This document shows, piece after piece, positions 1-64,000 of a stretch of DNA of 64,000 nucleotides (position 1 is its first letter; the number at the start of each line of letters is the position of its first letter). Below the pieces are notes generated by a model. It searched no databases. It was not told the DNA's origin and saw nothing but the letters and a program-made list of their open reading frames with translations. The stretch covers positions 1,098,717 to 1,162,716 of the forward strand of contig CBDBPH010000001.1 of assembly GCA_965208665.1 (NCBI GenBank). Reading direction: 5' to 3'. The stretch comes from Dehalococcoidia bacterium (GTDB lineage: Bacteria > Chloroflexota > Dehalococcoidia > Bin125). The translations under genes were made by a program, and so were the position numbers.

Positions 1-354
1 CGAGGCGCGCTGCGAAAGCATCGAGCGGATCGCCAGGCGACGCATCCGCTTCGGGAGTCGCTTGCGGTAGGAGCGCGGGTGCGGACCATGGGCAACGGCG
101 CCGCCGATCCGCGTCGGGGAGGAGGGCGTTCCCATGCGAGCCCGACCGCCACCTTTCTGGCGTCCGGTCTTCTTTGACGCTTGCCGGACAGCGGATCGAT
201 CGAGCGTCGAGGCGTTTCCCTGCCGCGCATTGGCGCGTTGCGCCGTCACGGCCTGATGCACGACCGCGAGGTTGGGCTCAATCCCGAAGACCGAGTCGGC
301 GGCGTCGATTTCGCCGGCCGAGTTGCCCTGGGCGTCGATCAACGGAAGTTTCAT
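1..354 (-). CDS. rplD: 50S ribosomal protein L4 (5' part; gene runs off window edge)
   Basis: Minus-strand ATG at 354 overlaps the rplC stop (ATGA). Manual translation gives MKLPLIDAQGNSAGEIDAADSVFGIEPNLAVVHQAVTAQRANARQG..., a typical L4 N-terminus. Position upstream of rplC matches the S10 operon order. Not in the ORF track because it is truncated by the window edge. Confidence 0.85.
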   Translation of the reverse strand, partial: MKLPLIDAQGNSAGEIDAADSVFGIEPNLAVVHQAVTAQRANARQGNASTLDRSAVRQASKKTGRQKGGGRARMGTPSSPTRIGGAVAHGPHPRSYRKRLPKRMRRLAIRSMLSQRAS

Positions 355-1001
355 CGCTTGCCGCCTCGCCGCTTGGTCTGTCGGATCCGAACCAGACCGT
401 TGGTCGCGCCCGGCACCGATCCCTTGACGAAGACCAGATGCCGATCCGCGTTGACATCCACCACTTCGAGATTCATTGATGTCGTCGTCTTGCCGCCCAT
501 CCGACCCGCCATCCGGGTGCCCTTGAGCACGCGACCGGGCGTCGTGCCTGCGCCGACCGAGCCGGGGGCGCGGTGCCGGTCGCTCTGACCGTGAGTCCGG
601 GGTCCGCCGCGGAAGCCGTGTCGCTTGACGGTTCCGGCGAAGCCCTTGCCCTTGGAGATGCCCTGGATGTCCACGCGGTCGCCGGTCGAGAACACCTCGG
701 TCGCATTGACCACGGCGCCCACTTCCAGGTCGACCAACTCGTCCGCTTCCACCGGGAACACTGCGAGGTGCTTGCGCGGGCCGTTGTTGCCGGTGTGTCC
801 GCGCTCGGCCTTGCTGATCCGCCAGGCGGGCGCTTCACCGTACCCGACCTGGACTGCGGAGTAGCCATCGCGCGATTCGGTCATGATCTGCGTGACGGGA
901 CAGGGGCCAACCTCGAGCACCGTGCAGCCCACAACCGCCCCGGCCTCGTCAATCACCTGGACCATGCCCAACTTCTTACCGAGGAGTCCGGGTATCGCCA
1001 T
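351..1001 (-). CDS. rplC: 50S ribosomal protein L3
   Basis: 216 aa with an L3-type C-terminal region (KGKGFAGTVKRHGF...GGKTTTSMNLEVV). S10-operon context between rpsJ and rplD. Confidence 0.95.
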   Translation of the reverse strand: MAIPGLLGKKLGMVQVIDEAGAVVGCTVLEVGPCPVTQIMTESRDGYSAVQVGYGEAPAWRISKAERGHTGNNGPRKHLAVFPVEADELVDLEVGAVVNATEVFSTGDRVDIQGISKGKGFAGTVKRHGFRGGPRTHGQSDRHRAPGSVGAGTTPGRVLKGTRMAGRMGGKTTTSMNLEVVDVNADRHLVFVKGSVPGATNGLVRIRQTKRRGGKR

Positions 1002-1003
1002 GA

Positions 1004-1312
1004 TTAGAGCTTGATTTCGACGTCAACACCCGACGACAGTTGCAGCCGCATCAGGGAATCGACGGTTCGGCCGGTGGGTTCAATGATGTCGATGATCCGC
1101 TTGTGGGTGCGGATTTCGAACTGCTCGCGTCCGTCCTTGTGGACGAAGGGCGAGCGAATCACCGTGTACTTGCGAATTTCGGTAGGCAGCGGAATGGGCC
1201 CGGCGACACCGGCGCCGGTTTTCTCGGCGGTGTCGAGAATCTGCGCAGCCGACTCATCGAGAACCCGATGGTCGTATGCCTTGAGCCGGATGCGTATCTT
1301 CTGCCGAGCCAT
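1004..1312 (-). CDS. rpsJ: 30S ribosomal protein S10
   Basis: 102 aa, [19 protein letters not shown]...[21 protein letters not shown], a canonical S10. Confidence 0.95.
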
Positions 1313-1351
1313 TTTGCCGTCTCTCTGCCCTGCGATGTCTCTGGTTCGGCG

Positions 1352-2554
<1,203 letters not shown>

Positions 2555-2617
2555 GATCGGTTCTCCTGCCTGTCGTTCTTTCGATGTTGTCGTCTGGTTT
2601 GATTCAGTGCCAAACGG

Positions 2618-4672
2618 CTAGCGCGCCTCCGCGAGCACGCTCTGAGGAACTTCCTCGTAGTGGTCGAACTCGATGCTCGCCGTCGCGCGGCCCTGCGTCA
2701 TCGAGCGCAGCGCCGTTGTGTATCCGAAGAGGTTGGCGAGCGGCATTTGCGCCTGAATGATCTGCGCTGCGCCGCGTTCCTCGGTGCCCACGACCGAACC
2801 GCGGCGGCTCGAGAGGTCGCCTGCGACCTCGCCGAAGTAGTCCGGCGGCGTGGAAATCTCCACCCGCATCATCGGTTCCAGCTGCACCGGCGCCGCCTTG
2901 CGCAGGGCTTCACGGAATCCGATCGAGGCGGCGGTGGCGAACGCCATCTCGCTCGAGTCCACCTGGTGATAGGATCCGTCGGTCAACGCCACCTTGACGT
3001 CAACGACGGGGAAGCCACCAACCACCCCGGAGCGCATCGCGTCCTCAACGCCCTTGCGCACCGAGCTGATGTACTGCTGGGGCACGACGCCGCCGACCGT
3101 CTCGTTCTCGAACTCGAACCCGTTTCCGGGCGCGTTTGGCTCGACTCGCAGCGTCACGTGGCCGTACTGGCCGCGACCACCGGTCTGGCGGACGAACCGG
3201 CCTTCGGCCTCCGAGCTGCGGCGAATGGTCTCGCGATACGACACCTGCGGTCGACCGACGTTGCACATCACGTTGAACTCGCGGCGCAGTCTGTCGGCAA
3301 TCACTTCCAGGTGCAGCTCGCCCATACCGGAAATCACCGTCTGTGCGGTCTCATCGTTGTACTCGACCTTGAAGGTCGGGTCTTCCTCGGCCAACTTGCG
3401 TAACGATGCGCCCAGGCGATCCTGGTCGTCGGCGCTCTTTGCCTCGATCGCAATCGAGACGACCGGCTCAGGGAAGGAGATCTGGTCCAACAACACCGGT
3501 GCGTTGCGGTCGCAGAGCGTGTCGCCGGTGAAGGTCTGTTTGGGTCCGACGAACGCGGCGATGTCGCCGGCGGTCACGTGATCGATGTCCTCGCGCGAAT
3601 CCGCGTGGACCCGCAGCAGCCGCCCCACGCGCTCGGTCTCGTCACGAGACGAGTTGTAGACGCCATCTCCAGCCTTCAGCGTGCCCGCGTAGATGCGCAC
3701 GTATGCAATCCGGCCGACGTACGGGTCGGTCACGATCTTGAAGGCGAGTGCCGTGAGCGGCTCGTCAGGATTGGCCAGACGGGTCTCGGGGCCGTTGTGG
3801 CCGACACCTTCGACCGGCGGTACCTCGTCCGGCGCGGGCAGGTAGTCCACGATGCCATCCAGCAGCCGCTGGACGCCGACGTTCTTCAGCGCCGAACCAC
3901 AGAAGACCGGCGTGAACGAGTTCGCGATTGTCCCGCGCCTCACCGCCTTGACGATCTCGTCGACTGAGAGCTCATGACCCTCGATGTACGAGATCATCAC
4001 CTGTTCGTCGAACTCGGCAATTCGCTCGATCATCGTTTCGCGCCAGCGCCCGGCATCGGCGACGTAGTCTTCGGGAATGTCACCCTCGGTGGGCGGAGCG
4101 TCGCGGTCGGAGCTGAAGAACCAAGCGCGCTCGCGCATCAGATCGATGACGCCCCGGAACTGGTCCTCGGAGCCGATCGGAATCTGCAGGGGCACCGGCA
4201 TCATGCCCAGCCGGTCGCGAATCATCTCCATCGTGCGCCAATAGTCGGCGCCGATCCGGTCCATCTTGTTCACGAAGCAGATCCGCGGGACGCCGTAGCG
4301 ATCGGCCTGTCGCCAGACCGTCTCCGACTGCGGCTCGACCCCGGCGACGGCATCGAAGACGACCACGCCGCCGTCCAACACTCGCAGCGAGCGCTCCACC
4401 TCGACGGTGAAGTCGACGTGACCCGGCGTATCGATGATGTTGATCCGGTGGTCACTCCAATCGCAGGATGTCGCCGCGGCCATGATGGTGATGCCGCGCT
4501 CGCGCTCCTGTTCCATGAAGTCCATGACCGCGGTGCCCTCGTGCACCTCGCCGATCTTGTAGGTGCGGCCGGTGAAGTACAGGATCCGTTCGGTCACGGT
4601 GGTCTTGCCGGCATCAATATGCGCAATGACGCCGATGTTTCTGAGCGACGAGATGGGCGGGTCAGCGGGCAT
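2618..4672 (-). CDS. fusA: Elongation factor G
   Basis: 684 aa with [17 protein letters not shown] and NKMD G-motifs and domain IV/V signatures. Confidence 0.97.
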
Positions 4673-4806
4673 GTTGATTGTGTCCTCTGGTCAGCTCTCT
4701 GGTCGTTCTTTCGGGTCTCTGCTTCGCGCAACGTTGAGCTCCGGCAACTCGGGGCCAGGATTCAGCTCTCGTTGTGCGTTCCTTCAATCGCTCCTGCGGC
4801 GTCGCA

Positions 4807-5277
4807 CTACCAGCGGTAGTGAGCAAACGCGCGGTTCGCTTCCGCCATCCGGTGGGTTTCTTCACGGCGCCGCACGGCGGCGCCGCTGTTGCTGTATGCG
4901 TCGAGCAACTCGTCGGCCAGGGAGAGATGGGCCGGCCGACCCTTGCGTCCCTGGGCCGCCGTCACCAGCCAACGAATGCCCAGCGAGGTCCGACGGTCTT
5001 GGCGGATCTCGACGGGCACCTGGTAGGTCGCACCACCGACGCGGCGCGGCCGCACTTCCATCTCGGGCGTGATGTTGTTCAGCGCCTGATCGAAGACCTC
5101 AAGCGGGTCCTGGCGCACACGCTCCTCGAGGATGTCCAGGGCGCGGTAGACGATGCGCTCGGCGGTACCCTTCTTGCCGTTCCGCATCAAGCGGTTGATC
5201 ACCATCTGCACCCGTTGCGATCCGTAGACCGCGTCGGGGCGGATTTCGTGTCGATCAGGCCGTCGTCGTCGCGGCAC
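4807..5277 (-). CDS. rpsG: 30S ribosomal protein S7
   Basis: 156 aa, MPRRRRPDRHEI...INRLMRNGKKGTAERIVY, S7 family. Lies between rpsL and fusA. Confidence 0.95.
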   Translation of the reverse strand: MPRRRRPDRHEIRPDAVYGSQRVQMVINRLMRNGKKGTAERIVYRALDILEERVRQDPLEVFDQALNNITPEMEVRPRRVGGATYQVPVEIRQDRRTSLGIRWLVTAAQGRKGRPAHLSLADELLDAYSNSGAAVRRREETHRMAEANRAFAHYRW

Positions 5278-5352
5278 GTTGTCTCATCCATCTCTAACGC
5301 GAGCGCGTCTCGGTAATGCCGAGAGGGCTCGCCACACTAAAACGACCACCCG

Positions 5353-5790
5353 CTAGTGGGTGGCCGCTGTTGCCAGTCCTGCCGTCTTGCGAGTTCCGTA
5401 CTTGGAACGGCCCCGCTTTCGATCGGCTACGCCGAGCGCATCGAGCGCTCCGCGTACGACCTGATAGCGAACGCCGGGCAAATCGCGGACACGTCCGCCG
5501 CGGACCAGCACGATCGAGTGCTCCTGCAGCGTGTGACCCTCGCCGGGGATGTAGGCGGTGACTTCGATCCCGTTGGTCAGCCGCACGCGGCAGACCTTAC
5601 GCAAGGCGGAGTTGGGCTTCTTAGGCGTGACCGTCCGCACCGCCGTGCAGACGCCGCGCTTCTGCGGTGAGCCGCTGTCCTGAGTCGTGCGGCTGGTCAA
5701 CGCGTTGTAGCGGAAGCGCAAGGCAGGCGCCTTCGCCTTCTTCCGGGACTTCTTGCGTCCCTTGCGGGCCAGCTGGTTGATCGTCGGCAC
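5353..5790 (-). CDS. rpsL: 30S ribosomal protein S12 (with internal insertion and C-terminal extension)
   Basis: 145 aa with the PQKRGVC...[12 protein letters not shown]...[15 protein letters not shown] signature. About 14 aa ([14 protein letters not shown]) are inserted between PAL and PQKRG relative to canonical S12, plus a C-terminal tail. Confidence 0.93.
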
Positions 5791-6046
5791 GCTGTTGCTC
5801 GTTCCTTACTCGCTCTTGCTCCGAGCCGATGCGCTTGCGGGTGCATTGGCACGAATACAGGGTCAAAGCCGCTGGTTGATCGGGCCGGCGGTACGCCGGC
5901 GGTCATCAACCTCAGGTCGGCCTCGACCCTTCCCACGCCGAACCGCCTCCGCGGTAGGCGCGTGAAGTTCAACAATATCCCAACTCAAGCCAACCCTGCA
6001 AGAATCCCCACGCACCTGCGACCGGATTGCATCTGTTGTCTGGCTG

Positions 6047-6964
6047 TCAGACCCCAGCGTAGGAGTGCAGACCGGAGATCCAGAGATTGACGCCCAGATA
6101 CGTGAACATCACGGCAAAGAAGCCCAACACGACGATCCAGGCGCTCCGCGCTCCGCGCAGTTGGCGCAGTCCACGACCGTGGATGTAGACCGCAAAGATC
6201 AGCCATGTCACCAGAGCGGCGGTCTCCTTCGGATCCCAGCCCCAATAGCGGCCCCAGGCGTCGTTCGCCCAGAACGCGCCCAGCGCGACCCCGGCCGCCA
6301 GCAGGGGAAACCCAACAAGGACCGCTCGATAGGTCAGCTCGTCGCAGCGCTCGGCCGAGGGCAACCATTCGTAGCGGCCGCCCAGCACGGCGACCCGCGC
6401 CGGAAATCCCTGTACCAGGTGCATCACCGCGCCGCCAAACGCGACCGCCAGCACCGCGTAGGAGAGGATCATCAGAGCCACATGGATCGTCAACAGCGTT
6501 GGACTCTGCAGCGCGGGTACCAGCACTTCCTGCCCGCCGCTCGGGAATGCCAGTGCCGATCCGTACAGCCCGCAGGCGACCGGAAGCACGAACGCTCCCG
6601 CCAGCCTCGTACCGGCGCGCAACTCGAAAATGCCATAGAGCAGCACAATGGCCACGCCGAATGCCATGGAAAACTCGAACAAGTTGCTGTATGGGGCGTG
6701 ATTCAGTGCGATCGAGCGCATCACCAATCCGGCAATCCCCAGGGCGGCCGCCGTCCACACGCTCAGCGTGGCGATCCCGCCCAGCGTCGGCGAGCGAAGC
6801 GGCTCAGGTTCGGGGGCCGGAAGCGAGGGCTCGGTCACTGCCACTCGCCGCGACGCCCAGGCGAAACGGAATCGCGGTTGCAATGCGTACAGCACCGACG
6901 CCAGCGCGGCGCAGCCAGCGGCGACAAAGCTCGCCCAAAGCAAGAACAGCGCGCCCTCAGCCAT
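6047..6964 (-). CDS. ccsA: Cytochrome c-type biogenesis protein CcsA/ResC (system II heme handling)
   Basis: Multi-pass membrane protein with the tryptophan-rich WWD motif FWANDAWGRYWGWDPKETAAL. Start moved to the internal MAEGALF (ATG at 6964) because the upstream R-rich 22 codons of the track ORF look spurious. Confidence 0.8.
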   Translation of the reverse strand: MAEGALFLLWASFVAAGCAALASVLYALQPRFRFAWASRRVAVTEPSLPAPEPEPLRSPTLGGIATLSVWTAAALGIAGLVMRSIALNHAPYSNLFEFSMAFGVAIVLLYGIFELRAGTRLAGAFVLPVACGLYGSALAFPSGGQEVLVPALQSPTLLTIHVALMILSYAVLAVAFGGAVMHLVQGFPARVAVLGGRYEWLPSAERCDELTYRAVLVGFPLLAAGVALGAFWANDAWGRYWGWDPKETAALVTWLIFAVYIHGRGLRQLRGARSAWIVVLGFFAVMFTYLGVNLWISGLHSYAGV

Positions 6965-7838
6965 CGCTGGTCTCCGAGTTCTCCGACGCCGCCGCCTCTG
7001 CGTCCGCCTTCGCCTCCGCCTTGAGCGCATCCGATCGACGCGGGGCTCGCGCTTCGCCGAACGTCAATCGACGGAATCCTTCGGACCACGGGATTCGGCC
7101 TGCTCGCGCGGCCTGCTGAGACCGATTACGCATCCGCTTCGCCATCTCCTCGCGATTCGGCGCCTGGACCTGCGAGGCGTGGCGTAGGAGGGCATCGATT
7201 CGACGGTCGAGTTGGTCGGACACGTCAACGAAGTAGTTCGGCTCATTGCTCCCGGCGAGCAGGACCGTGTTGACCCGCACCGGTTCGACGCCCGTCGCTA
7301 CCTGCTCCGCGTAGGAGTTGGCATTGCGAGAGAGGGGAAAGACCGCATCCAAGGCCGCGATACCGACCGTGCGATGGTCCCGATGATTGAACCCGCGATA
7401 GCCGTCCCAGGTGATCATCAGCTCGGGTCGGACATCGCGCAGTACGCGCACCATCTGTCCGCGAAACTCTGAGCCGTCTTCCACGTGACCGTCGGGGACT
7501 CGCAAGAAGATGCAGCGCCTGATCCCTAGCTCCGAGGCAGCCGCTTCCTGCTCGGCTTCGCGTAGGGCGCCAAGATCGGCCGGCCCCAGCATCGGATCCT
7601 TGGTGCCCTTGTCTCCGCTCGTGACGAGACAGAACGTGACTTCCCAGCCGTCATCCGACAACTGGGCCACTGTCCCGCCGCAGGTGAATTCGATGTCGTC
7701 CGGATGCGCCATCACGACCAGCGCTCGGCGCGCCTCCGCAGGAGCCTCGGCGTCCGGCATGTCGGCTCCCAACTTCTCCGATGCGGCGTGGTCCTCTAAC
7801 TCGCCGCCACTAACAGCGACTCCACCGAGTCCGGGCAA
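6957..7838 (-). CDS. PIG-L/LmbE family N-acetylglucosaminyl deacetylase (MshB/BshB-like)
   Basis: AHPDDIEFTCGGT matches the LmbE/PIG-L zinc-deacetylase signature (AHPDDE). The true start may be the internal MPDAEAP near 7760. The 3' end overlaps ccsA. Confidence 0.75.
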   Translation of the reverse strand: MPGLGGVAVSGGELEDHAASEKLGADMPDAEAPAEARRALVVMAHPDDIEFTCGGTVAQLSDDGWEVTFCLVTSGDKGTKDPMLGPADLGALREAEQEAAASELGIRRCIFLRVPDGHVEDGSEFRGQMVRVLRDVRPELMITWDGYRGFNHRDHRTVGIAALDAVFPLSRNANSYAEQVATGVEPVRVNTVLLAGSNEPNYFVDVSDQLDRRIDALLRHASQVQAPNREEMAKRMRNRSQQAARAGRIPWSEGFRRLTFGEARAPRRSDALKAEAKADAEAAASENSETSDG

Positions 7839-9094
7839 CAGGAGTCGCGCTGCGAGCCTGCCACCTCGGGCTCATTCAGCAGGTCCTGGTACACATCGAG
7901 AATACTGCGGGCGACGCTGTTCCAGGAGAACACGGCCATCTCGGCCGCAGCGGCGGCCCCCATCCGGCTTCGCAGCGCGTCGTCGGAGAGCAGCCGATCA
8001 ATCGCCGATGCGAAGTGTTCAGGTTGCCGATCCTTGGCCAGTAGGCCGGTCTTACCGTGCGTGATCGTGGTGGCCAACCCGCCGACCCTGGTCGCCACCG
8101 GTGGCGTGCCCGAAGCCATCGCCTCGACCGCTACCAGGCCGAATGACTCGTACGCCGACGGCACCGCGCAAACCGCAGCCGCACGGTACAGGTCCGGCAA
8201 TCGCTCTCTGTCGACGGCATTGACGAATCGGACGCGCTCGGCGACCCCGCAAGCATCGGCCAGGCCGCGCAAACGCGCGCGCTCGCCCTCATCTCGCTCG
8301 TCGCCGCCGGCGATCCAGAGCAGCGCGTTGGGCCGAGCCTGGATCAGCGGCAGCGCCTGGATCAGCAGATCGGCGCCCTTGGCCTCTTCCAGCCGGCCAA
8401 CGAACAGGATGCCGGGACCCTCGTCAACGCCGAGCTCGGGCATTGCGGTGGCCACGCGGCGACGCGAGTCGCCGACACCAGAGGGATGGAAGCGCGACAG
8501 ATCGATCCCGCATGGGACGACGCGGACGCGCGATGCGTCCGCTCCGTACTGCCCGATCAGGAATGCCCGCTCATGGGATGTCGCTCCGATGATCACGTCG
8601 GAACAAGCCACAACCTGCCGCTCGCCGGCGATGCGGAAGGGCGGCTCCGGCCGTTGGAACACCTGCTTGACCGCGCCCAGCGTGTGGAACATCACTGCGT
8701 GCGGACATTGCCAGCGGCGCGAAAGCTCGATGCCACTGAGTCCGGCCACCCAATAGTGGGAATGGACGAGGTCGTATTCGTCGTGCCCGGCCGCAATCCG
8801 GGCCACGCCCTCGGTGAACTCGGAGACGTGCGCGGCCACTTCGATCGGCGGCAGCACCACCGGAGGGCCGGCATCGACGTGGAACAGCCGCGCACCAGGC
8901 ACGAACTCTTCGGCGTACGGCGCATCCGGCTGGTCACGTCGGGTGAAAATGTCGACTTCCCAGCCCATGTCAACGAGTTGGCGCGACAGTTCAGCCACGT
9001 AGACGTTCATGCCGCCGGCTTTGGTCGTACCCGCCTTGGCCAGCGGTGACGTGTGCGTGGACATTACGGCCAGACGCCGTCGAGGTCGCCTCAT
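7796..9094 (-). CDS. GT4 family glycosyltransferase, MshA-like (retaining GT-B)
   Basis: The N-terminus HTSPLAKAGTTKAGGMNVYV closely resembles MshA (D-inositol-3-phosphate GlcNAc transferase). The C-terminal part carries an E-x7-E style GT4 motif region. Confidence 0.85.
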   Translation of the reverse strand: MRRPRRRLAVMSTHTSPLAKAGTTKAGGMNVYVAELSRQLVDMGWEVDIFTRRDQPDAPYAEEFVPGARLFHVDAGPPVVLPPIEVAAHVSEFTEGVARIAAGHDEYDLVHSHYWVAGLSGIELSRRWQCPHAVMFHTLGAVKQVFQRPEPPFRIAGERQVVACSDVIIGATSHERAFLIGQYGADASRVRVVPCGIDLSRFHPSGVGDSRRRVATAMPELGVDEGPGILFVGRLEEAKGADLLIQALPLIQARPNALLWIAGGDERDEGERARLRGLADACGVAERVRFVNAVDRERLPDLYRAAAVCAVPSAYESFGLVAVEAMASGTPPVATRVGGLATTITHGKTGLLAKDRQPEHFASAIDRLLSDDALRSRMGAAAAAEMAVFSWNSVARSILDVYQDLLNEPEVAGSQRDSCCPDSVESLLVAAS

Positions 9095-10086
9095 CTCGCG
9101 ACCTCCCTCGTCAGCTGGATCCGGCGCACGACGGCGTCGCGGCCACCCAACTCGTACTTGTACGGCTCATCACCACGCAAGAAGTTCACGCTCGACATCC
9201 CCCGCTCAACCGCATCGCGGATGCACAGCACCTTCGACGCCAATCCAGCCGACAGGTCACGGAACTTGGGATTGTAGCCACTGTTGTATAGCAGCAACTG
9301 ATTCTGAGCTACGAAACACAACACGATCGCCGCGGCCTCGCCCGAGACCGACATAACATACAGCCGCAACCAACCAGCCTCTGACAGCGACGCGCTCAGA
9401 CGCTCGAAGAAGGAGCGCATCTCCTCGGTCAGGAATACGGCCTTGTCGCCGCGAGAGTCCGCCATCATCGACATGAACGCAGGCATCCAGGCCGCCACCT
9501 CCTGCGGAGTCTCGACCGATTCGAACTGTACGGCCCCGCGAAGCTGGCGCAGTGGTCGCAGCTTGCGCCGTACCTCGCGCCGATCCCGCGGGCGCAGTGT
9601 CGACAAGTATGCCTCCCAGCCGTCGCCAACCTCCACTGTCGGACAAACCGCTTCCTGCGCAACGTCAACCCGCCAACCGCGCTCCGACGCGATCGCGAAG
9701 AGGCTCTCCCAGTTGGAACCGGGTTCGATGCCGCGGAACTCCGCCGTCTGCGCATCGGATGCCTCGAGGCGATCGAGCACAGCGGAGGCGAGCGCTGGTT
9801 CCTTCCCGGCCTGCGCCACCGGTCCGAGGTAGTCCGACACCTCATGGTCGCCGGCGAAGGTCCAATGTGTCTCGCAGCGCCTGAGTGGGGCCAGGCCGAC
9901 CAGTTCGCCGGTCCCGTTCTCCAGCCCCACCAGCTCCAGTTCGCCGCAGGCGGATTCGCCAAACACCGACCACCACGCCTCGCCGAACTCGGGCGTTGAG
10001 AACGGCGTCGCCGGGACTGTGCGGCAGAGTGCGCTCCAGCGCTCGCGCAGATCGGCGTATTGCCCGCTGACGACAGCCAAACTCAC
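9091..10086 (-). CDS. FemAB-like / BioF2-like GNAT-fold acyltransferase (Acetyltransf_6-type)
   Basis: 331 aa. The C-terminus [14 protein letters not shown] is typical of the PF13480 FemAB-like family, with a two-lobed GNAT-like organisation. Start/stop overlap both neighbours by 4 nt. Confidence 0.65.
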
Positions 10087-10658
10087 AGTCGCTGCGTCCC
10101 GACCAGCGAGAGGAACTCTGCTCGCGTCTCTTGCTGCTCAAGAAAACTGCCCCGCATCGCCGAAGTCAGCATGCGCGAGCCCGGCTTCTTGATCCCCCGC
10201 ATCTGCATGCAGAGATGCTCCGCTTCGACGGCGACCGCGGCGCCCTGCGGCTGAATCGTGTCCATCAGCACGTCGGCAATCTGAGCCGTCAGCCGTTCCT
10301 GCAACTGCGGCCGCCGAGCCATCGCATCGACGAGGCGGGCCAGCTTGGAGAGTCCAACGACGCGGCCATTGGGCACGTAGCCCACGTGGGCGATTCCGTG
10401 GAACGGCATCAGATGATGCTCGCACATCGAGAAAAAGGGCACGTCGCGTAGGATGACCATCTCGTCGTGGCCTTCTTCGAAGCCCACTGACAATAGCGCC
10501 GGAATATCAATATCCGGACCGCCAAGCGTTTCCTCGTACGCCGCTACGACCCGGCGCGGCGTGTCGCGCAGCCCCTCGCGATCGGGATCCTCGCCCAGCG
10601 CCAGCAGAAGATCACGGACGGCGGCCTCTGCTCGTTCGCGATCGACTCGACCGCTCAT
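10083..10658 (-). CDS. folE: GTP cyclohydrolase I
   Basis: 191 aa with [10 protein letters not shown] and the HVGYVP...VVGLSKLAR motifs of FolE. Confidence 0.93.
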
Positions 10659-11746
10659 TGCAGCCCCTCCTCGATCGCCGCCGCTGCTTCTTCGAAGTTC
10701 GAGCCGATCTCTACCACGTCGGCGCGAATCGACTCCACCGCCCGCTCAGGGTCCTTCAATCCGTGTCCGGTGATCGTGCAAACCACGCGTCGGCCGGCCA
10801 GTGAACCGCTTCCGTGCCGGGCGAGTAAGCCCGCGACCGAGGCCGCCGAAGCCGGCTCGCAGAAGATGCCTTCCTCGCTGGCCAAGGTCCGATACGCATC
10901 GAGGATCTGTGTGTCCGTCGTGGAGATGATCGAACCACCTGACTGGTCTCGCGCCGCGATGGCGCCATCCCAGGACGCCGGCGCGCCGATCCTGATCGCC
11001 GTCGCGATCGTCTCGGGACGCTTGACTGGTCTCCCGTGCACCAGGGGCGCCGCGCCCGCGGCCTGAACGCCAAGCATGGCCGGCCGCTGCGAAGCCCGCT
11101 CGGCATGGAAGTACTCGCAGTAGCCGTGCCAATAGGCGGTGATGTTTCCAGCGTTCCCGACTGGGATGCAGTGCAAATCTGGCGCATCGCCCAGCGAGTC
11201 GACGATCTCCATTGCCGCCGTCTTCTGACCTTCAATCCGGTACGGATTGACCGAGTTGACGAGCGCCAGCGGCAGCCGACCGGTCAGTTCCTGCGCCAGG
11301 CGCAACGCATCATCGAAGTTACCGTCGACCGCGAGCACCCGCGCGCCGTGGGCCGCCGCCTGGGCGAGTTTGCCCTGCGCAATCCGACCCTCCGGAACCA
11401 GCACAAAGGCCCGCAACCCGCAGCGTGAAGCATAGGCCGCTGCCGAGGCGCTGGTGTTGCCGGTCGATGCGCAGAGCACCGCGGTCGCTCCCTGCTCGAC
11501 CGCCTTGGCCACCGCCACTACCATCCCGCGATCCTTGAACGAGCCGGTCGGGTTGCACAACTCCAGCTTCAGCCAGACCTCGTCTGCGCCAGTCGCGCGT
11601 TCAAGACTCTCGGCCCGGACCAGAGGCGTGCTGCCCTCGCCCAACGTGACGCATGGCGTCGATTCGGTCACCGGCAGCCAGTCGGCGTAGCGCTCGAGCA
11701 CTCCGCCGCCGGCCCACGAGCCGGTCCTGACGGTGCTGCTAGCCAT
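10655..11746 (-). CDS. thrC: Threonine synthase
   Basis: 363 aa. PLP-lysine motif [17 protein letters not shown] and a glycine-rich loop, fold type II PLP enzyme. Confidence 0.92.
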
Positions 11747-12761
11747 CGTTGCGGACTCGCAGATACGACTTCAACTCGCGGATCTCCTGCTCTAGTTCCT
11801 CAATCTGTCTCCGTCGCACCTGTTCTTGCAGGGCCACGAAGCGTTCCTGTTCTTGTGCGGTGAGCGCGGACACCCCCTCGATCCGGTCGCCCAGCGAGGC
11901 GACGGCACGCTCACGACGGGCATCACGGGCACGGAGCTGCTCGCCCATCCGCTCGACGTTGCCGATCCGCTCCTCCAGCGCCTCTGACCCCCGTTGCACA
12001 GACGACACGATCGCTCGGGACGCATCCAGCGCCTGCAACGATTCCTCGATCCGGCCGCGCAACGCGTCGACATTGTTCTTCAGGTCGTCCCATTGCTCGG
12101 CGGTCTCCTGCACGCGACGCAGGCTCTGATACGAGAGCTCCAACCGCTCCGTAACTCCGTGCAACTGACGCTCGAGCGCGTCAATCCGACCCTCCAACGC
12201 GCTGCTCTCTCCCGAGGCTCGGCGCAGTCCGTCGGCATTGGCTGAAATCCGCGCGCCGAGTGCGACCTGACTGTTTTCGATCTGCGACAGCCGATGCGTC
12301 AGTTCGCCTCCTTCGGTGTTGACCCGACGAATCGCCTCGTCGAAGACGCTCAGCCGCTCGCGTAGGTCGTTCAGCGACTTCTCGCTCGCCTGTAGTCGGC
12401 GCAGCGCATCGTTGGCCGTCTCTCGCTGAACATCGAGATCCTGGCGCACCTGTCGAATCGAGGTCTCCGCCAGTTCTCGGCTCTCGTCAAGTTCGCCGCC
12501 GAAGCGCCCAAGTCGCTCTCGCAGCGCTTGGACCTCTTCCAGTTGCCTCAGCGATGCCCCAACCTCGGTCGCCAACGTCAGGGCGCGGCCCTCGAGTTCT
12601 CGCAAGCGTTGATCGAGGCCGCTCAGCTCTCGTTCGTCGCGCACATGCGATTGCGCCAGCTCAGCGGTCTGACTGCGTAGGCCCGCGATCGATTCTTCGA
12701 TTCGCAGCCAGCGAGTGTCGGCTCCATCTACCGGATCAGTCGTCGTCACAGCCATCCTCAA
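11739..12761 (-). CDS. Hypothetical coiled-coil protein
   Basis: 340 aa. Almost entirely heptad-like L/E/R/Q-rich helix with no recognisable catalytic motif. Wedged between hom and thrC with overlapping boundaries. No competing gene on the opposite strand. Confidence 0.55.
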
Positions 12762-14043
12762 TCCGAAGCCGCACGCCCAGCTCGATCACCGAGTCCGAGA
12801 GCTCCAACCCATCCAACACCCGTTGCAACGCCCCATCGCTGCAGCCGTGAGTCGTGACGATGAGGTCCGCCGACTGACTCCGCTCGGGATGCGGCGTCTG
12901 CAGCACGGAGGCGATGCTCACGCCCTCGGCCGCAAACACCGCTCCCAATTCTGCCAGCACGCCTGCACGATCGGGAACTTCCAATCGCAGATATGTCCGC
13001 ACCCAGAGGTCTGATAGTGGAACGAACTGCGGCGAAGGATCTATTGGCCGCAGCCGTCGAGGCGCCTGTTCCGAGGCGAGCCGGCTGCCGACGTCGAGAA
13101 TGTCTGCCACTACGGCGCTTGACGTCGCGCCGGCGCCGGCACCAGGACCCTCGAGCACCACCGAACCGATCAGGTCTCCCGAGACCGACACCGCATTGAG
13201 CACGCCTTCGACCGCGGCCATCGGATCGGAGACCGGCACCAGCGTGGGATGGACACGGAGATCGAGTCCGTCCGCAGTCTGCCGAGCCGTGGCCAGCATG
13301 CGGATGGCGTAGCCCAGGTCGCGGGCGTGGACGAAGTCGCGCGCCTCGAGTGAGCGGATGCCCTCGCAATGCACGTCGTCCGGTCCCACTTGCGAGTGAA
13401 ACGCAAGCGAGGCCAGGATCGCCAGCTTGTAGGCCGCGTCGATGCCGTCCACATCATTGGTCGGGTCGGACTCGGCGTAGCCCAGGCGCTGCGCCTCGGA
13501 CAAGGCCTCTGCATAGCCTTTGCCCTCCTGCGACATCTCGGTGATCATGTAGTTGGTCGTGCCGTTGATGATCGCTCTCACCGACGACACATCATTGGCC
13601 TGCAGATCTCGTTGCAGCACACCGATGATCGGGATACCGCCACCGACGCTCGCCTCATAGCGGAGTTCGGCTCCGCGCTCTTCCGCCAGCGCCAACAGCG
13701 CCGGGCCCCGTTTCGCCATCACTTCCTTGTTGGCGGTCACTACCGACTTGCCGGCCGATAGCGCCGCCTCGATACAGTCCGCCGCGGGCGTCTCACCGCC
13801 CATTAGTTCCACCACGACATCGACGTCATCATTTCCCACGACAGCGAACGGATCATCGGACAGCGAGAGCCCCCCAGCCGCCAGATCGGCGCGCGCGGCC
13901 ACGTTGCGAACTGCGGCCGCACGGACTTCCAACCTACGCCCGCAGCGCGCCTCGTACGCCCGGGCATTGCCCTGCAGGGCCTCGAGCACGCCGTGTCCGA
14001 CGACCCCAAGTCCGAGCAATCCAATCCCCAACGACTTCGGCAT
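12736..14043 (-). CDS. hom: Homoserine dehydrogenase
   Basis: 435 aa. N-terminal NAD-binding GLLGLGVVG, a central homoserine-DH domain and a C-terminal ACT domain. Confidence 0.93.
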   Translation of the reverse strand: MPKSLGIGLLGLGVVGHGVLEALQGNARAYEARCGRRLEVRAAAVRNVAARADLAAGGLSLSDDPFAVVGNDDVDVVVELMGGETPAADCIEAALSAGKSVVTANKEVMAKRGPALLALAEERGAELRYEASVGGGIPIIGVLQRDLQANDVSSVRAIINGTTNYMITEMSQEGKGYAEALSEAQRLGYAESDPTNDVDGIDAAYKLAILASLAFHSQVGPDDVHCEGIRSLEARDFVHARDLGYAIRMLATARQTADGLDLRVHPTLVPVSDPMAAVEGVLNAVSVSGDLIGSVVLEGPGAGAGATSSAVVADILDVGSRLASEQAPRRLRPIDPSPQFVPLSDLWVRTYLRLEVPDRAGVLAELGAVFAAEGVSIASVLQTPHPERSQSADLIVTTHGCSDGALQRVLDGLELSDSVIELGVRLRIEDGCDDD

Positions 14044-14744
14044 CAGGCGTCGGACTCCTCACTGGCAGGAGCGGGTTCGTCGACCGACGCCGCCGCATCG
14101 GTCGGAGCGGGCTCCTCCTGAACAGCTTCGACCTGCGGGGCAGCTTCGACCTGCGGTTCAACATCGACCTGCGGTGCGGCTTCGGCCTGCGCTTCAACCT
14201 CGGCCTGCGCTTCAACCTCGGCCTGCGGCGCAGCCTCTGCCTGTGGCGCAGCGTCGACCTGCGTGGCTGCCTCGGCCTGCGGTGCGACGTCGTCAGGCGG
14301 AGCAGCCGCCTCGGCGCCGCCCTCGGCCGGAGCCTCCGGCGGAGCGTCATCGAGTTCCGCCCGCATCGCCCGCTGAGCCATCCTCGTCACCATGCGGAAG
14401 CGTGATGTCTGGCGCATGTGCTCAGCCGTGTAGGGCAGAAGCGCCACTTGACGCGCCCGCTTGATCTCTCGCGCGACCTTGCGCTGGTCCTTGGCCGTTA
14501 GGCCCGTCTTGCGCCGAGGCTCAATCCGACCGCGGTCCGAAATCAGCTTCTTCAGGCGGTCGACATCCTTGTAGTCGATTGTGGCGACCTCCTGTGGCGT
14601 AAAGATCGGCGCGCGGCGACGACGCCCACGACGTCGCGTGCGTTCGATCATCTGCGGCAGGCGCTCGCTCGACTCCGGCGCCGGCGTAATCCGCGGCGCG
14701 GGTTCCGGCGCCGGCTCAATAATCGGTTCGGATTCAGTCGTCAT
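14043..14744 (-). CDS. rpsR: 30S ribosomal protein S18 with N- and long acidic, repeat-containing C-terminal extensions
   Basis: The core [61 protein letters not shown] is S18. Start set at MTTESEP (ATG at 14744, GGAG 9 nt upstream). About 120 aa of A/E/Q/P-rich tail follow, encoded by 18-bp tandem repeats. Confidence 0.88.
14124..14285 (-). repeat. About 9 tandem copies of an 18-bp unit (consensus about CAGCTTCGACCTGCGGNN on the plus strand) inside the rpsR 3' region
   Basis: Direct reading: cagcttcgacctgcgggg / cagcttcgacctgcggtt / caacatcgacctgcggtg / cggcttcggcctgcgctt / caacctcggcctgcgctt ... These encode (A/V)(A/E)PQ(A/V)(E/D) hexapeptide repeats. Confidence 0.85.
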
Positions 14745-14801
14745 CAAACAATCTCCAGGATGTTGTTCGTCACATGCCAACCGGGCGCGCGACGCGTCTG
14801 G

Positions 14802-15236
14802 CTACTCGAACGGCAGATCCCCTGCATCGGGGCCGCCGCCAGGATCACTTGGCCCGTCGTCCCAACTGCCTCCGCCTCCGTCGAAGTCGCCGCCACCACC
14901 GCCACCGCGACCGCCGAGGAACTGAATGTCGTTCGCAACGACTTCAGTGGTGTATCGGTTGTTGCCTTCGCGATCCTGCCACTGCCGTGTCTGCAATCGA
15001 CCTTCGACATACACTGGACGACCCTTGCTGAGGTACTGACCCACCAGTTCGGCCAGACGCTGCCAGGCGACAATGGAGACCCATTCAGTCACTTCCTGCC
15101 GCTGACCGTCTCGGTCCGTATAGGACCGGCTGCATGCAATCCGGAAGTTTGCGACCGCAGCACCGTTCGCCGTGAATCTCAACTCAGGATCGGCACCCAG
15201 ATTGCCGATCAACATCACCTTGTTCAGTCCTGCCAT
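14802..15236 (-). CDS. ssb: Single-stranded DNA-binding protein
   Basis: 144 aa with an OB-fold N-terminus ([21 protein letters not shown]), a Gly-rich linker and an acidic C-terminal tip DLPFE. Confidence 0.95.
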
Positions 15237-15268
15237 GAGTTCGCTCCCCGACGTTAAGTCTCCGCAGG

Positions 15269-15577
15269 TTAGTGGTCGCGACGCACAATCAGATGGCGCA
15301 GCACCTGCTCGTCAATCAGCAACGACTGCTCCAGGTCATCGCGACGCGCCTCGGTATCGCCCTCGAAGTGGGCAATCAGATAGTGCCCCTCGTACGACTG
15401 CTTGATCGGATAGGCCAGCCGACGCCGACCCCAGTCGATCACTTCCGTCACGTCGTTACCGTGCTCAGTCAGCGTGCCGCGCAGGTGCGCCATTCGCTCC
15501 TCCACCTGTTCACCCACGATGTCCGGGTGCAGCACCACCATGATCTCGTATTCCGTACCCACGTATCGCTCCTCCAT
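15269..15577 (-). CDS. rpsF: 30S ribosomal protein S6
   Basis: 102 aa. [10 protein letters not shown] matches the S6 N-terminal motif. Conserved rpsF-ssb-rpsR order. Confidence 0.9.
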
Positions 15578-15603
15578 TTGCGCCGACTCGCCGTCGGCTG
15601 GAA

Positions 15604-16875
15604 CTAGGTCGTCACGCTCTGGATGCCGGGAATCGGGAAGCCCGACGCCAGCTCCTGCACCTCCGCGCGGACGCGGGCGTGCTCAGTTTCGTTGTCGATG
15701 TGATCGAGCACCCGACCGATCAGGCTTGCGACTCGGGACATCTCATCCTCGCACATCCCCCGAGTCGTCAGGGCCGGCGTACCGATGCGAATGCCCGAAG
15801 TCACGGTCGGACGACGGGTGTCGTAGGGGATCGTGTTCTTGTTCACCGTGATCCCGGCTGAGTCCAGCGCTGTCTCGGCCGCCTTGCCGGTCAGGCCCTT
15901 GCTGCCCACGTCAAGCAGCACCAGGTGATTGTCCGTGCCGCCGGAGACGAGCCGCCAGCCCTCAGATTGCAGCCCCGCTGCCAGCGCCCGGGCGTTGGAC
16001 ACGATCTGCGCTGCGTACGCTGCGAACTCGGGCCTCGCCGCCTCTTTCAGTGCGACCGCTTTGGCCGCGATCGTGTGCATGTGCGGCCCCCCCGAGGTCC
16101 CCGGGAAGATCGCCCGATCGATCGGTCGCGCCATTTCGTCGTTTGTCAGGATCAACGCCGACCGCGGACCGCGCAACGTCTTGTGCGTCGTCGTGGTGAT
16201 CACCGGCGCATACGGAACCGGCGATGGATGTACACCGCCTGCGACCAGCCCGGCCACGTGAGCCATGTCGACGACCAGCACCGCCTCGACCGACTCTGCG
16301 ATCTCGGCCGCGCGAGCGAAATCGTAGACCCGCGGATAGGCGGTCGCGCCAACCACGATCACCTTCGGCCGATGCTCCTGTGCCTGCGCCGCCATTGCGT
16401 CGTAGTCGATCCGCTCGCTCTCCTGGTCGACGCCGTAGGAAACGAACTCGAACCAGCGACCGGAGATGTTCACCGGCAGACCGTGGGTCAGGTGGCCGCC
16501 GTGATTGAGTTCCAGACCCATCGCCGTGTCGCCAGGCGACAGCAACGCGAAGTACGCGGCAATGTTCGCCTGCGTCCCGGAATGCGCCTGCACGTTTGCG
16601 TGGTCCGCGCCGAACAGCGACTTCGCCCGCTCGATCGCGAGCTCCTCCACGATGTCGACGAACTCGCAGCCGCCGTAGTAGCGCTTGCCCGGGTAACCCT
16701 CGGCGTACTTGTTGGTCAGTACCGAGCCCATCGCGGCCAGTACGGGCTCCGACGGGTAGTTCTCGGACGCAATCAGCTCGAGACCGTCCTGCTGTCTGCC
16801 TGCCTCGCGCTCGATTGCGGAAGCGATCTCCGCATCCACAGAGTCCAGGGCAGCCCCGGCCAACGTCAACGCCAT
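15604..16875 (-). CDS. glyA: Serine hydroxymethyltransferase
   Basis: 423 aa with [21 protein letters not shown] and [11 protein letters not shown] (PLP-lysine) motifs. Confidence 0.95.
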
Positions 16876-16990
16876 CTCACACCCATTCGCGTTCTGGAGA
16901 CCCGAGCAAATCGGGCCGCCGCCAGGTCAGACGCCCGGCAGCACACGAACCACAGTCGATCTCAGCTTACACGCGGTCAAGAAATCGAAG

Positions 16991-18097
16991 TCAACCAGAC
17001 AACTCTCGCTCCAGCTCCAGGCGCGACCAGGCGGCATCGATCCCGGCCAACACGCCGCCGCTGACCAGCGAATGACCGCCCATCATCACGGCCGAGTCCT
17101 GGAGCATCGAGACCAATCCGCGCAACCGTTCATCCGTGATCACGTCCCAGCGGCCGAGGTCCGCCCAGAATCGGTCGCAACGTGAGACATCCCAACCGAG
17201 ATGAGAGAGAAACGGGCGGGTGTCCCAGAGGGTCGCATCGCCCAGGCCGTCAAGCGCCAACAAGAACCCGTCCTGCCCGGCCCACTCATACAGCTCACCC
17301 AGCAGGGACCGAGCGCGACGCTGACGCGATCGTAGCCCGCGCTCCTCCGACAACACCCTGACCCGACAGGACGTGTCGCGATCTACTGCCGCCCAGTCCG
17401 AGCCGCTCACTCGTCCGGCGATCATGAGCTCGGCATCTTGCCGCGTCATGACGTCGAAGACCGTGAACGCCAACTGGACCGGCTCATCCAACTCAGGCTG
17501 ACGCGCGAGTGCGGCGCTTGTCGCTTGGCCGATCTCCAGCGATCCCACACTCGCAGCAGCCTTCAACACCGTTACGTCTGCCGGTGTGTCGATGTCCAGT
17601 ACGGAACGCGCCGACCGCTCATACGACACGACTGGTACATCACTGCCATCCCTGATCAGCAACGCGAATCGGTTGTCAACCGATTCGCCGGCCACGCAAC
17701 TCAGCAAGCGGCCAGCGGGCACCCCGATCCAGTCGCAGGAGAACATTCGGTTGGCCGTCGCCACGCCTGACTCGATCGCCTCACGCACCGACGACCAATC
17801 ATCTACGGTCATCGCCGGCATGCCGGAACCGGCGTAGCAGACCGGCCCACTCACATCGGCGGACGCCGCTGTCACGATGTCGCCGATCAGTTGCTCCTCA
17901 GTGGTTTCCTGGACAGACAGGTCGCCAATGGATTCGGTCGAAAACACCCGCACTCGATCGAATCCCGCCGCCTGCGCGCGCTCCGCCGTGTCTCGGAGCA
18001 CTGCGGCGCGCACCTCGTCGACCATCCGAACCGGAACGCAGTCATCACCAAATGGCCGATAGCAAAGCCAGAACTCTGAATTGCGACTGCCCGACAT
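16991..18097 (-). CDS. Hypothetical protein (possible MobA-like nucleotidyltransferase-fold N-domain)
   Basis: 369 aa from MSGSRNSEFW (ATG at 18097). Contains VLDIDTPADV, which resembles the DIDTPEDL motif of MobA/CofC-like NTP transferases, with no further recognisable signature. The upstream 41 codons of the track ORF overlap comF and were trimmed. Confidence 0.45.
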   Translation of the reverse strand: MSGSRNSEFWLCYRPFGDDCVPVRMVDEVRAAVLRDTAERAQAAGFDRVRVFSTESIGDLSVQETTEEQLIGDIVTAASADVSGPVCYAGSGMPAMTVDDWSSVREAIESGVATANRMFSCDWIGVPAGRLLSCVAGESVDNRFALLIRDGSDVPVVSYERSARSVLDIDTPADVTVLKAAASVGSLEIGQATSAALARQPELDEPVQLAFTVFDVMTRQDAELMIAGRVSGSDWAAVDRDTSCRVRVLSEERGLRSRQRRARSLLGELYEWAGQDGFLLALDGLGDATLWDTRPFLSHLGWDVSRCDRFWADLGRWDVITDERLRGLVSMLQDSAVMMGGHSLVSGGVLAGIDAAWSRLELERELSG

Positions 18098-18098
18098 C

Positions 18099-18812
18099 TC
18101 AGTCTGCCCGAGCCGCCGTCCAGGCATCGACGGCCCTCGCTCCGGCGGCGAGCAGCGTCCGAGCCGCCTCTGAAAGCGTCGAAGTCGTCGTCGACACATC
18201 GTCCACCAGCAGCACTCCACGACCCTTCACGAGCGATTCCTCGGCGGCGAAGGCGTTGGTCACGATGCTCCGCCGATCGACGCGCGACTTGGCCTGCGCC
18301 TGTCTCGGACCCCACCAGCCTCGACGACGCAGCGCCCGTGTCTCCAGCCTCATCCGTGTCCGTTCCGCCACGACCCGCGCCAGGTGCTCCGCCTGATTGC
18401 CGCCGCGTCGGCGCTTGCGCAACAGCGGGATCGGAATCGGAACGATCATCTCGATGTCGCGGGCTGGCTCGATCTTTCCACTTGTTTCGACCAACAGCCG
18501 CGCCAGATCCTTGACGCCGCGATGCTTCAGCGCCAGCACGGCCGCGCGCGCCGGTCCGTCGTACACGAATCCGGAGCGCAACTCGCGCAGGGGTAATGGC
18601 CTGGACAGGCAGTTTCGGCAGACCGGCGACTCCGAGGTCAGCCAGCAGTGGCGGCAACGCTTGCCGTCGGCACGCTGCATGAGTGCGCGACACGGGCCGC
18701 AAATCAGGTCGCCGGCCGCTCCACACGACGCACAGTGTGGGGGCAAGGCGACATCGATCAGGGCCTGCAGGGCGCCCAGCGCGAGACCGACCGGCCGATA
18801 GACTGGATCCAT
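18099..18812 (-). CDS. comF: ComF-family phosphoribosyltransferase (ComFC-like)
   Basis: Start trimmed to MDPVYRP (ATG at 18812). N-terminal Zn-ribbon CxxC...CxxC (PPHCASCGAAG...CGPC; CRHCW...CRNC) followed by a PRTase domain (VLLVDDVSTTTSTL). The upstream 123 codons of the track ORF are S/R-rich and rejected. Confidence 0.8.
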   Translation of the reverse strand: MDPVYRPVGLALGALQALIDVALPPHCASCGAAGDLICGPCRALMQRADGKRCRHCWLTSESPVCRNCLSRPLPLRELRSGFVYDGPARAAVLALKHRGVKDLARLLVETSGKIEPARDIEMIVPIPIPLLRKRRRGGNQAEHLARVVAERTRMRLETRALRRRGWWGPRQAQAKSRVDRRSIVTNAFAAEESLVKGRGVLLVDDVSTTTSTLSEAARTLLAAGARAVDAWTAARAD

Positions 18813-19515
18813 GCGCCTCACCGTACAACTCTTCGCCAACCTCGCCGAGACCTGTGGAGCGCGCCAGATCGAACTCTGCGACCTGCCACAGCCGCTGACC
18901 GCGTCGCTGGTCATGGACGCGTTCGTCGACCGATTCCCGCACGTCGACGGGATGCGCGATTCGATCATGTTCGCGGTCAACGCCGAGTACGTCTCAGCCG
19001 ACCATCCAATCACCTCCTGCGACGAAGTCGCTCTGATCCCGCCGGTGAGCGGAGGTTCGAATAGCGACGCGCTGTTCAAGATCACGCGCGACGAGCTCGA
19101 CCCGACGGAACTGCACGACCTCGTCCTCTCGCCCGAGGCTGGGGCCGTCTCGCTCTTTTTCGGGGTCGTCCGCAACAACAATCTCGGCCGCGATGTCGAT
19201 TTCCTCGAGTACGACGCCTACCCGGCGATGGCCACCAAGGTCATGCGTCAGATTGCCGACGAGATCCGGGAACGCTGGGATGTGCTCGACATCGCCATGC
19301 ACCACCGCATTGGACGTCTGGAGATCGGCGAGGCTTCGGTCGCCGTTGCGGTTGCCTCAGCCCATCGAGGCGAGGGGATCGAGGCTTGCCACTACGGCAT
19401 CGACCGGCTCAAGGCCATCGTTCCAATCTGGAAGAAAGAGGTCTGGGCCGACGGCGAGGAATGGATCGAAGGCTCGCTCACCCCCTCCGCCGAGGTCGAC
19501 GCCGGGACTGAGTGA
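18811..19515 (+). CDS. Fused MoaD-MoaE molybdopterin synthase (MoaX-like)
   Basis: The N-terminal ~80 aa are a MoaD-like ubiquitin-fold (MRLTVQLFANLAE...ALIPPVSGG) ending in the GlyGly motif. The sequence continues in-frame into the MoaE domain (LFFGVVRNNNLGRDVDFLEYDAYPAMA...HRIGRLEIGEASVAVAVASAHRGEG...IVPIWKKE). Confidence 0.85.
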   Translation: MRLTVQLFANLAETCGARQIELCDLPQPLTASLVMDAFVDRFPHVDGMRDSIMFAVNAEYVSADHPITSCDEVALIPPVSGGSNSDALFKITRDELDPTELHDLVLSPEAGAVSLFFGVVRNNNLGRDVDFLEYDAYPAMATKVMRQIADEIRERWDVLDIAMHHRIGRLEIGEASVAVAVASAHRGEGIEACHYGIDRLKAIVPIWKKEVWADGEEWIEGSLTPSAEVDAGTE

Positions 19516-20929
19516 TTATCACCGCCTGCTGATCGGTCCGATAGTCTTTCGCCTTGATGTGATGGACCACACCCCGCTGGCTGTCGAGCAGCCGCGATGC
19601 CAGTCGTGGGTCGAGGCTCTCGGGCGGCACGTTGGTCGTAATCAACGTCGGCGACCGCCGGAGGTAGCGGGACGCGCAGAGTTGGTAGAGCTTCTCGCTC
19701 GCCCACTCAGTCGGCTGATGAGCACCCAAGTCGTCGAGAACCAAGAGGTCCACGTCCTTGAGTCGGGCGAACATTGACTCAAACGACGCTTCGCCCTCGT
19801 CCCGGTACGAAGCCCGCAAGGCATCAAGCAGCTCGGGAACCACAGCAAAACAGACGCTGTTACCGGCGGCGAGCCGATCGTTCGCTGCCGCCGCTGCCAG
19901 ATGAGTCTTGCCAACACCAGTGCCTCCGATCAATGTCAACCAGCCGCCGGGTTCTTCCGTCCAGTCCATCACCGCCCGCTTCGACACCGCTAGATTCTCT
20001 GCGTCACCGCGGCCGCCCAGCCCTTGCTCGCGGAATCCGTCGAACGAGTATTGCGACAACACCTCCTCGGTCATCCCGCCGAACTCGCGATACCGCCCGC
20101 CAGCCTGCGCCGGTCCCAGCTCGAGTCGCAGCAGCTCCAGCGTCAAGAACGACTGCAGTCCAATCGCAGAAAGATCCGCCGCCTCCGCGACCAACACCGT
20201 CCGCAAACCGCTGTTTCTCCGGTGATTGAGCAGTTGGAACAGCTTCTCTCGAGCCCAGTCGGTCGGGGAGATGCAGTCGAGATCGTCCAGGATCAGGAAT
20301 GCCGCGTCGCGCACGTGCTCAAACAGGAGCGCGTACGAGAGGTCGCCGCCGCTGGGCGCATTCATCGCCGCCCGCAATCGATCCAGAAGGTCGGCCGCGA
20401 CGAAGTACAGCGCGGGTCGGCCGGCCGCGATCCGCCGATTCGCCATTTCCGCCGACAGACGCGTGCGTCCCGAGCCCGCAACGCCGGTCAGCAGCAGCCA
20501 GCCCGGTTCGTCGTCGCTGTCGGCGAAGTCGCATGCCGATGCTGCCGGTTCCTGCGATGCCTCTTCGTCGCTCAGCCGAGCATCCGACAATGGTCCCAGA
20601 TTACTCAGCCGCTGCAGCCGCGCCGCGGTGAGCGCTTCTTCCTCCGCTCGCCGACATTCGCACGGCTGAACCCGGCCGAAGTCCGGATCGCCAACCGGTC
20701 GTGAGACGCGGACGTAGCCGGCCCCACCGCAGATTTCGCAGCGCGGTTCACCGTCCGGCGTCCAGAGCGAATCGTCGCGCTCCGGCGCGTCCGTATCACT
20801 CCCGGAAGAGGTGTCGGTAGCGCGACGATTCCAGCCCGCCAGCAGCGGACCGAGCCGTTGCATCTCCGCCATCGCGACCCTCCTTGTCTCGACCCGAAGC
20901 GTCCCAGCGCTCGAGGATGGCCTGGACAT
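19478..20929 (-). CDS. DnaC/DnaI/IstB-like AAA+ helicase-loader protein with N-terminal zinc ribbon and internally duplicated ATPase module
   Basis: Zn-ribbon CEICGG...CEC. Module 1 has GVAGSGRT (Walker A Lys replaced by Arg) and LILDDLD. Module 2 has GGTGVGKTHLA, LLVLDDLG and a TLITTN sensor region. The true start is probably downstream of 20929 (for example VAMAEM) because of overlap with the upstream gene. Confidence 0.75.
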   Translation of the reverse strand: MSRPSSSAGTLRVETRRVAMAEMQRLGPLLAGWNRRATDTSSGSDTDAPERDDSLWTPDGEPRCEICGGAGYVRVSRPVGDPDFGRVQPCECRRAEEEALTAARLQRLSNLGPLSDARLSDEEASQEPAASACDFADSDDEPGWLLLTGVAGSGRTRLSAEMANRRIAAGRPALYFVAADLLDRLRAAMNAPSGGDLSYALLFEHVRDAAFLILDDLDCISPTDWAREKLFQLLNHRRNSGLRTVLVAEAADLSAIGLQSFLTLELLRLELGPAQAGGRYREFGGMTEEVLSQYSFDGFREQGLGGRGDAENLAVSKRAVMDWTEEPGGWLTLIGGTGVGKTHLAAAAANDRLAAGNSVCFAVVPELLDALRASYRDEGEASFESMFARLKDVDLLVLDDLGAHQPTEWASEKLYQLCASRYLRRSPTLITTNVPPESLDPRLASRLLDSQRGVVHHIKAKDYRTDQQAVIITQSRRRPRRRG

Positions 20930-21500
20930 ATCGCCAGTTGCGGACGTTGTTCGCCGCCGCCTCGGCGAACGCGTCGTGTAACCACTCCAAGCCGAAGCGC
21001 GATTCCGCCGATTTGACCTCTTCCGCCAGGATCGGCGGCATCACGGTCCCGAATGCACTCTGCCAGATTTCGGGGACCGAGGAGTGGATGGGCTCACGGC
21101 CGTACACCGGCTGCGCGACTGGCGGCAGCGAGGCGGACTCCAGCGCCCTCCGGCCGTCGGCGTCGTTGAGCGCAATCCACTCCGTCCAGACGCCGTCCTG
21201 GATCGCACGTGCCCGCAACAACGAGCCACGCTCCACCGCGAGGTTGAGTCCGTCCGCAAACGCCTCGTTGACCTCGCGTTGCCCGCACATGTTGGCCAAC
21301 GCCTCAATCATCGCGCGTGTCTCCCGGAGGTCTTTGCTTGACAGACGGCGCGGGTATCGGCGCACCCTGGAGAGTCCGTCAGCGGTGTACAACGTCACGA
21401 TGAGCTCCGCCGGGTCGGACATCAACGGCGCCAGATCGCGCAGCAACGCCTGAGGCAGCGGCGTCACCGGCGCACCAGAGGCGAAGCCGTCGAACGTCAT
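20796..21500 (-). CDS. DnaD-domain protein (DnaD/DnaB-loader family, DDBH2 C-terminal domain)
   Basis: 234 aa. The C-terminal region FGLEWLHDAFAEAAANNVRNWRYVQAILERW carries the YxxxIxxxW signature of the DnaD/DnaB_2 domain. Its start overlaps the dnaB stop. Confidence 0.65.
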   Translation of the reverse strand: MTFDGFASGAPVTPLPQALLRDLAPLMSDPAELIVTLYTADGLSRVRRYPRRLSSKDLRETRAMIEALANMCGQREVNEAFADGLNLAVERGSLLRARAIQDGVWTEWIALNDADGRRALESASLPPVAQPVYGREPIHSSVPEIWQSAFGTVMPPILAEEVKSAESRFGLEWLHDAFAEAAANNVRNWRYVQAILERWDASGRDKEGRDGGDATARSAAGGLESSRYRHLFRE

Positions 21501-22987
21501 CAGAACTCATCCATCCCCGGTTCGGGCTGCGCATAGAAGTCCTCGAACTTGGCCACCGCAGGCACAAAGCGCACATCAACTCGACCCACCGCGCCATGTC
21601 GATGCTTCGCCACCAGCAGTTGGGCGACCTCGTGTTGGCCGCCGTGAATCGCGTCCGCGACCAGATCATCCTGGTAATCCTCACGGTCGTACATGTCCTC
21701 GCGGTAGATGAAGATCACCACGTCGGCGTCCTGCTCGATCGAGCCGCTCTCGCGCAGGTCCGAGAGTTGCGGTACCGGCGGATGGCGTCGCTCCACCGCA
21801 CGCGAGAGCTGCGACAGAGCCAGGATCGGGATTTCCAGCTCGCGCGCGATCTCCTTCAGCGTTCGCGAGATCAGCGAAATCTCGCTGACTCGGTTCGTGT
21901 CGGCCGGCGCTCGCGAAAACCCATGCACGAGCTGGATATGGTCCACAATGATCAAGCCCAGACCGTTCTGGCCGCTCCCGCGTCGATGCGCCTGCTCCTG
22001 CAGCCTCGTGTGCAGATTTCGCGACTTGGCCCGAATCTCGGCCAGCGTCTGTCCGGCCGTGTCATCGATGTGGATCTCCGCCCCGCTCAGCAGCCCAATG
22101 GCTCGAGAGATGCGACCTTCCTGTTCCTCGGTGTGCCGACCTACACGCAGCCGGCCGCTCTCCACACGCGACTCGGCCGAGACCAATCTCGACGCGACCT
22201 GCTCAGCCGACATCTCGAGAGAAAAGATCGCCACGGCCAACTGCTGGCCGAGCGCCGCATTGCGAGCGATTGTCAGCGCGAGCGCCGATTTGCCCACCGA
22301 TGGACGAGCCGCCAGCACGACCAGGTCCGAGCCGTGCATGCCCTCGTTCAGCAGCACGTCCAAATCCTGGAAACCGGTGCGAGTCGGCCCCTGGACTCCT
22401 GAGTCCTCCTGCGACCCATCACTCAGGACATCTCCCAGGAGATCCTGGAGCAACCGGAAGTCCTGACGCCGATCGGCGCCGCGAATGCCGTAGAGCAGTT
22501 CCACCGCGCGCGTCAGCGACTCGCCGACGTTGGGATCGGCCTCGTAGGCAAGCTCACCAATCTCGCCGGCGGCGCGGATCATGTCACGATACGTCGCCGC
22601 CCGCTGGACCAGTCGCGCGTAGTGCTCCGCCCCGACGGTCGCCGGCAACTCGTAGACGAGCTGGTTCAGATATGCCTGTCCACCGGCCTCCGACAGCCGA
22701 TTCTGGGCTCCCAACTCCGCGGCCACCGTGATCTGGTCGATCGCTTCGTAGCGATCAAAGACGGCCAGCACCGCCGCGAAGATCGCACGGTGACGCGGAT
22801 CCATGAAGTCTTCGGGGACGAGCATCCCCGCCAGTCGCTCGTAGATGCCCGGCTCAGCGAGGATCGCACCGAGGACAGACTGCTCGGCCGGCTGGTCCTG
22901 CGGCACGCCTCTCGGCGCCGCACGCGTCCGGCCGTTTTGGCCGAACTCGTCCGTCAACTCGTCGTATGCGGGATCGCTAGAGACCAC
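21500..22987 (-). CDS. dnaB: Replicative DNA helicase DnaB
   Basis: 495 aa with an N-terminal helical domain (SVLGAILAEP) and a RecA-like domain with GARPSVGKSALAL Walker A and IIVDHIQL Walker B. Conserved rplI-dnaB linkage. Confidence 0.95.
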   Translation of the reverse strand: MVSSDPAYDELTDEFGQNGRTRAAPRGVPQDQPAEQSVLGAILAEPGIYERLAGMLVPEDFMDPRHRAIFAAVLAVFDRYEAIDQITVAAELGAQNRLSEAGGQAYLNQLVYELPATVGAEHYARLVQRAATYRDMIRAAGEIGELAYEADPNVGESLTRAVELLYGIRGADRRQDFRLLQDLLGDVLSDGSQEDSGVQGPTRTGFQDLDVLLNEGMHGSDLVVLAARPSVGKSALALTIARNAALGQQLAVAIFSLEMSAEQVASRLVSAESRVESGRLRVGRHTEEQEGRISRAIGLLSGAEIHIDDTAGQTLAEIRAKSRNLHTRLQEQAHRRGSGQNGLGLIIVDHIQLVHGFSRAPADTNRVSEISLISRTLKEIARELEIPILALSQLSRAVERRHPPVPQLSDLRESGSIEQDADVVIFIYREDMYDREDYQDDLVADAIHGGQHEVAQLLVAKHRHGAVGRVDVRFVPAVAKFEDFYAQPEPGMDEF

Positions 22988-23026
22988 GGCTGCTCCCCTC
23001 TCGGAGAGCAGTCCGAACCGGCGACG

Positions 23027-23614
23027 CTAGGCCTCGACGGCTTCGACCTGTCCTGCCTCTTCCGCTTCTTCTGCCTCTTCGGCTGCTGCTTCCGCGGCTT
23101 CCGCTTCGTCGACTTCCGCCACTACCTCGGCGAAGCTCAAGTCCACGCTGTCTGCGTCCGGCTCGACGATCACGCGTACCTGAGCCGAGACGTTGCGTGT
23201 CAGCCGCACGCGGACATCCTCCGCTCCCAGTGTGCGCAGGGACTGCGCCAGCAGCACCTGTCGATGCTCGATCGCCGCGTCCGGCACCGACTCCGACGCG
23301 ATCTCCGTCAGCCGCTCGGCGATGTCGCGGGCCGTGATCGAACCGAATAGCCGGCCTTGCTCGCCGACCCGAGCCTGGAACGTCATCTCCGCCCCGGCGA
23401 TCGCCAGCGCGACCGGACTCGCCTCGCCGTCCAGCTTCTCCTGCCGTATGGCGTCCGCCTGCGCCAGGCGTTCGGCGCGGGCCAGGTTGTTCTTGGTCGT
23501 CGGACCTGCCAGCCCGCGCGGCAGCAAGTAGTTCCGCGCGAAGCCGTTCTTCACCTCTTTGATCTCGCCGACCAGCGCCGTCCCCTCGACCTCTTCGAAA
23601 AACACGACCTGCAT
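23027..23614 (-). CDS. rplI: 50S ribosomal protein L9 with acidic C-terminal tail
   Basis: Start set at MQVVFFEEVEG (ATG at 23614), which matches the L9 N-terminus. The body KNGFARNYLLPRGLA is L9. The C-terminus EAEAAEAAAEEAEEAEEAGQVEAVEA is an acidic extension. Confidence 0.9.
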   Translation of the reverse strand: MQVVFFEEVEGTALVGEIKEVKNGFARNYLLPRGLAGPTTKNNLARAERLAQADAIRQEKLDGEASPVALAIAGAEMTFQARVGEQGRLFGSITARDIAERLTEIASESVPDAAIEHRQVLLAQSLRTLGAEDVRVRLTRNVSAQVRVIVEPDADSVDLSFAEVVAEVDEAEAAEAAAEEAEEAEEAGQVEAVEA

Positions 23615-23732
23615 CAGATTGCTCCGCTCGATCCCTCGGACATACCTCACAACCATACCGACCCATGGCAATCGACCCAACACACATTGCAACAGACGAA
23701 CGTGCGTTCACTATAGAATTCGTGTGCGTCAT

Positions 23733-26700
23733 TTACAACCCAGCCGCGCTGTCACCCGCCGGAGCCCGTGATGCCGGCGGCTCGGCGATCGTCGCGCTCC
23801 CTCGCTCGCCGAGCGTCTTCCCAACCATCTGCACGACCTGATCGTTCGCCCGCAACCGCCACTCATCCGAGCACCGCAGCACTTCCACCCGATCACCGCC
23901 GCGAATGCGCAGATACACCAAGTCTGGGCCGGCGTGCATCATCTTCATCGCGGTCAGAGCGCCCTCGAGTTGCTCCATCAACTCAACATCGGCCGACTCA
24001 TCGCCCGACTCATCGATCGTGATCCAGAGGGCGGAACCGGCGGTTTCACCGACCGGTGCCGAAACCGGCAGCGGCGCCGGTTCCGCGGCTGCAGTCGGTG
24101 CAGGCAGTGGCTGCCGAGGTTTCAGCATCCAGGGCGGCGGCGACGCCTGCTTGATCGGCGGGACCGTCACGCCGGCTGCCGATGCGGCCGCGGCCTCGGC
24201 CTGCGTCTGCAGCGCTGGCGCGGACGACATCTGCTCGCTCCACGGCTCGACCGATTCCACAGCCAGGGTCAGCCGATCCATCCTGGCCCTGATGCTGACC
24301 GTCACGATCACGATCTGGTTTGGCTGCCATAGCTCCCGGGTCCGCGCCCATTGATCCGGCCAGACCGTAACCTCGGCCGTGCCGGACAGATCCTCCAACA
24401 TGATCGCCGCAAACGGATCGCCCTTCCGCGTCGTCAGCGAGCGCACGCTGCCCACCAGTCCGGCCACCGTCTGCCTGTTCCCGACCATGTCCTCGGTCAG
24501 CTCCGACAGCTGCGCATCGACCCGACCCTGCAGCGCCCGCGTCGCCGCCTGCAGCGGGTGCTCAGAGACGTAGGCGCCCAGCAACTCGCGTTCCCAGTTC
24601 AACTGCTCATGCGGCGTCGCGTCCATGTCTTCCTCGAGCGTGACGCTCGGCGTCGGTGTCTCGACCTCCGTGCCGAACAGATCGAACATCGACGTCTGAC
24701 CGCTGTCGCGCAGCTCTTGCGCACGGCGAGCCCGTTTGATGATGTCCTCCGCCGCCGCCACCATCGCCCCGCGCGACTCGATCGAATCGAACGCTCCAGC
24801 CTTGGCCAGCGCCTCCAGCGCCCGACGGTTCATCGACTTCGTATCCAACCGCTCGGCGAGATCGCTGGCGCTGTCGATTGGGCCGTTCTCCTTGCGCTCC
24901 TCGATCAACGGCTCCACCGCCGCTCGACCGACGTTCTTGATTGTCCCCAGGCCGAAACGAATCGCGCTTCGGCCGTCGGCCATCTTCTCCAGCGTGAACG
25001 TCGCCTCGGAGCGATTCACGTCGGGCAGCAGCAGCGGAATCCCCAACCGGCCGCACTCCGCCGCCGCTTCCCGCACTCGATCGCTGTTACCCGAGGCGGC
25101 CCGCAGCACGGCCGCCATGTACGACGCCTTGTGGTTCGCCTTGAACCAGGCCGTCTGATACGCAATCGCCGCATACGAGACCGCGTGCGCCTTGTTGAAC
25201 GCATAGCCGGCGAACGGCTCGATCAGCTCAAAGATCGTCCGTGCGTCACCCTCGGAGTACCCGTTCGCCAGCGCTCCTTCGGTGAAGTTGCCCCGTTCGC
25301 CCTCCATCACCGAAGCGATCTTCTTGCCCATCGCCTTCCGCATGATGTCCGCCTGCCCCAGGGTGTAGCCGGCGAACTTGCGCGCGATGTGCAACACCTG
25401 ATCCTGGTAGACGATCACGCCGTACGTATCGTCAAGGACCTCTCCGAGGTCGTCGTGCGGATACGACACACCGACGCGCCCGTGCTTGCTTTCAATGAAG
25501 CGGGGGATGTGCTCCATCGGCCCGGGGCGATACAGAGCCAACAGCGCCGCCAGATCTCGAATCGACGTCGGTTTCAGGTCTTCCACGACCCGCCGCATTC
25601 CGCCTGACTCCAGCTGGAACACACCGAATGTGTCGCCGGTCGCCAGCCGTTCGTACGTCGCCGGATCACCGTCCGGCAGATTGAGATAGTCGACCTCAAC
25701 GCCCTCGTGCTCGCGGACCAGGGCCACCGCCTCCTCAAGGATCGTCAGGTTCGTCAGACCGAGGAAATCCATCTTCAACAGGCCGACCGCCGCTACCTCG
25801 TCCATCCCCCACTGCGTCATCGGGATGAAGACGTCGTCCGACGACTCGTTCACCGGTCGCCGGAGCGGCACATTCTCGGCCAGCGGCTCCTGTGAGATCA
25901 CGACCCCAGCCGCGTGGGTTGAGGTGTTGCGCACCACCCCGTTCAGCCGCTGCGCGTAGGACAACAACTCGGCGACCGTCGGATCGTCCTGCTGCGCCGC
26001 CTGCAAATCCTGCGACTGTGCAATCGCATCCGCCACCGAGATGTTGAGCTGGTTCGGCACCATCCTGGCCACACGATCGGTGTCGCCAAGCGGCACGCCC
26101 AACGCGCGACCCGAGTCGCGGATCGCCGCCTTCGCTCCCAGCGTGCCAAAGGTGATGATCTGCGCCACGCGATCATGCCCGTACTTCTCGGCGACGTAGC
26201 GGATCACTTCATCGCGCCGATTATCGGCGAAATCCATGTCGATATCGGGCATTTCCCGGCGTTCCAGGTTGAGGAAGCGCTCAAACACCAGGTCGTACTC
26301 CATCGGATCGATGTCGGTGATATCGAGGCAGTACAAGACCAGGCTCGCCGCCGCAGACCCGCGCACCGCTCTCGCGATCCCGCGATTCTTCGCGAAGTGG
26401 GCGAAGTCCATCACGATCAAGAAGTACTCGGCAAAGCCGGTCTCCTCGATCACGTGCAGCTCGTATGCCAGTCGATCGCGATGACCCTGAGGCGGTGCCC
26501 CGTAACGCTGATCCAGGCCGCGGTAGGCGATATCAGATAGGTGTTCCAGGGCCGTCATGCCCTCGGGGATGTCCGGCTGTGGCAGGCGTAGACGGTCAAA
26601 CTCCAGCTTGACATCGCAACGTTCCGCGACGAGCTGAGTATTCGTCACCGCCTCCTGCAGATCGCTGAAGTTGTCCAGCATGTACTGCTCGGACGTGAGG

Positions 26701-27431
26701 TAGAAATCCTCTCCGTCAAACCGGAAGCGCTTCTCATCCGTCCGAACCGCGTTAGTGCCGATGCACAGCAGCAGATCATGCGCGTCGTGATCGCCCGGCT
26801 CGCAGTAGTGCGCGTCCTGGGTCGCGACGAGAGGCACGTCCAGGTCGCGGGCCATCCTGACGGTGTGTTCCAGCATCGGCTCAAACTGGGGCAACGCCTC
26901 GTGCCGCTGGATCTCGAAGTAGTAACGGTCGTCGAAGACCTCGCGGTACCACTCGACAATCCGCTCGGCCTCCTGGAAGTCCTCACGTATCAGCGCGCGT
27001 TGCAGCTCCGACGAAGGACAGCCGGAGAGCGCGATGATCCCCTCGGAGTATGTGGAGAGCAACTCGCGGTCGATCCGCGGTCGGTAGTAGAAACCTTCAA
27101 GATGCCCGCGCGTCGAGAGTTGGATCAGGTTGCGCCAGCCGACCTGGTTCTGCGCCAGCAAGACCAGGTGAAACGAGTTGGACGCCGCCTCGCGGCCGTC
27201 CGAGCGATCCGTGCGGATACCCGGGGCAACGTACGCCTCCATCCCCAGGATTGGGCGCAGGCCTTCGCTCTCACAGGCCTGATAGAACTCCACGGCCCCA
27301 TACAGGTTGCCGTGGTCGGTGATCGCCAGGGAATCCTGACCCAGGCCTCTCGCCCGATCCACCAGCGCCGGAATCTTGGAAAGCCCATCCAACTCCGAGT
27401 ACTCGGTGTGCGTATGCAGATGAGCGAACAT
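23733..27431 (-). CDS. dnaE: DNA polymerase III alpha subunit
   Basis: 1232 aa. N-terminal PHP domain (HLHTHTEYSELDG), polymerase core, OB domain and a P/A-rich C-terminal extension. Confidence 0.97.
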   Translation of the reverse strand: MFAHLHTHTEYSELDGLSKIPALVDRARGLGQDSLAITDHGNLYGAVEFYQACESEGLRPILGMEAYVAPGIRTDRSDGREAASNSFHLVLLAQNQVGWRNLIQLSTRGHLEGFYYRPRIDRELLSTYSEGIIALSGCPSSELQRALIREDFQEAERIVEWYREVFDDRYYFEIQRHEALPQFEPMLEHTVRMARDLDVPLVATQDAHYCEPGDHDAHDLLLCIGTNAVRTDEKRFRFDGEDFYLTSEQYMLDNFSDLQEAVTNTQLVAERCDVKLEFDRLRLPQPDIPEGMTALEHLSDIAYRGLDQRYGAPPQGHRDRLAYELHVIEETGFAEYFLIVMDFAHFAKNRGIARAVRGSAAASLVLYCLDITDIDPMEYDLVFERFLNLERREMPDIDMDFADNRRDEVIRYVAEKYGHDRVAQIITFGTLGAKAAIRDSGRALGVPLGDTDRVARMVPNQLNISVADAIAQSQDLQAAQQDDPTVAELLSYAQRLNGVVRNTSTHAAGVVISQEPLAENVPLRRPVNESSDDVFIPMTQWGMDEVAAVGLLKMDFLGLTNLTILEEAVALVREHEGVEVDYLNLPDGDPATYERLATGDTFGVFQLESGGMRRVVEDLKPTSIRDLAALLALYRPGPMEHIPRFIESKHGRVGVSYPHDDLGEVLDDTYGVIVYQDQVLHIARKFAGYTLGQADIMRKAMGKKIASVMEGERGNFTEGALANGYSEGDARTIFELIEPFAGYAFNKAHAVSYAAIAYQTAWFKANHKASYMAAVLRAASGNSDRVREAAAECGRLGIPLLLPDVNRSEATFTLEKMADGRSAIRFGLGTIKNVGRAAVEPLIEERKENGPIDSASDLAERLDTKSMNRRALEALAKAGAFDSIESRGAMVAAAEDIIKRARRAQELRDSGQTSMFDLFGTEVETPTPSVTLEEDMDATPHEQLNWERELLGAYVSEHPLQAATRALQGRVDAQLSELTEDMVGNRQTVAGLVGSVRSLTTRKGDPFAAIMLEDLSGTAEVTVWPDQWARTRELWQPNQIVIVTVSIRARMDRLTLAVESVEPWSEQMSSAPALQTQAEAAAASAAGVTVPPIKQASPPPWMLKPRQPLPAPTAAAEPAPLPVSAPVGETAGSALWITIDESGDESADVELMEQLEGALTAMKMMHAGPDLVYLRIRGGDRVEVLRCSDEWRLRANDQVVQMVGKTLGERGSATIAEPPASRAPAGDSAAGL

Positions 27432-27576
27432 CAGACTTCATCCTCGCTCCAGTGAACCACTCAGTAGAGATTGAAGCCGCGCTGTCCTGGAGTCCGAACG
27501 CATCCACATGCCAACAGGAAGGAGGTGGAATGTGGATGCCACATTTGCTCACTTCCAAGGTGTCATGTTGCTGATT

Positions 27577-27595
27577 CGAACAGAATAGCTGTTCC
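27577..27595. promoter_or_regulatory. Inverted repeat CGAACAG-N5-CTGTTCC about 150 nt upstream of dnaE (candidate operator)
   Basis: Direct reading of cgaacagaatagctgttcc shows perfect 6-bp arms GAACAG/CTGTTC. The GAAC...GTTC core is reminiscent of Cheo-type LexA boxes, but the spacing differs. Confidence 0.3.
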
Positions 27596-27721
27596 AAAAG
27601 CGCGCGGCGGATGCATCGACACGCGTCTCTTCGTGAAGCCCATCCGGGCGAAGTCCGACCGACAGAAACGGGCAGCCACAAGGACTGCCCCTACGGAATT
27701 GCCGATTGCCGCGGGTGGTTG

Positions 27722-28948
27722 CTAAATCTCCTGATCCAACTCAAACGCCGAGTGCAGCACCCGGACCGCCTCTTCACCGCGGTCCACGTTGACGAGACAT
27801 GTAATCCGAATCTCCGAGGTCGTGATCAGCTCAATGTTGATCCCCGCCTCGGAGAGCGAGCGGAACATCGTCGCCGCGTAACCCGGGCCGGACTGCATCC
27901 CCGTCCCGATCAGCGACACCTTGACCAGGTCGTGATTGAACAGCACGTCGGCCGCGCCCAGATCGGCGGCGAGCGGTTTACTGATCTCCTGCGTTCGTTC
28001 CCAGTCGTCGTCGGTCACCGTGAACGTCAGGTCGGTGAGTTGCAGCTCCGATGCGTTCTGGACGATCGTGTCCACAGATATACCCGCGTCGGCCAATGGT
28101 CCGAAGATCTGCGCCGCAATACCCGGCCGATCGGGCACATGACGCAACGTCACCGAGGCGACGTCGCGGTCCAGCGCGATCGTGCGCACCCTGTTCTCGG
28201 GCTCCATCAGAACCTCCCTGCGAATGATGGTCCCGCCGCCGGAGCCGAACTCCGATTGCGACGAGGCCACCAGGATTGGTATCTCGTACAACAGCCCCAA
28301 CTCGACCGCCCGCGGGTGCATCACGCCTGCGCCCTGCTGCGCAGCCTCCAGCATCTCCTCGGCCGCGATGTCCTTGAGGCAACGCGCCTGCGGTTCGATT
28401 CGCGGGTCGGTCGTGTAGATGCCCTGCACATCGGTGTAGATCTCAACCTGCGACGCCTTCAGCGCCGCGCCGAGGGCCACCGCCGACGTATCGGAGCCGC
28501 CCCGGCCCAGCGTCACATAGTCGCCTTGCGGGCTCTGCCCCTGGAACCCCGCCACCACGACCACATTGCCGGCCGCGAACTCCTCCTCGATCCGCCAGGT
28601 GTCGATCCCCCGAATCCGGGCGCGGCCAAAGGTCTCATCGGTGAACACGCCGGCCTGCGCGCCGGTCAATGCCACCGCGGGACAGCCCAGGTCTCCCAGC
28701 GCCATCGCCAGCAGCGCGCTCGAGACCATTTCGCCGGTCGCCATCAGCAGGTCGGTCTCCCGCCGCGGCGGCCGAGGATTCACGTCGCGCGCCAGCGCCA
28801 GCAGCTCGTCCGTGCTCTTGCCCATCGCCGAGACGACAACCGCGACCTGCTCGCCGTCAACCGCACGCGACGCGACGCGATGTGCAACATTCCGCAAGCG
28901 TTCAACTGATCCGACTGAAGTGCCGCCGTATTTCTGTACGACCGTCAC
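27722..28948 (-). CDS. lysC: Aspartate kinase
   Basis: 408 aa with KYGGTSV and VVVSAMGKSTDEL motifs and tandem C-terminal ACT domains. Confidence 0.93.
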   Translation of the reverse strand: MTVVQKYGGTSVGSVERLRNVAHRVASRAVDGEQVAVVVSAMGKSTDELLALARDVNPRPPRRETDLLMATGEMVSSALLAMALGDLGCPAVALTGAQAGVFTDETFGRARIRGIDTWRIEEEFAAGNVVVVAGFQGQSPQGDYVTLGRGGSDTSAVALGAALKASQVEIYTDVQGIYTTDPRIEPQARCLKDIAAEEMLEAAQQGAGVMHPRAVELGLLYEIPILVASSQSEFGSGGGTIIRREVLMEPENRVRTIALDRDVASVTLRHVPDRPGIAAQIFGPLADAGISVDTIVQNASELQLTDLTFTVTDDDWERTQEISKPLAADLGAADVLFNHDLVKVSLIGTGMQSGPGYAATMFRSLSEAGINIELITTSEIRITCLVNVDRGEEAVRVLHSAFELDQEI

Positions 28949-29871
28949 AGCACCTGAGCCCCGCCGGCATCGATCCCGGTCACGAAACCCTCGCCCGTGA
29001 TATCCCGCTCTGCCGCCGCCGAGATCCAGGCCTCGCGTACATCGTCCGCCTGTTCCTCGCTGGTCAACGCCATCAACGTCGAGCCTCCGCCCGACAGATA
29101 GGCCGCGTAGGCTCCGGCCGATTCCGCTGCCTCGAACAGCTCAAACATCGTTGGGAACAGCTTCGACCGCGGAATCTGATGCAACCGGTCGTCGACGGCG
29201 GTCTTCAGCGCCTCCCACGATCCCGTCGTCAGCGCCGCGACGAGCAGAGCCGCGCGGCAGGAGTTGTGCACCGCATCCTTGCGCGACAGCTCGTCCGGCA
29301 ACAGCTTCCGACCCTTTTTCGTCGACATGTTGAAGCTGGGCGTAAAACCCACGAAGCGAACGCCATCGGCAACGGGCAGCGATACACGGGTCACGGACTG
29401 CCCCTTCATCGCCACAATCTGGCATCCGCCGAACAGCGCCGGAGCCATGTTGTCGGCATGTCCTTCGAGGTCCGAGCCGATTTCCAGCACCCGATGCTCC
29501 GACAACGGATGGCCAAGCAAGGCGTTCGCCGCGACCAGACCAGCGCCACGACAGGCCGCGCTCGCGCCCAGTCCCCGGCCGAGCGGGAACTCCGCCTCCA
29601 CCGCAACGTCGATGTCCTCAGCGTCCGGGCGAGCCATGTCCAGCTCGCGATAGACCTCGCGTACTGCCTTGCGCACGTGCCGGGACATCGGCGAGCGTTC
29701 TCCTTCGAGACCCGAGGCAATCGACACCGTCACTGTCGCGTACAGCTGCAACGCCACGCCGGCTGCGTCGAACCCGGGGCCAAGGTTGGCCGACGACGCG
29801 GGTACCCGCACCGTCACGGGACCCAGGGGCTCGATCGCTTCAGAGCGTTCTGGCCATGTCTCAGTAGTCAT
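28945..29871 (-). CDS. thrB: Homoserine kinase
   Basis: 308 aa. GHMP-kinase motif PASSANLGPGFD. Confidence 0.9.
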   Translation of the reverse strand: MTTETWPERSEAIEPLGPVTVRVPASSANLGPGFDAAGVALQLYATVTVSIASGLEGERSPMSRHVRKAVREVYRELDMARPDAEDIDVAVEAEFPLGRGLGASAACRGAGLVAANALLGHPLSEHRVLEIGSDLEGHADNMAPALFGGCQIVAMKGQSVTRVSLPVADGVRFVGFTPSFNMSTKKGRKLLPDELSRKDAVHNSCRAALLVAALTTGSWEALKTAVDDRLHQIPRSKLFPTMFELFEAAESAGAYAAYLSGGGSTLMALTSEEQADDVREAWISAAAERDITGEGFVTGIDAGGAQVL

Positions 29872-29882
29872 CGGCGAACATT

Positions 29883-30536
29883 CTATGAGGCGCCTTTGCG
29901 TCCATCCAACCAGTGATTCACAATCTGCAACGCATCTGTCAACACATCCGCTGCCTCGCGCGAGGCATCGATGGTCCGGATCCGTTCCACATCCTCTGAA
30001 GCGAGCGACCGGAACCCCGCATTGACTCGTCTGTGGAACGCCAGATCCGCGTCGCCGATTCGGTCGCCTTCGGACGATCGCGCGCGGGTCCGCGCGAGAC
30101 CCGCCTCTGGCCCAATGTCCAGTAGCAGCGTCAAGTCCGGTGCGAGCCTCTCTGTCGCTTCCGCATTCAGCCGCCGCAATCGGTCGAGATCGAGCCCGCG
30201 ACCGTATCCCTGGTACGCCAGTGTCGAGTCGGTGTAGCGATCACTCAGCACCAGTTCCCCGGCCTTGAGCGCCGGGAACAGGACGTCGTGAACGTGCGAC
30301 GCCCGCGCCGCCAGGAACAGCCACGTCTCTACCCAATCGCTCATCTCCAGTTCCGGATCGAGCACCAGCGATCGCAGACGTGTCCCCAGCAAGGTTCCCC
30401 CCGGCTCCAAGGTCAGACGAACCGGGTGTCCGGATGCCCTGAGGGATTGGGCCAATGATCTCGCGAGCGTGGTTTTGCCGGCGCCGTCCCCGCCTTCGAC
30501 GGTGAGAAATACTCCCCTCCCCCGTTCAGCCGCCAT
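29883..30536 (-). CDS. tmk: Thymidylate kinase
   Basis: 217 aa with the EGGDGAGKTT P-loop, DRY motif and lid region. Confidence 0.92.
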   Translation of the reverse strand: MAAERGRGVFLTVEGGDGAGKTTLARSLAQSLRASGHPVRLTLEPGGTLLGTRLRSLVLDPELEMSDWVETWLFLAARASHVHDVLFPALKAGELVLSDRYTDSTLAYQGYGRGLDLDRLRRLNAEATERLAPDLTLLLDIGPEAGLARTRARSSEGDRIGDADLAFHRRVNAGFRSLASEDVERIRTIDASREAADVLTDALQIVNHWLDGRKGAS

Positions 30537-32178
30537 GGATGCGTACCCGGCGATACGGTTCCCGACCCTTGCTCACCGACTCCAGCGCCTGATCGCTCGC
30601 CAGTTGATGTTGCAGCTTGCGGATGTAAGGGTTTTGCGGCGTCAAATCGACCGCCGACTGCCTACCGGAATGAATCTGCGAAATCGCCTCTTCAGCTTCA
30701 GACAGTGCGGCCGTCACGGCGTCGTTCGGCGCCGAACCTTTTGACAGCGCCCGCAGGCTCTTCTCCATTTGCAACACGGTGTTGTGCTTCAGCACCACGA
30801 CCGGTAATCGTCGCGACTCGGCCAGGCGCAGCTCCGGCGGCCGACGCCGGAACGCGGTCCGCAGCGTCAACAGCACGTCCGCCTCCTCGACCCGCTCCGC
30901 GATTGAGACGTTCGCGCCGGTCTCACGGATCGCTTCACGCAGCCGCGACAGCGACACGCCCAACGGATAGATCTTCTGATGCGGGCCAGTCGACGCGGTC
31001 CGTCCGCGTGAAGCAGTACGACGCCTGAGCGGAGCCTCATGCGCCGAGCCGTTCCCGAACGACGGTCCGCTGCGCGGACCCGTCTGCGCCCCGAACGCCC
31101 GCGACAGGAAGTCATTCGTTGACGCTTCGAATCCCGTCCAGGAATCGTCGGAGACCATTGCATCGACGGAATCAGTTGACGTGTGGACCGCACCATCATC
31201 GTCCACTTCGCGGATCTCCGCCGCGACCGATTCGCCACGCAACAATGCGTCGACCGTGGTGCCGATGTCCGAGTGCAGGGCCACACGGGTGAACGACTGA
31301 ATCTCCACCAGCGCCTCGAAGGTCGGCGGAGCCTTGCGCTCGAGTACCGATTTGCGCGTGCCTCGGCGCCGCGCTTCCTCGTCCGACAGGGTGACCGTCT
31401 GAATCCCACCGATCAGGTCCACGAGCGTCGGATTGAGCATCAGGTTGGCCAGCGTGTTCCCGTGCGCGGTCGCGACCAGCTGTACCCCGCGTTCGGCAAT
31501 GGTCCGCGCCGCCTGGGCCTCCAGCTCCGTGCCAATCTCGTCGATCACGATCACCTCAGGCATGTGATTCTCGACCGCTTCAACCATCACCGAATGCTGC
31601 AACTCCGGCCGCTCCACCTGCATCCGACGGGCCCGCCCGATGCCCGAATGCGGGATGTCCCCATCTCCGCCGATCTCGTTCGAGGTGTCGACGATGATCA
31701 CGCGTTTCCCCTGCTCGGCCAACACCCGCGCCGCTTCGCGCAGAATCGTCGTCTTGCCGACCCCCGGACGCCCCAGCAGCAGGATTGAGGCCCCGGCCTG
31801 AACGAAGTCCTCGATCACCGAGACCGACCCTGACACGGCTCGGCCCACGCGCATCGTCAGGCCCACGACATCCTGCCGCCGATTACGTATGCAGGCAATC
31901 CGATGCAGCGTCCGTGGAATGCCGGCGCGGTTGTCCTTACCGAAATCGCCCAGCCCCGACATCACCATCTGCAGTTCCGCCTCGGTCACCTCCGACGCAC
32001 GCAACTCAAGCTCATCCTCGAGGAACCGCGCATACGGGGGACGACCAAGGTCGAGCACAATCTCCAGCAGATTGTCCTCGTCGCCATGTTCTACTACTGC
32101 TCGGCGAATGCCTTCCGGCAGCGTTGTCAGCAGCGCCGCCAGATCGTCGCTATGCACCGCCGACGTCAAGTCATTCAT
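30526..32178 (-). CDS. AAA+ ATPase with C-terminal R3H domain (SpoIIIAA/Ycf45-like)
   Basis: LLGRPGVGKTTILRE Walker A, VIIVDTSNEIGG, VIVIDEIG Walker B, then a long low-complexity linker and an R3H-type C-terminal domain. Confidence 0.8.
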   Translation of the reverse strand: MNDLTSAVHSDDLAALLTTLPEGIRRAVVEHGDEDNLLEIVLDLGRPPYARFLEDELELRASEVTEAELQMVMSGLGDFGKDNRAGIPRTLHRIACIRNRRQDVVGLTMRVGRAVSGSVSVIEDFVQAGASILLLGRPGVGKTTILREAARVLAEQGKRVIIVDTSNEIGGDGDIPHSGIGRARRMQVERPELQHSVMVEAVENHMPEVIVIDEIGTELEAQAARTIAERGVQLVATAHGNTLANLMLNPTLVDLIGGIQTVTLSDEEARRRGTRKSVLERKAPPTFEALVEIQSFTRVALHSDIGTTVDALLRGESVAAEIREVDDDGAVHTSTDSVDAMVSDDSWTGFEASTNDFLSRAFGAQTGPRSGPSFGNGSAHEAPLRRRTASRGRTASTGPHQKIYPLGVSLSRLREAIRETGANVSIAERVEEADVLLTLRTAFRRRPPELRLAESRRLPVVVLKHNTVLQMEKSLRALSKGSAPNDAVTAALSEAEEAISQIHSGRQSAVDLTPQNPYIRKLQHQLASDQALESVSKGREPYRRVRIHGG

Positions 32179-32193
32179 CGAGCAATCCTGCCT

Positions 32194-32847
32194 CTACGCC
32201 CGGTCCGAGAACCTGCACTCTCGGCCGGCGTAGCGACTGCACATTCTGATGAAGTGGCGGTGGAGTCGCCAGTCATCGGTCAACTCGGGATGGAAGGTCG
32301 TGGCCAGCAGCGATTTGTACTGCACCGCTACAGGCTCGAACCTGAAGGGCAAGCCCAACCGCAGAAGCACCTCCACGCCGTCTCCCACGTCGCAAATCCT
32401 TGGAGCGCGAATGAATACAGCATGAAGAGGACCGTCGCCCCCAAGTGCGCCTGGATCAAGGTCAGCCTCGAACGAATCGACCTGTCGCCCAAATGCGTTG
32501 CGCTCCACTGTCATCGGAAACAGATGTAAGCCGGGTCGATCCAGTGTCACGATTTTCGTGGCCAGCAGGATTGCGCCCGCACATGTCCCCCAAATCGGCA
32601 TCCCCTCAGCTGCCCTTGCCAGGAGCGGCTCACGCAGGTTGTACGCGATAAGGAGCCGTGCGATCGTGGTGCTCTCTCCTCCCGGAACAATCAAGCCGTG
32701 AACCTGTTGCAACTCGGCATTGGTTCGAACTTCTAGCGGCAACGCGCCAGCTCGGCGTACCGATGCCGAATGCTCGGCAAAGTCTCCCTGTAGGGCTAAC
32801 ACACCGATGACCGTCGGAGCGCTGTCCGTCAGTGCGAAGTCCCTCAC
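32194..32847 (-). CDS. pdxT: Pyridoxal 5'-phosphate synthase glutaminase subunit
   Basis: 217 aa with GVLALQGDF, GLIVPGGESTT and GTCAG catalytic Cys motifs. Confidence 0.93.
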   Translation of the reverse strand: MRDFALTDSAPTVIGVLALQGDFAEHSASVRRAGALPLEVRTNAELQQVHGLIVPGGESTTIARLLIAYNLREPLLARAAEGMPIWGTCAGAILLATKIVTLDRPGLHLFPMTVERNAFGRQVDSFEADLDPGALGGDGPLHAVFIRAPRICDVGDGVEVLLRLGLPFRFEPVAVQYKSLLATTFHPELTDDWRLHRHFIRMCSRYAGRECRFSDRA

Positions 32848-32884
32848 GGTGCCATTATGGCTGCGTTGACGAATGGCTGGTCAC

Positions 32885-33796
32885 CTACAGGCCTCGTTTC
32901 GCTAACAGCTCTGGCTCGGGGATCTCGCTAATCTCGAGACCTCGCATAGCCGGGGGCAGGTTCGTCGAAGTTTCGGCCAGGATTCCGTCGTCGTTGTAGT
33001 GGGTGACGGCTCGAACAATGGCATTCGCCATCTGCGCCGGATCCTCCGACTTGAAGATTCCGCTTCCGACAAACACGCCTTCTGCCCCCAGCCGCATCAT
33101 CAACGCGGCATCCGCCGGCGTTGCTACGCCGCCAGCGGCGAAGTTCACGACAGGCAAGCGACCGTTCTCACGAGTCTCGCGTAGCAGTTCGACGGGAGCG
33201 CCAATGTCCCGCGCGTACGGGACCAACTCTTCCTCACCGACTGCCTGCAGCTCCTTGATCGAGCCTTGCACGGACCGCATATGGCGCACCGCTTCGACGA
33301 TGTTGCCGGTCCCGGCCTCTCCCTTGGTCCGGATCATCGCCGCACCTTCCGCGATTCGACGCAGTGCCTCGCCCAAATCTCGGCAGCCACACACGAACGG
33401 AACTGCGAAGCCATGTTTATCGATGTGAAACACTTCGTCTGCCGGCGTCAACACCTCTGACTCGTCAACGAAGTCAACCCCCATCGCTTGGAGAATCGAG
33501 GCTTCGACGAAGTGACCAATCCGCACCTTGGCCATCACAGGAATCGACACCGCGTCCATAATCCCTTGAATCAGCGCCGGATCGGACATCCTCGCCACGC
33601 CACCAGCCGAGCGAATGTCAGACGGCACTCGCTCCAACGCCATTACTGAGCATGCTCCAGCCTCCTCTGCGATTTTGGCATGCTCAGGCGTAACAACATC
33701 CATGATGACGCCACCCTTGAGCATCTGGGCCAAGCCTTCTTTGACAGTTCGCGTCGCCGCCTCTACGACCATGTGGCTCCCTTCACTCCTGTTCAA
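32885..33796 (-). CDS. pdxS: Pyridoxal 5'-phosphate synthase lyase subunit
   Basis: 303 aa with [19 protein letters not shown] and [13 protein letters not shown] motifs of PdxS/SNZ. Confidence 0.95.
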
Positions 33797-33835
33797 GCGC
33801 AGTGTATCGCGCTGCAGCAGCCCGCTTCCGGTTCC

Positions 33836-34699
33836 CTAGGCAGTCGCAATCGCCGTCTCCAACTCGTCCACCTCGCCACCACCGGCCATGAGGTATGACA
33901 GGCTCTCAAGCGTCAGCGTTTCGCTGCGCCGATCCTCAACCAGGCGCCCGCGCTGGAACACCAGGAATCGATCACCCACCCAAAATGCGTGCTGTGGCTT
34001 CGGTGTCACGAGGACGACCGCCGTTCCGCGCTGCGCTGCACGCCGAATCAGACGAAGCACGGCGCCCGATTGGCGCACACCCAGCGCCGAAGTCGGCTCG
34101 TCGAGGATCAACACGCGCGCGCCGTAGTACAGCGCCCGAGCAATGGCCAGACCTTGGCGCTCTCCGCCCGACAAAGTGTGCGCTGCGCGATCGGGATCGC
34201 CCAGATCAACGCCCAGCTTCTCGAGCTCGGACTGCATCGCCTCCTTGGCGTAGGCGACATCGAAGCGCTGGAATATTCCCCATCCCTTGACCGGCTCCGC
34301 TCCCATGAAGAAGTTGCGCCACAGCGACATCAGCGGCGAGATCGCCAGATCCTGGTAGACCGCCACAATTCCCTGCGAGCGCGCCTGGCGAGGGGAGCCG
34401 AACTCGGTGGGCGTGCCATCGAGCAGGATTTCTCCTTCGCTGGGCCGAATCAAGCCGCAGAGCATCTTGATGAAAACCGATTTGCCGGCCCCGTTGTCTC
34501 CGACGACGCAGGTCACCTCACCTGCGCGCAGCGCCACATTGACATCCTGCAGCGCTGTCACCGCCCCGAACTGCCGGCCCAGCCCGCGCACCTCCATGAC
34601 CGGCACATCCTGTCGCTCAGTCGGCGGCGCCGCGCCGTCGTCTTGTTCGGATATCTGCTCGGTTGCCATGTCATGCTCCAACTTGCCGACTTGCGGCAT
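33836..34699 (-). CDS. ABC transporter ATP-binding protein (single-NBD, CUT2-like sugar type)
   Basis: GDNGAGKS Walker A, LSGGERQ signature and ILDEPT Walker B. Confidence 0.88.
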   Translation of the reverse strand: MPQVGKLEHDMATEQISEQDDGAAPPTERQDVPVMEVRGLGRQFGAVTALQDVNVALRAGEVTCVVGDNGAGKSVFIKMLCGLIRPSEGEILLDGTPTEFGSPRQARSQGIVAVYQDLAISPLMSLWRNFFMGAEPVKGWGIFQRFDVAYAKEAMQSELEKLGVDLGDPDRAAHTLSGGERQGLAIARALYYGARVLILDEPTSALGVRQSGAVLRLIRRAAQRGTAVVLVTPKPQHAFWVGDRFLVFQRGRLVEDRRSETLTLESLSYLMAGGGEVDELETAIATA

Positions 34700-35740
34700 C
34701 TAACCGGAACGCACCGTGCGCACGCGTTCGCCCACGACGTGGTTGATCAGCGTCGACACCAGCAGCAGCACCCCCAGGAACGCCCAGCGCCAGTCGGAGT
34801 TCCAACCGGCATGCGGAATCCCCACGAATGCGATGCCCCAGATCAACGCGCCGATCGCCGGACCGACCGCCGATCCGTAGCCGCCGGCCATGCGACAGCC
34901 GCCCACCACGGCCGCGATGATGTAGAAGAACTCCGCGCCCACGCCCTGACCAGCCTGCACCGATGTGTAGCGCACGGCGTTGCTGACGCCCACGAACCAG
35001 GCCGCGCCGGCAGTCAACATGAACAGGCCGATCTTCGTGCCGTTGACCGGAACCCCGACGGCGCGCGCCGCCTCGCGATCGCCGCCGGTCGCGAAGATCC
35101 AATTGCCGATCTTGGTCCGCCACAGGATCCACGTCGCGATCAGTGTGAATCCGCCCCACCACAGCAGCGAGATGCGGAAGTCCGACGGCGCCGTACCGAA
35201 CACCGTCGCCACGATCGCGTGCAGCGAGTCGAACCCGGCCGCCTCGTCGATGTTCTCGATCAGCGCATCACCGGTGAAGTACTTCGACAGTGCGACGTTC
35301 GCGCCGCGCAGCCCGAAGAAGGTGCCCAGCGTGACGACGAAGGAGGGCAGCCCTGTCCACACGACGATCACGCCGTTCCAGAGCCCGAGCGCGAGACAGA
35401 CCCCCAATGAGAGCACCAGCGCCAGCCAGAGGTTCATCCCCCACTCGGTCGCCATGATCCCCAGCAACGCCCCGGCCGTACCGACCATTACACCGGCCGA
35501 CAGGTCGAACTCGCCGCTGATCATCAACAGCCCGACGGCGACGGCGATGATCCCGTACGGCCAGGCCGTATCGAGCACCCGCGCGATGGTCGGAATCTCC
35601 ACCATTGCGCCTGAACTCGCGATGCTGAAGAAGATGAACAGCAACGCCGCCGCGACCAGAGAACCCAGCTCCGGGCGCAGCACCGCCGTTCGCACCCACG
35701 GTCGCTCCTTGCCAAACGCGGGTAGCTGCAACAGTGACAC
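34700..35740 (-). CDS. ABC transporter permease (RbsC/branched-sugar type)
   Basis: 346 aa, about 8-10 TM helices, BPD_transp_2-like. Confidence 0.88.
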   Translation of the reverse strand: MSLLQLPAFGKERPWVRTAVLRPELGSLVAAALLFIFFSIASSGAMVEIPTIARVLDTAWPYGIIAVAVGLLMISGEFDLSAGVMVGTAGALLGIMATEWGMNLWLALVLSLGVCLALGLWNGVIVVWTGLPSFVVTLGTFFGLRGANVALSKYFTGDALIENIDEAAGFDSLHAIVATVFGTAPSDFRISLLWWGGFTLIATWILWRTKIGNWIFATGGDREAARAVGVPVNGTKIGLFMLTAGAAWFVGVSNAVRYTSVQAGQGVGAEFFYIIAAVVGGCRMAGGYGSAVGPAIGALIWGIAFVGIPHAGWNSDWRWAFLGVLLLVSTLINHVVGERVRTVRSG

Positions 35741-35773
35741 CGATTCGCCTTTCCCTGGGCGGATGCTCGCAGA

Positions 35774-36817
35774 TTACTCGTTCGACTGATCGCCGGCGAT
35801 CACGCTCGCGCCGGTCCGGTGCGTCGCTTCGCGTACGCGCTGCACGTTGTTGATGTCGACGAATCCCGGTCCGAGCAACACTCCGCGACCCGCGATCCAC
35901 TGCAGCATCGCGTCTGCCAGCTCATCGCCCTGGGTCAGCTCGGAGTACTGGACCAGGCGAGCGTATGCGACTGGTAGATAGCCCTGCAGATAGGGTTGCT
36001 GATCCACGGCGAACTCCACCCGTCCGTCCTCGATGGCATCCAAGACCTCGTCGTTCAACTCGAACACGGCGTGCAACACCGGTCTGCCCTGGGGTCGTGA
36101 CGCGCGGACCTCCTCGATCGCGGACGAGGCCGCGTTCATGACCAGCGTGTTCATTGTCAAGACCGAGTCGATGGTCGGATCGTTCGTCAACGCCGAACTG
36201 ATTCGATCCTCCACGTCACCCGCCGGATCAACGACCAGGTCAGTCCACTGACCGGTCCTTGAGCCAGCCCGATTGCAGCGCGTTTCCAGAGCCACGTTGG
36301 TCGCCTCATGTCGAACGCAGAGCAGATGCGACGATCCGCCTTCCGCAAGGCGATCACCCACTGCCAACCCCGCGACCGTTTCCACCTGGCCGAAGTACGA
36401 GTCCACGCCCAGTTCGGCTCCTGCGGTGTCCCCGACATTGACCACGAACACCGTCAGGCCAATGACCACCGCTTCGCGGACCACGTCGGACATCGCCTCC
36501 GGATCCGACAACGTCACGACCAGCACGTCAAAACCTTGCTGCACCGCCTCGTCGATCAAGCGGACCCGTTGTTCGCTGTCTGGCGTCGAACGCCAATAGA
36601 GATTCACGTCGAACGTTCTGGCGGCGTCTTCCGCGCCGGCCCTGATTTCCTCCCAGAACGGATCGCCTTCCGCCCCATGCACAATCATCGCCACCGACAT
36701 CGGCGGCGCCAGACCAAGACCGAGCCGTTCCCGAGCCGCATCCGCACAGCCTGCAACTACCACGCCGACCGCGCACAATGTCAGAACCAACACCGGCAAC
36801 CGCAAGCGCCGCATCAA
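35774..36817 (-). CDS. Sugar ABC transporter substrate-binding lipoprotein (PBP type I)
   Basis: Signal peptide plus lipobox (LCAVGVVVAGC). Periplasmic-binding-protein type I fold with conserved DPFWEEI motif. Confidence 0.85.
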   Translation of the reverse strand: MMRRLRLPVLVLTLCAVGVVVAGCADAARERLGLGLAPPMSVAMIVHGAEGDPFWEEIRAGAEDAARTFDVNLYWRSTPDSEQRVRLIDEAVQQGFDVLVVTLSDPEAMSDVVREAVVIGLTVFVVNVGDTAGAELGVDSYFGQVETVAGLAVGDRLAEGGSSHLLCVRHEATNVALETRCNRAGSRTGQWTDLVVDPAGDVEDRISSALTNDPTIDSVLTMNTLVMNAASSAIEEVRASRPQGRPVLHAVFELNDEVLDAIEDGRVEFAVDQQPYLQGYLPVAYARLVQYSELTQGDELADAMLQWIAGRGVLLGPGFVDINNVQRVREATHRTGASVIAGDQSNE

Positions 36818-37863
36818 TCACCACCCAACTGCGGGAATCGCCGGACATTCGACTTGTCGACGAATCCTGGCCCGGTCACCAAACGTCCCGACGCCGCCCA
36901 TCGCTCCAGCCCCGCCAGGATCCCTCGCGTCGCCGCATCGCTGTCCAGGGAGCGGAAGTAGGCAAACGCGATTGGCAGAAATCCCTGCAAGTACGCTTGC
37001 TGGTCCACCGCGAACAGGACATCACCGGCTTCGATCGCTTCAAGAATGGCGGGGGACACGTCGAACGTCGCCAGTCTCGCCGACGATCCGGACGATTCAA
37101 TCGCGGCCATCGCCAGCTCAGCGATGCTCGAGTTGAGCGCGAGGATGCCATCGATGCTTGGATCTGCCTGCAGCAGGTTGGCAATCTCTCCGGTGGTCGA
37201 AACGCGGTCCGCCGTGCCGGTCACAAACAGCCGCTGCATCGAGCCGCCGGCCGCCTCCATAGCCAGACCGGCGTTCGCGCAACGCGATTCCAGGCCTATG
37301 TTGCCCGCCTCATGGATCACGCACAACAGTTTGCTCACCCCGGCCAGCACCAGGCGTTCTCCGGCGCCCAGCCCCGCGACGCCGTCGGGCTGCCCGAAGT
37401 GCGTGACCGCGCCGAACTCACGACCGCGTTCCTCGCCTGAGTTGATCGACATCACCAACAGGCCCGCAGCGACCGCCGAACGGATCGACTCCTCCAGGGC
37501 ATCCGGATCGGCCAGTGACACGATGAGCACGTCGTAGCCCAGCGCCACCGCGTTGTCGACCAGCCGCACCTGTTCGTTGACGTTGCCGTCGCCGTCGTAC
37601 AGCAACTCGATCCCGAACTCGCGCTGGGCCGCGAATGCGCCTGCTGCTACCTCGTCCCAGAACGGGTCGCCAATCCCGCCATGTGTGATCATGGCCACGC
37701 GGATATCCGTGGGCGGCAGGACGCCCGTCCCGGCCTGAAACGACACGTCCTCGTCGACCCGACAGATGTAGGCCGCGACCATCGCCAGGGCAACCAGGCC
37801 GGCGAGCACCAGCCATCGCAACCAGCCCTCATTCGCGAGCCGCTCAACCCGTCGTGCGAGCAC
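36814..37863 (-). CDS. Paralogous sugar ABC transporter substrate-binding protein (membrane-anchored)
   Basis: Clear paralogue of the 35774..36817 product (DPFWDEV...DVLIVSLADPDAL...). It has an N-terminal TM anchor instead of a lipobox. Confidence 0.8.
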   Translation of the reverse strand: MLARRVERLANEGWLRWLVLAGLVALAMVAAYICRVDEDVSFQAGTGVLPPTDIRVAMITHGGIGDPFWDEVAAGAFAAQREFGIELLYDGDGNVNEQVRLVDNAVALGYDVLIVSLADPDALEESIRSAVAAGLLVMSINSGEERGREFGAVTHFGQPDGVAGLGAGERLVLAGVSKLLCVIHEAGNIGLESRCANAGLAMEAAGGSMQRLFVTGTADRVSTTGEIANLLQADPSIDGILALNSSIAELAMAAIESSGSSARLATFDVSPAILEAIEAGDVLFAVDQQAYLQGFLPIAFAYFRSLDSDAATRGILAGLERWAASGRLVTGPGFVDKSNVRRFPQLGGD

Positions 37864-37892
37864 GCCCTACTCCCTGCTCCACCATTCCCTGA

Positions 37893-37927
37893 GCAGCGCG
37901 CATCTCACGCAAGCACCAGCGCGCTGC
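37893..37927. promoter_or_regulatory. Perfect 9-bp inverted repeat GCAGCGCGC-N17-GCGCGCTGC in the divergent intergenic region
   Basis: Direct reading. Located between the SBP gene (minus) and the metallophosphoesterase gene (plus). Candidate operator or structured element. Confidence 0.3.
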
Positions 37928-37949
37928 AGGTCACGCTAGGCTACCAATC

Positions 37950-38525
37950 ATGCGCATCGGTCTGATTTCCGACACACACGTCCCCGAAGCAGGCACCGAA
38001 CTCTGGCCGCAGCTCTGGGATCGGATCAAGACCGCCGATGTCCTGCTGCACGGCGGCGACATCCACGACATCGCCCTGATTGACAAGCTGGAGCAGGTTG
38101 CACCGATCTACGTCGCGCGAGGCAACGGGGACGACGGCTCCGGCGGACGCCCGGTGCAGCCGGAAGATCCGCGTCTGCGCGAGGCTTGGTCGTTGGAGTT
38201 CGAAGGCTTTCGCTTCGGTCTTACCCACGACATGGCCCTGCCCGAGTGGCCGCCCTACCGCACGGTGGAATCGATGATGGACCACTACTTCGGAGCGCCG
38301 CAGCACGTCGTTGTCCACGGCGACACCCATGTCGCATCGATCGAGACGATCCGAGGCGTCCTCATCATCAATCCCGGCAGTCCGATGTATCCCCGCAATC
38401 TCGACACCAGGCTAGGCACGTTGGGGTTCATTGAGATCGAGAACGGTCGACTGCACGCCTGGCTCGAACAACTGGATGACCACGGTTCGCACGTCGTACG
38501 GGAGCAACCGAAATACGCCTATTGA
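37950..38525 (+). CDS. Metallophosphoesterase (YfcE/MJ0936 family)
   Basis: GLISDTHVP, GGDIHD, GNGDD and GDTHV metal-ligand motifs. Confidence 0.85.
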   Translation: MRIGLISDTHVPEAGTELWPQLWDRIKTADVLLHGGDIHDIALIDKLEQVAPIYVARGNGDDGSGGRPVQPEDPRLREAWSLEFEGFRFGLTHDMALPEWPPYRTVESMMDHYFGAPQHVVVHGDTHVASIETIRGVLIINPGSPMYPRNLDTRLGTLGFIEIENGRLHAWLEQLDDHGSHVVREQPKYAY

Positions 38526-38575
38526 CCTCACCGCTCGTCGACGCATGAGCGCGGGTCAGCGAATACGCTACGCAA

Positions 38576-39091
38576 ATGGCCGGCATCACCGTCCTCGTGC
38601 CCTTCGATCGCTCGCGGGAAGCTCGCCGAGGATTGGACGTCGCCCTCCACCTGGCCAGAATCGACCGCCGCAAGTCGCGGGTCATGCCGATCTACGTGGT
38701 CGAAGTCGATCGCGCCTATCCCGTCGACTGCGATCTACCCCAGCAGTCTGCCCAGGGCGAGGCTTGCCTCGCTGAGGCGGAAGCCGCCGCCAAACAGGCC
38801 AAGGTCACCTGCGAGGCCATATTGCTGCAAGCCCGCAACGCCGGCCCCGCCGTGGTCGATCTTGCGGCCACCGAACGAATCGATCTGGTCGTACTCGGCG
38901 TCTCGCACGCCAACACCGTGTTCGGCGGCAGCGGCGAGCAGACCGCCTTGGTGCGCGGCGCAGGCGCAGGCATCGACCTCGGCCACACCGCCGATTACAT
39001 TCTCTCGCACGCGCCCTGCGAAGTCGTCGTCGTGCGCGAGCCCGCGCTGAGCCACGCACCGCCGGTCCCACACGAGTTCGTCGGTCGCTGA
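38576..39091 (+). CDS. Universal stress protein family
   Basis: 171 aa, UspA-like alpha/beta fold with the C-terminal LVVLGVSH...G-x2-G-x9-GS region. Confidence 0.85.
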   Translation: MAGITVLVPFDRSREARRGLDVALHLARIDRRKSRVMPIYVVEVDRAYPVDCDLPQQSAQGEACLAEAEAAAKQAKVTCEAILLQARNAGPAVVDLAATERIDLVVLGVSHANTVFGGSGEQTALVRGAGAGIDLGHTADYILSHAPCEVVVVREPALSHAPPVPHEFVGR

Positions 39092-39118
39092 GCCACAACG
39101 GAAACGGTCCCGATTTCC

Positions 39119-39544
39119 ATGCGTGTCGTCATCATGGGCTGCGGACGACTGGGGTCCACTCTCGCCCAGGAACTTGACCGCGAGGGACACCAGGTCACCG
39201 TGATCGATATCGACGCCGCCGCCTTCAATTGGCTCGATGAGGACTTCCGTGGCTCGACCATTGTCGGAGCCGGCGAAGACGTTGAAGTACAGCAGGCCGC
39301 TGGCGTCCCGCGCGCTGAAGTCTTCCTCGCCCTGGCCAACGGCGACAATCGCAACGCCATGGCTGTGCAAGTCGCAAGGCACATCCACAACGCGCCGAGG
39401 GTCGTGGCGCGCATCTACGACCCGGAGCGTGCCGAGGTCTATCGCCAACTCGGGATCAACGTCGTCAATCCCACCACCATCCTCGATCAGATGGTGCGCG
39501 AAGCCGCCTTCGGCCAAGACGAATCGAATGGGGCCGCCACGTAG
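39119..39544 (+). CDS. TrkA-N (RCK N-terminal, NAD-binding) domain protein
   Basis: VVIMGCGRLGSTLAQEL Rossmann motif. 141 aa with no C-terminal RCK domain. Confidence 0.85.
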   Translation: MRVVIMGCGRLGSTLAQELDREGHQVTVIDIDAAAFNWLDEDFRGSTIVGAGEDVEVQQAAGVPRAEVFLALANGDNRNAMAVQVARHIHNAPRVVARIYDPERAEVYRQLGINVVNPTTILDQMVREAAFGQDESNGAAT

Positions 39545-39546
39545 TC

Positions 39547-40209
39547 ATGTACGTCATCCTCGTCGGCGGTGGCAAGGTCGGGCGCGGCGCGGCCCGTGAC
39601 CTGATCCAGATGGGCCACGAGGTCTGCATCGTTGAGCGCGACGGCAACACTGCCTGGTCACTCAACAACGAACTCGGCGAGGTCGCCCTGCTAGGCGACG
39701 GCGCCGAAATCCATGTCCAGCGAGCCGCCGGCATGAACCGCGCCGACGTCGTCGTCGCCTGCACCGGCCGCGATCAGGTCAACCTGGCCGTCGCACAGAC
39801 CGCCCAGACGCGCTTCAATGTGCCCAAGGTGATCGCCCGAATTAATGATCCACGCAACGAGCGCATTTTCCGCGCCCTGGGATTCCACAACACCATCTCA
39901 GCCACCACGGCAATCGTCAGCGCGATCGAGCAAGAGGTCAGCGCGGGACTCTCGCGCCTGACACAGCTCAGGTCGTCGGCCTTTGTCCTGGCCGAGCTCG
40001 TGATTCCCCAACTCGCGCCGGCTGTCGGGTGTCAGGTGCGCGATCTCAACCTGCCCTCGCATACCCTGCTGGCCCTCATCATCCGCGACGACGACGAACC
40101 GGAGATTCCGGGACCAAACACCATGATCCAGCCTGGCGACATCGTCATCGCGGTGACCCAGCCTCAGCATGAGTCAGGTCTGCGCACCGCCCTGACCGGA
40201 GAAGCGTAG
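39547..40209 (+). CDS. TrkA/KtrA-family K+ transport regulatory protein (RCK N + C domains)
   Basis: VILVGGGKVGRGAARDL Rossmann motif plus an RCK C-terminal domain (IQPGDIVIAV). Confidence 0.85.
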   Translation: MYVILVGGGKVGRGAARDLIQMGHEVCIVERDGNTAWSLNNELGEVALLGDGAEIHVQRAAGMNRADVVVACTGRDQVNLAVAQTAQTRFNVPKVIARINDPRNERIFRALGFHNTISATTAIVSAIEQEVSAGLSRLTQLRSSAFVLAELVIPQLAPAVGCQVRDLNLPSHTLLALIIRDDDEPEIPGPNTMIQPGDIVIAVTQPQHESGLRTALTGEA

Positions 40210-40213
40210 CCAG

Positions 40214-41068
40214 ATGCCCGACGCCAAGACCGACCCCCTCCGCATCGCCTACCTCGGACCGCCGGGCACCTTCACCGAGCAGGCGGCCGTCCTCTTTGCC
40301 CGAGAACACGCCCGCTCCGAGTTCATCCCGTTTCCCAGCATCACCGCTTCGGCCGAGGCAGCCGCCCAGGGCGGTGCCGATGTTGCCATCGTGCCCTTCG
40401 AGAACTCGCTCGCCGGCGCCGTCGGCGAGACGCATGACCTGCTCATCCATCAACTCGATCTCAACATCTGCGACGAGCTCGTGATCCCGATTGAACATTG
40501 CCTGATCGTTGCGCCCAACGCCGACACATCGGAGATCCGAGCGATCTACTCGCACCCGCAGGCGCTCGGTCAATGTCAGCGGTATCTCAATCGGCGCTTC
40601 CCCAACGCCCGCACCGAGGCCACGCTGTCGACGGTGCAAGCGGTGGCGCGCGCGGTCGAGCTCGGCGACTTCACCGCCGCCATCGCGCCACGCCGCGCGG
40701 CGCAACTACACAATGCCCGCATTCTCGAGCTTGGCATCGAAGACGATCACCGCAACGCGACGCGCTTCGTGGTCCTGGCTCATCGCGACCACGAGCCCAC
40801 CGGCGACGACAAGTCGACCATCCTCTTTAGCACGGCAAACCGCCCGGGCGCCCTGCTTCGGGTGCTCCAGCACTTCGCCGATGCCAACATCAACCTCACG
40901 CGGATCGAGTCGCGTCCAGCCCGCGAGCGCCTCGGAACATACCTCTTCCTGATCGATTGCGACGGCCATCGCACCGACCCCGCGCTCGCCGACGCCCTCC
41001 AGCGGATGGAACCCGATCTCGAACAGCTCCGAATCATCGGCAGCTATCCCAAGGCTCCCCGACCCTGA
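40214..41068 (+). CDS. pheA: Prephenate dehydratase
   Basis: IAYLGPPGTFTEQAA, a PDT domain with the TRF triad region, and a C-terminal ACT domain (ESRPA). Confidence 0.92.
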   Translation: MPDAKTDPLRIAYLGPPGTFTEQAAVLFAREHARSEFIPFPSITASAEAAAQGGADVAIVPFENSLAGAVGETHDLLIHQLDLNICDELVIPIEHCLIVAPNADTSEIRAIYSHPQALGQCQRYLNRRFPNARTEATLSTVQAVARAVELGDFTAAIAPRRAAQLHNARILELGIEDDHRNATRFVVLAHRDHEPTGDDKSTILFSTANRPGALLRVLQHFADANINLTRIESRPARERLGTYLFLIDCDGHRTDPALADALQRMEPDLEQLRIIGSYPKAPRP

Positions 41069-41083
41069 CGACGGCCCCTCGAC

Positions 41084-41923
41084 ATGCCTGAGATTCCCGA
41101 ACTGCAGCACATCGCCCGAGTCCTGACCGAACGCCTCGCCGGCCGGACGATCGCGAACATCGACATCCAGAAACCGATCGTCATCCGCCTGCCGCGCGAA
41201 GACTTCGAGGCGGGTCTGCTCGGCGCGCAGTTCCGCTCGGTAGAGCGAACAGGCAAGTTCCTGCTCTTCCACACCAACCGCGACAGCGTGCTCGCCGTCA
41301 ATCCCATGCTCAACGGCCGCTTCCAGTGGACCTCCGGTGCCGATGGAACGAGGAAGTCGCACGCCCGCACCTGCTTCACGCTCAAGTTTCAACACAAGCA
41401 GGACGAGGGAGAAGAAGAGCTGGGCATCCGTTACATCGATGAGCGCTATCTCGGCAAGGTGTATCTCGTCGACGCCGAAGACCTCGATCAGGTGCCGGTC
41501 CTCAATGAACAGGGTCCCGACGCACTGGATCCGGAACTCGACGAAGCGGCGTTCCTGCAGCGCCTCAAACGCTACCGCGGGCAGGTCAAGAACGCGCTCG
41601 TCAACGCCAAATTCATCGCCGGCATCGGCAATGCCTACTCCGACGAGGTCCTCTTCAACGCCGGCATTCATCCCTTCACCAAAATCTCAACCCTCGACGA
41701 CGAGCGGCGCGCCCGCCTCTACCGAGCAATGCACGAAACCTTGAACTGGGCTGCGGAGATCTCCGCCGAGGAGATCGGTCAGAAGATTGATCGCAAGCCG
41801 AGAGACTTCCTCAACGTCCACCGCAAGGGCGGTCAACCCTGTCCCCGTTGCGCCAGTCCAATATCCGAGGTCTCGCCCAACCGCAGGATCACCTCGTTCT
41901 GCCGCGCCTGCCAACCCGCTTAG
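41084..41923 (+). CDS. mutM: Formamidopyrimidine-DNA glycosylase / Nei-family DNA glycosylase
   Basis: N-terminal MPEIPE (catalytic Pro2/Glu3), an H2TH domain and a C-terminal zinc finger CPRC...CRAC. Confidence 0.88.
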   Translation: MPEIPELQHIARVLTERLAGRTIANIDIQKPIVIRLPREDFEAGLLGAQFRSVERTGKFLLFHTNRDSVLAVNPMLNGRFQWTSGADGTRKSHARTCFTLKFQHKQDEGEEELGIRYIDERYLGKVYLVDAEDLDQVPVLNEQGPDALDPELDEAAFLQRLKRYRGQVKNALVNAKFIAGIGNAYSDEVLFNAGIHPFTKISTLDDERRARLYRAMHETLNWAAEISAEEIGQKIDRKPRDFLNVHRKGGQPCPRCASPISEVSPNRRITSFCRACQPA

Positions 41924-42471
41924 GCGTTGACCACGGCCGGCGGGTCCGCGCCCGGAATGAACGGCGCCCATCCCGGTTGACTCTCGAGGTACTGCCCGAA
42001 CAGATTGATCGGCGTCACTCTCGGTCGTCTCGGCCTCGACCGCAGGGTCATCCGCGCTTCGCGCGGCGTCCGCCCAGCCTTGCGATGGTTGCAGCCGCGG
42101 CAGGCCGAGACGAGGTTCTCCCATGTGTGCCTGCCTCCGCGGAAGCGAGGCACCACGTGGTCCAGCGTCAGATCCTTGAGCGCCGTCCGACGACCGCAGT
42201 ACTGACACATGAACCGGTCGCGATTGAACACCTCGCGACGGGACAGCCGCATCACCGGCCGCGGACGGCGGATGAAGTAGACCATGCGGATCACCGAGGG
42301 CACATCGTAGTCGCCGCTCACGGTCCGCAGCAGCGCTTTGGCCCGGTCGAGACGATCGATCACTTCGGCCTTGCCACGCTCAACCAGTACCACCGCCCGC
42401 CGCACGTTGCACACGTGCAACGGCTCGTAGTTCTGATTCAGCACCAACACCGATTTATTCAGAACCGACAT
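41920..42471 (-). CDS. HNH endonuclease family protein
   Basis: Start trimmed to MSVLNKS (ATG at 42471). HNH motif CQYCG...DHVVPRFRGGRHTWENLVSACRGCNHRK. The upstream 192 codons of the track ORF are G/R-rich, overlap cvpA and were rejected. Confidence 0.75.
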   Translation of the reverse strand: MSVLNKSVLVLNQNYEPLHVCNVRRAVVLVERGKAEVIDRLDRAKALLRTVSGDYDVPSVIRMVYFIRRPRPVMRLSRREVFNRDRFMCQYCGRRTALKDLTLDHVVPRFRGGRHTWENLVSACRGCNHRKAGRTPREARMTLRSRPRRPRVTPINLFGQYLESQPGWAPFIPGADPPAVVNA

Positions 42472-42545
42472 CGCTCCGAGGTGATGGTACCACCGGACCG
42501 CGTCCCTGAACGTCTGCAGGCCGTGAGACGGTCTTTGGACGACAC

Positions 42546-43145
42546 TCAGCCGCCGCCGACCGGCCCGCCAACCTGGTCCACCGACGAGCGCAGCGCATCC
42601 ACATCCCCAGCGAAGCTCTGGATCGCCAGATCGAACTCCGACGGCAGCAGCGCCCGCACCACCGGCGCGTTGTCGAGCATCGCCATCCCGATCGCCGATT
42701 GTCCAACCACGCCGTCCACATGCCCCAGCCCGGCATACACCAACATCGCAAACGTCGCCTGCATGAGCAGCAGACCGAAGAGCACTCCGAACAAGCCGCC
42801 CGCAGCACGATCGGCCCAGCCCAACAACAGCACGGTGGCCACACCACGCAGGAACGTTCCAAGGATGTATCCACCGACCGACACCAGCGTCAGGATCAGA
42901 AAGAAACTTGCCGCTTTCATCGTCCCCGAGGGCGTCTCCGCGATCGCGAGGTCGACGAATACCCGCTCGTGATACAGCCCCGCGACGACCACCCCCACGA
43001 CGATCGCGAGCAGTGCCACGCTGGCGCGCAGGATGCCCATCCGCCAACCCCAGAAACCGATCCCTGCCGCGACCACCACGATCACAACGTCGAGCACGTT
43101 CAGTCCGAGAAACAGCGCGGAACCGTCCACCAGACCACTGTACAC
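42546..43145 (-). CDS. cvpA: CvpA-family membrane protein
   Basis: 199 aa with four TM helices. Pattern LNVLDVVIVVV...GFWGWRMG is typical of the Colicin V production (CvpA) family. Confidence 0.7.
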   Translation of the reverse strand: MYSGLVDGSALFLGLNVLDVVIVVVAAGIGFWGWRMGILRASVALLAIVVGVVVAGLYHERVFVDLAIAETPSGTMKAASFFLILTLVSVGGYILGTFLRGVATVLLLGWADRAAGGLFGVLFGLLLMQATFAMLVYAGLGHVDGVVGQSAIGMAMLDNAPVVRALLPSEFDLAIQSFAGDVDALRSSVDQVGGPVGGG

Positions 43146-43169
43146 ACGAGCATCAGCCGCGCCGACGCC

Positions 43170-44051
43170 TCAGGCGCGGTAGCCGTCACTCGCTGACGGG
43201 TCCGCTATCTCGGGCGCCGCCGCGGCTTGACCCGCGGGCGAGCCGGTCAGCAAGCCCATCTGCGCCATCGAGGCAAAGCTGGATCGGGTCACGATCACGT
43301 GGTCCAGCAACTCGATCCCCATGGTCTGCGCTGCTTGAGCGAGCTCGGACGTCATTTCCCGATCGGCCGCCGACGGAGCCGAGGAGCCCGACGGATGATT
43401 GTGCACCACGATCATCGCCGGACCCTGATGCACGATGACCGGCCGCAACAACTCCGCCACCCGCACCGACGCGCCGTGCACCATGCCCTTGTACAGACGC
43501 TCCTCGCGAATCAGGCAATGCTGCTGGTCCAGCACCAGCACCCAGACCTCCTCGTGGATCAGATCGCCCAGCAGAGCCCGGTATCGCTCGAACACCTGGC
43601 GACCAGAGCGGAACGGCTCGCGGGCCGGCCATTCGTCATCGGCCAAACCCCGTGCCGCGAGTTCGACCGCCGCCTTGACCCGCGTCACCTTGGCAGGGCC
43701 CAGGCCCGTAACTCGCATCAGATCGCGCAGATCCGACCGCAGCAGGCCGACCAATCCACGATCCGCGAGGAGTTCTCGCGATTTCTCCAACACATTCGTT
43801 TCCTGGTCACCCGTGCTCAGCAAGACCGCGAGCAACTCGGTATTGGACAGCGACGCCGGACCCAGGCGCATCAGCCGTTCCCGCGGTTGATCCTCCGGCG
43901 CCAGCCCGTCGATGCCCTTGCGCCGCTTCTTGCCCGTGCGCGGCGCGGGAGCTGGCGACGCGCGCTCCTCCTCTGCCCGCTCGGACCGCTGAGCCTGCTC
44001 GGCGTCCGCGGCCGCCCACTCCGCCTCAAGTTCGGCTAGCGGATCTCGCAC
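43170..44051 (-). CDS. radC: RadC-family JAB-domain protein
   Basis: N-terminal HhH region (LSNTELLAVLLSTG) and C-terminal JAMM motif HNHPSG..S..D. Confidence 0.9.
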   Translation of the reverse strand: MRDPLAELEAEWAAADAEQAQRSERAEEERASPAPAPRTGKKRRKGIDGLAPEDQPRERLMRLGPASLSNTELLAVLLSTGDQETNVLEKSRELLADRGLVGLLRSDLRDLMRVTGLGPAKVTRVKAAVELAARGLADDEWPAREPFRSGRQVFERYRALLGDLIHEEVWVLVLDQQHCLIREERLYKGMVHGASVRVAELLRPVIVHQGPAMIVVHNHPSGSSAPSAADREMTSELAQAAQTMGIELLDHVIVTRSSFASMAQMGLLTGSPAGQAAAAPEIADPSASDGYRA

Positions 44052-44055
44052 CCGG

Positions 44056-44598
44056 TCACTCGTCGCGACTGTCGCCGAAGCTGGGCAACTCGACCCGCTC
44101 GCGGCCGGCCGCTGCTTCCCGCTCTCGTTCTCGCCGACGTTCCTCCCACGCGTCCTCCACGGTCGCCGCGTCCCGTTCCGCTTCTTCGGCCGCTTCCTCT
44201 TCAGTCCTCGGTCGCTCGTCCTCGCCCAGCGGACGCCAGGCGACCAGCGCGTTTGTATGCGGATAGTGGTTCAGATAAATCCAGCCGCCCGGCTCGGGCA
44301 TTTCGTCAAACACCAGCCGCGGCACGCGGTAGACCCGTCGCGCGACCAGCACATAGTGCGCGCGGAAGAAGATCAGCAGGTCGAACTTCCGCCACTTGCG
44401 CGCAACCTGACCCGTCGTCTCGATCGGCTCGCTGAACCAGTCCCGGAATGCCGACAGCGCCGAGAAGCCGGATAGCACGCCGATCAAGGCGAACAACGAG
44501 AAGCCGAACCAGGAGCCGCCGTTCCCGCCCAGCGCTTCGACCATCATGTAGACCGCGCCGACGGTCAACAGGCCAAACGCGGGCGTCCAGATCAGCAT
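44056..44598 (-). CDS. Hypothetical membrane protein
   Basis: Two predicted TM helices and an acidic/basic charged C-terminal tail. Start moved to MLIWTPAF to remove a 70-nt overlap with the LysM gene. No known motif. Confidence 0.45.
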   Translation of the reverse strand: MLIWTPAFGLLTVGAVYMMVEALGGNGGSWFGFSLFALIGVLSGFSALSAFRDWFSEPIETTGQVARKWRKFDLLIFFRAHYVLVARRVYRVPRLVFDEMPEPGGWIYLNHYPHTNALVAWRPLGEDERPRTEEEAAEEAERDAATVEDAWEERRREREREAAAGRERVELPSFGDSRDE

Positions 44599-44665
44599 CG
44601 AGCGCAAGATCGCACGGCGGGCCCGCTCCTCGTCGGGCGCCTGCGTGCCGGTCAGATCGCGGAGC

Positions 44666-45271
44666 CTACCCTCCACCACGACCGATCTTCCCCTCCTCGG
44701 TTGTCGAGCCGGACTCGTCCGCCACGATAGGCACATGCCACTCTGGAATCCAGATCCACTCCCCGCGGATCAGCACCGAATCCTCGCGTAGGTGCCAGTT
44801 CCAGCGCACCAGGTCCGCTACCGAAACCCCCCGCGCCGAAGCGATGCTGAATAGAGATTCTCCGCGCTGAACTTGGTAGCGCTCAAAGGAATACGGAACG
44901 GCTGGATCGAGCGGATCGGGCCGACCGGGGACAATCCCCGTCTGAGTCGCAACCGTCGGCCCGTGCCCGGTCCCGCCGACCGTAGACGCCACTGAAGCTG
45001 GCTGCGTTTCAATCAATTCAGTCCTCGCCTGTGCCGTCTGCCCTGCGGATAGTGGTCCCGCCCTCTCGGACGACGATTCGTCCAGGATCGCCGACTCCGG
45101 CTCGATTGACGTAACCGAATCACCTTGAGGCGCCGATGAGGAATCACCCCACGTCGCCGCCACCGCCACGACCGCCACCGTCAGACCAACCACAACTGCC
45201 AGCTCGATGGCACGCGAACTGCGCCACAACCGCCGGGTACCAAACTCGAAAACCGGGTTGTCAAGCGCCAT
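44666..45271 (-). CDS. LysM domain-containing membrane-anchored protein
   Basis: N-terminal TM anchor, S/T/P-rich linker and a C-terminal LysM domain (YQVQRGESLFSIASARGVSVADLVRWN). Confidence 0.75.
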   Translation of the reverse strand: MALDNPVFEFGTRRLWRSSRAIELAVVVGLTVAVVAVAATWGDSSSAPQGDSVTSIEPESAILDESSSERAGPLSAGQTAQARTELIETQPASVASTVGGTGHGPTVATQTGIVPGRPDPLDPAVPYSFERYQVQRGESLFSIASARGVSVADLVRWNWHLREDSVLIRGEWIWIPEWHVPIVADESGSTTEEGKIGRGGG

Positions 45272-45427
45272 CGCAACCCCCGGACACAGTCCGCCCGACT
45301 CGAATCGTCGCGGAACTGTAAAACCGGGTTAACGATAGCGCAACATGAACGCGGTGAGTCCGCCTCCAAGGCGCCGAATCTGGCCTGCGCCCTGGTCATT
45401 CGCTCCGAGACCCGAGGCGCATACTCG

Positions 45428-45823
45428 CTACTTCAGCTCGACGGTCGCGCCGGCCTCCTCGAGCGAGGCCTTGACTGCCTCGGCCTCTTCCTTGGTGATG
45501 CCTTCCTTGACCGTCTGCGGCGCCGACTCGACGAATTCCTTCGCCTCGCGCAGGCCCAGTTCGGTCACGGCCCGGACCGCCTTGATCACGTTGATCTTCT
45601 TGTCGCCGAACGCCTGCAGCACGACATCGAATTCGGTCTGCTCTTCGGCCACTTCGGCCGTCGCCGCCGCGCCGTTACCGCCGACTGCCGCCACCGCGAC
45701 CGGGGCCGCAGCGGTGACGCCGAATTCTTCCTCGATCCGCTTGACCAGGTCTCGCGCCTCGAGAATCGTCATCGCGCTGATCAGATCAAACGCTTCGTCA
45801 ACCTTCGACATATCTGTCTCCAC
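45428..45823 (-). CDS. rplL: 50S ribosomal protein L7/L12
   Basis: N-terminal dimerisation helix, an Ala-rich hinge and the C-terminal domain [21 protein letters not shown]...[10 protein letters not shown]. Confidence 0.93.
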
Positions 45824-45893
45824 TCAATCTCGGTCCTGACGACCGACTGATTCCGACTGTTTCACCGCGAACGGTCTCGCGGCGCCATTCCCG

Positions 45894-46439
45894 TTACTCG
45901 GCTCCCGATTCAGCTGTCTCCAACTGCTCGGCGCGCGCCTCGACGATCGCGGCCACATCGCGGAAGACCGCGCTCAGGACACCGGCGAGACCAGCAATCG
46001 GGCTGTTCAGTCCGCCCGCCACCTTGGCCATCAGCTCAGGCCGGCTGGGGACATCGGCCAGTGCCGCGACCTGCGACCCGTCCTGAAGCTCACCCTCGAC
46101 AAACACGCCCCGAATCGGCAACTCGAGTCGCGTGGCGGTCGTGTACCTCTGCAACGCCCGGGGCGCTTCCGTCAGGTCGCCAAAGCCGAACAGCAGCGCG
46201 GTCGATTCCTCCGCCAGATCCGCGGCGTCGGGATGACCGAGCCCCTCCGCCGCTCGTCGCCACAGAGTGTTCTTAATCACCCGCAGTTCGGTCTCCGGCG
46301 CTTCAGCCCGGATTCCGCGCCGCAACTCCTGCATATCCTTGACGCTCAGGCCTCGGTAGTCGATCCCGATCGTGATCGAGGCTCGACCCAGCCGCTCCTC
46401 AAGCAGCGCTACCTGTTCCCGTTTGCGTTCAGTTGCCAT
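45894..46439 (-). CDS. rplJ: 50S ribosomal protein L10
   Basis: 181 aa of the L10 family, immediately upstream of rplL. Confidence 0.93.
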   Translation of the reverse strand: MATERKREQVALLEERLGRASITIGIDYRGLSVKDMQELRRGIRAEAPETELRVIKNTLWRRAAEGLGHPDAADLAEESTALLFGFGDLTEAPRALQRYTTATRLELPIRGVFVEGELQDGSQVAALADVPSRPELMAKVAGGLNSPIAGLAGVLSAVFRDVAAIVEARAEQLETAESGAE

Positions 46440-46693
46440 ACCGCCTCCCGACCATGTGCAGGTCCATCGCTTCAGCCGCCCCAGCCCGCTTCGACCACCA
46501 GACCTGCAACCACACGCCAGCCCGCTCGTTGCGGGCGATCCATCGGTTGCTGCCTGCGCTGGACGTTTCAGGCCCGATTCGCCTCGGGTCCGCCAGCGGT
46601 CTCGGGCGGCATTGATTCCGTTCGTTCGATCCCAGCCTAGTCCACGACCCGTTCTTAGGTCAGCCAGGATTCCGGCTCATATCGGCCGGACCG
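46440..46693 (-). promoter_or_regulatory. rplJ leader region (candidate L10(L12)4 autoregulatory leader)
   Basis: A 254-nt untranslated GC-rich spacer between rplA and rplJ. By established knowledge, bacterial rplJ leaders carry the L10 binding site. Structure not verified here. Confidence 0.35.
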
Positions 46694-47407
46694 TTAATCC
46701 GCTCTCATTGCCAGGGCCGACTGCTGCTCCAGCTTGACGCCCGGACCCATCGTCGAGGCGATGCTCAGCGAGCGGATATAGCTGCCCTTCGTGCCCGACG
46801 GCCTGGCCTTCACGATCTCCGAGACCATCGTCGCCAGATTGTCGAGCAATTGGTCCTCGCCGAAGCTCGCCTTACCCAGCGGTACGTGCACCGACGCCTC
46901 ACGGTCCGTGCGAAACTCCACCCGGCCCGCCTTCGCCTCCGTCACAGCCTTGGCAATGTCGTTCCGATCGACAACCGTCCCGGCACGCGGATTGGGCATC
47001 AGACCACGCGGACCCAGAACTCGACCCAGCCGGCCAACTTTGCCCATAAGATCGCGCTGCGCGACCGCGACGTCGAAGTCCGTGAAACCGCCCTGCACCT
47101 GCTCGATCAGGTCATCGGCACCCACGACCTCAGCGCCGGCCTCGGTCGCCGCAGTCGCTGCGTCGCCCTCGGCGAAGACGGCGACACGAACTTCCTTGCC
47201 CAGTCCGTGCGGCAACCTCGCTGTGCCGCGCAACTGCTGGTCGGCGTGGCGCACGTCAAGCCCGGTGCGGATGTGCAGCTCAATCGTCTCGTCGAACTTC
47301 GCTGTCGCCATCTGCTTGACCAGCGCAACCGCTTCGGTCGGCGGGTAGTGCGCCTCTTTGCTGTACAAGTCCATCGCGTTTCGGTAACGCTTCCCGTGCT
47401 TCGGCAT
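46694..47407 (-). CDS. rplA: 50S ribosomal protein L1
   Basis: 237 aa, L1 family (GKRY...VRHADQQLRG...). Confidence 0.95.
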   Translation of the reverse strand: MPKHGKRYRNAMDLYSKEAHYPPTEAVALVKQMATAKFDETIELHIRTGLDVRHADQQLRGTARLPHGLGKEVRVAVFAEGDAATAATEAGAEVVGADDLIEQVQGGFTDFDVAVAQRDLMGKVGRLGRVLGPRGLMPNPRAGTVVDRNDIAKAVTEAKAGRVEFRTDREASVHVPLGKASFGEDQLLDNLATMVSEIVKARPSGTKGSYIRSLSIASTMGPGVKLEQQSALAMRAD

Positions 47408-47409
47408 GA

Positions 47410-47835
47410 CTAGCCCTCGACTTCCACGCCCATTGAACGAGCCGTCCCGGCCACCATCCGCATGGCCGCCTCGATGTCGTTGGCGTTCAGATCTTGCATC
47501 TTCTGTTCCGCGATCGACCGTACCTGCTCGGACGTGATCGAGCCGGCGACTTCACGCCTCGGCTCCGACGCGCCCTTCTCCAGACCGGCCGCTCGACGAA
47601 TCAGGTCGGAAGCCGGCGGCGTCCTCAGCTCAAACGTGAACGACCGATCTTCGTACACCGTGATCTGCGCCGGGATCAGTTCCCCCGCGTTCGACGCAGT
47701 GCGCTCGTTGTAGCTCTTCACGAATTCCATGATGCCCACGCCGTGCTGTCCCAGGGCCGGTCCAACCGGCGGCGCAGGACTCGCCTTGCCCGCCTCCAGC
47801 TGAAGGGTCAACACTGCTCGTACACGCTTCGCCAT
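47410..47835 (-). CDS. rplK: 50S ribosomal protein L11
   Basis: 141 aa with [12 protein letters not shown] and the KxxP N-terminal domain. Confidence 0.95.
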
Positions 47836-47921
47836 CCAGCCTTCTCCCTAACTCGCCAACGGCACAGGGCCGCCGACGCTCAAATGCAAGTCTGCAGCCT
47901 ACTGCGGTCTGTTGCGTAGCC

Positions 47922-48848
47922 CTATTGCTTCTCCACCTGGTCGAAGTCCAGCTCCAGCGGCGTCTCTCGACCGAACATCGAGATTCGCACCCGGACCTTG
48001 CCCTTCTCCACGTTGATCTCTTCGACCTCGGCCACCATGTCGACGAACGGGCCCTCGGTCAGCCGCACGGAATCGTTGACCGCAAAGCCCACGCGGACTC
48101 TCGGCTCCTCGACCTGTGTCTGGCCGATGATCTTCGCCACCTGTGCCGGCGGCAGGGGCCGCGCATGGTCGCGTTGATCCTCGCGCGTGCCGACGAATCC
48201 CGTCACTCCCGCCGTACCGTTGACGACGTGCCAGGACTGGTCCGACGGTTCGCCGGTGCCGTGATTGACGCGAATCTGGAGCAGCACGTAGCCGGGCAGC
48301 AGCTTGCGCTCAACCTCACGCCGCTTCCCGCCGCGAATCTCGACTTCCTGTTGTGTGGGTACCAGCACGAACCGCTTCTCGGCCATGCCTTTCTTCGACG
48401 CGCCGGCCCGCTCGGGTGTGAGCTCGACGAACTGATCCTCGGCGTCCATGTTGCGGATGCGCAGATCCAGCGCATCTCTCACCCGGTTTTCGTGACCGGT
48501 GTACGTGTTAATCGCAAACCAGGCCGCATCAGTTTCTTGGATGCCCTCCAGCGAGACCGCTGGCTCCGCGTCGCCCTCGTCTCCGTCTTCCCCTCGCAGG
48601 AAGGAAGCGATCGGGGTGGGCTCTTCCTCGACCGGACGATCCAGACCCAACTCCACCAGCGCCTCGGCAGCGGTCGTATCGATCTCCGCTTCTGCCGGCT
48701 CGGTCTCGGTCTCGATGCCCAGCGCTCGCGCCGTGGCCAGGATCTCCTGCAACTCTCGTTCCGCTGCAGAGATCTCGCTGCGCCCGAACCCGGCGCCACC
48801 CGACTCAGTGTTCGATTCTGTCTCTGGTGTATCTCGTGAGGTCGTCAT
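47922..48848 (-). CDS. nusG: Transcription termination/antitermination factor NusG (long form with acidic N-terminal extension)
   Basis: NGN domain (AWFAINTYTGHENRV...LLPGYVLLQ) and KOW domain (FAVNDSVRLTEGPF...GKVRVRISMFGRETPLELDFDQVEK). The ~100-aa E/T-rich N-terminal extension is not seen in the 181-aa E. coli NusG. Confidence 0.9.
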   Translation of the reverse strand: MTTSRDTPETESNTESGGAGFGRSEISAAERELQEILATARALGIETETEPAEAEIDTTAAEALVELGLDRPVEEEPTPIASFLRGEDGDEGDAEPAVSLEGIQETDAAWFAINTYTGHENRVRDALDLRIRNMDAEDQFVELTPERAGASKKGMAEKRFVLVPTQQEVEIRGGKRREVERKLLPGYVLLQIRVNHGTGEPSDQSWHVVNGTAGVTGFVGTREDQRDHARPLPPAQVAKIIGQTQVEEPRVRVGFAVNDSVRLTEGPFVDMVAEVEEINVEKGKVRVRISMFGRETPLELDFDQVEKQ

Positions 48849-49300
48849 CAGGGCAGCAACGTTTCCTCAACCACGCGATTCAGTCCGAAGTCGATCGCGC
48901 CTAGAAAAATGCCGACGGCAATCGCCACGACCAGAACGACGACCGTCAGGTTCGCCGTCTCTTGCCGCGAAGGCCAGACCACCTTGCGCAGTTCGTCGAT
49001 GATCGCCAGGATCGCCCGTGGATGCGTCAGTCGGTAGAGCAGGCTCTGGACCCGCGGCGCGTCCGATGTAGTCGGTCGCGATGCCCCGATCTCGCGTCGT
49101 GGCCGCGCCGGCAACGCCGCAGCTTCGGCCCCGCCACCTGACAGGCCGCCCGAACCGTCGATCGCGTCGGCCGGAGCCGGCGCCTCGACTTCCGGTCGCG
49201 GCACGCGTTGACGAGTGGGACGCGGCGTGGCGGAGGAGGCAGCGCGCGGCTGTCCGCCTCGACGTCCCCGCCGTCGACGGCTATCTCGAGATCTCGCCAC
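48848..49300 (-). CDS. secE: Preprotein translocase subunit SecE (with long basic N-terminal extension)
   Basis: C-terminal TM helix region IDELRKVVWPSRQETANLTVVVLVVAIAVGIFLGAIDFGLNRVV is SecE-like. The ~90-aa R/P-rich N-terminus has an apparent GTG start, so the start is uncertain. Confidence 0.75.
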   Translation of the reverse strand: MARSRDSRRRRGRRGGQPRAASSATPRPTRQRVPRPEVEAPAPADAIDGSGGLSGGGAEAAALPARPRREIGASRPTTSDAPRVQSLLYRLTHPRAILAIIDELRKVVWPSRQETANLTVVVLVVAIAVGIFLGAIDFGLNRVVEETLLP

Positions 49301-49303
49301 GGA

Positions 49304-49465
49304 TCACCGCGTCTCCCGGTAGGCACGCCGCCCGCGGCAGTGCGGGCAGTATTTGGTCAACTCCAGACGATCGGCGTCGTTTCGCCGGTTCTTCGTGGTG
49401 TGGTACGTGTGCGACTGGCACTCTCGGCAGCGCAGCGTGATGAACACGCGATCACCCTTTGCCAT
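49304..49465 (-). CDS. rpmG: 50S ribosomal protein L33 (zinc-ribbon type)
   Basis: Not in the ORF track. Manual translation of the minus strand gives [53 protein letters not shown] (53 aa, CxxC...CxxC). Fits the classical rpmG-secE-nusG arrangement. Confidence 0.85.
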
Positions 49466-49548
49466 GGCCAGATTCCTTCCTCAATCGCCGAATGGACTGA
49501 TCGAGTCGGCGGATTAGAACCATCTTCGCACGAACGACCGCTCCCGCG

Positions 49549-50751
49549 CTATTCCAGGATGGTCGTGACCGCGCCCGCGCCGACTGTGCGGCCGCCCTCG
49601 CGAATCGCGAAACGCAAACCCTCCTCCAGCGCAATCGGCGAGATCAGGCGCACCTGCATCTGCACGTTGTCCCCAGGCATCGCCATCTCCACCCCCTCCG
49701 GCAAGCCAATCTCGCCCGTCACATCCGTCGTGCGAATGTAAAACTGCGGTCGGTAGCCCGGGAAAAACGGACTGTGCCGCCCGCCCTCGTCCTTACTCAG
49801 GATGTACACCTCCGCCGTAAACGCTGTGTGCGGCGTGATCGAACCCGGCGCCGCCAACACCTGTCCGCGCGTGATCTCGTCCCGGTCAATGCCACGCAAC
49901 AGACAACCCACGTTGTCCCCCGCCTCGCCCGTCGGCAGCGTCTTCTTGAACATCTCCACGCCCGTCACCACCGTCGTGCGCGTGTCCTTGATCCCCACTA
50001 TCTCAATCTCCTCGCCACTGTTCACCACCCCCCGCTCGATCCGCCCCGTCGCCACCGTGCCCCGCCCCTTGATCCCGAACACGTCCTCAATCGGCATCAA
50101 AAACGGCTGCTCCACCGGCCGCGGCGGCGTCGGCACGTACTCGTCCACCGCCTCCATCAACTCCATGATCGAGGCGTACTCCGCCGCACTCGGATCCGTC
50201 GAGTCCGACTCCAACGCGTGCAACGCCGAACCGCGGATCACCGGAATGTCGTCCCCCGGAAACTCGTAGTCACTGAGCAGCTCCCTGACCTCCAACTCGA
50301 CCAGGTCCAACAACTCCTCGTCGTCCATCTGATCCACCTTGTTCAGGTAGACCACCATCCGCGGCACCCCCACCTGGCGCGCCAACAAGATGTGCTCCCG
50401 CGTCTGCGGCATCGGTCCGTCCGGAGCGGCGACGACGAGAATCGCGCCGTCCATCTGCGCCGCACCCGTAATCATGTTCTTGATGTAATCCGCGTGACCC
50501 GGCGCGTCAATGTGCGCGTAGTGCCGCTGCTCCGTCTCGTACTCCACGTGCGCAATCGCAATCGTGATCCCCCGCGCGCGCTCCTCCGGCGCCTTGTCAA
50601 TCGAGTCGAAACTCGAAAACGACACGTTCTCCGACTGCATCGCCAACGCCTTCGTGATCGCCGCCGTCAGCGTCGTCTTGCCGTGATCCACGTGCCCAAT
50701 CGTGCCCACGTTCACGTGCGGCTTGGTTCGCTCGTATACCTGTCGCGCCAT
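49549..50751 (-). CDS. tuf: Elongation factor Tu (copy 2, tRNA-linked tufB-like copy)
   Basis: 400 aa, differing from copy 1 by a single residue (YETEQRHY here versus YETEARHY). Nucleotide identity is confined to the coding region. Confidence 0.97.
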
Positions 50752-50823
50752 CGTGTCGCTCTCCCTGCAGCTGGCTGCTGTCTAGCTGGTCCTCGGACCG
50801 GTAATCCTCTAGTTGGCGGCGGA

Positions 50824-50901
50824 TGGAGCCCGCATCCAGACTTGAACTGGAGACCTCGTTCTTACCAAGAACGCGCTCTACCGACTGAGCTATGCGGGCC
50901 C
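50824..50901 (-). tRNA. tRNA-Thr (anticodon GGU)
   Basis: Reverse complement reads GGGCCCGCATAGCTCAGTCGGTAGAGCGCGTTCTTGGTAAGAACGAGGTCTCCAGTTCAAGTCTGGATGCGGGCTCCA. The cloverleaf folds, the anticodon loop TTGGTAA gives GGT, and CCA is encoded. Confidence 0.85.
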
Positions 50902-51028
50902 GTATCTGCCTTCCAAAACCGTCTGTACTGCTCCGTCCGAGCCGTCACTATCGATCCGGCCCATTCCGATGCCAGAACCGCTGGCAACGCTTCACCGTGC
51001 CGCGGCGGCCCACAATTGCTGACTGTGC

Positions 51029-51114
51029 TGGTGCCGGGGGCAGGATTCGAACCTGCGAAGCCTTTCGGCGCCGGTTTTACAGACCGGTGGTATTAGCCAC
51101 TCACCCACCCCGAC
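51029..51114 (-). tRNA. tRNA-Tyr (anticodon GUA, long variable arm)
   Basis: Reverse complement reads GTCGGGGTGGGTGAGTGGCTAATACCACCGGTCTGTAAAACCGGCGCCGAAAGGCTTCGCAGGTTCGAATCCTGCCCCCGGCACCA. The anticodon loop CTGTAAA gives GTA, and the acceptor stem pairs GTCGGGG/CCCCGGC. Confidence 0.85.
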
Positions 51115-51217
51115 ACTCTTCTCATCTTACTCCCATCCTCCTCCTCCGCACATCCACCGGACAGCCCCGCAGAGCGTCAATCTCTGTTCACCAGCACGCA
51201 AACAGATCGAGTCCAAC

Positions 51218-51293
51218 TGGAGCCCAAGGGGGGATTCGAACCCCCAACCTGCCGATTACAAATCGGCTGCGCTGCCAATTGCGCCACCTGGGC
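51218..51293 (-). tRNA. tRNA-Thr (anticodon UGU)
   Basis: Reverse complement reads GCCCAGGTGGCGCAATTGGCAGCGCAGCCGATTTGTAATCGGCAGGTTGGGGGTTCGAATCCCCCCTTGGGCTCCA. The anticodon loop TTTGTAA gives TGT. Confidence 0.85.
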
Positions 51294-51354
51294 CTGCCTC
51301 GATCCTAGACCGATCTCCCCATCGCGATCCGTTGTGAGCTAGGGCTCAGCTCCT

Positions 51355-51420
51355 CCTGTCTCCTCCCCCTGCGGGAGAGGGTTAGCGCCTGCCCCGCACT
51401 TGATGCGGGGGGTGCGGACC
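51355..51420. repeat. GC-rich palindromic intergenic repeat element (family member 1)
   Basis: Contains the hairpin GCCCCGCACTTGATGCGGGG and an upstream GAGAGGGTTAGCGCCTGCCCC segment. Both segments recur at 56821..56950. Confidence 0.6.
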
Positions 51421-51528
51421 CATCCATCGACAGTTTTTTGCACTTGACGACGTCAACTGGCTCCCTATCCTGCTATTGCGTTTATTCATCATTCCGAACA
51501 TCCAATAAACGCTTGGTAAGGGACTCCC

Positions 51529-52260
51529 GTGACACGCATCCTGATTGCCGCCGTTGCAGCGGCATTCGTGGCCGGCGCCATCGGCCTGGCCTCCATGCAA
51601 CCGGTCTCCGCCCAACCCGGCGGACCATCCGTCTGCCTCTCCCTCCCGCCCGGAGACCACACCTTCACCGCTCCCTCGCAGGACCGTGAGGGCGAGGTGT
51701 CGTTCACGGTCACCGTCGGAGATGGCGGCCTCGTGACCGCCTTCACCGAGCCGGGCGGACAGTCGATCCCACCCGTCGCGATGCTCGAAATCTTCACCGG
51801 CGAAGACGCCTACCCACTCCCGGAAGGTGTCTCATTCATCGAATGTGAAGCTTCCGGCGACGGCATGCAGGAGGCCGGCAAGGCGCCCGAGCTGTGTCTC
51901 AACCTCGATCCGGGCACCTACGAGGAATCCGTCAGCGCCAGCGGCAGGGTCGTCGACATCACGATCCACGTCGGCGAAGGCAACCGGTTGATCGCGGTCG
52001 ACGTCCTTGGCGAATCATACGGGCCCGCCGAAGCGCTCGACCTGCTCGCCCAGTTCGGCGCATCCATCCCGCCCCACATCGAGATCGTGCCGTGTGAGCC
52101 GACCAAGGCATTCCCCTACACCGGTAGCGGTGGCCTCGCCGACACAAGCAGTCTCGCCGGCCTCTGGGCCGGACTGGCTTCGCTCGCCGTGGTCCTGATC
52201 TCGATCGCCGCCTTCAGGCAACGACGACGCATCGTCATTCGCCGCGACGACGAAGTCTAG
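51529..52260 (+). CDS. Secreted protein with C-terminal sortase-type sorting signal (cell-surface anchored candidate)
   Basis: N-terminal signal peptide (MTRILIAAVAAAFVAGAIGLASMQPVSAQP). The C-terminus reads FPYTGSGG, then a ~25-aa hydrophobic helix, then RQRRRIVIRR, that is an LPXTG-like tripartite motif / TM / basic-tail architecture. Confidence 0.7.
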   Translation: MTRILIAAVAAAFVAGAIGLASMQPVSAQPGGPSVCLSLPPGDHTFTAPSQDREGEVSFTVTVGDGGLVTAFTEPGGQSIPPVAMLEIFTGEDAYPLPEGVSFIECEASGDGMQEAGKAPELCLNLDPGTYEESVSASGRVVDITIHVGEGNRLIAVDVLGESYGPAEALDLLAQFGASIPPHIEIVPCEPTKAFPYTGSGGLADTSSLAGLWAGLASLAVVLISIAAFRQRRRIVIRRDDEV

Positions 52261-53720
52261 AAGCGCAACGCGCTCTCAACCAGCGACTCGGCGCCGGGCT
52301 CCTCCTCGACCTGCTCAGGTTCAGGCTGGACTCGGCGCCAACGCGTTCCGTCGCGCGTGTCCTCCAGCGCCACACCCAGATCCGTCAGACGATCGCGAAC
52401 CGAATCCGCCAGCTCGTACTGCCTCGCCCCGCGCAACTCCTGGCGGATTGAGACCAGCAGGTCAATAAACGGCTCCGCGTCCGACTCACCGCTCGCGGAC
52501 ACACCGGCGAAGCCGAGACCGAGCACGTCGCCCAGCTCGACGAGGGCTCGCTGGGCCAACCCGGCCGGGCGATCGTCGGAGCGCGCCCGATTGACCTCCC
52601 GCGCCAGGTCGAACAACACCGCCAGCGCCTGCGGCGTGTTCAGATCATCGTCCAGCGCCGCGATAAACGTCTCCCGCGCGTCGGTCGGATCGAGCTCACC
52701 CTCGCCGTCGACCAGCGGAAGCATCGCCGCCGTTCGCAACCGCTCCGCTCCGCGCGCCGCAGCCGACAACGACTCCTCCGAGTAGGTCAGCGGCGAACGG
52801 TAGTGCCCGCCCAGGACGAACATCCGCAGGCCGTCCGCGCCGTATCGATCCAGGCCCTCGCGCAACGCGACGATCTTGCCGGTCGACTTCGACATCTTCT
52901 CCCCGCCGACCTGCATCATCGCGTTGTGCATCCAGTGACGCACGAACGGATCGAGGCCCGAATATCCCTCCGACTGAGCGATCTCATTCTCGTGATGCGG
53001 AAAAATCAGATCCATCCCGCCGCCGTGTAGATCGATCTGCTCACCCAGGTAACGAATTGACATCGCCGAACACTCGATATGCCAGCCCGGACGACCCGGC
53101 CCCCACGGACTCTCCCACTGCGGCTCGCCCGGCTTCGCGCCCTTCCAGAGCGTGAAGTCCATCGCGTGCTCTTTTGCGACGCCGATGTCGGTCGGTTCCG
53201 CCGAGATCATGTCGTCCAACGACCGGCCCGAGAGCTTGCCGTAGCCGGGCATCTCGCCGACGCGAAAGTACACGTCGCCGCCCGCCGGATAGGCCATGCC
53301 CTTCTCGATCAGCTCGCCGATCAGATCCAGCATCTGCGGAATCTCCTCGGTCGCCCGCGGATGCACATCGGCCGGCGCGATGCCCAGCTCGCGCCACTCG
53401 CCCATGAACGAGGAGATCTGCCGTTCTGCCAACTCAGAGACCGAAATCCCCTCCTGCGCCGCGCGAGCGATGAGCTTGTCGTCGACATCCGTGAAGTTGT
53501 ACACCAGCCGCACGCGCCGCCCGCGCCACTCCAGAAACCGCCGAAGCGTGTCGAAGATGATGATCGACATCGCGTGGCCCAGATGTGCGTCGTCGTACGG
53601 CGTGATCCCGCAGACGTACATCGAGATCGGATCATCCAACGGCTCAAACGGCTGTTTGCGACGTGTCAGCGTGTTGTACAGCTTCACGGACCAACCCCCA
53701 AGCGCGATCAATACAGGCAA
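52257..53720 (-). CDS. cysS: Cysteine--tRNA ligase
   Basis: HLGHA (HIGH) motif, KMSKS motif and zinc-binding Cys in class I aaRS order. Confidence 0.95.
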   Translation of the reverse strand: MPVLIALGGWSVKLYNTLTRRKQPFEPLDDPISMYVCGITPYDDAHLGHAMSIIIFDTLRRFLEWRGRRVRLVYNFTDVDDKLIARAAQEGISVSELAERQISSFMGEWRELGIAPADVHPRATEEIPQMLDLIGELIEKGMAYPAGGDVYFRVGEMPGYGKLSGRSLDDMISAEPTDIGVAKEHAMDFTLWKGAKPGEPQWESPWGPGRPGWHIECSAMSIRYLGEQIDLHGGGMDLIFPHHENEIAQSEGYSGLDPFVRHWMHNAMMQVGGEKMSKSTGKIVALREGLDRYGADGLRMFVLGGHYRSPLTYSEESLSAAARGAERLRTAAMLPLVDGEGELDPTDARETFIAALDDDLNTPQALAVLFDLAREVNRARSDDRPAGLAQRALVELGDVLGLGFAGVSASGESDAEPFIDLLVSIRQELRGARQYELADSVRDRLTDLGVALEDTRDGTRWRRVQPEPEQVEEEPGAESLVESALRF

Positions 53721-53760
53721 CGGCTATCGATCAAAGCCTAATCAACCCTCCCGTCACCCA

Positions 53761-53812
53761 TCTCCCCCCGCTTCGCGGGGGGCGATGCCGAATGCAGAGG
53801 GGGACACGCTCC
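53761..53812. repeat. GC-rich palindromic intergenic repeat element (family member 2)
   Basis: TCTCCCCCCGCttcGCGGGGGGcGATGCCGAAtGCAGAGGGGG is near-identical to 56963..57010 (TCTCCCCCCGCctccgGCGGGGGGaGATGCCGAAgGCAGAGGGGGG). Confidence 0.6.
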
Positions 53813-53826
53813 GATCCCGACGAGCC

Positions 53827-54537
53827 TTATCCCGCAGCCGTCTCTCCCGGCTGATCACCCGCATCATCCACCTGATCCCGCAGTCGCCGAATCTCCAACC
53901 GCAACTCTGCCACCGACAACTCGAGCGACTCAATCCGGTCATGCTCCGGGTCTGGCAGACGCAACACCGTGTCGTCCCCCGGGTCGTAGTAGGCCACCAC
54001 GTGCCCGGGCACGCCGACCACCGTCGAGTGCGGCGGCACGTTCGAGACCACCACCGCTCCAGCCCCAATTCGCGCTCCGGTCCCAATCGAGACCGCGCCA
54101 ATGATCGAGGCCCCGGCGCCCACCAGCACGTCGGCGCCGAACATCGGGTGGCGCTGCTTGCGCATCGTCGATGTCCCGCCCAGTGTGACCCCCTGGTGCA
54201 GGTGGCAACGCTTGCCGAGTCGCGCTGTCTCCCCGATCACCACCCCCATGCCGTGGTCAATCAAACACGGCGTGGCGATCTGCGCCCCCGGGTGAATCTC
54301 GATCCCGGTCATGTTCCGCCCCAGGTGGGACAGAAATCGGGGCAACACCGGAACCTCAAGCCGAAGCAGAGCGCCCGATATCCGATGCAGCATCAACGCG
54401 TGAACACCGGGATAGGCGAGCAGCACCTCGACCCAGTTCGTCGCCGCTGGATCGCGCTCCATCGTGAACTGGATGTCCGCCCACGTATTGTCGACGAACG
54501 AGTTGTACCAACCGGCAAGCCGTACCAGGAGCTCCAT
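53827..54537 (-). CDS. cysE: Serine O-acetyltransferase
   Basis: N-terminal SAT helical domain plus left-handed beta-helix hexapeptide repeats (GVVIGETARLG...GVTLGG...). Confidence 0.93.
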   Translation of the reverse strand: MELLVRLAGWYNSFVDNTWADIQFTMERDPAATNWVEVLLAYPGVHALMLHRISGALLRLEVPVLPRFLSHLGRNMTGIEIHPGAQIATPCLIDHGMGVVIGETARLGKRCHLHQGVTLGGTSTMRKQRHPMFGADVLVGAGASIIGAVSIGTGARIGAGAVVVSNVPPHSTVVGVPGHVVAYYDPGDDTVLRLPDPEHDRIESLELSVAELRLEIRRLRDQVDDAGDQPGETAAG

Positions 54538-54559
54538 GTCAGCAGCCTATACGTCCTCG

Positions 54560-55771
54560 CTATCCGTCCTCGTTATGCGGGCGTCTCACCCGCAGCGTTG
54601 CCACGGCGTGCGCGGCGATTCCCTCGCCGCGCCCCAGCGCCCCCATCCCTTCGGCGGTCGTCGCGGCGACGTTGACCGCTAACCTCCCGAGCCCCAGTGC
54701 CGCTGCCAACTCGCCGCGCATCGCCTCCACGTGAGGCCGCAGCCGCGGACGTTCGGCAATCACCGTGGCATCAACCGACTGAGGACTCGCGCCCACGGCG
54801 GCCAGCCGTTCCAGAACCATCGGCAGCATCGCGATGGAACTCGCATCTTCCCATTCGGGTTCCGAAGTTCCAAAGTGAGCGCCGATATCGCCCAATCCCC
54901 CGCCGCCCAGCAGCGCATCGATGATCGCATGCGTCAGGACGTCGGCATCCGAGTGTCCGGCCAGACCGGCCGCGTCGGGAACCGTGACGCCGCCCAGGAC
55001 GAGTTCGCGCTCGGGCGTGAAGCGATGGAAGTCGATCCCGATTCCCGTTCGCACCTCGAATGTCGCGCCGAGCAACGCCTCCGCGACCACGAGGTCCGAC
55101 GGCGACGTGATCTTCGGATTGGGCTCGCCCATATCGTGCACCACCACCGACTCGCCCAGTCGCTCGACAAGCGCAGCGTCGTCGGTGGCCAGGACTCCGT
55201 CCCGCTGCGCCTGTTCGTGAGCGCGTCGCAGCGTCTCCGCTCGAAACACTTGCGGAGTCGCCACCGCTCGCAGCGTCGAACGAGTCGGCGTCGCCTGGAT
55301 CTGCGCGCGCTCGTCAACCACCTTGATCGTGTCCACTGCCGGTCCGCCGGCAACCACCCCGACGCCGTCCCGGGCGCGATCGACGCAGCCGGCGATGGCT
55401 CGCGCCGAAATCATCGGACGTGCGCCGTCGTGCACCGCCACGACTCCCGCGTTTCGCAGCGCCGCCAGCCCGGCGCCGACCGAATCCTGTCGCTCCTGGC
55501 CCCCGGTCACCAGGGCCCGGACCTTGTCAAGCCCGCGGCAGAGTTCCGCGACGGCCGATCGATTCGCCTCCGATGTCACCACCACGATGTCGGTAACCGC
55601 TTCGCAATCCTGGAACGCAGCCAGGCTCCAACTCAACACGGGGCGCCCGGCCAGGTCTGCCAGCAGCTTGTCTCCGCCCCCCATCCGACGGCTGCTGCCG
55701 GCCGCCAGGATGATTGCCCCCACTCTCCCCTCCGGCCTCACGCCCCCGTCCTCACTCGATCTCCTGCTCAA
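54560..55771 (-). CDS. ispDF: Bifunctional 2-C-methyl-D-erythritol 4-phosphate cytidylyltransferase / 2,4-cyclodiphosphate synthase (IspDF)
   Basis: N-terminal IspD (AIILAAGSSRRMG) fused to C-terminal IspF (GIGIDFHRF...GHSDADVLTHAIIDALLGG). Confidence 0.93.
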   Translation of the reverse strand: MSRRSSEDGGVRPEGRVGAIILAAGSSRRMGGGDKLLADLAGRPVLSWSLAAFQDCEAVTDIVVVTSEANRSAVAELCRGLDKVRALVTGGQERQDSVGAGLAALRNAGVVAVHDGARPMISARAIAGCVDRARDGVGVVAGGPAVDTIKVVDERAQIQATPTRSTLRAVATPQVFRAETLRRAHEQAQRDGVLATDDAALVERLGESVVVHDMGEPNPKITSPSDLVVAEALLGATFEVRTGIGIDFHRFTPERELVLGGVTVPDAAGLAGHSDADVLTHAIIDALLGGGGLGDIGAHFGTSEPEWEDASSIAMLPMVLERLAAVGASPQSVDATVIAERPRLRPHVEAMRGELAAALGLGRLAVNVAATTAEGMGALGRGEGIAAHAVATLRVRRPHNEDG

Positions 55772-56729
55772 CCGCCAACTGGGCGAATACCATCCGCCCC
55801 GCCTGCGTCTGAATCACTCGTTTGACCACCAGCGAACGCAACTCACCGATCGCCTCCGCCCCCTCCTCGACTACCACCATCGTCCCGTCCGCGAGATACC
55901 CCACGCCTTGGTCCTCCCCGCGCCCGCGTTCGATCACCTCCACTGTCAACGGCTCGCCCGGCAACACATTGGTCTTCACTGCATTGGCCAGCACGTTGAG
56001 GTTCAGCGTTCTCACGCCCTCCAGTTCCGCCACCCGAGCCAGGTTGGCATCCGTCAGCGCCAGCGCCGCGCCGCGCTCGACCGCCATCCGTACCAGCCGC
56101 GCGTCGACATCACCGTCCGATTCCGTCGAACCATCGTCCACAATCTCCGCGCCCACCGTTGCATCCGACTGCAGCCGCGACAGCAACTCCAGTCCCGCCC
56201 GGCCCCGGCCGCGCCTCTGCGAGTCCGAGCTATCCGCCACGCGCCGCAGCTCATCGAGCACGAACCGCGGCACCACAACATTGGCCAGGATGAATCCGCT
56301 GGTCGCCACCTCGGCGATGCGGCCGTCGATGATCGCCGAGGTATCGAGGATCACCTCCGATGGCGCCGGCGGACGGCTCAGCGTCACAGACTCCGCCCGT
56401 CCGCGGACCGTACTCACAAACCGCTCAACCTCGGCACGGCGACCCAGCGCCACCCCGATTCCGATCGGGGCGAGAAGAATCGCCACTCCGATCGGGGCGA
56501 AGTGCCCTGCCGCTCCCGGCAGGTTGTCCAACACCGTCGACAGCAGCGACGCCGCGACCAGCGCAGCAACCAGCCCAAACCCGCCCAGCAGGATCTCAAG
56601 CGTCGACAGCGAACGCCAGATCCCCTGGCGAATCCACGTGACCGGCTGGATCAGCCAGTCCCAAAACCGAAACGCTGCCTCCGTCACGACAGCCCCCAGC
56701 AAAGAAAATGGCGGCCATGCGGCCGCCAA
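55752..56729 (-). CDS. PIN/TRAM domain membrane protein (YacL-like)
   Basis: N-terminal TM segments, a PIN domain (ILDTSAIIDGRI) and a C-terminal TRAM-like domain. yacL-ispD-ispF adjacency is as in Bacillus. Confidence 0.78.
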   Translation of the reverse strand: MAAAWPPFSLLGAVVTEAAFRFWDWLIQPVTWIRQGIWRSLSTLEILLGGFGLVAALVAASLLSTVLDNLPGAAGHFAPIGVAILLAPIGIGVALGRRAEVERFVSTVRGRAESVTLSRPPAPSEVILDTSAIIDGRIAEVATSGFILANVVVPRFVLDELRRVADSSDSQRRGRGRAGLELLSRLQSDATVGAEIVDDGSTESDGDVDARLVRMAVERGAALALTDANLARVAELEGVRTLNLNVLANAVKTNVLPGEPLTVEVIERGRGEDQGVGYLADGTMVVVEEGAEAIGELRSLVVKRVIQTQAGRMVFAQLAVEQEIE

Positions 56730-56814
56730 TCAGTCCAGAGCGGTCAACCGCCCAATAAATCCGGGCGCATCCCTGCGCACTTCCAATCATACAGGATTCC
56801 ATTCCCCTTGGTCC

Positions 56815-57010
56815 GCTATCGGCTCCCCTCTCTCTCCGCGAAAGGGCTAGAGCCTGCCCTCGCGAAGGGGGGGTAAGGGCCTCCCCGTTCCCCGCTCCCC
56901 CTCTGATACCCCGCACACGCTCATCCGACGCCCCGCACTTGATGCGGGGCCCAGCCCCATTCCCCTCTCCCCCCGCCTCCGGCGGGGGGAGATGCCGAAG
57001 GCAGAGGGGG
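56815..57010. repeat. Composite cluster of the GC-rich palindromic repeat family (all three modules)
   Basis: A 410-nt divergent intergenic region carries module A (CTCCCC...GAAAGGGCTAGAGCCTGCCC), module B (GCCCCGCACTTGATGCGGGGC) and module C (CTCCCCCCGC-N5-GCGGGGGGAGATGCCGAAGGCAGAGGGGGG). Confidence 0.6.
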
Positions 57011-57140
57011 GCATCCCCAGCTCCCCCGACTCGATCGCGGACCTGCTCCCCAACCGTCAACTCCGACACACCCTCCGCCCCACATAGAACACCAGTACGT
57101 ATATGATCAATCGCCTATCGCCACCGAGAGGACCCCAACC

Positions 57141-57575
57141 ATGACCGCCGCCAACGCCATGACCGCCCCACGCGCCCCCGCCGCCGTCAACCCGCCGCTG
57201 CCGCTGCGCAAGGATGCCATCCTCAATCACCTCGCCCATCACGCCACCAACGGACCCGCCTACGTCCAACTCGGCGCGACCAAAGCCCTCGCCCGCCTCA
57301 CCGGCCTCTACGCCGAAGCCCGCTACGAGGCCCAACTCGCCTTCGAGACCGCCCGTGAAGCGGTCCGTGAAGCCACCCACGAGGCCACCAGCCGGGCCAC
57401 CGACAAGGCCACCGACAAGGCCCGGACCGCATACGAGCGGGTCGCCCAACTGATGAACGGCGCCGAAGTCACCGAGGAAGACCTCGGCGGCTTCGCCAAA
57501 TTCGTCAAGCAGCGCGAGGAAGCAGAAGAGGAAGAAGAGGAAGGCTCCGGCAATGACGAGGACGAACCACCCTAA
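57141..57575 (+). CDS. Hypothetical helical protein with poly-Glu C-terminal tail
   Basis: 144 aa, predicted alpha-helical with A/E/T-rich repeats (EATHEATSRATDKATDKA) and a C-terminal EEAEEEEEEGSGNDEDEPP tail. No known motif. Confidence 0.45.
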   Translation: MTAANAMTAPRAPAAVNPPLPLRKDAILNHLAHHATNGPAYVQLGATKALARLTGLYAEARYEAQLAFETAREAVREATHEATSRATDKATDKARTAYERVAQLMNGAEVTEEDLGGFAKFVKQREEAEEEEEEGSGNDEDEPP

Positions 57576-57790
57576 TCCACAGACCACCCGGCAGTTCGCC
57601 ATCGTCGAGCTGCTGCACGACGGGCGCGGTTTTTTTCCGACCCACCGCCAACGCCAACTCTTCGAAGCGCTCCTCAGCGCCCCCTACCCCGCTCCAGACG
57701 CCGATCTGGACGCGGACCGCCTGACCGTGCTCTCTGGTAGCGTGAATCCACCAATCGCGTCGCGCTTGAAAGACGACTGCGAGTCCCGCA

Positions 57791-59668
57791 ATGCCCACCA
57801 TCGACATCGATCCCCTCCTGCGCGGCGTCTCCAAGCCCGCCCGCTACGTCGGCGGCGAGTGGAACGCAATCGAGCACGACTGGAACGAGCGCGCCGTCCG
57901 CTGGGCCCTGATCTACCCGGACCTCTACGACATCGGCCAGTCCAACGGTGGCCTCGCCATCCTCTACGACGTCCTCAACCACACCGACGACACGCTTGCC
58001 GAGCGCTGCTACACCCCCTGGCCCGACATGGCCGACAGCCTGCGCAGCCGCGGCCAACCGCTCTTCTCTCTTGAAAACCGGCGCGGCCTACGCGACTTCG
58101 ATGCCCTCGGCTTCTCGCTCTCCTACGAGCTCACCTACACCAACATCCTCGAGATGCTCGACCTCTCCGGCATCCCGATTCGCAGCCTCGACCGCGATGA
58201 GAACGATCCACTCATCCTCGCCGGGGGCTCCGGCGCGCTCGTCCCCGAACCACTCGCTCCGTTCATCGACGCCTTCGTCCTCGGCGAGGCCGAAGACGTC
58301 ATCCTTGAAATCAACGACCTCCTCCACGAGGCCAAGTCTCAAGGCGCATCCCGTCTCGACCTGCTGCGAGCCCTCGCGCGAACTCCCGGCGTCTACGTGC
58401 CCCGCTTCTATGAATGGCGGTACGAAACCGACGGAACGCCCGCCGAGGTCTTCGCCACCGACGACGCGGCCTCCGTTCCCGTCGTCAAGCGCTTCCTCCA
58501 GGGACTCCCGCCGATTCTGACCAATCCGATCGTCCCGTACCTGCAAACCGTTCACGACCGCGCCGGGATCGAGATCCAGCGTGGCTGCACGCAGGGCTGC
58601 CGGTTCTGCCAGGCCGGCATGATCTACCGCCCGCTGCGCGAACGCACGCCCGAGGAAGTCGTCGCCGGAGCCAGGGAACTCTTCCGCAACACCGGCTTCG
58701 ACGATCTCTCGCTCGTCTCCCTCTCCTCCACTGACCACTCGCAGATCAAGGCCATCGTCCGAGCATTGCGCTCGGAGTTCGGCGACGACATCGGCATCTC
58801 CCTGCCCTCCACCCGCGTCGACAGCTTCAGCGTCGATGTCGCCCTGCTCTGCTCGCCGCGCAAGAAACACTCGATGACCTTCGCCCCCGAGGCCGGCTCC
58901 CAGCGACTGCGCAACGCTGTCAGCAAGGTCGTCGACGAGCAGGACTTGCTCGACGCCGCCCGCAACGCCTTCGAACAGGGCTGGACGTCGATCAAGCTCT
59001 ACTTCATGGTCGGTCTACCGACCGAGACCATGTCCGACGTCGAGGGCATCGTCGACTGGGCCTCGCAGGTACGCCAGATTGGCCGTCAAATCGTCGGCAA
59101 CCGCGTTCGCGTTCGGGTTTCCACCTCGAATCACGTGCCCAAGGCGCACGCACCCTTCCAGTGGGCCCGACAGGAAACGCCGGCCGAACTCGAACCCAAG
59201 CACCAACTGCTCAAGCAACGTACCCGCAAAGCCCGCCTCGACCTGAGCTGGAACGACCCGCAAGAATCGATCCTCGAAGGCGTCCTCTCCCGCGGTGACC
59301 GCCGCCTCGCCCCTGTGATCGAGACCGCCTGGCGCAACGGCGCCCGCTTCGACGCCTGGAGCGAGCATCTCCGCGAGGACCTCTGGTGGAACGCCATGGC
59401 CCAGGAAGGTCTCGATCCCGCTTTCTACTGCCATCGCGAGCGCGACCTTTGGGAGCGCTTCCCCTGGATGCACATCGCCTCCGGGGTTTCCGAGGCCTTC
59501 CTGCGCAAGGAATGGCAGCGCACCTGGAAGGAACTCACCACCGCCGACTGCCGCGACGGCTGCAACGTCTGCGGCATGGAACACGCCGCACAGCTTTGCG
59601 AACTCAAACTCGGCGACCTGATCGCCAAACGTCGTGCCCCATCTGAGGAACTCATCAGCGTCCTATAG
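57791..59668 (+). CDS. B12-binding domain-containing radical SAM protein (TIGR03960-like)
   Basis: N-terminal B12-binding-like domain, radical SAM CTQGCRFC (CxxxCxxC) and a C-terminal extension domain. Confidence 0.88.
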   Translation: MPTIDIDPLLRGVSKPARYVGGEWNAIEHDWNERAVRWALIYPDLYDIGQSNGGLAILYDVLNHTDDTLAERCYTPWPDMADSLRSRGQPLFSLENRRGLRDFDALGFSLSYELTYTNILEMLDLSGIPIRSLDRDENDPLILAGGSGALVPEPLAPFIDAFVLGEAEDVILEINDLLHEAKSQGASRLDLLRALARTPGVYVPRFYEWRYETDGTPAEVFATDDAASVPVVKRFLQGLPPILTNPIVPYLQTVHDRAGIEIQRGCTQGCRFCQAGMIYRPLRERTPEEVVAGARELFRNTGFDDLSLVSLSSTDHSQIKAIVRALRSEFGDDIGISLPSTRVDSFSVDVALLCSPRKKHSMTFAPEAGSQRLRNAVSKVVDEQDLLDAARNAFEQGWTSIKLYFMVGLPTETMSDVEGIVDWASQVRQIGRQIVGNRVRVRVSTSNHVPKAHAPFQWARQETPAELEPKHQLLKQRTRKARLDLSWNDPQESILEGVLSRGDRRLAPVIETAWRNGARFDAWSEHLREDLWWNAMAQEGLDPAFYCHRERDLWERFPWMHIASGVSEAFLRKEWQRTWKELTTADCRDGCNVCGMEHAAQLCELKLGDLIAKRRAPSEELISVL

Positions 59669-59689
59669 GGAGAAAGAGGCCGACAACGT

Positions 59690-60170
59690 CATGTCCCGAG
59701 AAGTTCTCGAACATCTCATTTGGAGCCTCGACCAATCATTCCAGGAAAAGAAAGAACACTCCCTGGTCCAGAATCTCTCCTCGGTCACCACCGATGACCT
59801 GGACGAGGTCGTGCCGGGCGGCGGCCGCACCATGCGCGACCTGATCATCCATTGCGCCGCGGTCAAGTTCATGCACGCCAACCACGCCTTCGGCGACGCC
59901 ACCGCCACGTTTTGGAACACCTGGGATAAGGAAGAGCCCGTCAGCGAAGCGTCCTTCGAGGATCTCCTTGACTGGCTTGAAGCGGCTCACGCCCAGGTCA
60001 TCAAGGCCGTGAATGACCTACGCGACGACGACGAACTCGTCGCCAAGCGCCCGACCTACTGGGGCGAAGAGTGGGAGACACGCCGCATCCTCGATGCAAT
60101 CGCCGTACACGACGTCTATCACGCCGGCGAAATCAACCACCTCCGGGCCCTTCTCCATCAGGTCGACTGA
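59690..60170 (+). CDS. DinB/YfiT-family four-helix-bundle metalloprotein
   Basis: Start placed at MSREVL (RBS GGGAGAAAGAGG 8 nt upstream). Conserved His pattern (IIHCAAVKFMHANH...HDVYHAGEINH) of the DinB_2 family. Confidence 0.78.
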
Positions 60171-60189
60171 TCCAACGATGCCGATCGGA

Positions 60190-61497
60190 CTAGAACCGAA
60201 GCAACTCCCGCAAGCGCTCGGCCTCGCCCGACGGTCCGACCACCGCCAAACGCAACTCATCCTCCTGCAGATACTCGTTCGCCAATCGCTCGATATCCTC
60301 GGTCGTCACTGCCTGGTAACGCTCGTTCACTTCGTCAACCGATTTGACTTCACCATGCAGCAGCGCCTGGCCCCCATTCCAGGCCGAGACCGCTCGTGAG
60401 TCCTCCATCCCCATCAGCATCCGGCCTGCGGCCAAGCGGCGAGCGCGCTGCAACTCTTCCTCCGGAACCCCGTCACGCATGCGCGACAACTCGCCCAGGG
60501 TCGCCCGCAACGCCTCTTCGACGTTCTCAGGATCGACCCCCATTGACACCTGCAACACTCCCGAGTCCCGCAACAACGCCAACGACGCGTGAACGTCGTA
60601 CACTAGTCCTAACTCCTCCCGCACCTTGAGGAACAGTCGTGAACTCATGCCGTCACCCAGCATGGCCGTCAGTAGTCCCAGGGCGTGACGATCGGGATGG
60701 CGCGACGTCAGCGCCGGCACGCCGATGCTGAGCTGCGCTTGCTCCGTGTCCTTGATTCGGACCGAGACGCGCTCTCCATCGCTGCTCAGGGGCGCATCCC
60801 GCGGTACGTCTGCCTCGGCCGGCGACCAATTCGCAGTCAAGTCGGAAATTCGAGCCAACACCGCGTCCGGATCGATCTCACCCGCCACCGACACCAGCGC
60901 GTTGCCCGGGGAGTACTGCGATTGCCAGTAGGAGACGGCCTCGTCATAGGGAATCGACTGCACCGACTCCGGAGTGCCCGCGATGTCGCGGCCCAGCGGC
61001 GTTCCTCGCCACATCACTTCCGACAACAACTCGGCCACCAGCTGATAGGGAGAATCCTCCACCTGGGCCAGTTCTTCGAGAATGACCGAGCGTTCCTTCT
61101 CCAGTTCGTCACGCTTGAACCTGGGCCGCGACACCATGTCGACGATGACATCGACGGCCGTCTCCCAGTCGGGTCCAGGCACCTTGGCGTAGTAGACCGT
61201 CAGTTCCCGATCGGTGCCGGCATTGATGTATCCGCCCACACCTTCAATCGCAGTTGAGATATCGGCCGCCGATGGATGCAGCTCAGAGCCCTTGAACACG
61301 CAGTGCTCGACCATATGAGAGACACCGGCGAGTTCATCGCGCTCATACTGAGCGCCCGCTCCGACATAGAGCGAAACCGAAGCCGAACGCGCCGACGCCA
61401 TCGGCGCGCACAGCACCCGGAGTCCGTTGTCCAGAACCGTAATCTGAGGCGTGCCGTCCCCGCTGTCTGCTGGGGCCACCACTACTCCGCGCCCCAC
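60190..61497 (-). CDS. M16-family zinc peptidase (pitrilysin-like)
   Basis: Inverted zinc motif HMVEHCVFKG (HxxEH) and a downstream E-containing region, with tandem M16 halves. Confidence 0.88.
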   Translation of the reverse strand: MGRGVVVAPADSGDGTPQITVLDNGLRVLCAPMASARSASVSLYVGAGAQYERDELAGVSHMVEHCVFKGSELHPSAADISTAIEGVGGYINAGTDRELTVYYAKVPGPDWETAVDVIVDMVSRPRFKRDELEKERSVILEELAQVEDSPYQLVAELLSEVMWRGTPLGRDIAGTPESVQSIPYDEAVSYWQSQYSPGNALVSVAGEIDPDAVLARISDLTANWSPAEADVPRDAPLSSDGERVSVRIKDTEQAQLSIGVPALTSRHPDRHALGLLTAMLGDGMSSRLFLKVREELGLVYDVHASLALLRDSGVLQVSMGVDPENVEEALRATLGELSRMRDGVPEEELQRARRLAAGRMLMGMEDSRAVSAWNGGQALLHGEVKSVDEVNERYQAVTTEDIERLANEYLQEDELRLAVVGPSGEAERLRELLRF

Positions 61498-62201
61498 GTC
61501 GTGTCGCCCGATCCGTCGTCGCGCACGATCGAGTGGCCCATTGCGCCTTGGACGAATTCGTCGATCGACGCGCCGATCGTCGTGTCATCGCCGTGACCGT
61601 TGAACGTCAGCGTGTCCTCAGGCAGCGGGTAGAGCTTGGTCACGATCGAGCGCACCTCCTGCGTCACCTGCGGCATTCCACGGGTGTTCCCGGGACCGCC
61701 CGGGAACAGCGTATCCCCGACCACACAGTACGGGTCGTCGGGATCGGAAATGTAGAACGAGATTGAACCGGTGGTATGTCCCGGCGTGTGCAACACCTCA
61801 AGCTCGTTGTCGCCCAACAGGATCGTTTCGCCGCCCTGGAGGTGGATATCTACATCGAGGTCCGTCTCTAGCCAGGGATGCTGCTCGTCGGCCACGGTGT
61901 CGGAGACGTGCATATAGTACGGAACGTTCGGACCGAGCCACTCCCGTAGCTCGTGGTACGACTTGATGTGATCGGGATGCGAATGTGTGAACAGCACCAT
62001 CTTGGGTGTTGCTCCCGACTCCTCAACGCCGGCCATGACCAGCTCATGCTGCGCCACGGCGTCGATGATCGCCGCGTCGCCCGTGCCTTTGTCAACCAGC
62101 ACAAACGCGTTGTTCTCGAACGGGCCCCACGACATCTGCATCACCACCACCCGCGAATACACTCGCAACAGACGCGATTCCGCGTGCAGTCCCAGACTCA
62201 T
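61482..62201 (-). CDS. MBL-fold metallo-hydrolase
   Basis: THSHPDH (HxHxDH) motif and downstream His/Asp ligands. Hydroxyacylglutathione-hydrolase-like size. Confidence 0.85.
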   Translation of the reverse strand: MSLGLHAESRLLRVYSRVVVMQMSWGPFENNAFVLVDKGTGDAAIIDAVAQHELVMAGVEESGATPKMVLFTHSHPDHIKSYHELREWLGPNVPYYMHVSDTVADEQHPWLETDLDVDIHLQGGETILLGDNELEVLHTPGHTTGSISFYISDPDDPYCVVGDTLFPGGPGNTRGMPQVTQEVRSIVTKLYPLPEDTLTFNGHGDDTTIGASIDEFVQGAMGHSIVRDDGSGDTTWGAE

Positions 62202-62260
62202 GATGCGCTCCCCTCAGTCAGCCGTTCCTCCAGCAGTCTAGCCAGCCGACAGGTTCATCC

Positions 62261-63601
62261 ATGACCAACGCCATGACCACCGAGGCGCCAATCGACGCCC
62301 TCGGAAACGTGCTCCCGCTGACCGCTCGAGCCAACCCCGCCGGCGTGCTGCAGATTGGCGGCTGCAGCGTGCGCGACCTCGCCGGCGCCTTCGGCACGCC
62401 GCTCTATATCTACGACGAGCACACCATTCGACAGACCTGTCGCGACTATCTGCGCGACTTCCAGGCGCACCTGCCCGGCAGCCGCGCGCACTATGCCGGC
62501 AAGGCCTGGCTCAGCCCGGCCTTGACCGAACTGCTGGTCGAGGAAGGCTTCGGCCTCGACGTCGTCTCCGCCGGTGAACTGCACGTTGCGATCGCTGGAG
62601 GCATGGATCCGGATCACATCGCATTCCACGGCAACGGCAAGACGCCTGAGGAGCTCGAGTACGCCCTCAGTTCAGGCGTCGGCCGGATCATCGTCGACAA
62701 CGACGACGAATTGAGCGTGCTGGACCAACTCACTCGTGAACGAGCATGCGAGCAGCGGATCATGCTGCGCATCACCCCTGGCGTCGACGCGCAGACCCAC
62801 GCCAAGACCACCACTGGTCTACGCGACAGCAAGTTCGGCTTCCCGCTGCCCTCTGGTCAGGCCGAAGCGGCCCTCGTCCGGGCGCTGGACGCACCCTTCC
62901 TCGATGTCGCCGGCTTCCACATCCACCTCGGCTCGCCGCTGTTCAACGTCCAGCCGTACGCGGACGGCATTGCCACGATCGGCGAGTTTGCGGCCGAGAT
63001 GAAGCAGCGTCACGGCTACGAATGGCGCGAGTTCTCGCCCGGCGGCGGTATGGCACTCACCTACACCGCGGACCGGGTGGCGCCCGCGACTGAGACGTAC
63101 GCCGTACAAATCGCCGAATCGATCCACACCGCCTGCGACACCCACGGGTTGCCGATGCCCGATGTCCACATCGAACCGGGTCGTTCTGTCGTCGGCCGCG
63201 CCGGCCTCGCCCTCTACTCCGTCGTCAGCCGCAAGCACATCCCCGACACACGCGACTACGTCACGGTCGACGGCGGCATGTCCGATAACATCCGTCCCGC
63301 CATGTACGAATCGAAGTACGAGGCAGCACCCGCCGAGCAAATGAACACCGTCCCCAGCCTGGTGGCGACCATTGCCGGCAAATTCTGCGAGTCCGGCGAT
63401 GTCCTCGTCCGCGACGCGCAACTGCCCGCACTGCAACTGGGCGAGCTGATCGCCATCCCCGCCAGCGGCGCCTACCAGATAGCGATGGAGAGCAACTACA
63501 ACCTCTCGCTCCGTCCGGCAATCGTGATGGTCAACGACGGCGACGCGCGCCTTGTCCGGCGACGCCAGACCCTCGACGATCTGCTACATCTTGAACTCTG
63601 A
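62261..63601 (+). CDS. lysA: Diaminopimelate decarboxylase
   Basis: Fold-III PLP decarboxylase. The lysine region and GGG...EPGR motifs are LysA-like. Confidence 0.93.
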   Translation: MTNAMTTEAPIDALGNVLPLTARANPAGVLQIGGCSVRDLAGAFGTPLYIYDEHTIRQTCRDYLRDFQAHLPGSRAHYAGKAWLSPALTELLVEEGFGLDVVSAGELHVAIAGGMDPDHIAFHGNGKTPEELEYALSSGVGRIIVDNDDELSVLDQLTRERACEQRIMLRITPGVDAQTHAKTTTGLRDSKFGFPLPSGQAEAALVRALDAPFLDVAGFHIHLGSPLFNVQPYADGIATIGEFAAEMKQRHGYEWREFSPGGGMALTYTADRVAPATETYAVQIAESIHTACDTHGLPMPDVHIEPGRSVVGRAGLALYSVVSRKHIPDTRDYVTVDGGMSDNIRPAMYESKYEAAPAEQMNTVPSLVATIAGKFCESGDVLVRDAQLPALQLGELIAIPASGAYQIAMESNYNLSLRPAIVMVNDGDARLVRRRQTLDDLLHLEL

Positions 63602-64000
63602 TGACCGCTTCCGCGCAGCCCGTTGGTGACTGGGGGCCGCACGCCGCTTCCCTGGCCTGCCGAACCCTGACCGCGATGCTCGAATCGGGCCGCCTGCCTC
63701 ACGCGCTGTTGATCGTCGGTCCGACCGGCGTGGGCAAGCGCGACCTCGCTATTCGCACCGCGCAAGCGCTGCTCTGCGACTCAGTTGATCCATCATCGCA
63801 CGGCCCCTGCCGCAACTGCCGCAACTGTCGCCGCCTGCACGACCCGTCCCAGCCAATGCTCGATCCGCAGCACACCGATGTCGAAGTGGTCACCCCCGGC
63901 GCTCTCTGCATCGAGACCGACCATGACCACCGCAACTCGCGTTCGATCGGAATCTGCATCGTCAGGCGGATCGAACGCGCCGCGAATCTCGCGCCGTTCG
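63601..64000 (+). CDS. holB: DNA polymerase III clamp-loader subunit (delta'/HolB-like), 5' part running off the window
   Basis: Not in the track because there is no stop within the window. ATG at 63601 overlaps the lysA stop (TGATG). Manual translation gives MTASAQPVGDWGPHAASLACRTLTAMLESGRLPHALLIVGPTGVGKRDLAIRTAQALLCDSVDPSSHGPCRNCRNCRRL... The Walker A plus Cys-cluster zinc module is typical of delta'/DnaX N-termini. Confidence 0.65.
   Translation, partial: MTASAQPVGDWGPHAASLACRTLTAMLESGRLPHALLIVGPTGVGKRDLAIRTAQALLCDSVDPSSHGPCRNCRNCRRLHDPSQPMLDPQHTDVEVVTPGALCIETDHDHRNSRSIGICIVRRIERAANLAPF

Follow-up and report, generated by a model that had tools for sequence, protein, structure and literature searches.

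Mycothiol, made in Actinomycetota by MshA, MshA2, MshB, MshC and MshD, is built when a GT4 enzyme transfers GlcNAc onto a phosphorylated acceptor, a PIG-L-family enzyme removes the acetyl group, and the glucosamine is converted to an amide by ATP/adenylate chemistry. A similar plan is followed for bacillithiol (BshA, BshB and BshC), where GT4 transfer onto malate is combined with PIG-L deacetylation and cysteine addition, and in early GPI synthesis, where PIG-A and PIG-L supply a GT4 and a PIG-L-family deacetylase acting on a GlcNAc–inositol conjugate; the next GPI step is O-acylation of inositol and not N-acylation of glucosamine. The Thermosynechococcus sucrose-phosphate synthase (Tll1590; TeSPS) and related compatible-solute enzymes are also GT4s, and sucrose synthesis requires neither a deacetylase nor an N-acyltransferase. 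Fem-type transferases are described from peptidoglycan-precursor or lipid settings (FemX, FemA, FemB, MurM and the C-terminal domain of MprF) and from Streptomyces secondary metabolism, where the FemABX-like Orf11/Sbb17 of the streptothricin-type BD-12 pathway is a Gly-tRNA-dependent aminoacylase of an amino-sugar amine; the account of Maruyama 2016 cited in PMC12945691 has Orf11 aminoacylating streptothrisamine in this way. A literature search found no paper on a pathway combining GT4, PIG-L and Fem-type enzymes.

The locus considered here lies in a 64-kb window (the whole stretch of DNA that was analysed) from a Dehalococcoidia (Chloroflexota) MAG. An earlier note had described three start/stop-overlapping enzyme genes in it, and these are present at the stated coordinates, on the minus strand, each matching its family profile: a Fem-fold tandem-GNAT transferase (GNAT; 9091–10086; 331 aa; PF13480), a retaining GT-B glycosyltransferase of the MshA/TeSPS-like GT4 subgroup (7796–9094; 432 aa; PF00534 and PF13439), and a zinc deacetylase of the PIG-L/LmbE family (6957–7760; 267 aa from the ATG at 7760; PF02585). 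With their neighbours they form a single co-directional string, thrC–folE–GNAT–GT4–PIG-L–ccsB, in which a scan of the locus found no interrupting terminator-like or Rfam elements. The junctions can be read directly from the sequence: GTGA is common to the end of folE and the start of the GNAT gene (a 4-nt overlap), ATGA is common to GNAT and GT4 (4 nt, with GGGAGG ahead of it), and ccsB overlaps PIG-L by 8 nt. A longer PIG-L frame begins at a TTG at 7838, and only with that start does the gene overlap GT4. A GGGAG ribosome-binding site lies 5 nt ahead of the ATG at 7760, and this start agrees with the N-termini of homologues and gives a 267-aa product identical to the protein in public gene calls. 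Most likely, then, GT4 and PIG-L are separated by a 35-nt gap containing this site, so that the overlap described earlier holds for GNAT and GT4 and probably fails for GT4 and PIG-L.

Though the N-terminus of the GT4 (HTSPLAKAGTTKAGGMNVYV) does align with that of Corynebacterium glutamicum MshA (CgMshA), the close resemblance to MshA previously proposed is not diagnostic, as TeSPS is about equally close. On the MshA model (TIGR03449) the GT4 scores 351.7 bits, with the next family at 142, compared to an equivalog cutoff of 462.5, and the same model gives 720 bits to a true MshA and 289 to TeSPS. Searches against PDB entries yield 243.6 bits for CgMshA and 237.7 for TeSPS, and the family identities are roughly 37% and 36%. 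BshA is further away (82 bits; NCBIfam cutoff 274), as are the phosphatidylinositol-utilising PimA and PimB′ (about 65 bits). There is no sign of a lipid acceptor, no later GPI enzymes were seen, and the suggestion of a GPI-like route finds no support. Most of the acceptor- and donor-site residues of MshA are kept in the GT4 family: the CgMshA positions N25, Y110, H133, T134, R154, R231, K236, E316 and E324 are conserved in 47–54 of its 54 members, though at the position of K78 there is Lys in 23 and Pro, as in the window, in 19. Among columns separating MshA from sucrose-phosphate synthases, 16 family-conserved ones match the former and 8 the latter, and the motifs HTSPL, GGMNVY, HT and ESFG (HGDP, GGQNIY, HS and EPFG in TeSPS) lean towards MshA. 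The His/Arg/Glu architecture and a phosphate-binding Arg are common to TeSPS and the GT4 (PMC7264703). The conserved phosphate-binding residues point to a phosphorylated acceptor, as opposed to the malate of bacillithiol, and we propose that the enzyme is a UDP-GlcNAc transferase acting on a small acceptor of this type.

We compared 80 public loci carrying the GNAT gene. GT4 follows it directly in 55. PIG-L comes immediately behind GT4 in 24 loci and is at most 6 kb away in 33, and GNAT stands without its cassette partners in about 25. This arrangement is well beyond chance, and the three-gene module is kept far outside the lineage of the window, being found in Dehalococcoidia, Anaerolineae, Chloroflexia, Desulfobacterales and Methylomirabilota (and thus in Chloroflexota and other phyla, in contrast to the Actinomycetota of mycothiol). 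For instance, in four loci (L021, L038, L063 and L075) the cassette gene order persists with all other synteny lost. Conservation across classes, and a position amid housekeeping genes, place the cassette in primary metabolism and not among the secondary-metabolite clusters. As in mycothiol, an MshD-like tandem GNAT occurs in seven related loci, between GT4 and PIG-L (L025, L028, L029, L044, L053, L057 and L059); the best NCBIfam match for the six scanned is TIGR03448, at 74–96 bits and near full length in most. A GloB-like MBL hydrolase adjoins PIG-L in four (L021, L038, L044 and L057). These neighbours in divergent clusters strengthen the analogy to thiol cofactors, though they are a minority with scores below family cutoffs, and we found no MshD-like gene in the window and no GloB-like gene near its cassette.

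We consider it possible, with a probability of about 0.42, that GNAT, GT4 and PIG-L are one module whose product is a soluble alpha-glucosaminide, N-acylated and most likely N-aminoacylated, built on the mycothiol/bacillithiol plan, and our best reading of the sequences is that the Fem-fold transferase stands in place of MshC/BshC. GT4 would first use UDP-GlcNAc to attach GlcNAc to a small polyol or sugar that carries a phosphate, with inositol phosphate as our best guess. A phosphatase encoded elsewhere would then take off the phosphate, and PIG-L the N-acetyl group, after which the transferase would acylate the freed amine from an aminoacyl-tRNA, replacing the ATP-dependent ligases; for a thiol cofactor the donor might be Cys-tRNA. 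In some lineages the MshD-like GNAT of the same cluster could finally acetylate the amine of the amino acid. There is no MshC in the window, and the only CysS-like gene there, considered as a candidate, was rejected as a true CysRS; a BshC-like gene is likewise absent from the cluster. Several observations argue against this model, namely the sub-cutoff, equally TeSPS-like GT4 with Pro for K78 in its subclade, the loci in which GNAT is alone, the unexplained adjacency of folE, the few MshD- and GloB-like neighbours, all below cutoffs and absent near the window's cassette, and the weak BspF match of the transferase and the properties of PIG-L given below. If it is true, the cassette may make the small protective molecule of Chloroflexota. 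In its favour, besides the family assignments and the spread of the module, are the matching evolutionary rates of GNAT and GT4, the Orf11 precedent, the DinB/MST-family protein of the window (see below) and the unidentified novel thiols that have been reported from Chloroflexus aurantiacus (PMC6336425).

The assignment of the first enzyme to the FemAB-like GNAT-fold acyltransferases is borne out by PF13480 (E 7e-32), by the C-terminal EPYKYELGG motif, and by structural comparison, in which the best matches are all aminoacyl-tRNA-dependent enzymes, one being an amino-sugar aminoacylase (PMC12945691). It scores 14.3 on Pfam FemAB (gathering threshold 24), has neither the coiled-coil arm of S. 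aureus Fem enzymes nor a membrane domain, and lies in a cassette lacking peptidoglycan-precursor or lipid context. Sequence homology to Orf11/Sbb17 is not detectable, and the housekeeping context with GT4 and PIG-L, shared across phyla, also differs from theirs. A Fem-type fold in the ligase slot implies aminoacyl-tRNA chemistry where mycothiol uses an adenylate, and by analogy the donor would be a charged tRNA, with cysteine a candidate amino acid. An unlikely alternative, though the one that survives best, is that acyl-CoA feeds the transferase and the same scaffold yields an N-acyl-glucosaminide instead of an amino-acid conjugate, for example a glycoside used in signalling, the head group of a glycolipid, or a compatible solute. 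PF13480 is formally classed as a GNAT family, and the weak match to BspF, a crotonyl transferase by NCBIfam naming (22.7 bits, E 3e-05; cutoff 775), makes the fold by itself compatible with such a donor. Additionally, the loop R276-x-x-S-x-G281, between strand 263–271 and helix 280–294, resembles the CoA-pyrophosphate motif of GNATs, and osmolytes would be plausible in the sponge and marine metagenomes from which the relatives originate.

The AHPDD deacetylase is likewise upheld (PF02585, E 4e-31; AHPDD and HRDH motifs present), and its predicted substrate is a GlcNAc conjugate. Its score lies below every equivalog cutoff (BshB1, the best NCBIfam match, 96.6 bits against 182.5; MshB 52.8), and among PDB entries LnmX (119 bits) and diacetylchitobiose deacetylase (Dac; 104) precede MshB (32), placing it closer to LnmX, Dac and BshB1 than to MshB. 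It also evolves more slowly, at 89–94% identity in the closest relatives compared to 73–79% for GNAT and GT4; flanking housekeeping genes are at 83–94% in near relatives, with GNAT and GT4 at matching rates. These scores, the gap to GT4, the coupling to ccsB and the slower evolution count against the glucosaminide model. They would fit a split in which GNAT and GT4 modify a cell-envelope glycan and PIG-L has a housekeeping role of its own, as a deacetylase of the LnmX or diacetylchitobiose type held in place by synteny, a division also favoured by the CelD/BcsL name that some sources give the GNAT family and by the 22 of 55 GT4-bearing loci with no PIG-L within 6 kb. We regard this as improbable: PIG-L again directly follows GT4 in the four order-keeping loci and in L077, all phylogenetically remote and of otherwise unrelated context, cellulose synthase, polysaccharide export, Wzx/Wzy and lipid-carrier genes are absent from the loci examined, and the nearest characterised GT4 relatives use soluble phosphorylated acceptors and not polymers.

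The coupling proposed for the flanking genes is seen in the co-directional string and in the overlap with folE, whereas thrC and ccsB stay linked through conserved synteny of housekeeping genes, which carries no pathway signal. folE (GTP cyclohydrolase I; 10083–10658, minus strand; 265 bits on NCBIfam FolE, above cutoff) is translationally coupled to the GNAT gene and lies directly upstream of it in 37 of the 80 loci, including 12 without thrC synteny and 3 without GT4. This persistent linkage supports a rival pathway in which FolE supplies dihydroneopterin (phosphate), GT4 adds GlcNAc, PIG-L deacetylates it and GNAT decorates the amine of a pterin amino-glycoside akin to solfapterin (neopterin-3′-glucosamine). 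Solfapterin, tepidopterin and limipterin are natural pterin glycosides with GlcN or GlcNAc, and glycosyltransferases acting on pteridines have been described (PMC3546692 and references therein), and a phosphate-binding pocket would suit neopterin phosphate. However, folE resembles an ordinary housekeeping enzyme, some 26–29 loci share a large housekeeping block around it, and cassettes occur without it in Desulfobacterales, Methylomirabilota and several Chloroflexota (the four order-keeping loci among others). Further pterin-tailoring genes were not found near the cassette in the loci examined, and the MshD- and GloB-like neighbours have no place in such a scheme, which we thus hold to be quite improbable.

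Ordinary mycothiol or bacillithiol synthesis, with GT4 as MshA/BshA, PIG-L as MshB/BshB, MshC/BshC elsewhere and GNAT unrelated, is very improbable. In its favour are the best NCBIfam matches, MshA and BshB1, and a DinB/MST-family protein in the window, unlinked to the cassette, that passes the Pfam mycothiol-S-transferase threshold. Against it, both enzymes are far below cutoff (352 against 462.5 and 97 against 182.5), a non-MshA enzyme scores 289 on the MshA model, GNAT is the tightest-linked partner of GT4, and the one CysRS-like gene of the window is genuine. On these results the earlier observation is partly confirmed and its interpretation partly supported. In public records GNAT, GT4 and PIG-L carry generic names only.

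The cassette lies within a long run of minus-strand genes with a GC content of about 65%, in which Pfam and NCBIfam assignments give, in order of transcription, thrC (10655-11746), folE (10083-10658), a 331 residue acyltransferase of the GNAT superfamily (9091-10086), a 432 residue GT4 glycosyltransferase (7796-9094), a PIG-L deacetylase (6957-7760) and ccsB (about 6047-6964). Read from the sequence, folE and the GNAT gene have a GTGA in common, the GNAT and GT4 genes share an ATGA with a GGGAGG ribosome binding site ahead of it, and the PIG-L and ccsB genes overlap by 8 nt. The earlier note had the genes and their families right, but its description of all three as overlapping fails at the GT4/PIG-L junction, where the ATG at 7760 leaves a gap of 35 nt and an overlap arises solely with a TTG start at 7838. 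This ATG has a GGGAG ribosome binding site 5 nt upstream and agrees with the N-termini of homologues, and the 267 residue protein starting there is identical to that in public gene calls. A search of the window sequence found no Rfam element or riboswitch and no credible terminator inside the gene string.

Glutathione has glucosamine-based counterparts in mycothiol and bacillithiol, each made by three enzymes, namely a GT4 glycosyltransferase, a deacetylase of the PIG-L family and a cysteine ligase dedicated to the pathway. We suggest, with a probability of roughly 0.4, that the module may build an N-(amino)acyl-glucosaminide on the same plan, a reading that goes from the demonstrated families, fold, motifs and gene linkage of the module to an inferred donor, acceptor, amino acid and product. 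The GT4 enzyme would move GlcNAc onto a phosphorylated polyol or sugar, a phosphatase would strip the phosphate, and the PIG-L enzyme would deacetylate the product. Amide formation would then fall to the Fem-fold GNAT, with an aminoacyl-tRNA as its probable donor, at the step that MshC or BshC performs in the known pathways, and in some lineages an MshD-like enzyme would acetylate the result. No description of a GNAT-GT4-PIG-L module turned up in the literature searched, and the public names of the proteins are generic (“GNAT family N-acetyltransferase”, “glycosyltransferase” and “PIG-L family deacetylase”).

Membership of the acyltransferase in PF13480 (Acetyltransf_6, a Fem-related GNAT family), which the earlier note had put forward for checking, is confirmed at 110.9 bits against a gathering threshold of 22 over residues 169–310, and the same model matches all 62 aligned relatives. 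The Pfam FemAB model PF02388 gives the window protein 14.3 bits against a gathering threshold of 24 and matches 37 of the 62 relatives weakly (best E 1.2e-5); FemAB_like is matched by 40 of them and the classical Acetyltransf_1 by just three. Neither the single sequence nor the 62-member profile found a sequence match in the PDB, so that fold comparison alone was informative. The AlphaFold model built on the alignment of 62 relatives is confident (pLDDT 94.5) and has the tandem-GNAT Fem fold of FemABX transferases. It compares best with FemA (22.9), S. aureus FemX (22.1), the aminoacyl-tRNA-dependent peptide synthase Sbb17, whose structure was determined with streptothrisamine (21.3), and Weissella FemX (21.2), followed by MprF and L-PGS domains (19–21), a hypothetical protein (17.9) and, at 12.5 or less, acyl-CoA GNATs including MshD. 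The family also has an invariant basic helix, R169-x-E-x-R-R-K-x-R177, together with further invariant Arg and Lys residues; in the motif EPYKYELGG the pair Y309-K310 is likewise invariant and may resemble the Phe-Lys pair of Fem enzymes. These modelled fold neighbours and invariant basic residues suggest that the acyl donor is probably an aminoacyl-tRNA. According to the passage of PMC12945691 that cites Maruyama et al. 2016, the FemABX-like enzyme Orf11 converts streptothrisamine to glycylthricin in a Gly-tRNA-dependent manner; this is a published precedent for exactly the chemistry proposed, and Sbb17 was crystallised with the same substrate class. The fold by itself is no proof of a tRNA donor, since the window protein also matches, weakly at 22.7 bits, BspF, which NCBIfam names a crotonyl transferase. 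Use of an acyl-CoA donor, to which the BspF match would be congenial, seems to us rather unlikely.

The GT4 enzyme had been said to resemble MshA closely, and MshA (TIGR03449) is its best NCBIfam match, with a full-length alignment at 351.7 bits and the next family at 142 bits. The likeness proved not to be diagnostic. The score is below the equivalog cutoff of 462.5, and of two control proteins run on the same model C. glutamicum MshA (CgMshA) reaches 719.5 and a non-MshA enzyme, the Thermosynechococcus sucrose-phosphate synthase Tll1590 (TeSPS), reaches 288.6, far more than the 144.8 bits it has on the sucrose-phosphate synthase model TIGR02472. Against the PDB, the window enzyme matches CgMshA at 243.6 bits and the Thermosynechococcus synthase at 237.7 bits. 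Since the score of a proven sucrose-phosphate synthase is not far behind, “MshA” calls from sub-threshold HMM scores are unreliable, and such annotations outside Actinomycetota are not to be trusted. Over a family of 54 members, identity averages 37% with MshA and 36% with the synthase; at family-conserved columns where the two differ, 16 are like MshA (including the motifs HTSPL, GGMNVY, HT and ESFG) and 8 like the synthase. From these sequence comparisons we take the enzyme to be a third lineage of the MshA/TeSPS subgroup.

The residues of CgMshA that we take, after Vetting et al. 2008, to contact inositol-phosphate or UDP are N25, K78, Y110, H133, T134, R154, R231, K236, E316 and E324. Only R231 and E324 are corroborated as contacts by PMC2628429. 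All except K78 are kept in the window enzyme and in 47–54 of the 54 family members; the K78 position is Lys in 23 of the 54 and Pro in 19, the window enzyme included. Equivalent Arg and His residues hold the sugar-phosphate in sucrose-phosphate synthase (PMC7264703), and as several of the contact residues are thus common to both enzymes, they point to a phosphorylated acceptor and not to inositol specifically. The acceptor of the enzyme is very probably a small phosphorylated molecule, and a UDP-GlcNAc donor is suggested by the linked deacetylase and amine-directed transferase.

The deacetylase clears the PF02585 threshold of 28.2 with a score of 108.7 bits, and its translation contains AHPDD and HRDH, corresponding to the (A/P)HPDD and HxDH metal and catalytic motifs of the superfamily. 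It falls under every NCBIfam equivalog cutoff considered: 96.6 against 182.5 for BshB1, 71.4 against 195 for BshB2, 52.8 against 224 for MshB and 47.7 against 277 for Mca. Among solved structures, LnmX and an archaeal diacetylchitobiose deacetylase come closest to it.

We retrieved 80 genome loci with the GNAT profile and counted adjacency from tblastn HSPs, as ORF coordinates are unsuitable owing to over-long ORF calls in high-GC DNA. GT4 lies directly downstream of GNAT in 55 of the 80 and PIG-L directly behind GT4 in 24, or within 6 kb of it in 33. Relatives of the cassette proteins come from Chloroflexota, mostly Dehalococcoidia MAGs, the closest being in bins named SB0664, RHO1 and RHO3, which are presumably sponge-metagenome bins; Tepidiformaceae MAGs are among the carriers of the cassette. 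Anaerolineae (L067, L075 and L077; such handles denote public loci fetched as relatives) also have the GNAT-GT4-PIG-L order, as do Desulfobacterales (L057, L063) and, among Chloroflexota, MAGs of low-GC Dehalococcoidia type and others (L021, L038). Methylomirabilota/Rokubacteria MAGs (L071, L072) have the GNAT-GT4 pair. In all of these the remaining synteny around the cassette is lost. The Anaerolineales MAG locus L077 has an aldo/keto reductase (PF00248, E 5e-83; 7402-8373) between GNAT and GT4 in an otherwise intact cluster. Among near relatives, GNAT and GT4 are 73–79% identical and PIG-L and the flanking genes 83–94%, suggesting that GNAT and GT4 co-vary as a pair and that PIG-L is more tightly constrained. 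Loci with GNAT alone have a variable context, some with a convergent HAD-like gene (seen by eye only), and give no functional clue. We regard it as quite unlikely that the three genes do not form one pathway. All proteins recovered by a second homologue search, from a Chloroflexia seed, belonged to MAGs and bore generic or “CelD/BcsL” names; neither Chloroflexus nor any other cultured species was among their sources.

The earlier note described the cassette as coupled with folE, thrC and ccsA. ORF clustering places thrC, hom, rpsR, ssb, rpsF, glyA, ccsB, rpsL, rpsG and fusA in a large housekeeping block conserved in some 15–29 Dehalococcoidia loci, in the order glyA-rpsF-ssb-rpsR-hom-thrC-folE-...-ccsB-rpsL-rpsG-fusA-tuf, so that the coupling with thrC and ccsB reflects synteny and both were dropped as pathway members. 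The same cannot be said of folE, which is directly upstream of GNAT in 37 of the 80 loci, and whose adjacency persists where the housekeeping synteny, thrC included, is lost (the 12 loci L019, L020, L026, L034, L035, L040, L042, L050, L060, L062, L067 and L076) and also in three loci with no GT4 nearby. On this adjacency rests a pterin-glucosamine pathway that would include folE, and pterin glycosides of GlcN or GlcNAc do exist (solfapterin, tepidopterin and limipterin; PMC3546692); all told we find it improbable.

Several loci add further partners to the putative glucosaminide pathway. Seven of them carry, between GT4 and PIG-L but on the other strand, a gene for a tandem GNAT of about 300 residues: L025 (where the copy is cut off by the end of the retrieved sequence), L028, L029, L044, L053, L057 and L059. 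Mycothiol synthase MshD is the best NCBIfam match of the six copies scanned (74–96 bits; cutoff 163), and in most the alignment covers nearly the full length. Tblastn found no MshD-like gene in the window. A 213 residue MBL hydrolase adjoins PIG-L in L021, L038, L044 and L057 (the L021 protein being 53% identical to that of L057), and hydroxyacylglutathione hydrolase is the best match of the three copies scanned (88–102 bits against a cutoff of 200.8). GNAT, GT4, MshD-like, PIG-L and MBL genes are all present, in this order, in L057, a Desulfobacterales locus with 50% GC and clean gene calls. In seven divergent loci (L028, 10175-10870; L039, 10433-11107; L053, 10524-11198; L059, 5714-6487; L065, 10110-10865; L025; and L049) the gene behind GT4 encodes a DUF502 (PF04367) membrane protein, which is absent from the window cassette.

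We consider ordinary mycothiol or bacillithiol biosynthesis very improbable. A CysS-like gene at 52257-53720, considered as MshC, is a true CysRS (TIGR00435, 475 against 340; MshC, 303 against 485), and as it is the sole CysRS-like gene of the 64-kb window, no MshC was found there; nor was an Ino1-like gene recognised in the inspected loci. The GPI-like option of the earlier note was rejected, as PI-utilising GT4s are distant (about 65 bits) and no lipid-related partner genes are conserved in 81 loci, and a cellulose (CelD/BcsL) reading was dismissed because polysaccharide partner genes are absent from the loci examined.

Soils, sediments, sponges and the deep ocean are rich in Chloroflexota, a phylum to which, to our knowledge, no low-molecular-weight thiol has been assigned. 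The cross-phylum, generically annotated module keeps the first two enzyme types of the known pathways and has a Fem-fold enzyme in place of the ligase, making it a concrete candidate gene set for the missing thiol and a long-standing gap testable. If the Fem-fold enzyme does use aminoacyl-tRNA, tRNA-dependent amide formation would reach core cofactor or solute metabolism, beyond cell walls, lipids and antibiotics. Unidentified novel thiols were reported decades ago from Chloroflexus aurantiacus (PMC6336425). A more specific and doubtful extension is that the module provides a Cys-tRNA-dependent route to a new sugar-thiol, an aminoacyl-GlcN-polyol, N-acetylated in lineages with the MshD-like enzyme, which would serve Chloroflexota and some Desulfobacterales and Methylomirabilota as their main low-molecular-weight redox buffer and could be the novel thiol of Chloroflexus. 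Were this so, a Fem-fold transferase in the MshC/BshC role would represent a third, tRNA-linked form of cysteine-glucosamine ligation, and redox-buffer synthesis would be coupled directly to the charged-tRNA pool.

Two window genes far from the cassette touch on thiol use. A GloB-like MBL protein (61482-62201, minus strand), about 52 kb away, has hydroxyacylglutathione hydrolase as its best match, below cutoff, and is 37% identical to the MBL protein adjoining PIG-L in L057. A 178 residue DinB-superfamily protein (59634-60170, plus strand) matches the mycothiol-S-transferase family PF04978 at 32.3 against 27, as well as DinB_2; mycothiol-S-transferase-type DinB proteins use mycothiol or bacillithiol, and by its family assignment the gene may be an unlinked hint of sugar-thiol use by the organism.

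The housekeeping genes of the window have some features of their own. Two tuf genes (1352-2554 and 49549-50751, minus strand), both of 400 residues with the first 60 identical, are present, one in str-operon context and the other adjoining tRNA-Thr/Tyr/Thr and a nusG-rplKAJL cluster. The ribosomal protein S18 gene (14043-14780, minus strand) encodes 245 residues, of which only 66–115 are the S18 domain; behind this comes an acidic tail, some 130 residues long, built from [10 protein letters not shown]-type repeats. A 340 residue coiled-coil protein with weak SMC-like matches (11739-12761, minus strand) lies between hom and thrC and is kept in 17 loci, and just beyond glyA a 409 residue ORF (16991-18220, minus strand) with coding-like codon bias and no Pfam or NCBIfam match is kept in 15 syntenic loci.

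Follow-up and report, generated by a model that had tools for sequence, protein, structure and literature searches.

A probable helicase-loading operon in Dehalococcoidia encoding a DnaD-like protein and a loader with tandem AAA+ modules

In Bacillus subtilis, DnaD, DnaB and DnaI act in both replication initiation and restart, and in E. coli, DnaC forms a 6:6 complex with DnaB, has one AAA+ module, and has neither a zinc ribbon nor a DnaD partner. The closest description to the locus reported here is that of Brezellec et al. 2016 (PMC5109545), who identified one dna[CI] domestication in Chloroflexi (their event 4). Their Supplementary Data 1 records a resident dnaC/I and no dciA in Anaerolinea, Chloroflexus, Roseiflexus, Dehalococcoides, Dehalogenimonas, Sphaerobacter and Thermomicrobium, and the legend of their Supplementary Fig. 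1 refers to companion genes with a DnaB_2 motif. A survey of DciA did list some homologues in genomes labelled chloroflexi (bioRxiv 10.1101/2022.01.24.477630). A resident helicase loader in Chloroflexota has already been reported (PMC5109545), and our locus resembles that system in family and phylum, in having a PF01695 loader and in its conserved chromosomal context, the cultured genomes having one such gene each and no dciA. However, the portions of the PMC5109545 text available to us make no mention of two AAA+ modules, of the decay of one of them or of the operon junctions, and the terms 'tandem', 'duplicat' and 'two AAA' were not found in the available main text. We found no description of a loader with two ATPase modules per chain, one of them decayed as in the clade studied here; this looks new, and the tandem modules are probably the least described feature of the system.

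The window, which is the whole 64-kb stretch of DNA that we analysed, comes from a Dehalococcoidia MAG (Chloroflexota) and has a GC content of ~65% that is uniform along its length, so the high-GC, non-Firmicute lineage proposed in an earlier sequence-only reading was borne out. That reading had also placed a DnaD-type gene and an AAA+ gene after an rplI-dnaB pair on the same strand, and each element was found where it had put it. The order on the minus strand, to which all coordinates given here refer, is rplI (23027..23692; ribosomal protein L9, with Ribosomal_L9_N and Ribosomal_L9_C Pfam matches), dnaB (21500..22987; 495 aa from a GTG start, TIGR00665 at 427 bits versus a cut-off of 385, with DnaB and DnaB_C Pfam domains), a DnaD-type gene of 234 aa (20796..21500) and a zinc-ribbon AAA+ gene of the DnaC/DnaI/IstB type encoding 464 aa (19478..20872). 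The transcription unit probably begins with rplI, the upstream neighbour of dnaB; the sole promoter-like site, at 23738..23710, did not rise above chance expectation. The flanks hold housekeeping genes (dnaE, rplI, a MoaD-MoaE fusion, a ComF-like protein, glyA, rpsF and ssb), with ssb lying ~4 kb downstream of the operon on the same strand. The sequence-only reading had considered the arrangement unusual and possibly undescribed; since PMC5109545 had already recorded a resident dnaC/I, with dciA missing, for cultured Chloroflexi, this was only partly right, in that the operon does lie outside Firmicutes but cannot be called undescribed.

The three genes from dnaB onward are linked through overlapping stop and start signals. 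The dnaB stop shares one nucleotide with the DnaD-type start codon (TGATG at 21498..21502, read directly as ...GAG TTC TGATG ACG...), an overlap that had already been noted and that fits translational coupling; among 77 loci measured, the corresponding overlap was 1 nt in 31, 4 nt in 22 and 8 nt in 5. The loader, 464 aa long, starts at the ATG at 20872 (M20 of the longest ORF), so that its first 77 nt run out of frame through the 3' end of the DnaD-type gene (20796..20872). A Shine-Dalgarno-like AAGGAGG (20879..20885) lies within the DnaD-type coding sequence, six nucleotides before this ATG. We rejected the start of the longest ORF at 20929, given the AAGGAGG before the ATG at 20872 and the annotated lengths of homologous loaders (452-469 aa). 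About 8 of the 13 relatives listed have a loader ATG similarly preceded by a Shine-Dalgarno sequence, with an overlap of 68-83 nt; these were Dehalococcoidia-labelled loci together with L066 and L079. In two Anaerolineae-type loci among the same 13 the overlap was just 1-4 nt.

In its two domains the middle product is built like DnaD. It scored 32.4 bits against NCBIfam TIGR01446 DnaD_dom, above the cut-off of 24.95, as the sequence-only reading would predict; the Pfam DnaB_2 match that it also suggested was present (19.7) but fell slightly below the gathering score of 22. A profile of the family matched the B. subtilis DnaD structure 8ojj (6.7e-9) and 2zc2 (3.7e-8), and the AlphaFold2 model (pLDDT 73.8) had as its top Foldseek match the full-length DnaD model 9a5c_B (E 9.7e-6). 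The N-terminal winged-helix, DDBH1-like domain (residues ~17-123; 21132..21452) was modelled with pLDDT 82-95 as helices followed by a beta hairpin at 94-111, and matched the DnaD N-terminal domain 2v79 with a Foldseek probability of 0.97, a weak E of 0.03 and a TM of 0.46 on the target. The DDBH2 domain (residues ~142-202; 20895..21077) terminates in NNVRNWRYVQAILERW, and residues 144-203 were matched by both TIGR01446 and phrog_186 'DnaD-like helicase loader'. W189, Y191, I195 and W199 are invariant columns across 30 homologues, the last three forming the YxxxIxxxW signature from which the gene had originally been recognized. The C-terminal tail (20799..20894) is basic/aromatic and disordered (pLDDT < 50), and its last residues, SRYRHLFRE, are conserved in the family alignment. 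The tail of B. subtilis DnaD is likewise rich in basic and aromatic residues (PMC10201434), so that the likeness to that protein takes in the winged-helix domain, the DDBH2 with YxxxIxxxW and the tail, although sequence similarity is confined to DDBH2. As with B. subtilis DnaD and DnaI, the DnaD-type protein is paired with an AAA+ loader bearing a zinc-binding N-terminal domain; unlike in B. subtilis, the genes directly follow dnaB in one coupled operon, and no second DDBH protein (of the B. subtilis DnaB type) was found within the 64-kb window.

The last product is an AAA+ protein of the DnaC/DnaI/IstB clade with an N-terminal helix, a four-Cys zinc ribbon and two homologous AAA+ modules. IstB_IS21 (PF01695), the match proposed for it, was found at 94.6 bits over two stretches, as was phrog_50 'DnaC-like helicase loader' (247 bits, two stretches); PRK08116 gave 166 bits versus a cut-off of 189. 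The protein lies below all NCBIfam equivalog cut-offs, at 72 bits versus 228 for DnaI, 73 versus 357 for DnaC and 114.6 versus 200 for IstB. The zinc ribbon (C45, C48, C71 and C73 in the 464-aa numbering; CxxC...CxC at 20654..20740) retains all four cysteines in 75 of 76 family members, in keeping with the proposed likeness to DnaI; that likeness goes no further, since a Pfam profile search found no DnaI_N (PF07319) and the DnaI equivalog score is far too low, and the protein differs from DnaI also in its two AAA+ modules. We presume, by analogy, that the ribbon is the helicase-binding domain of the loader, a binding mode that must be assumed given the missing DnaI_N match and the sub-threshold equivalog scores. 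The AlphaFold2 model (pLDDT 79.7) contains two alpha/beta cores, but with a pTM of 0.47 the mutual placement of the two modules is not reliably predicted. Its Foldseek matches were to DnaA, DnaI, IstB and DnaC, the nearest solved relatives being DnaC, DnaI and IstB.

The sequence-only reading had seen a single AAA+ module, which proved incorrect: there are two in tandem, 43% identical over 110 aa. Among loaders in which neither module is degenerate, modules 1 and 2 are on average 61% identical, as against 40% to a phage DnaC-like protein, and each module 1 is nearer to its counterparts in other loaders than to any module 2. These comparisons show that the two modules arose by an old internal duplication. 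Module 2 (residues ~265-445; 19538..20080) is fully canonical, with Walker A GVGKT (K322), Walker B D380/D381, sensor I N414, box VII R423 and R427, and sensor II R445, and these positions are invariant in 42/42 members of the window's clade and in alignment A3. By sequence, no solved structure is closer to it than E. coli DnaC (6qel, 92 bits; also 6qem), with which it shares Walker A, Walker B, sensor I, the R-x3-R box VII pair and sensor II; the complete loader differs from DnaC in its two modules, zinc ribbon and DnaD-type partner. Module 1 (residues ~105-255; 20108..20560) has an AAA+ core in the AlphaFold2 model and is degenerate in the window's clade: Walker A reads GSGRT (R136), the Lys to Arg change being present in all 42 members, the sensor I Asn has been replaced by E, A or G, both box VII arginines are gone (RLxSRL to GLQSFL) and the sensor II DYR motif is lost, while Walker B D196/D197 is retained. 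In most other Chloroflexota loci sampled module 1 is canonical, and sensor I is usually lost from module 2 instead. Bearing on the Lys to Arg change, the K112R variant of E. coli DnaC lacks ATPase activity but in vitro loads DnaB about as well as wild type, whereas N203A, R216D and R220D are defective (PMC8213410). With its catalytic and trans-acting residues gone but a P-loop-like GSGRT and Walker B retained, module 1 of this clade is most likely a non-hydrolysing structural or regulatory module, perhaps still able to bind nucleotide.

One-genome-per-species GTDB contigs yielded 352 relatives of the DnaD-like gene, and 80 loci were kept, all bearing Chloroflexota titles (Dehalococcoidia, Anaerolineae, Caldilineae, Chloroflexia, Thermoflexales and Ardenticatenaceae). 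The synteny anticipated by the sequence-only reading was found: dnaB adjoins the DnaD-like gene in 74 of 76 related loci (a count that takes in L072, whose genes overlap by 2 nt), a loader with a zinc ribbon and two or more modules adjoins it in 74/74, and rplI lies upstream of dnaB in 55/76. The arrangement is conserved across the sampled classes of the phylum, and the phylum-wide occurrence of the doubled loader in Chloroflexota looks new. Rare four-module loaders occur in the same operon in two metagenomic lineages.

We consider the locus, ordered (rplI)-dnaB-dnaD-like-loader, to be a resident part of the chromosome of this Dehalococcoidia bacterium, an operon that encodes the replicative helicase together with the factors that load it (probability about 0.8). 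The homologies might instead suggest that what is left of a prophage's replication module, or of an IS21-type (IstB) element, lies beside dnaB by chance, as the AAA+ modules match IstB_IS21 and the PHROG families of DnaC-like and DnaD-like helicase loaders were both matched. Phages have replication cassettes that pair a DnaD-like gene with a zinc-ribbon DnaC-like one (NCBIfam PRK08116-type proteins), as in Bacillus phage IEBH, where DnaD-like gp08 and zinc-ribbon DnaC-like gp09 come in the same gene order with overlapping ends. In gp09 the N-terminus follows the CxxC...CxC...SNLG pattern of our loader and leads into an AAA+ module; one alignment places gp09 on module 2 (34% identity over 178 aa), and another runs collinearly along the zinc ribbon and on into module 1. 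This layout and the PHROG matches fit an ancient phage origin. However, the phage loaders compared here are single-module, the doubled form is absent from the phage and viral sequences compared, the best phage matches to our loader are at most 37% identical and cover one module only, and none of the best 80 viral loci has a two-module loader. Neither 50,697 phage records nor IMG/VR yielded a match to the DnaD-like protein, phage DnaD-like proteins being too distant for tblastn. The housekeeping flanks contain no IstA, integrase or phage structural genes, the GC is uniform, the IstB equivalog score is well short of its cut-off, and the three-gene order recurs in several classes of one phylum (74/76 and 74/74 loci). 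The idea of a remnant is thus largely refuted, and we give it almost no credence.

It is likewise very doubtful that the doubling lacks mechanistic meaning, with module 1 a decaying relic and the protein in effect a single-module DnaI with a long linker. Module 1 has indeed lost the Walker A Lys, sensor I, box VII arginines and sensor II, and a few relatives lack the P-loop glycines as well (RPAAERT, APSPART, ESDDARM). Against this, it is full length in 42/42 clade members with the Walker B DD and long stretches such as PTDWAREKLFQLLNHRRN invariant, a sign of purifying selection; all 74 testable loci keep the two-module build, which is expanded to four modules in two metagenomic lineages, and module 1 is fully canonical in most other Chloroflexota loci sampled. 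An operon serving mainly PriA-type restart at stalled forks, or restart together with oriC initiation, is unlikely, if less far-fetched: B. subtilis DnaD, DnaB and DnaI serve both processes, and ssb lies nearby on the same strand. A primosome assembly site has also been cited for B. subtilis (PMC10201434). However, no loader other than the single resident dna[CI] is known in cultured Chloroflexi, which lack dciA (PMC5109545), and initiation must therefore rely on this loader too.

For the resident operon, by analogy with Bacillus and E. coli, DnaA would open oriC, after which the DnaD-like protein would bind the origin or DnaA and recruit the helicase-loader complex. The zinc-ribbon domain would hold the C-terminal face of DnaB, the AAA+ modules with ATP would assemble on ssDNA and keep the DnaB ring open, and ATP hydrolysis in module 2 would release the loader. 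With two AAA+ positions but one helicase-binding domain per chain, the loader and the helicase probably do not combine in the 6:6 ratio of DnaB-DnaC; three loader chains per DnaB hexamer is one speculative possibility. Type II AAA+ proteins such as p97/Cdc48, NSF and ClpB also have two modules per chain, one often catalytically weak, and p97 chains were among the full-length Foldseek matches of the loader model; however, these proteins belong to the classic AAA+ clade rather than the initiator/loader clade and form stacked closed rings with unrelated functions, and the likeness is architectural only. In NCBI annotation, DnaD-type genes of this kind carry the product name 'DnaD domain protein' and the loaders that of 'ATP-binding protein'.

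Four minus-strand genes make up the run at 19478-23692: rplI (23027..23692), dnaB (21500..22987; 495 residues, 427 bits to TIGR00665), a gene for a 234-residue DnaD-type protein (20796..21500), and the gene for a zinc-ribbon AAA+ protein of the DnaC/DnaI/IstB type, which we call the loader (19478..20872; 464 residues). The sequence-only reading had flagged a DnaD-type gene and a loader gene after dnaB, and we confirmed this pair, with two amendments to the loader: its start was moved from 20929 to 20872, and a second AAA+ module that had been missed was recognized. The first-listed loader ORF began at 20929 and was 483 residues long; since AAGGAGG lies six bases 5' of the ATG at 20872 and the annotated homologues have 452-469 residues, we took the 464-residue version as the gene and number residues by it. 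From this start the loader gene overlaps the DnaD-type gene by 77 nt in a different frame, and a single base is common to the dnaB stop and the DnaD-type start (TTC TGATG ACG, read from the sequence). Among relatives, the dnaB/dnaD overlap was 1, 4 or 8 nt in 58/77 loci, and the dnaD/loader overlap was 68-83 nt, with the ATG preceded by a Shine-Dalgarno sequence, in about 8 of the 13 relatives listed (overlaps of this length were seen in seven Dehalococcoidia-labelled loci and in loci L066 and L079); in two Anaerolineae-type loci among the 13 it was just 1-4 nt. The sole sigma-70-like promoter match between 19000 and 24000, at 23710-23738 on the minus strand, lies just 5' of rplI at the dnaE end and is within chance expectation, and a terminator scan of the locus gave weak, uninformative terminator-like matches inside genes.

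The loader belongs to the DnaC/DnaI/IstB AAA+ superfamily, as had been proposed, with 94.6 bits to PF01695 (IstB_IS21; cut-off 24.1) over two matched stretches. It has an N-terminal module (module 1) and a C-terminal module (module 2), 43% identical over 110 residues, and this tandem architecture is carried by uninterrupted reading frames in 75 complete relatives. The proposal that its N-terminus is as in DnaI went too far, as DnaI_N (PF07319) had no match in the loader at E-values up to 1 and the DnaI equivalog NF006505 gave 72.4 bits (cut-off 228); the four-Cys ribbon is instead of the PRK08116/phage type, and a CxxC...CxC four-Cys N-terminus was present in 75/76 loader relatives. PRK08116 was the best NCBIfam model for the loader (166 bits, cut-off 189), and the DnaC equivalog NF005931 also fell short (73.3 bits, cut-off 357). 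E. coli-type DnaC has a single AAA+ module and a non-zinc N-terminal helicase-binding domain, whereas the loader combines a zinc ribbon with two modules. By sequence, E. coli DnaC is its closest solved structure. An AlphaFold2 model of the loader (pLDDT 79.7) had two alpha/beta cores, its pTM of 0.47 making it uninformative on how the modules pack. In Foldseek searches single modules matched DnaA, DnaI, IstB and DnaC, and the whole chain matched p97-type tandem ATPases.

The two modules are unequal. In the window's clade, which comprises 42 loader sequences, the Walker A Lys of module 1 is Arg in all 42 (GSGRT in the window), and module 1 has also lost the sensor I Asn, both box VII arginines (RLxSRL has become GLQSFL) and the sensor II DYR motif; its Walker B DD is invariant, as are long stretches flanking it, and in three relatives the P-loop glycines of module 1 are gone as well. 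Module 1 of this clade keeps the AAA+ fold and lacks the catalytic motifs, whereas every motif of module 2 is present in 42/42 sequences. We speak of a box VII arginine pair because HMM and BLAST alignments set R427, one of the two box VII arginines of module 2, against DnaC R216 and not R220, but RLxSRL fits the DnaA-type R-x3-R pair. In the other 33-34 Chloroflexota loci sampled this pattern was mostly reversed: module 1 had the Walker A Lys in 33 and the sensor I Asn in 25/34, and module 2 had kept its arginines with the sensor I Asn in just 8/34. An intermediate state, with the module 1 Lys kept and the sensor I and sensor II of that module gone, was seen in a few loci that are labelled Dehalococcoidia but lie outside the window's clade. 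The K112R substitution in E. coli DnaC removes ATPase activity yet leaves DnaB loading in vitro at about the wild-type level, and N203A, R216D and R220D are defective (PMC8213410). Given these mutant data and the residues lost, module 1 of the window's clade is very probably non-hydrolysing, though it may still bind nucleotide.

Rare loaders have more than two modules. An exhaustive search among 50%-identity representatives gave 391 loader relatives at E-values up to 1e-30, and of the best 150, which we sized, nearly all had 400-500 residues. Two larger proteins, P0203 (L163:4001-6484; 827 residues, present on two contigs) and P0147 (L162:5001-7520; 839 residues), carry four distinct AAA+ modules behind a zinc ribbon, the last module being the divergent one in both, and each is encoded directly 3' of dnaB and a gene with a DnaB_2 domain. 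The dnaB beside the first of these (L163:1433-3259; 608 residues) has an intein (PF14890, Intein_splicing). A seeming three-module loader in an Anaerolineae MAG (L063, 6530-8763) had a run of N in module 2 with part of a third module behind it; the gap stems from the near-identical internal repeat, and the third module is a scaffolding artefact. Three further long proteins (P0204, P0208 and P0285; 564-792 residues) had near-identical repeated segments or out-of-frame tails and were not counted as having extra modules.

The assignment of the 234-residue product as a DnaD-type protein is secure for its C-terminal domain. It scored 32.4 bits against TIGR01446 (NCBIfam DnaD_dom; cut-off 24.95), which places it in the DnaD family with a C-terminal DDBH2 domain, as the sequence-only reading had expected; the score to Pfam DnaB_2 (PF07261) was slightly short (19.7, cut-off 22), and PF07261 is recorded for many of its homologues and also for the companions of the two four-module loaders. 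An alignment of 30 homologues showed W189, Y191, I195 and W199 to be invariant, giving the YxxxIxxxW signature, and the profile of this alignment matched B. subtilis DnaD (8ojj, 6.7e-9) and two DnaD-domain structures. An AlphaFold2 model (pLDDT 73.8) had a four-helix C-terminal domain, a disordered tail, and a confident N-terminal domain of helices and a beta-hairpin (pLDDT 82-95); its best Foldseek match was the full-length DnaD model 9a5c_B (E-value 9.7e-6). A winged-helix (DDBH1) N-terminal domain is probable. The isolated DnaD N-terminal domain 2v79 was matched with a Foldseek probability of 0.97 but an E-value of 0.03, and PadR-type winged helices had similar scores. The tail terminates in a conserved SRYRHLFRE, an ending reminiscent of B. 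subtilis DnaD with its basic/aromatic tail (PMC10201434).

Homologues of both proteins came from Chloroflexota MAGs, under the NCBI names 'DnaD domain protein' and 'ATP-binding protein', and among the distant representatives that we looked up the named ones were SAR202 or Chloroflexota. A scan with an 8-sequence alignment, in which each GTDB species was represented by a single genome, gave 352 relatives of the DnaD-type gene, 80 of which we kept as loci; all 80 were Chloroflexota-titled (Dehalococcoidia, Anaerolineae, Caldilineae, Chloroflexia, Thermoflexales and Ardenticatenaceae), the closest being the Dehalococcoidia chromosome OZ244861.1, with 89-97% identity over the operon. Synteny was conserved: dnaB was directly 5' of the dnaD-like gene in 74/76 loci with enough flank (counting L072, which an automatic count of 73 had missed because its genes overlap by 2 nt), a loader with a zinc ribbon and two or more modules was directly 3' of it in 74/74, and rplI was 5' in 55/76. 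The exceptions, an Anaerolineae MAG (L050) and a Thermoflexales MAG (L064), have the dnaD-like/loader pair without a preceding dnaB, so the pair is separable from the helicase gene. The loader is thus a PF01695 gene in a conserved context congruent with the phylum, the pattern by which Brezellec et al. define the resident (domesticated) dna[CI] of Chloroflexi. A prophage or IS remnant was rejected, since the genes around the operon are all housekeeping ones and, among the flanking genes inspected, there were no phage, integrase or IstA genes. The 5' flank is dnaE, and on the 3' side lie a convergent MoaD-MoaE fusion, a ComF-like phosphoribosyltransferase, a 409-residue ORF, glyA, rpsF and ssb. 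Moreover, the loader scored 114.6 against the IS21 helper model NF038214 (cut-off 200), and an IS21 helper would adjoin IstA, whereas the neighbours here are dnaB, the dnaD-like gene and moaDE. The GC content of the window is 65%, with no break in composition at the locus, and when all six-frame ORFs of the 64 kb were searched with the profiles of both families, neither a DnaD-like nor a loader-like gene turned up a second time. The operon is resident and vertically inherited.

A phage source would still enter at an earlier stage. Sequenced phages have single-module loader relatives only, at 37% identity or less, and the best 80 of more than 565 IMG/VR matches to the loader were all single-module; the DnaD-type protein had no viral match in either set. 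In Bacillus phage IEBH, a DnaD-like gene (gp08) overlaps a DnaC-like gene (gp09), and the gp09 N-terminus has the same CxxC...CxC...SNLG, so a phage cassette of this kind is, on sequence resemblance, the likely ancestor. As to how the second module arose, in loaders with both modules intact the module cores are on average 61% identical to each other, versus 40% to a phage DnaC-like protein. A neighbour-joining tree that took in all modules and had a phage DnaC-like protein as its root left neither module 1 nor module 2 monophyletic, but this tree is distorted by the degenerate module 1s. In a best-hit analysis each non-degenerate module 1 had its nearest relatives among the other module 1s, with every module 2 further off, which shows them to be position-specific orthologues; we therefore read the pattern as one old duplication and set aside recurrent duplication and strong gene conversion.

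At somewhat below even odds (roughly 0.45), the boldest reading is one in which the Chloroflexota loader is a covalently concatenated oligomer, with one zinc-ribbon helicase-binding domain, two (rarely four) DnaC-type modules, and lineage-specific decay of one end module, an arrangement undescribed for replicative helicase loaders as far as the searchable literature shows. The decaying module would be module 1 in the window's Dehalococcoidia clade and the last module in most other Chloroflexota sampled. What the analysis shows is which genes these are, that they are coupled and conserved, that the loader module was duplicated, and which motifs each module keeps. By analogy with Bacillus and E. 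coli, the DnaD-type protein would serve as an origin or DnaA adaptor, the zinc ribbon would grip DnaB, the AAA+ modules would assemble with ATP on ssDNA and keep the DnaB ring open, and ATP hydrolysis in module 2 would lead to loader release. Because there is one helicase-binding domain per 2-4 AAA+ positions, the chains may, speculatively, be pre-linked pieces of the loader spiral, present in fewer copies than DnaB subunits, and the modules at the ends might tolerate the loss of catalytic or trans-acting residues. Were this so, loader chains would be outnumbered by DnaB subunits, the ATP sites would be hard-wired as unequal, and loader assembly would possibly be finite, with end positions that need no catalytic or trans-acting residues.

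Nearly all that is understood of bacterial helicase loading comes from E. coli DnaC and the Bacillus DnaI/DnaD/DnaB set, which DciA has now joined. Judging by this operon, an entire second phylum has the DnaD plus AAA+ route as its fixed chromosomal arrangement, with helicase, adaptor and loader coded as one coupled unit. The natural variants described here (a module with Walker A Lys changed to Arg, modules without sensor I or arginine fingers, and two- and four-module chains) bear on three questions asked of DnaC: the number of loader ATP sites that have to bind or hydrolyse ATP, the need for a full 6:6 complex, and the role of the AAA+ spiral end positions. The central point of the sequence-only reading, that an AAA+ loader with a DnaD-type partner exists outside the Firmicutes, is real and conserved but not new: Brezellec et al. 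2016 assign to Chloroflexi a single domestication of a gene of the DnaC/DnaI type. In their data table the cultured Chloroflexi Anaerolinea, Chloroflexus, Roseiflexus, Dehalococcoides, Dehalogenimonas, Sphaerobacter and Thermomicrobium each have one resident dnaC/I copy and lack dciA, and companion genes with the DnaB_2 motif are named in the legend to Supplementary Fig. 1 (PMC5109545). These factors are still presented as a Firmicute trait in recent work on Bacillus DnaD and DnaB. Searches of the literature within reach, which excludes most subscription journals, turned up no replicative helicase loader described as a tandem AAA+ protein and nothing relevant on DnaD in Chloroflexi. What seems new here is thus the tandem loader, its lineage-specific decay and the rare four-module forms, the resident loader in the phylum having been published already.

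Some minor features of the locus were also seen. The MoaD (ThiS-family) and MoaE domains form one fused product of 234 residues (18811-19515, plus strand), and its gene overlaps the loader gene convergently at their 3' ends by 38 nt (19478-19515). The 409-residue ORF (16991-18220, minus strand), between the ComF-like gene and glyA, had no Pfam match at E-values up to 0.001. Cumulative GC skew declines steadily over 1-64000, and minus-strand orientation is shared by the genes that were examined near the locus; the 64 kb therefore contain neither a replication origin nor a terminus. Finally, annotators should be wary of mis-called starts, as in the window's 483-residue ORF, and of assembly gaps, as in L063, which result from the doubling of the loader and its long overlap with dnaD.

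Follow-up and report, generated by a model that had tools for sequence, protein, structure and literature searches.

A tandem DnaC-type AAA+ protein with a degenerate first module, encoded in the dnaB operon of a Chloroflexota bacterium, as a putative replicative helicase loader

One gene of the window (the whole stretch of DNA analysed, 64,000 nucleotides from a Dehalococcoidia bacterium) encodes a protein with two AAA+ modules of the DnaC/DnaI type, which arose by internal duplication of a unit comprising a pre-AAA linker and an AAA+ core. Its coding sequence (19478..20872, minus strand; 464 aa and a TGA stop) specifies a zinc ribbon, module 1 (a predicted pseudo-ATPase), a linker and module 2 (a predicted ATPase). 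Judged from motifs and gene context, the product is probably a chromosomal loader of the DnaB helicase, in which module 2 serves as the sole ATPase, module 1 is retained as a pseudo-ATPase and the ATP sites are formed between module 2 copies. All features described below lie on the minus strand. Two residue numberings are in use, one for the 483-aa frame of an earlier sequence-only reading (19478..20929) and one for the 464-aa protein starting at ATG 20872.

The ribosome-binding site and the N-termini of homologues mark ATG 20872, rather than the first ATG at 20929, as the best start. It follows a Shine-Dalgarno sequence, AAGGAGG (20879..20885; -13..-7, 6 nt upstream), and close homologues share the N-terminus at this position (MAEMQRLGPLL). 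The sequence-only reading had expected a downstream start from the overlap with the DnaD-like gene upstream; such a start was found, but the overlap does not disappear with it, persisting as a conserved dual-coding stretch of 77 nt (20796..20872) in which the dnaD-like gene ends and the loader gene begins. Here the loader reads in the +1 frame relative to the dnaD-like gene, and its Shine-Dalgarno sequence sits within the dnaD-like coding sequence. In about 65 of 80 related loci a loader start with a Shine-Dalgarno sequence lies 74-95 nt before the end of the dnaD stop codon; the overlap is kept phylum-wide, and both peptides encoded by it are conserved. A programmed frameshift joining DnaD to the loader was considered and set aside: an ATG or GTG preceded by a Shine-Dalgarno sequence is kept at the loader start, which is more simply explained by independent initiation.

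The four-cysteine zinc ribbon, CxxC...CxC (CEIC...CEC; 20654..20740), spans residues 45-73 of 464 (64-92 of 483). C71 and C73 are invariant in alignment A1, C45 and C48 are at least 90% conserved, and phage DnaC-like loaders with a single module have the same type of ribbon. For the N-terminal 121 residues the Pfam scan listed only a weak DUF5351 match (E 0.11); by analogy, the ribbon is presumed to be the helicase-binding N-terminal domain. Pre-AAA segment 1 (RLSNLGPL..., 20561..20611) corresponds to the 'SGI...FENY' linker in E. coli DnaC, with its F-x-x-F part degenerated in the window protein. The inter-module linker (19979..20116), which includes pre-AAA segment 2 (YREFGGM...SFDGF, 20033-20092), aligns to E. 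coli DnaC residues 29-75. The ribbon, both Walker A and B motifs, SFDGF and TLITTN all occur in the 19478..20929 translation as the sequence-only reading quoted them.

Module 2 (19553..19978; residues 299-440 in the 464-aa numbering) is a complete DnaC-type AAA+ ATPase module, the only one of the two to carry the complete ATPase motif set (pattern KDDNRRR). The lysine of its Walker A, GGTGVGKT (19904..19927; residues 335-342 of 483), is present in all 91 family members examined and in 121 of 121 sequences when the window protein is taken with its 120 closest homologues. Walker B, LLVLDDLG, lies at 19724..19747 (residues 395-402 of 483) and sensor I, TLITTN, at 19631-19648 (residues 428-433 of 483), followed by the Arg coupler and Arg finger in PRLASR (19592-19609), whose R423 and R427 are invariant in alignment A1. 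The stretch from sensor I to the Arg finger (19592..19648) aligns to N203, R216 and R220 of E. coli DnaC, and in the alignment to 6QEL these residues, together with K112 and D169/E170, fall on module 2 motifs. From its position where the AAA+ core ends on the C-terminal side, DYR (19538..19546) was taken as sensor II; its D443 and R445 are invariant in alignment A1.

Module 1 (20117..20533; residues 114-252 in the 464-aa numbering) has a five-strand AAA+ core that is catalytically degenerate. Its Walker A reads GVAGSGRT (20462..20485; residues 149-156 of 483), with lysine replaced by arginine, whereas Walker B, FLILDDLD (20276..20299; residues 211-218 of 483), keeps the acidic pair, and D196, D197 and D199 are invariant in alignment A1. 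Strand beta-4, RTVLVAE (20183..20203), aligns to PTLITTN of module 2; the sensor I asparagine is lost there and no Arg-finger box follows, so that of the ATPase motif set only Walker B remains (pattern RDDEGFA). The GSGRT substitution is identical to K112R of E. coli DnaC, a change that abolishes ATPase activity completely and leaves in vitro loading near wild-type (PMC8213410). The degenerate first and intact second P-loop (GVGKT) noted at the outset are both read in the translation, and the proposal of an inactive first module has gained from the additional loss of the sensor I asparagine and the Arg-finger box and from the ATPase-dead K112R precedent; it is the best reading of module 1. The absent sensor I asparagine alone is weak evidence of inactivity, as this residue is variable in both modules phylum-wide. 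The arginine in the P-loop may still permit nucleotide binding.

Catalytic decay of module 1 is accompanied by strong conservation. Module 1 alone exceeds the Pfam IstB_IS21 gathering score (31.1 vs 24.1 bits), which settles the earlier question of whether it would align to the AAA+/DnaC-type family in profile searches, and in the AF2 model its pLDDT is mostly 80-93, with the beta/alpha order of module 2. Within the lineage, module 1 cores have a mean pairwise identity of 0.68 and module 2 cores one of 0.64, and many module 1 columns are invariant, including DLLDxLR and PTxWAxEK. By these measures module 1 is evidently under purifying selection and as conserved as module 2. It also keeps R, M/Y, T and W at the equivalents of the ssDNA-binding residues K143, F146, S177 and Y179 of E. 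coli DnaC.

In the mechanism that we propose, module 1 would be an ATPase-dead pseudo-module, structural or ssDNA-contacting, placed between the presumed helicase-binding zinc domain and the motor, and module 2 would be the only ATPase of the loader. The working ATP site would form between module 2 copies of different chains, like that of the classical DnaC spiral on DnaB, with module 1 copies beside or atop the module 2 spiral; by binding and hydrolysing ATP, module 2 would govern the engagement of ssDNA and the release of the loader, in the manner of E. coli DnaC. Since module 1 offers no Arg finger and module 2 keeps an invariant one, the ATP site is most likely of the module 2-module 2 type, if conserved Arg-finger residues are taken to serve an ATP site. 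The same motif pattern, with module 1 lacking a finger and module 2 having its own, would argue against the covalent pseudo-dimer with a DnaC-like interface that the sequence-only reading had put forward as the working unit. The full-length AF2 model (34-sequence alignment) has a mean pLDDT of 80 and a pTM of 0.47, a value at which the relative position of the modules is not confidently predicted. Against a module 2-module 2 site, the module 2 finger could clamp a non-hydrolysed nucleotide in module 1. Some relatives have lost the whole module 1 P-loop, which reads PAAERT or SDDARLRL; these cannot bind nucleotide and yet keep the module 2 finger. A simple picture of two stacked rings does not sit easily with a four-module relative.

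Another assembly, which we regard as unlikely, is an alternating pseudo-hexamer, where three chains would contribute six modules (1-2-1-2-1-2) to one DnaC-like spiral, with three loaders per DnaB hexamer and catalysis at only half of the nucleotide sites, much as in clamp loaders or ORC. A 3:6 stoichiometry would suit a chain that links two modules to one helicase-binding domain, and the N-terminal collar of DnaB is a trimer of dimers. Moreover, in Chloroflexota at large the full motif set is usually confined to one module of the pair, as would be expected if alternate sites were relieved of catalysis. However, with neither a working P-loop nor an Arg-finger box in module 1 every composite site would be defective: under strict alternation, ATP in module 2 would face the finger-less module 1, and a dead P-loop would lie opposite the module 2 finger. 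The module 2 motifs are nonetheless all invariant, and the one- and four-module relatives misfit a fixed 3x2 scheme.

It also seems improbable, and slightly more so, that module 1 is a built-in regulator or cap, docking in cis on the oligomerisation/ATP face of module 2 so that the loader would stay an inactive monomer until module 1 is displaced by DnaB, DnaD or ssDNA, in a covalent version of loader auto-inhibition. A finger-less AAA+ fold with a dead P-loop would be a natural terminator of an AAA+ filament, the loop between the modules is predicted to be flexible (pLDDT <50 at residues 255-258 of the AF2 model), and a phage protein is reported to inhibit DnaI by binding its AAA+ domain (PMC4887207). 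A cap is, however, difficult to reconcile with the full ATPase equipment of module 1 in most of the phylum, and the DnaC ssDNA-binding equivalents kept by module 1 would be needless in a pure cap.

The preferred reading, a DnaB loader driven by module 2, also has a genomic side: a dedicated association with the replicative helicase gene, seen in the operon, in synteny and in the single resident dna[CI] gene per genome. The order in the window is dnaE-rplI-dnaB-dnaD-loader. The DNA polymerase III alpha subunit gene dnaE (23733..27431; Pfam PHP, DNA_pol3_alpha, finger and HHH_6) is immediately upstream of rplI (ribosomal protein L9; 23027..23692; Pfam Ribosomal_L9_N and Ribosomal_L9_C), the usual chromosomal neighbour of dnaB. 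The replicative helicase gene itself (21500..22987; Pfam DnaB and DnaB_C, E 8e-85) shares 1 nt of its stop codon with the start codon of the dnaD-like gene (20796..21500), which encodes a DnaD-domain protein of 234 aa (TIGR01446 DnaD_dom, 32.4 bits, cutoff 24.95; Pfam DnaB_2 weak) and lies directly upstream of the loader; moaDE are also among the loader's neighbours. The loader is the last gene of an rplI-dnaB-dnaD-loader operon conserved across Chloroflexota, and the dnaB-dnaD-loader order, DnaD-domain gene included, is kept in nearly all of the best 80 species loci.

Each Chloroflexi genome has been reported to carry exactly one resident dna[CI] gene and no DciA (Brezellec et al. 2016, PMC5109545), and the loader almost certainly belongs to the same gene family as the 'domesticated dna[CI]' of that study. 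The terms 'tandem' and 'duplicat' are absent from its main text, and 'two AAA' and 'fusion' from the supplements searched; the tandem architecture, the decay and the copy-number variation go undescribed there. Nor was a description of a tandem DnaC-type loader found in the full-text literature, with few subscription journals covered.

At the level of protein families, Pfam IstB_IS21 matches the loader twice (94.6 bits), Bac_DnaA also matches, and the NCBIfam models DnaC, DnaI and PRK08116 match below their equivalog cutoffs. Among solved structures, a PDB search ranks E. coli DnaC bound to DnaB first (6QEL, E 1.4e-24), and the DnaI structure 2W58 matches as well (E 2e-18); Foldseek searches with single modules find DnaI, DnaA, IstB and DnaC. 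The protein thus has an AAA+ core of the initiator/loader clade, related to the solved DnaC and DnaI. That it is instead a transposition helper of the IS21 IstB type, or some other NTPase of mobile elements or defence, is very improbable: IstB_IS21 is the top Pfam family by name, but the 114.6 bits scored with NCBIfam IS21_help_AAA (NF038214) fall far under the family cutoff of 200, no transposase adjoins the gene, whose neighbours are dnaB, the DnaD-domain gene, rplI and dnaE, the synteny is repeated in about 80 species, and the best solved relative is DnaC rather than IstB. Assignment to the IstB family was rejected on the score and the replication-gene neighbours.

The closest parallels are single-module loaders. 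With E. coli and Aquifex DnaC (6QEL/6QEM, 3ECC) the whole AAA+ core and the preceding linker align to module 2, which shares with E. coli DnaC the motifs from Walker A and B through sensor I to the Arg coupler and Arg finger, has DYR at the sensor II position and is equivalent at the four ssDNA-binding positions, and the DnaC gene sits with dnaB, as does the Chloroflexota loader. DnaC, in contrast, has one AAA+ module per chain and a helical hairpin at its N-terminus, whereas the Chloroflexota loader has two modules, the first catalytically dead in the window's lineage, and a four-cysteine zinc ribbon, and is operonic with a DnaD-domain gene. PRK08116-type loaders of Firmicutes phages and Clostridia (e.g., that of Bacillus phage IEBH) have the same ribbon followed by a DnaC-type AAA+ module. 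Their model, NF005992 (PRK08116), is the best NCBIfam match, at 166.2 bits and below its cutoff of 189, and Bacillus phage DnaC-like loaders are 34-37% identical to module 2 of the window protein; the best 80 viral relatives, with ORFs of about 250-330 aa, all have one module, unlike the window loader with its two. Membership of the PRK08116 type was rejected on the score and the module number.

B. subtilis DnaI, structures of which were found as relatives by sequence and by fold, likewise combines a zinc-binding N-terminal domain with a DnaC-type AAA+ module and acts alongside a DnaD-family protein; the window loader differs from it in its tandem AAA+ modules, its place in the dnaB operon, the overlap of about 80 nt with dnaD and an N-terminal domain with no Pfam match beyond the weak DUF5351 hit. 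Division of labour between active and degenerate sites is recurrent in tandem AAA+ proteins (p97, NSF and ClpB), the clamp loader and ORC, and p97, NSF and ClpB share with the loader two AAA+ modules per chain with unequal catalytic competence. All of these belong to other AAA+ clades, and the likeness is an analogy only, without homology of the tandem. p97 chains are the top Foldseek matches to the full-length model, at a TM-score of about 0.29 and an rmsd of 13-18 A (around 15 A), so the model does not reproduce the D1-D2 stacking. Type II tandem AAA+ membership was rejected on this score and on the placement of both modules in the DnaC/IstB/DnaA group.

The origin of the two modules by internal tandem duplication of a DnaC-type gene, as first proposed from the sequence, is borne out by module-to-module alignments far beyond chance: BLASTP gives 43% identity over 110 aa (E 2e-13), and the hhalign comparison of the module 1 and module 2 profiles gives a probability of 99.9% (E 2.7e-31, 115 columns). 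That an error of sequencing or assembly joined two neighbouring DnaC-like genes, or that unrelated genes were fused, is scarcely credible, as this was only ever an a priori possibility raised in the sequence-only reading, while one uninterrupted ORF spans both modules in 80 of the best 80 species-level loci and in 120 of the 120 best database homologues, from independent assemblies, and the modules within one protein are on average 43% identical (28-63%), compared with the 34-37% of Bacillus phage loaders to module 2.

The architecture had initially appeared distinctive. The tandem is real and the decay of module 1 is lineage-specific, but the tandem layout itself is phylum-wide, the two-module gene being found in at least 80 Chloroflexota species within the conserved rplI-dnaB-dnaD-loader operon. 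On the sequences compared, the tandem protein is the standard putative loader of the phylum, with both P-loops GKT in most species. Because the module 1 P-loop is a normal GKT in 79 of 80 species loci, the dead module 1 represents the end of a stepwise decay in one Dehalococcoidia-related lineage, in which the sensor I asparagine was lost first, then the Arg-finger box, and finally lysine was changed to arginine.

Copy number varies as well. A one-module version occupies the same dnaD-overlapping locus (L161) and a four-module version lies in the same operon (L162); both would suit an extra module that is an add-on to a working single-module loader. Single-module relatives are rare, occur on tiny contigs and nest among Anaerolineae-type modules, and it is equally possible that the single-module form is the ancestral cellular state or a secondary loss. 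In a neighbour-joining tree 79 of 91 module 1 sequences group in a single pure clade and their 79 module 2 partners in another, whereas in 12 Anaerolineae-type proteins both modules are placed close together. Given this pairing and the very short internal branches (0.004-0.03), we do not choose between a single phylum-wide duplication and recurrent duplication or gene conversion.

Nearly all knowledge of bacterial helicase loading comes from E. coli DnaC, B. subtilis DnaI and, recently, DciA, and to our knowledge every studied DnaC/DnaI-type loader has one AAA+ module per chain and forms a 6:6 complex with DnaB. The two-copy layout across the phylum means that the picture of six loaders per helicase may not apply in Chloroflexota. 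It is tempting, if only tentatively, to hypothesize that these bacteria use a covalently multimerised DnaC-type loader of one, two or four modules, with a non-6:6 complex, ssDNA-binding pseudo-ATPases and a lineage-dependent catalytic module, which would be module 2 in the window's lineage and module 1 in Anaerolineae-type genomes. If true, the stoichiometry and geometry of the loader-helicase complex would be unlike those of the 6:6 single-tier DnaB-DnaC complex, with non-catalytic modules as in clamp loaders and ORC.

A phylum of tandem loaders offers a natural experiment on the number and placement of the ATP sites that a loader spiral requires, with a graded series in Chloroflexota that runs from two competent modules to one dead module and includes one- and four-module variants. 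The window protein is a natural linked-subunit construct with a K112R-type mutation in every second module, and thereby a handle on the role of ATP hydrolysis in loading vs release, on the separability of ssDNA contacts from catalysis and on whether loader stoichiometry is fixed. The tandem loader also shows how domesticated phage loaders can be remodelled after capture.

Translation of the open reading frame at 19478–20929 (minus strand) gives exactly the protein that the sequence-only reading had described. Of three ATG codons close to its 5′ end, solely that at 20872 is preceded by a strong ribosome-binding site (AAGGAGG, positions −13 to −7), and its product starts where the closest homologues start (MAEMQRLGPLL). 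On these grounds the loader gene is taken as 19478–20872, and residues are numbered here on the resulting 464-aa protein (adding 19 restores the earlier numbering). A short conserved peptide at the N-terminal end is followed by a four-Cys ribbon (C45, C48, C71 and C73), an ‘SNLGPL’ segment between the ribbon and module 1, the first AAA+ module (about residues 114–252), an inter-module linker carrying ‘GGM...SFDGF’, the second AAA+ module (about residues 299–440) and a basic tail that forms the C-terminal end.

The genomic setting identifies the gene as a chromosomal helicase loader. Its same-strand neighbours are dnaE (Pol III alpha), rplI, dnaB and a DnaD-domain gene. No transposase occurs among them, and identity as an IS21 helper was rejected on that ground and on a score far below the NCBIfam model cutoff. 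Scanning GTDB with one genome for each species yielded at least 578 relatives; the best 80 of these, used as species loci, all match over both modules and, bar a few evidently mislabelled MAGs, all belong to Chloroflexota (Dehalococcoidia, Anaerolineae, Caldilineaceae, Ardenticatenales, Tepidiformaceae and Thermoflexaceae). The order dnaB–dnaD–loader is found in nearly all of these 80 loci, with rplI preceding in most. Each Chloroflexi genome has been reported to carry one resident dna[CI] loader gene and no DciA, counted as one domestication of a phage gene (Brezellec et al. 2016, PMC5109545). Loci L008 (dnaB–dnaD) and L025 (dnaB), each with a tandem loader, come from MAGs labelled Acidimicrobiia and Proteobacteria, probably through mis-binning or mislabelling rather than horizontal transfer. 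An intein-type insertion is present in dnaB of several related genomes, with a Pfam Intein_splicing match in locus L162 (1433–3259); in L016, L049 and L067 the dnaB tblastn match falls into two parts about 500 nt apart, and the window dnaB (495 aa) has no intein-type insertion.

The dnaB stop codon TGA (21500–21502) and the dnaD-like start ATG (21498–21500) have one base in common within 21498–21502. The downstream loader start anticipated by the sequence-only reading is borne out at ATG 20872; the expected removal of the overlap with the DnaD-like gene is not, as 77 nt (20796–20872, minus strand) are still read in two frames, as the dnaD-like 3′ end and as the loader 5′ end, the latter in +1. 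The dnaB, dnaD and loader genes are thus all physically coupled. In about 65 of the 80 related loci (L001–L080, locus position about 5900–6100), a loader ATG or GTG preceded by a Shine–Dalgarno sequence lies 74–95 nt before the end of the dnaD stop codon, the distance being mostly 80, 83 or 86 nt and the frame always +1. Both encoded peptides are conserved, the DnaD tail as ...KYIKGKYGHLVKR (also given as ...KGKYGHLVKR) and the loader N-terminus as MExLGDILKR.... The overlap is a phylum-wide dual-coding stretch; phylum-wide conservation of an overlap this long is unusual and hints that translation of the two loading factors is tightly coupled. At its 3′ end the loader gene meets a convergent moaD–moaE fusion (18811–19515, plus strand; ThiS and MoaE domains in one ORF) in a 38-nt tail-to-tail overlap (19478–19515). 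Between the SHMT and ComF-like phosphoribosyltransferase genes, a 409-aa ORF (16991–18220, minus strand) has no Pfam match at E 1e-4, and its 5′ part may be over-extended; Rfam at the gathering threshold finds two tRNA genes alone in the 64-kb window (51032–51114 and 51221–51293, minus strand).

The internal tandem duplication proposed earlier is real, as judged by BLASTP, profile alignment, Pfam and the order of the AlphaFold2 fold. In a single BLASTP comparison, the module 1 half and the module 2 half are 43% identical across 110 residues (E 2e-13). When 58 members of the window lineage are used to build one profile per module, the two profiles align with a probability of 99.9% (E 2.7e-31, 115 columns) over residues 114–230 and 299–414, from about 10 residues before beta-1 through beta-4. 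Module 1 alone, whose failure in profile searches had been named as evidence against a duplication, matches Pfam IstB_IS21 at 31.1 bits, above the gathering score of 24.1. AlphaFold2 places the five strands and the helices of module 1 in module 2 order, with pLDDT mostly 80–93 and a pTM of 0.47 for the loader model. The duplicated unit takes in the pre-AAA linker motif as well as the AAA+ core, ‘SNLGPL...’ of module 1 being the counterpart of ‘GGM...FDGF’ of module 2 and of ‘SGI...FENY’ in E. coli DnaC.

Searched against solved structures, the family profile best matches E. coli DnaC of the DnaB–DnaC complex (6QEL, E 1.4e-24), followed by DnaI, Aquifex DnaC, IstB and DnaA. Mapped in the 6QEL alignment onto the residues that Puri et al. 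2021 (PMC8213410) name in DnaC, module 2 has the features of a complete DnaC-type ATPase: GVGKT aligns to K112, LDD to D169/E170, TTN to N203 and PRLASR to R216 (coupler) and R220 (finger), and a conserved DYR stands at the expected sensor II position. Module 1 has, as first noticed, a degenerate P-loop with Arg for Lys (GSGRT) against the intact GVGKT of module 2. Its Walker B still has the acidic pair; it has no sensor I Asn, since its beta-4 reads RTVLVAE where module 2 has PTLITTN, and the module alignments offer no alignable counterpart of the Arg coupler/finger box after beta-4. Each of the E. coli DnaC substitutions K112R, N203A and R220D is reported to abolish ATPase activity, yet DnaB loading in vitro by the K112R protein is close to normal (Puri et al. 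2021, PMC8213410). Because the matching DnaC mutants lack ATPase activity, module 1 of the window protein is predicted by these three criteria to be an ATPase-dead AAA+ fold. It should be noted that the sensor I criterion is soft, as some AAA+ proteins accept other polar residues here.

Across the family, the tandem layout is the rule and a dead module 1 a lineage-specific end state. Module 1 has a canonical P-loop, GxxGxGKT(H)L, and Walker B LDDLG in 79 of the best 80 species loci (out of at least 578), many of which also have TTN and an ‘ERLRSRL’ Arg box there; Arg for Lys is confined to the window and its closest relatives. Among the window protein and its 120 closest database homologues, the module 1 P-loop has the Arg form in 74 and Lys in 34, and in some it is lost altogether (PSPART, PAAERT, SDDARLRL), while module 2 keeps GxGK[TS]HL in 121 of 121. 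Representative module 1 sequences, once aligned, fall into an ordered series: complete (stage 1; L012, L025, L039, L047); sensor I Asn gone, Arg box retained (stage 2; most Dehalococcoidia); Arg box degenerate, Lys retained (stage 3; locus L002 and the homologous proteins P0090 and P0097); Lys replaced by Arg (stage 4; the window); and P-loop glycines and Thr gone (stage 5; P0072, P0086). This change is not neutral decay of a useless domain, because mean pairwise identity within the Arg lineage is 0.68 for the module 1 core versus 0.64 for the module 2 core, and many module 1 columns of the alignment with homologues (A1) are invariant, among them those of DLLDxLR and PTxWAxEK. In the DnaC alignment these motifs hold the equivalents of the ssDNA-binding residues K143, F146, S177 and Y179 (PMC8213410), and in all 91 tabulated proteins the four positions (R, aromatic or M, T/S, W) hardly vary in either module.

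All seven catalytic positions are intact in both modules of just one of 91 proteins (L058). Anaerolineae-type loaders have the opposite polarity to the window lineage, with the full set (K, DD, N, R, R, R) in module 1 and a module 2 without the sensor I Asn and, in some cases, without the sensor II Arg (L039, L047, L049, L051, L055, L061, L067, L071 and L074–L076, at about 6001–7300). Module copy number also varies (1, 2 or 4): on one metagenomic contig a 268-aa one-module loader is overlapped by a DnaD-like gene (P0268, L161 533–1339), and an 827-aa four-module loader, its first three modules near-copies of one another, follows an intein-containing dnaB and dnaD on a second metagenomic contig of 64 kb (P0121, L162 4001–6484); P0122 (792 aa) appears to carry at least three modules. 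The best 80 viral relatives, among them one of Bacillus phage IEBH annotated ‘DnaC-like helicase loader’, all have the same ribbon and a single module, for which reason the tandem is best viewed as a cellular elaboration of a phage-type one-module loader.

An AAA+ ATP site requires an Arg finger from the adjacent module. Module 1 of the window protein has no finger to donate and its own P-loop is dead, the loop being absent in relatives; in module 2, both finger and coupler are invariant. The earlier proposal of a fused pseudo-dimer with an inactive subunit holds as regards the inactive module 1, which the motifs support, and is disfavoured as regards an isolated 1–2 pair as the working unit, which, given such a module 1, would have no competent ATP site. 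Module 2 would be the sole ATPase, the zinc ribbon, from its position and by analogy to the N-terminal domains of DnaI and DnaC, would bind the helicase, and module 1 would be a pseudo-ATPase whose retention reflects a structural role or contact with ssDNA. Module 2 copies of different chains would touch one another, as in the classical DnaC spiral, with module 1 copies as a second layer or as a spacer that separates this spiral from the helicase; this is the simplest reading given selection on all module 2 motifs, and a reasonably likely one. An alternating pseudo-hexamer built from three chains is improbable, as modules placed 1-2-1-2 in one spiral would likewise leave no competent site. It is slightly more doubtful still that module 1 acts in cis, as a cap or auto-inhibitor.

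The window loader does not amount to a new type of system. Its module 2 belongs to the DnaC/DnaI group, whose mode of action the protein would share, and the gene family is already known as ‘the Chloroflexi dna[CI]’ (Brezellec et al. 2016, PMC5109545), in the main text of which the strings ‘tandem’ and ‘duplicat’ are absent. The window protein falls below the curated cutoff of every specific NCBIfam model, source annotations of the family read ‘ATP-binding protein’ or ‘DNA replication protein DnaC’ and nothing else, and the full-text literature searched nowhere describes the tandem layout, its decay or its copy-number variation. What distinguishes this loader from all characterised ones is the tandem AAA+ arrangement, which would be unexpected to replication specialists and makes questions of ATP-site usage and stoichiometry directly testable.
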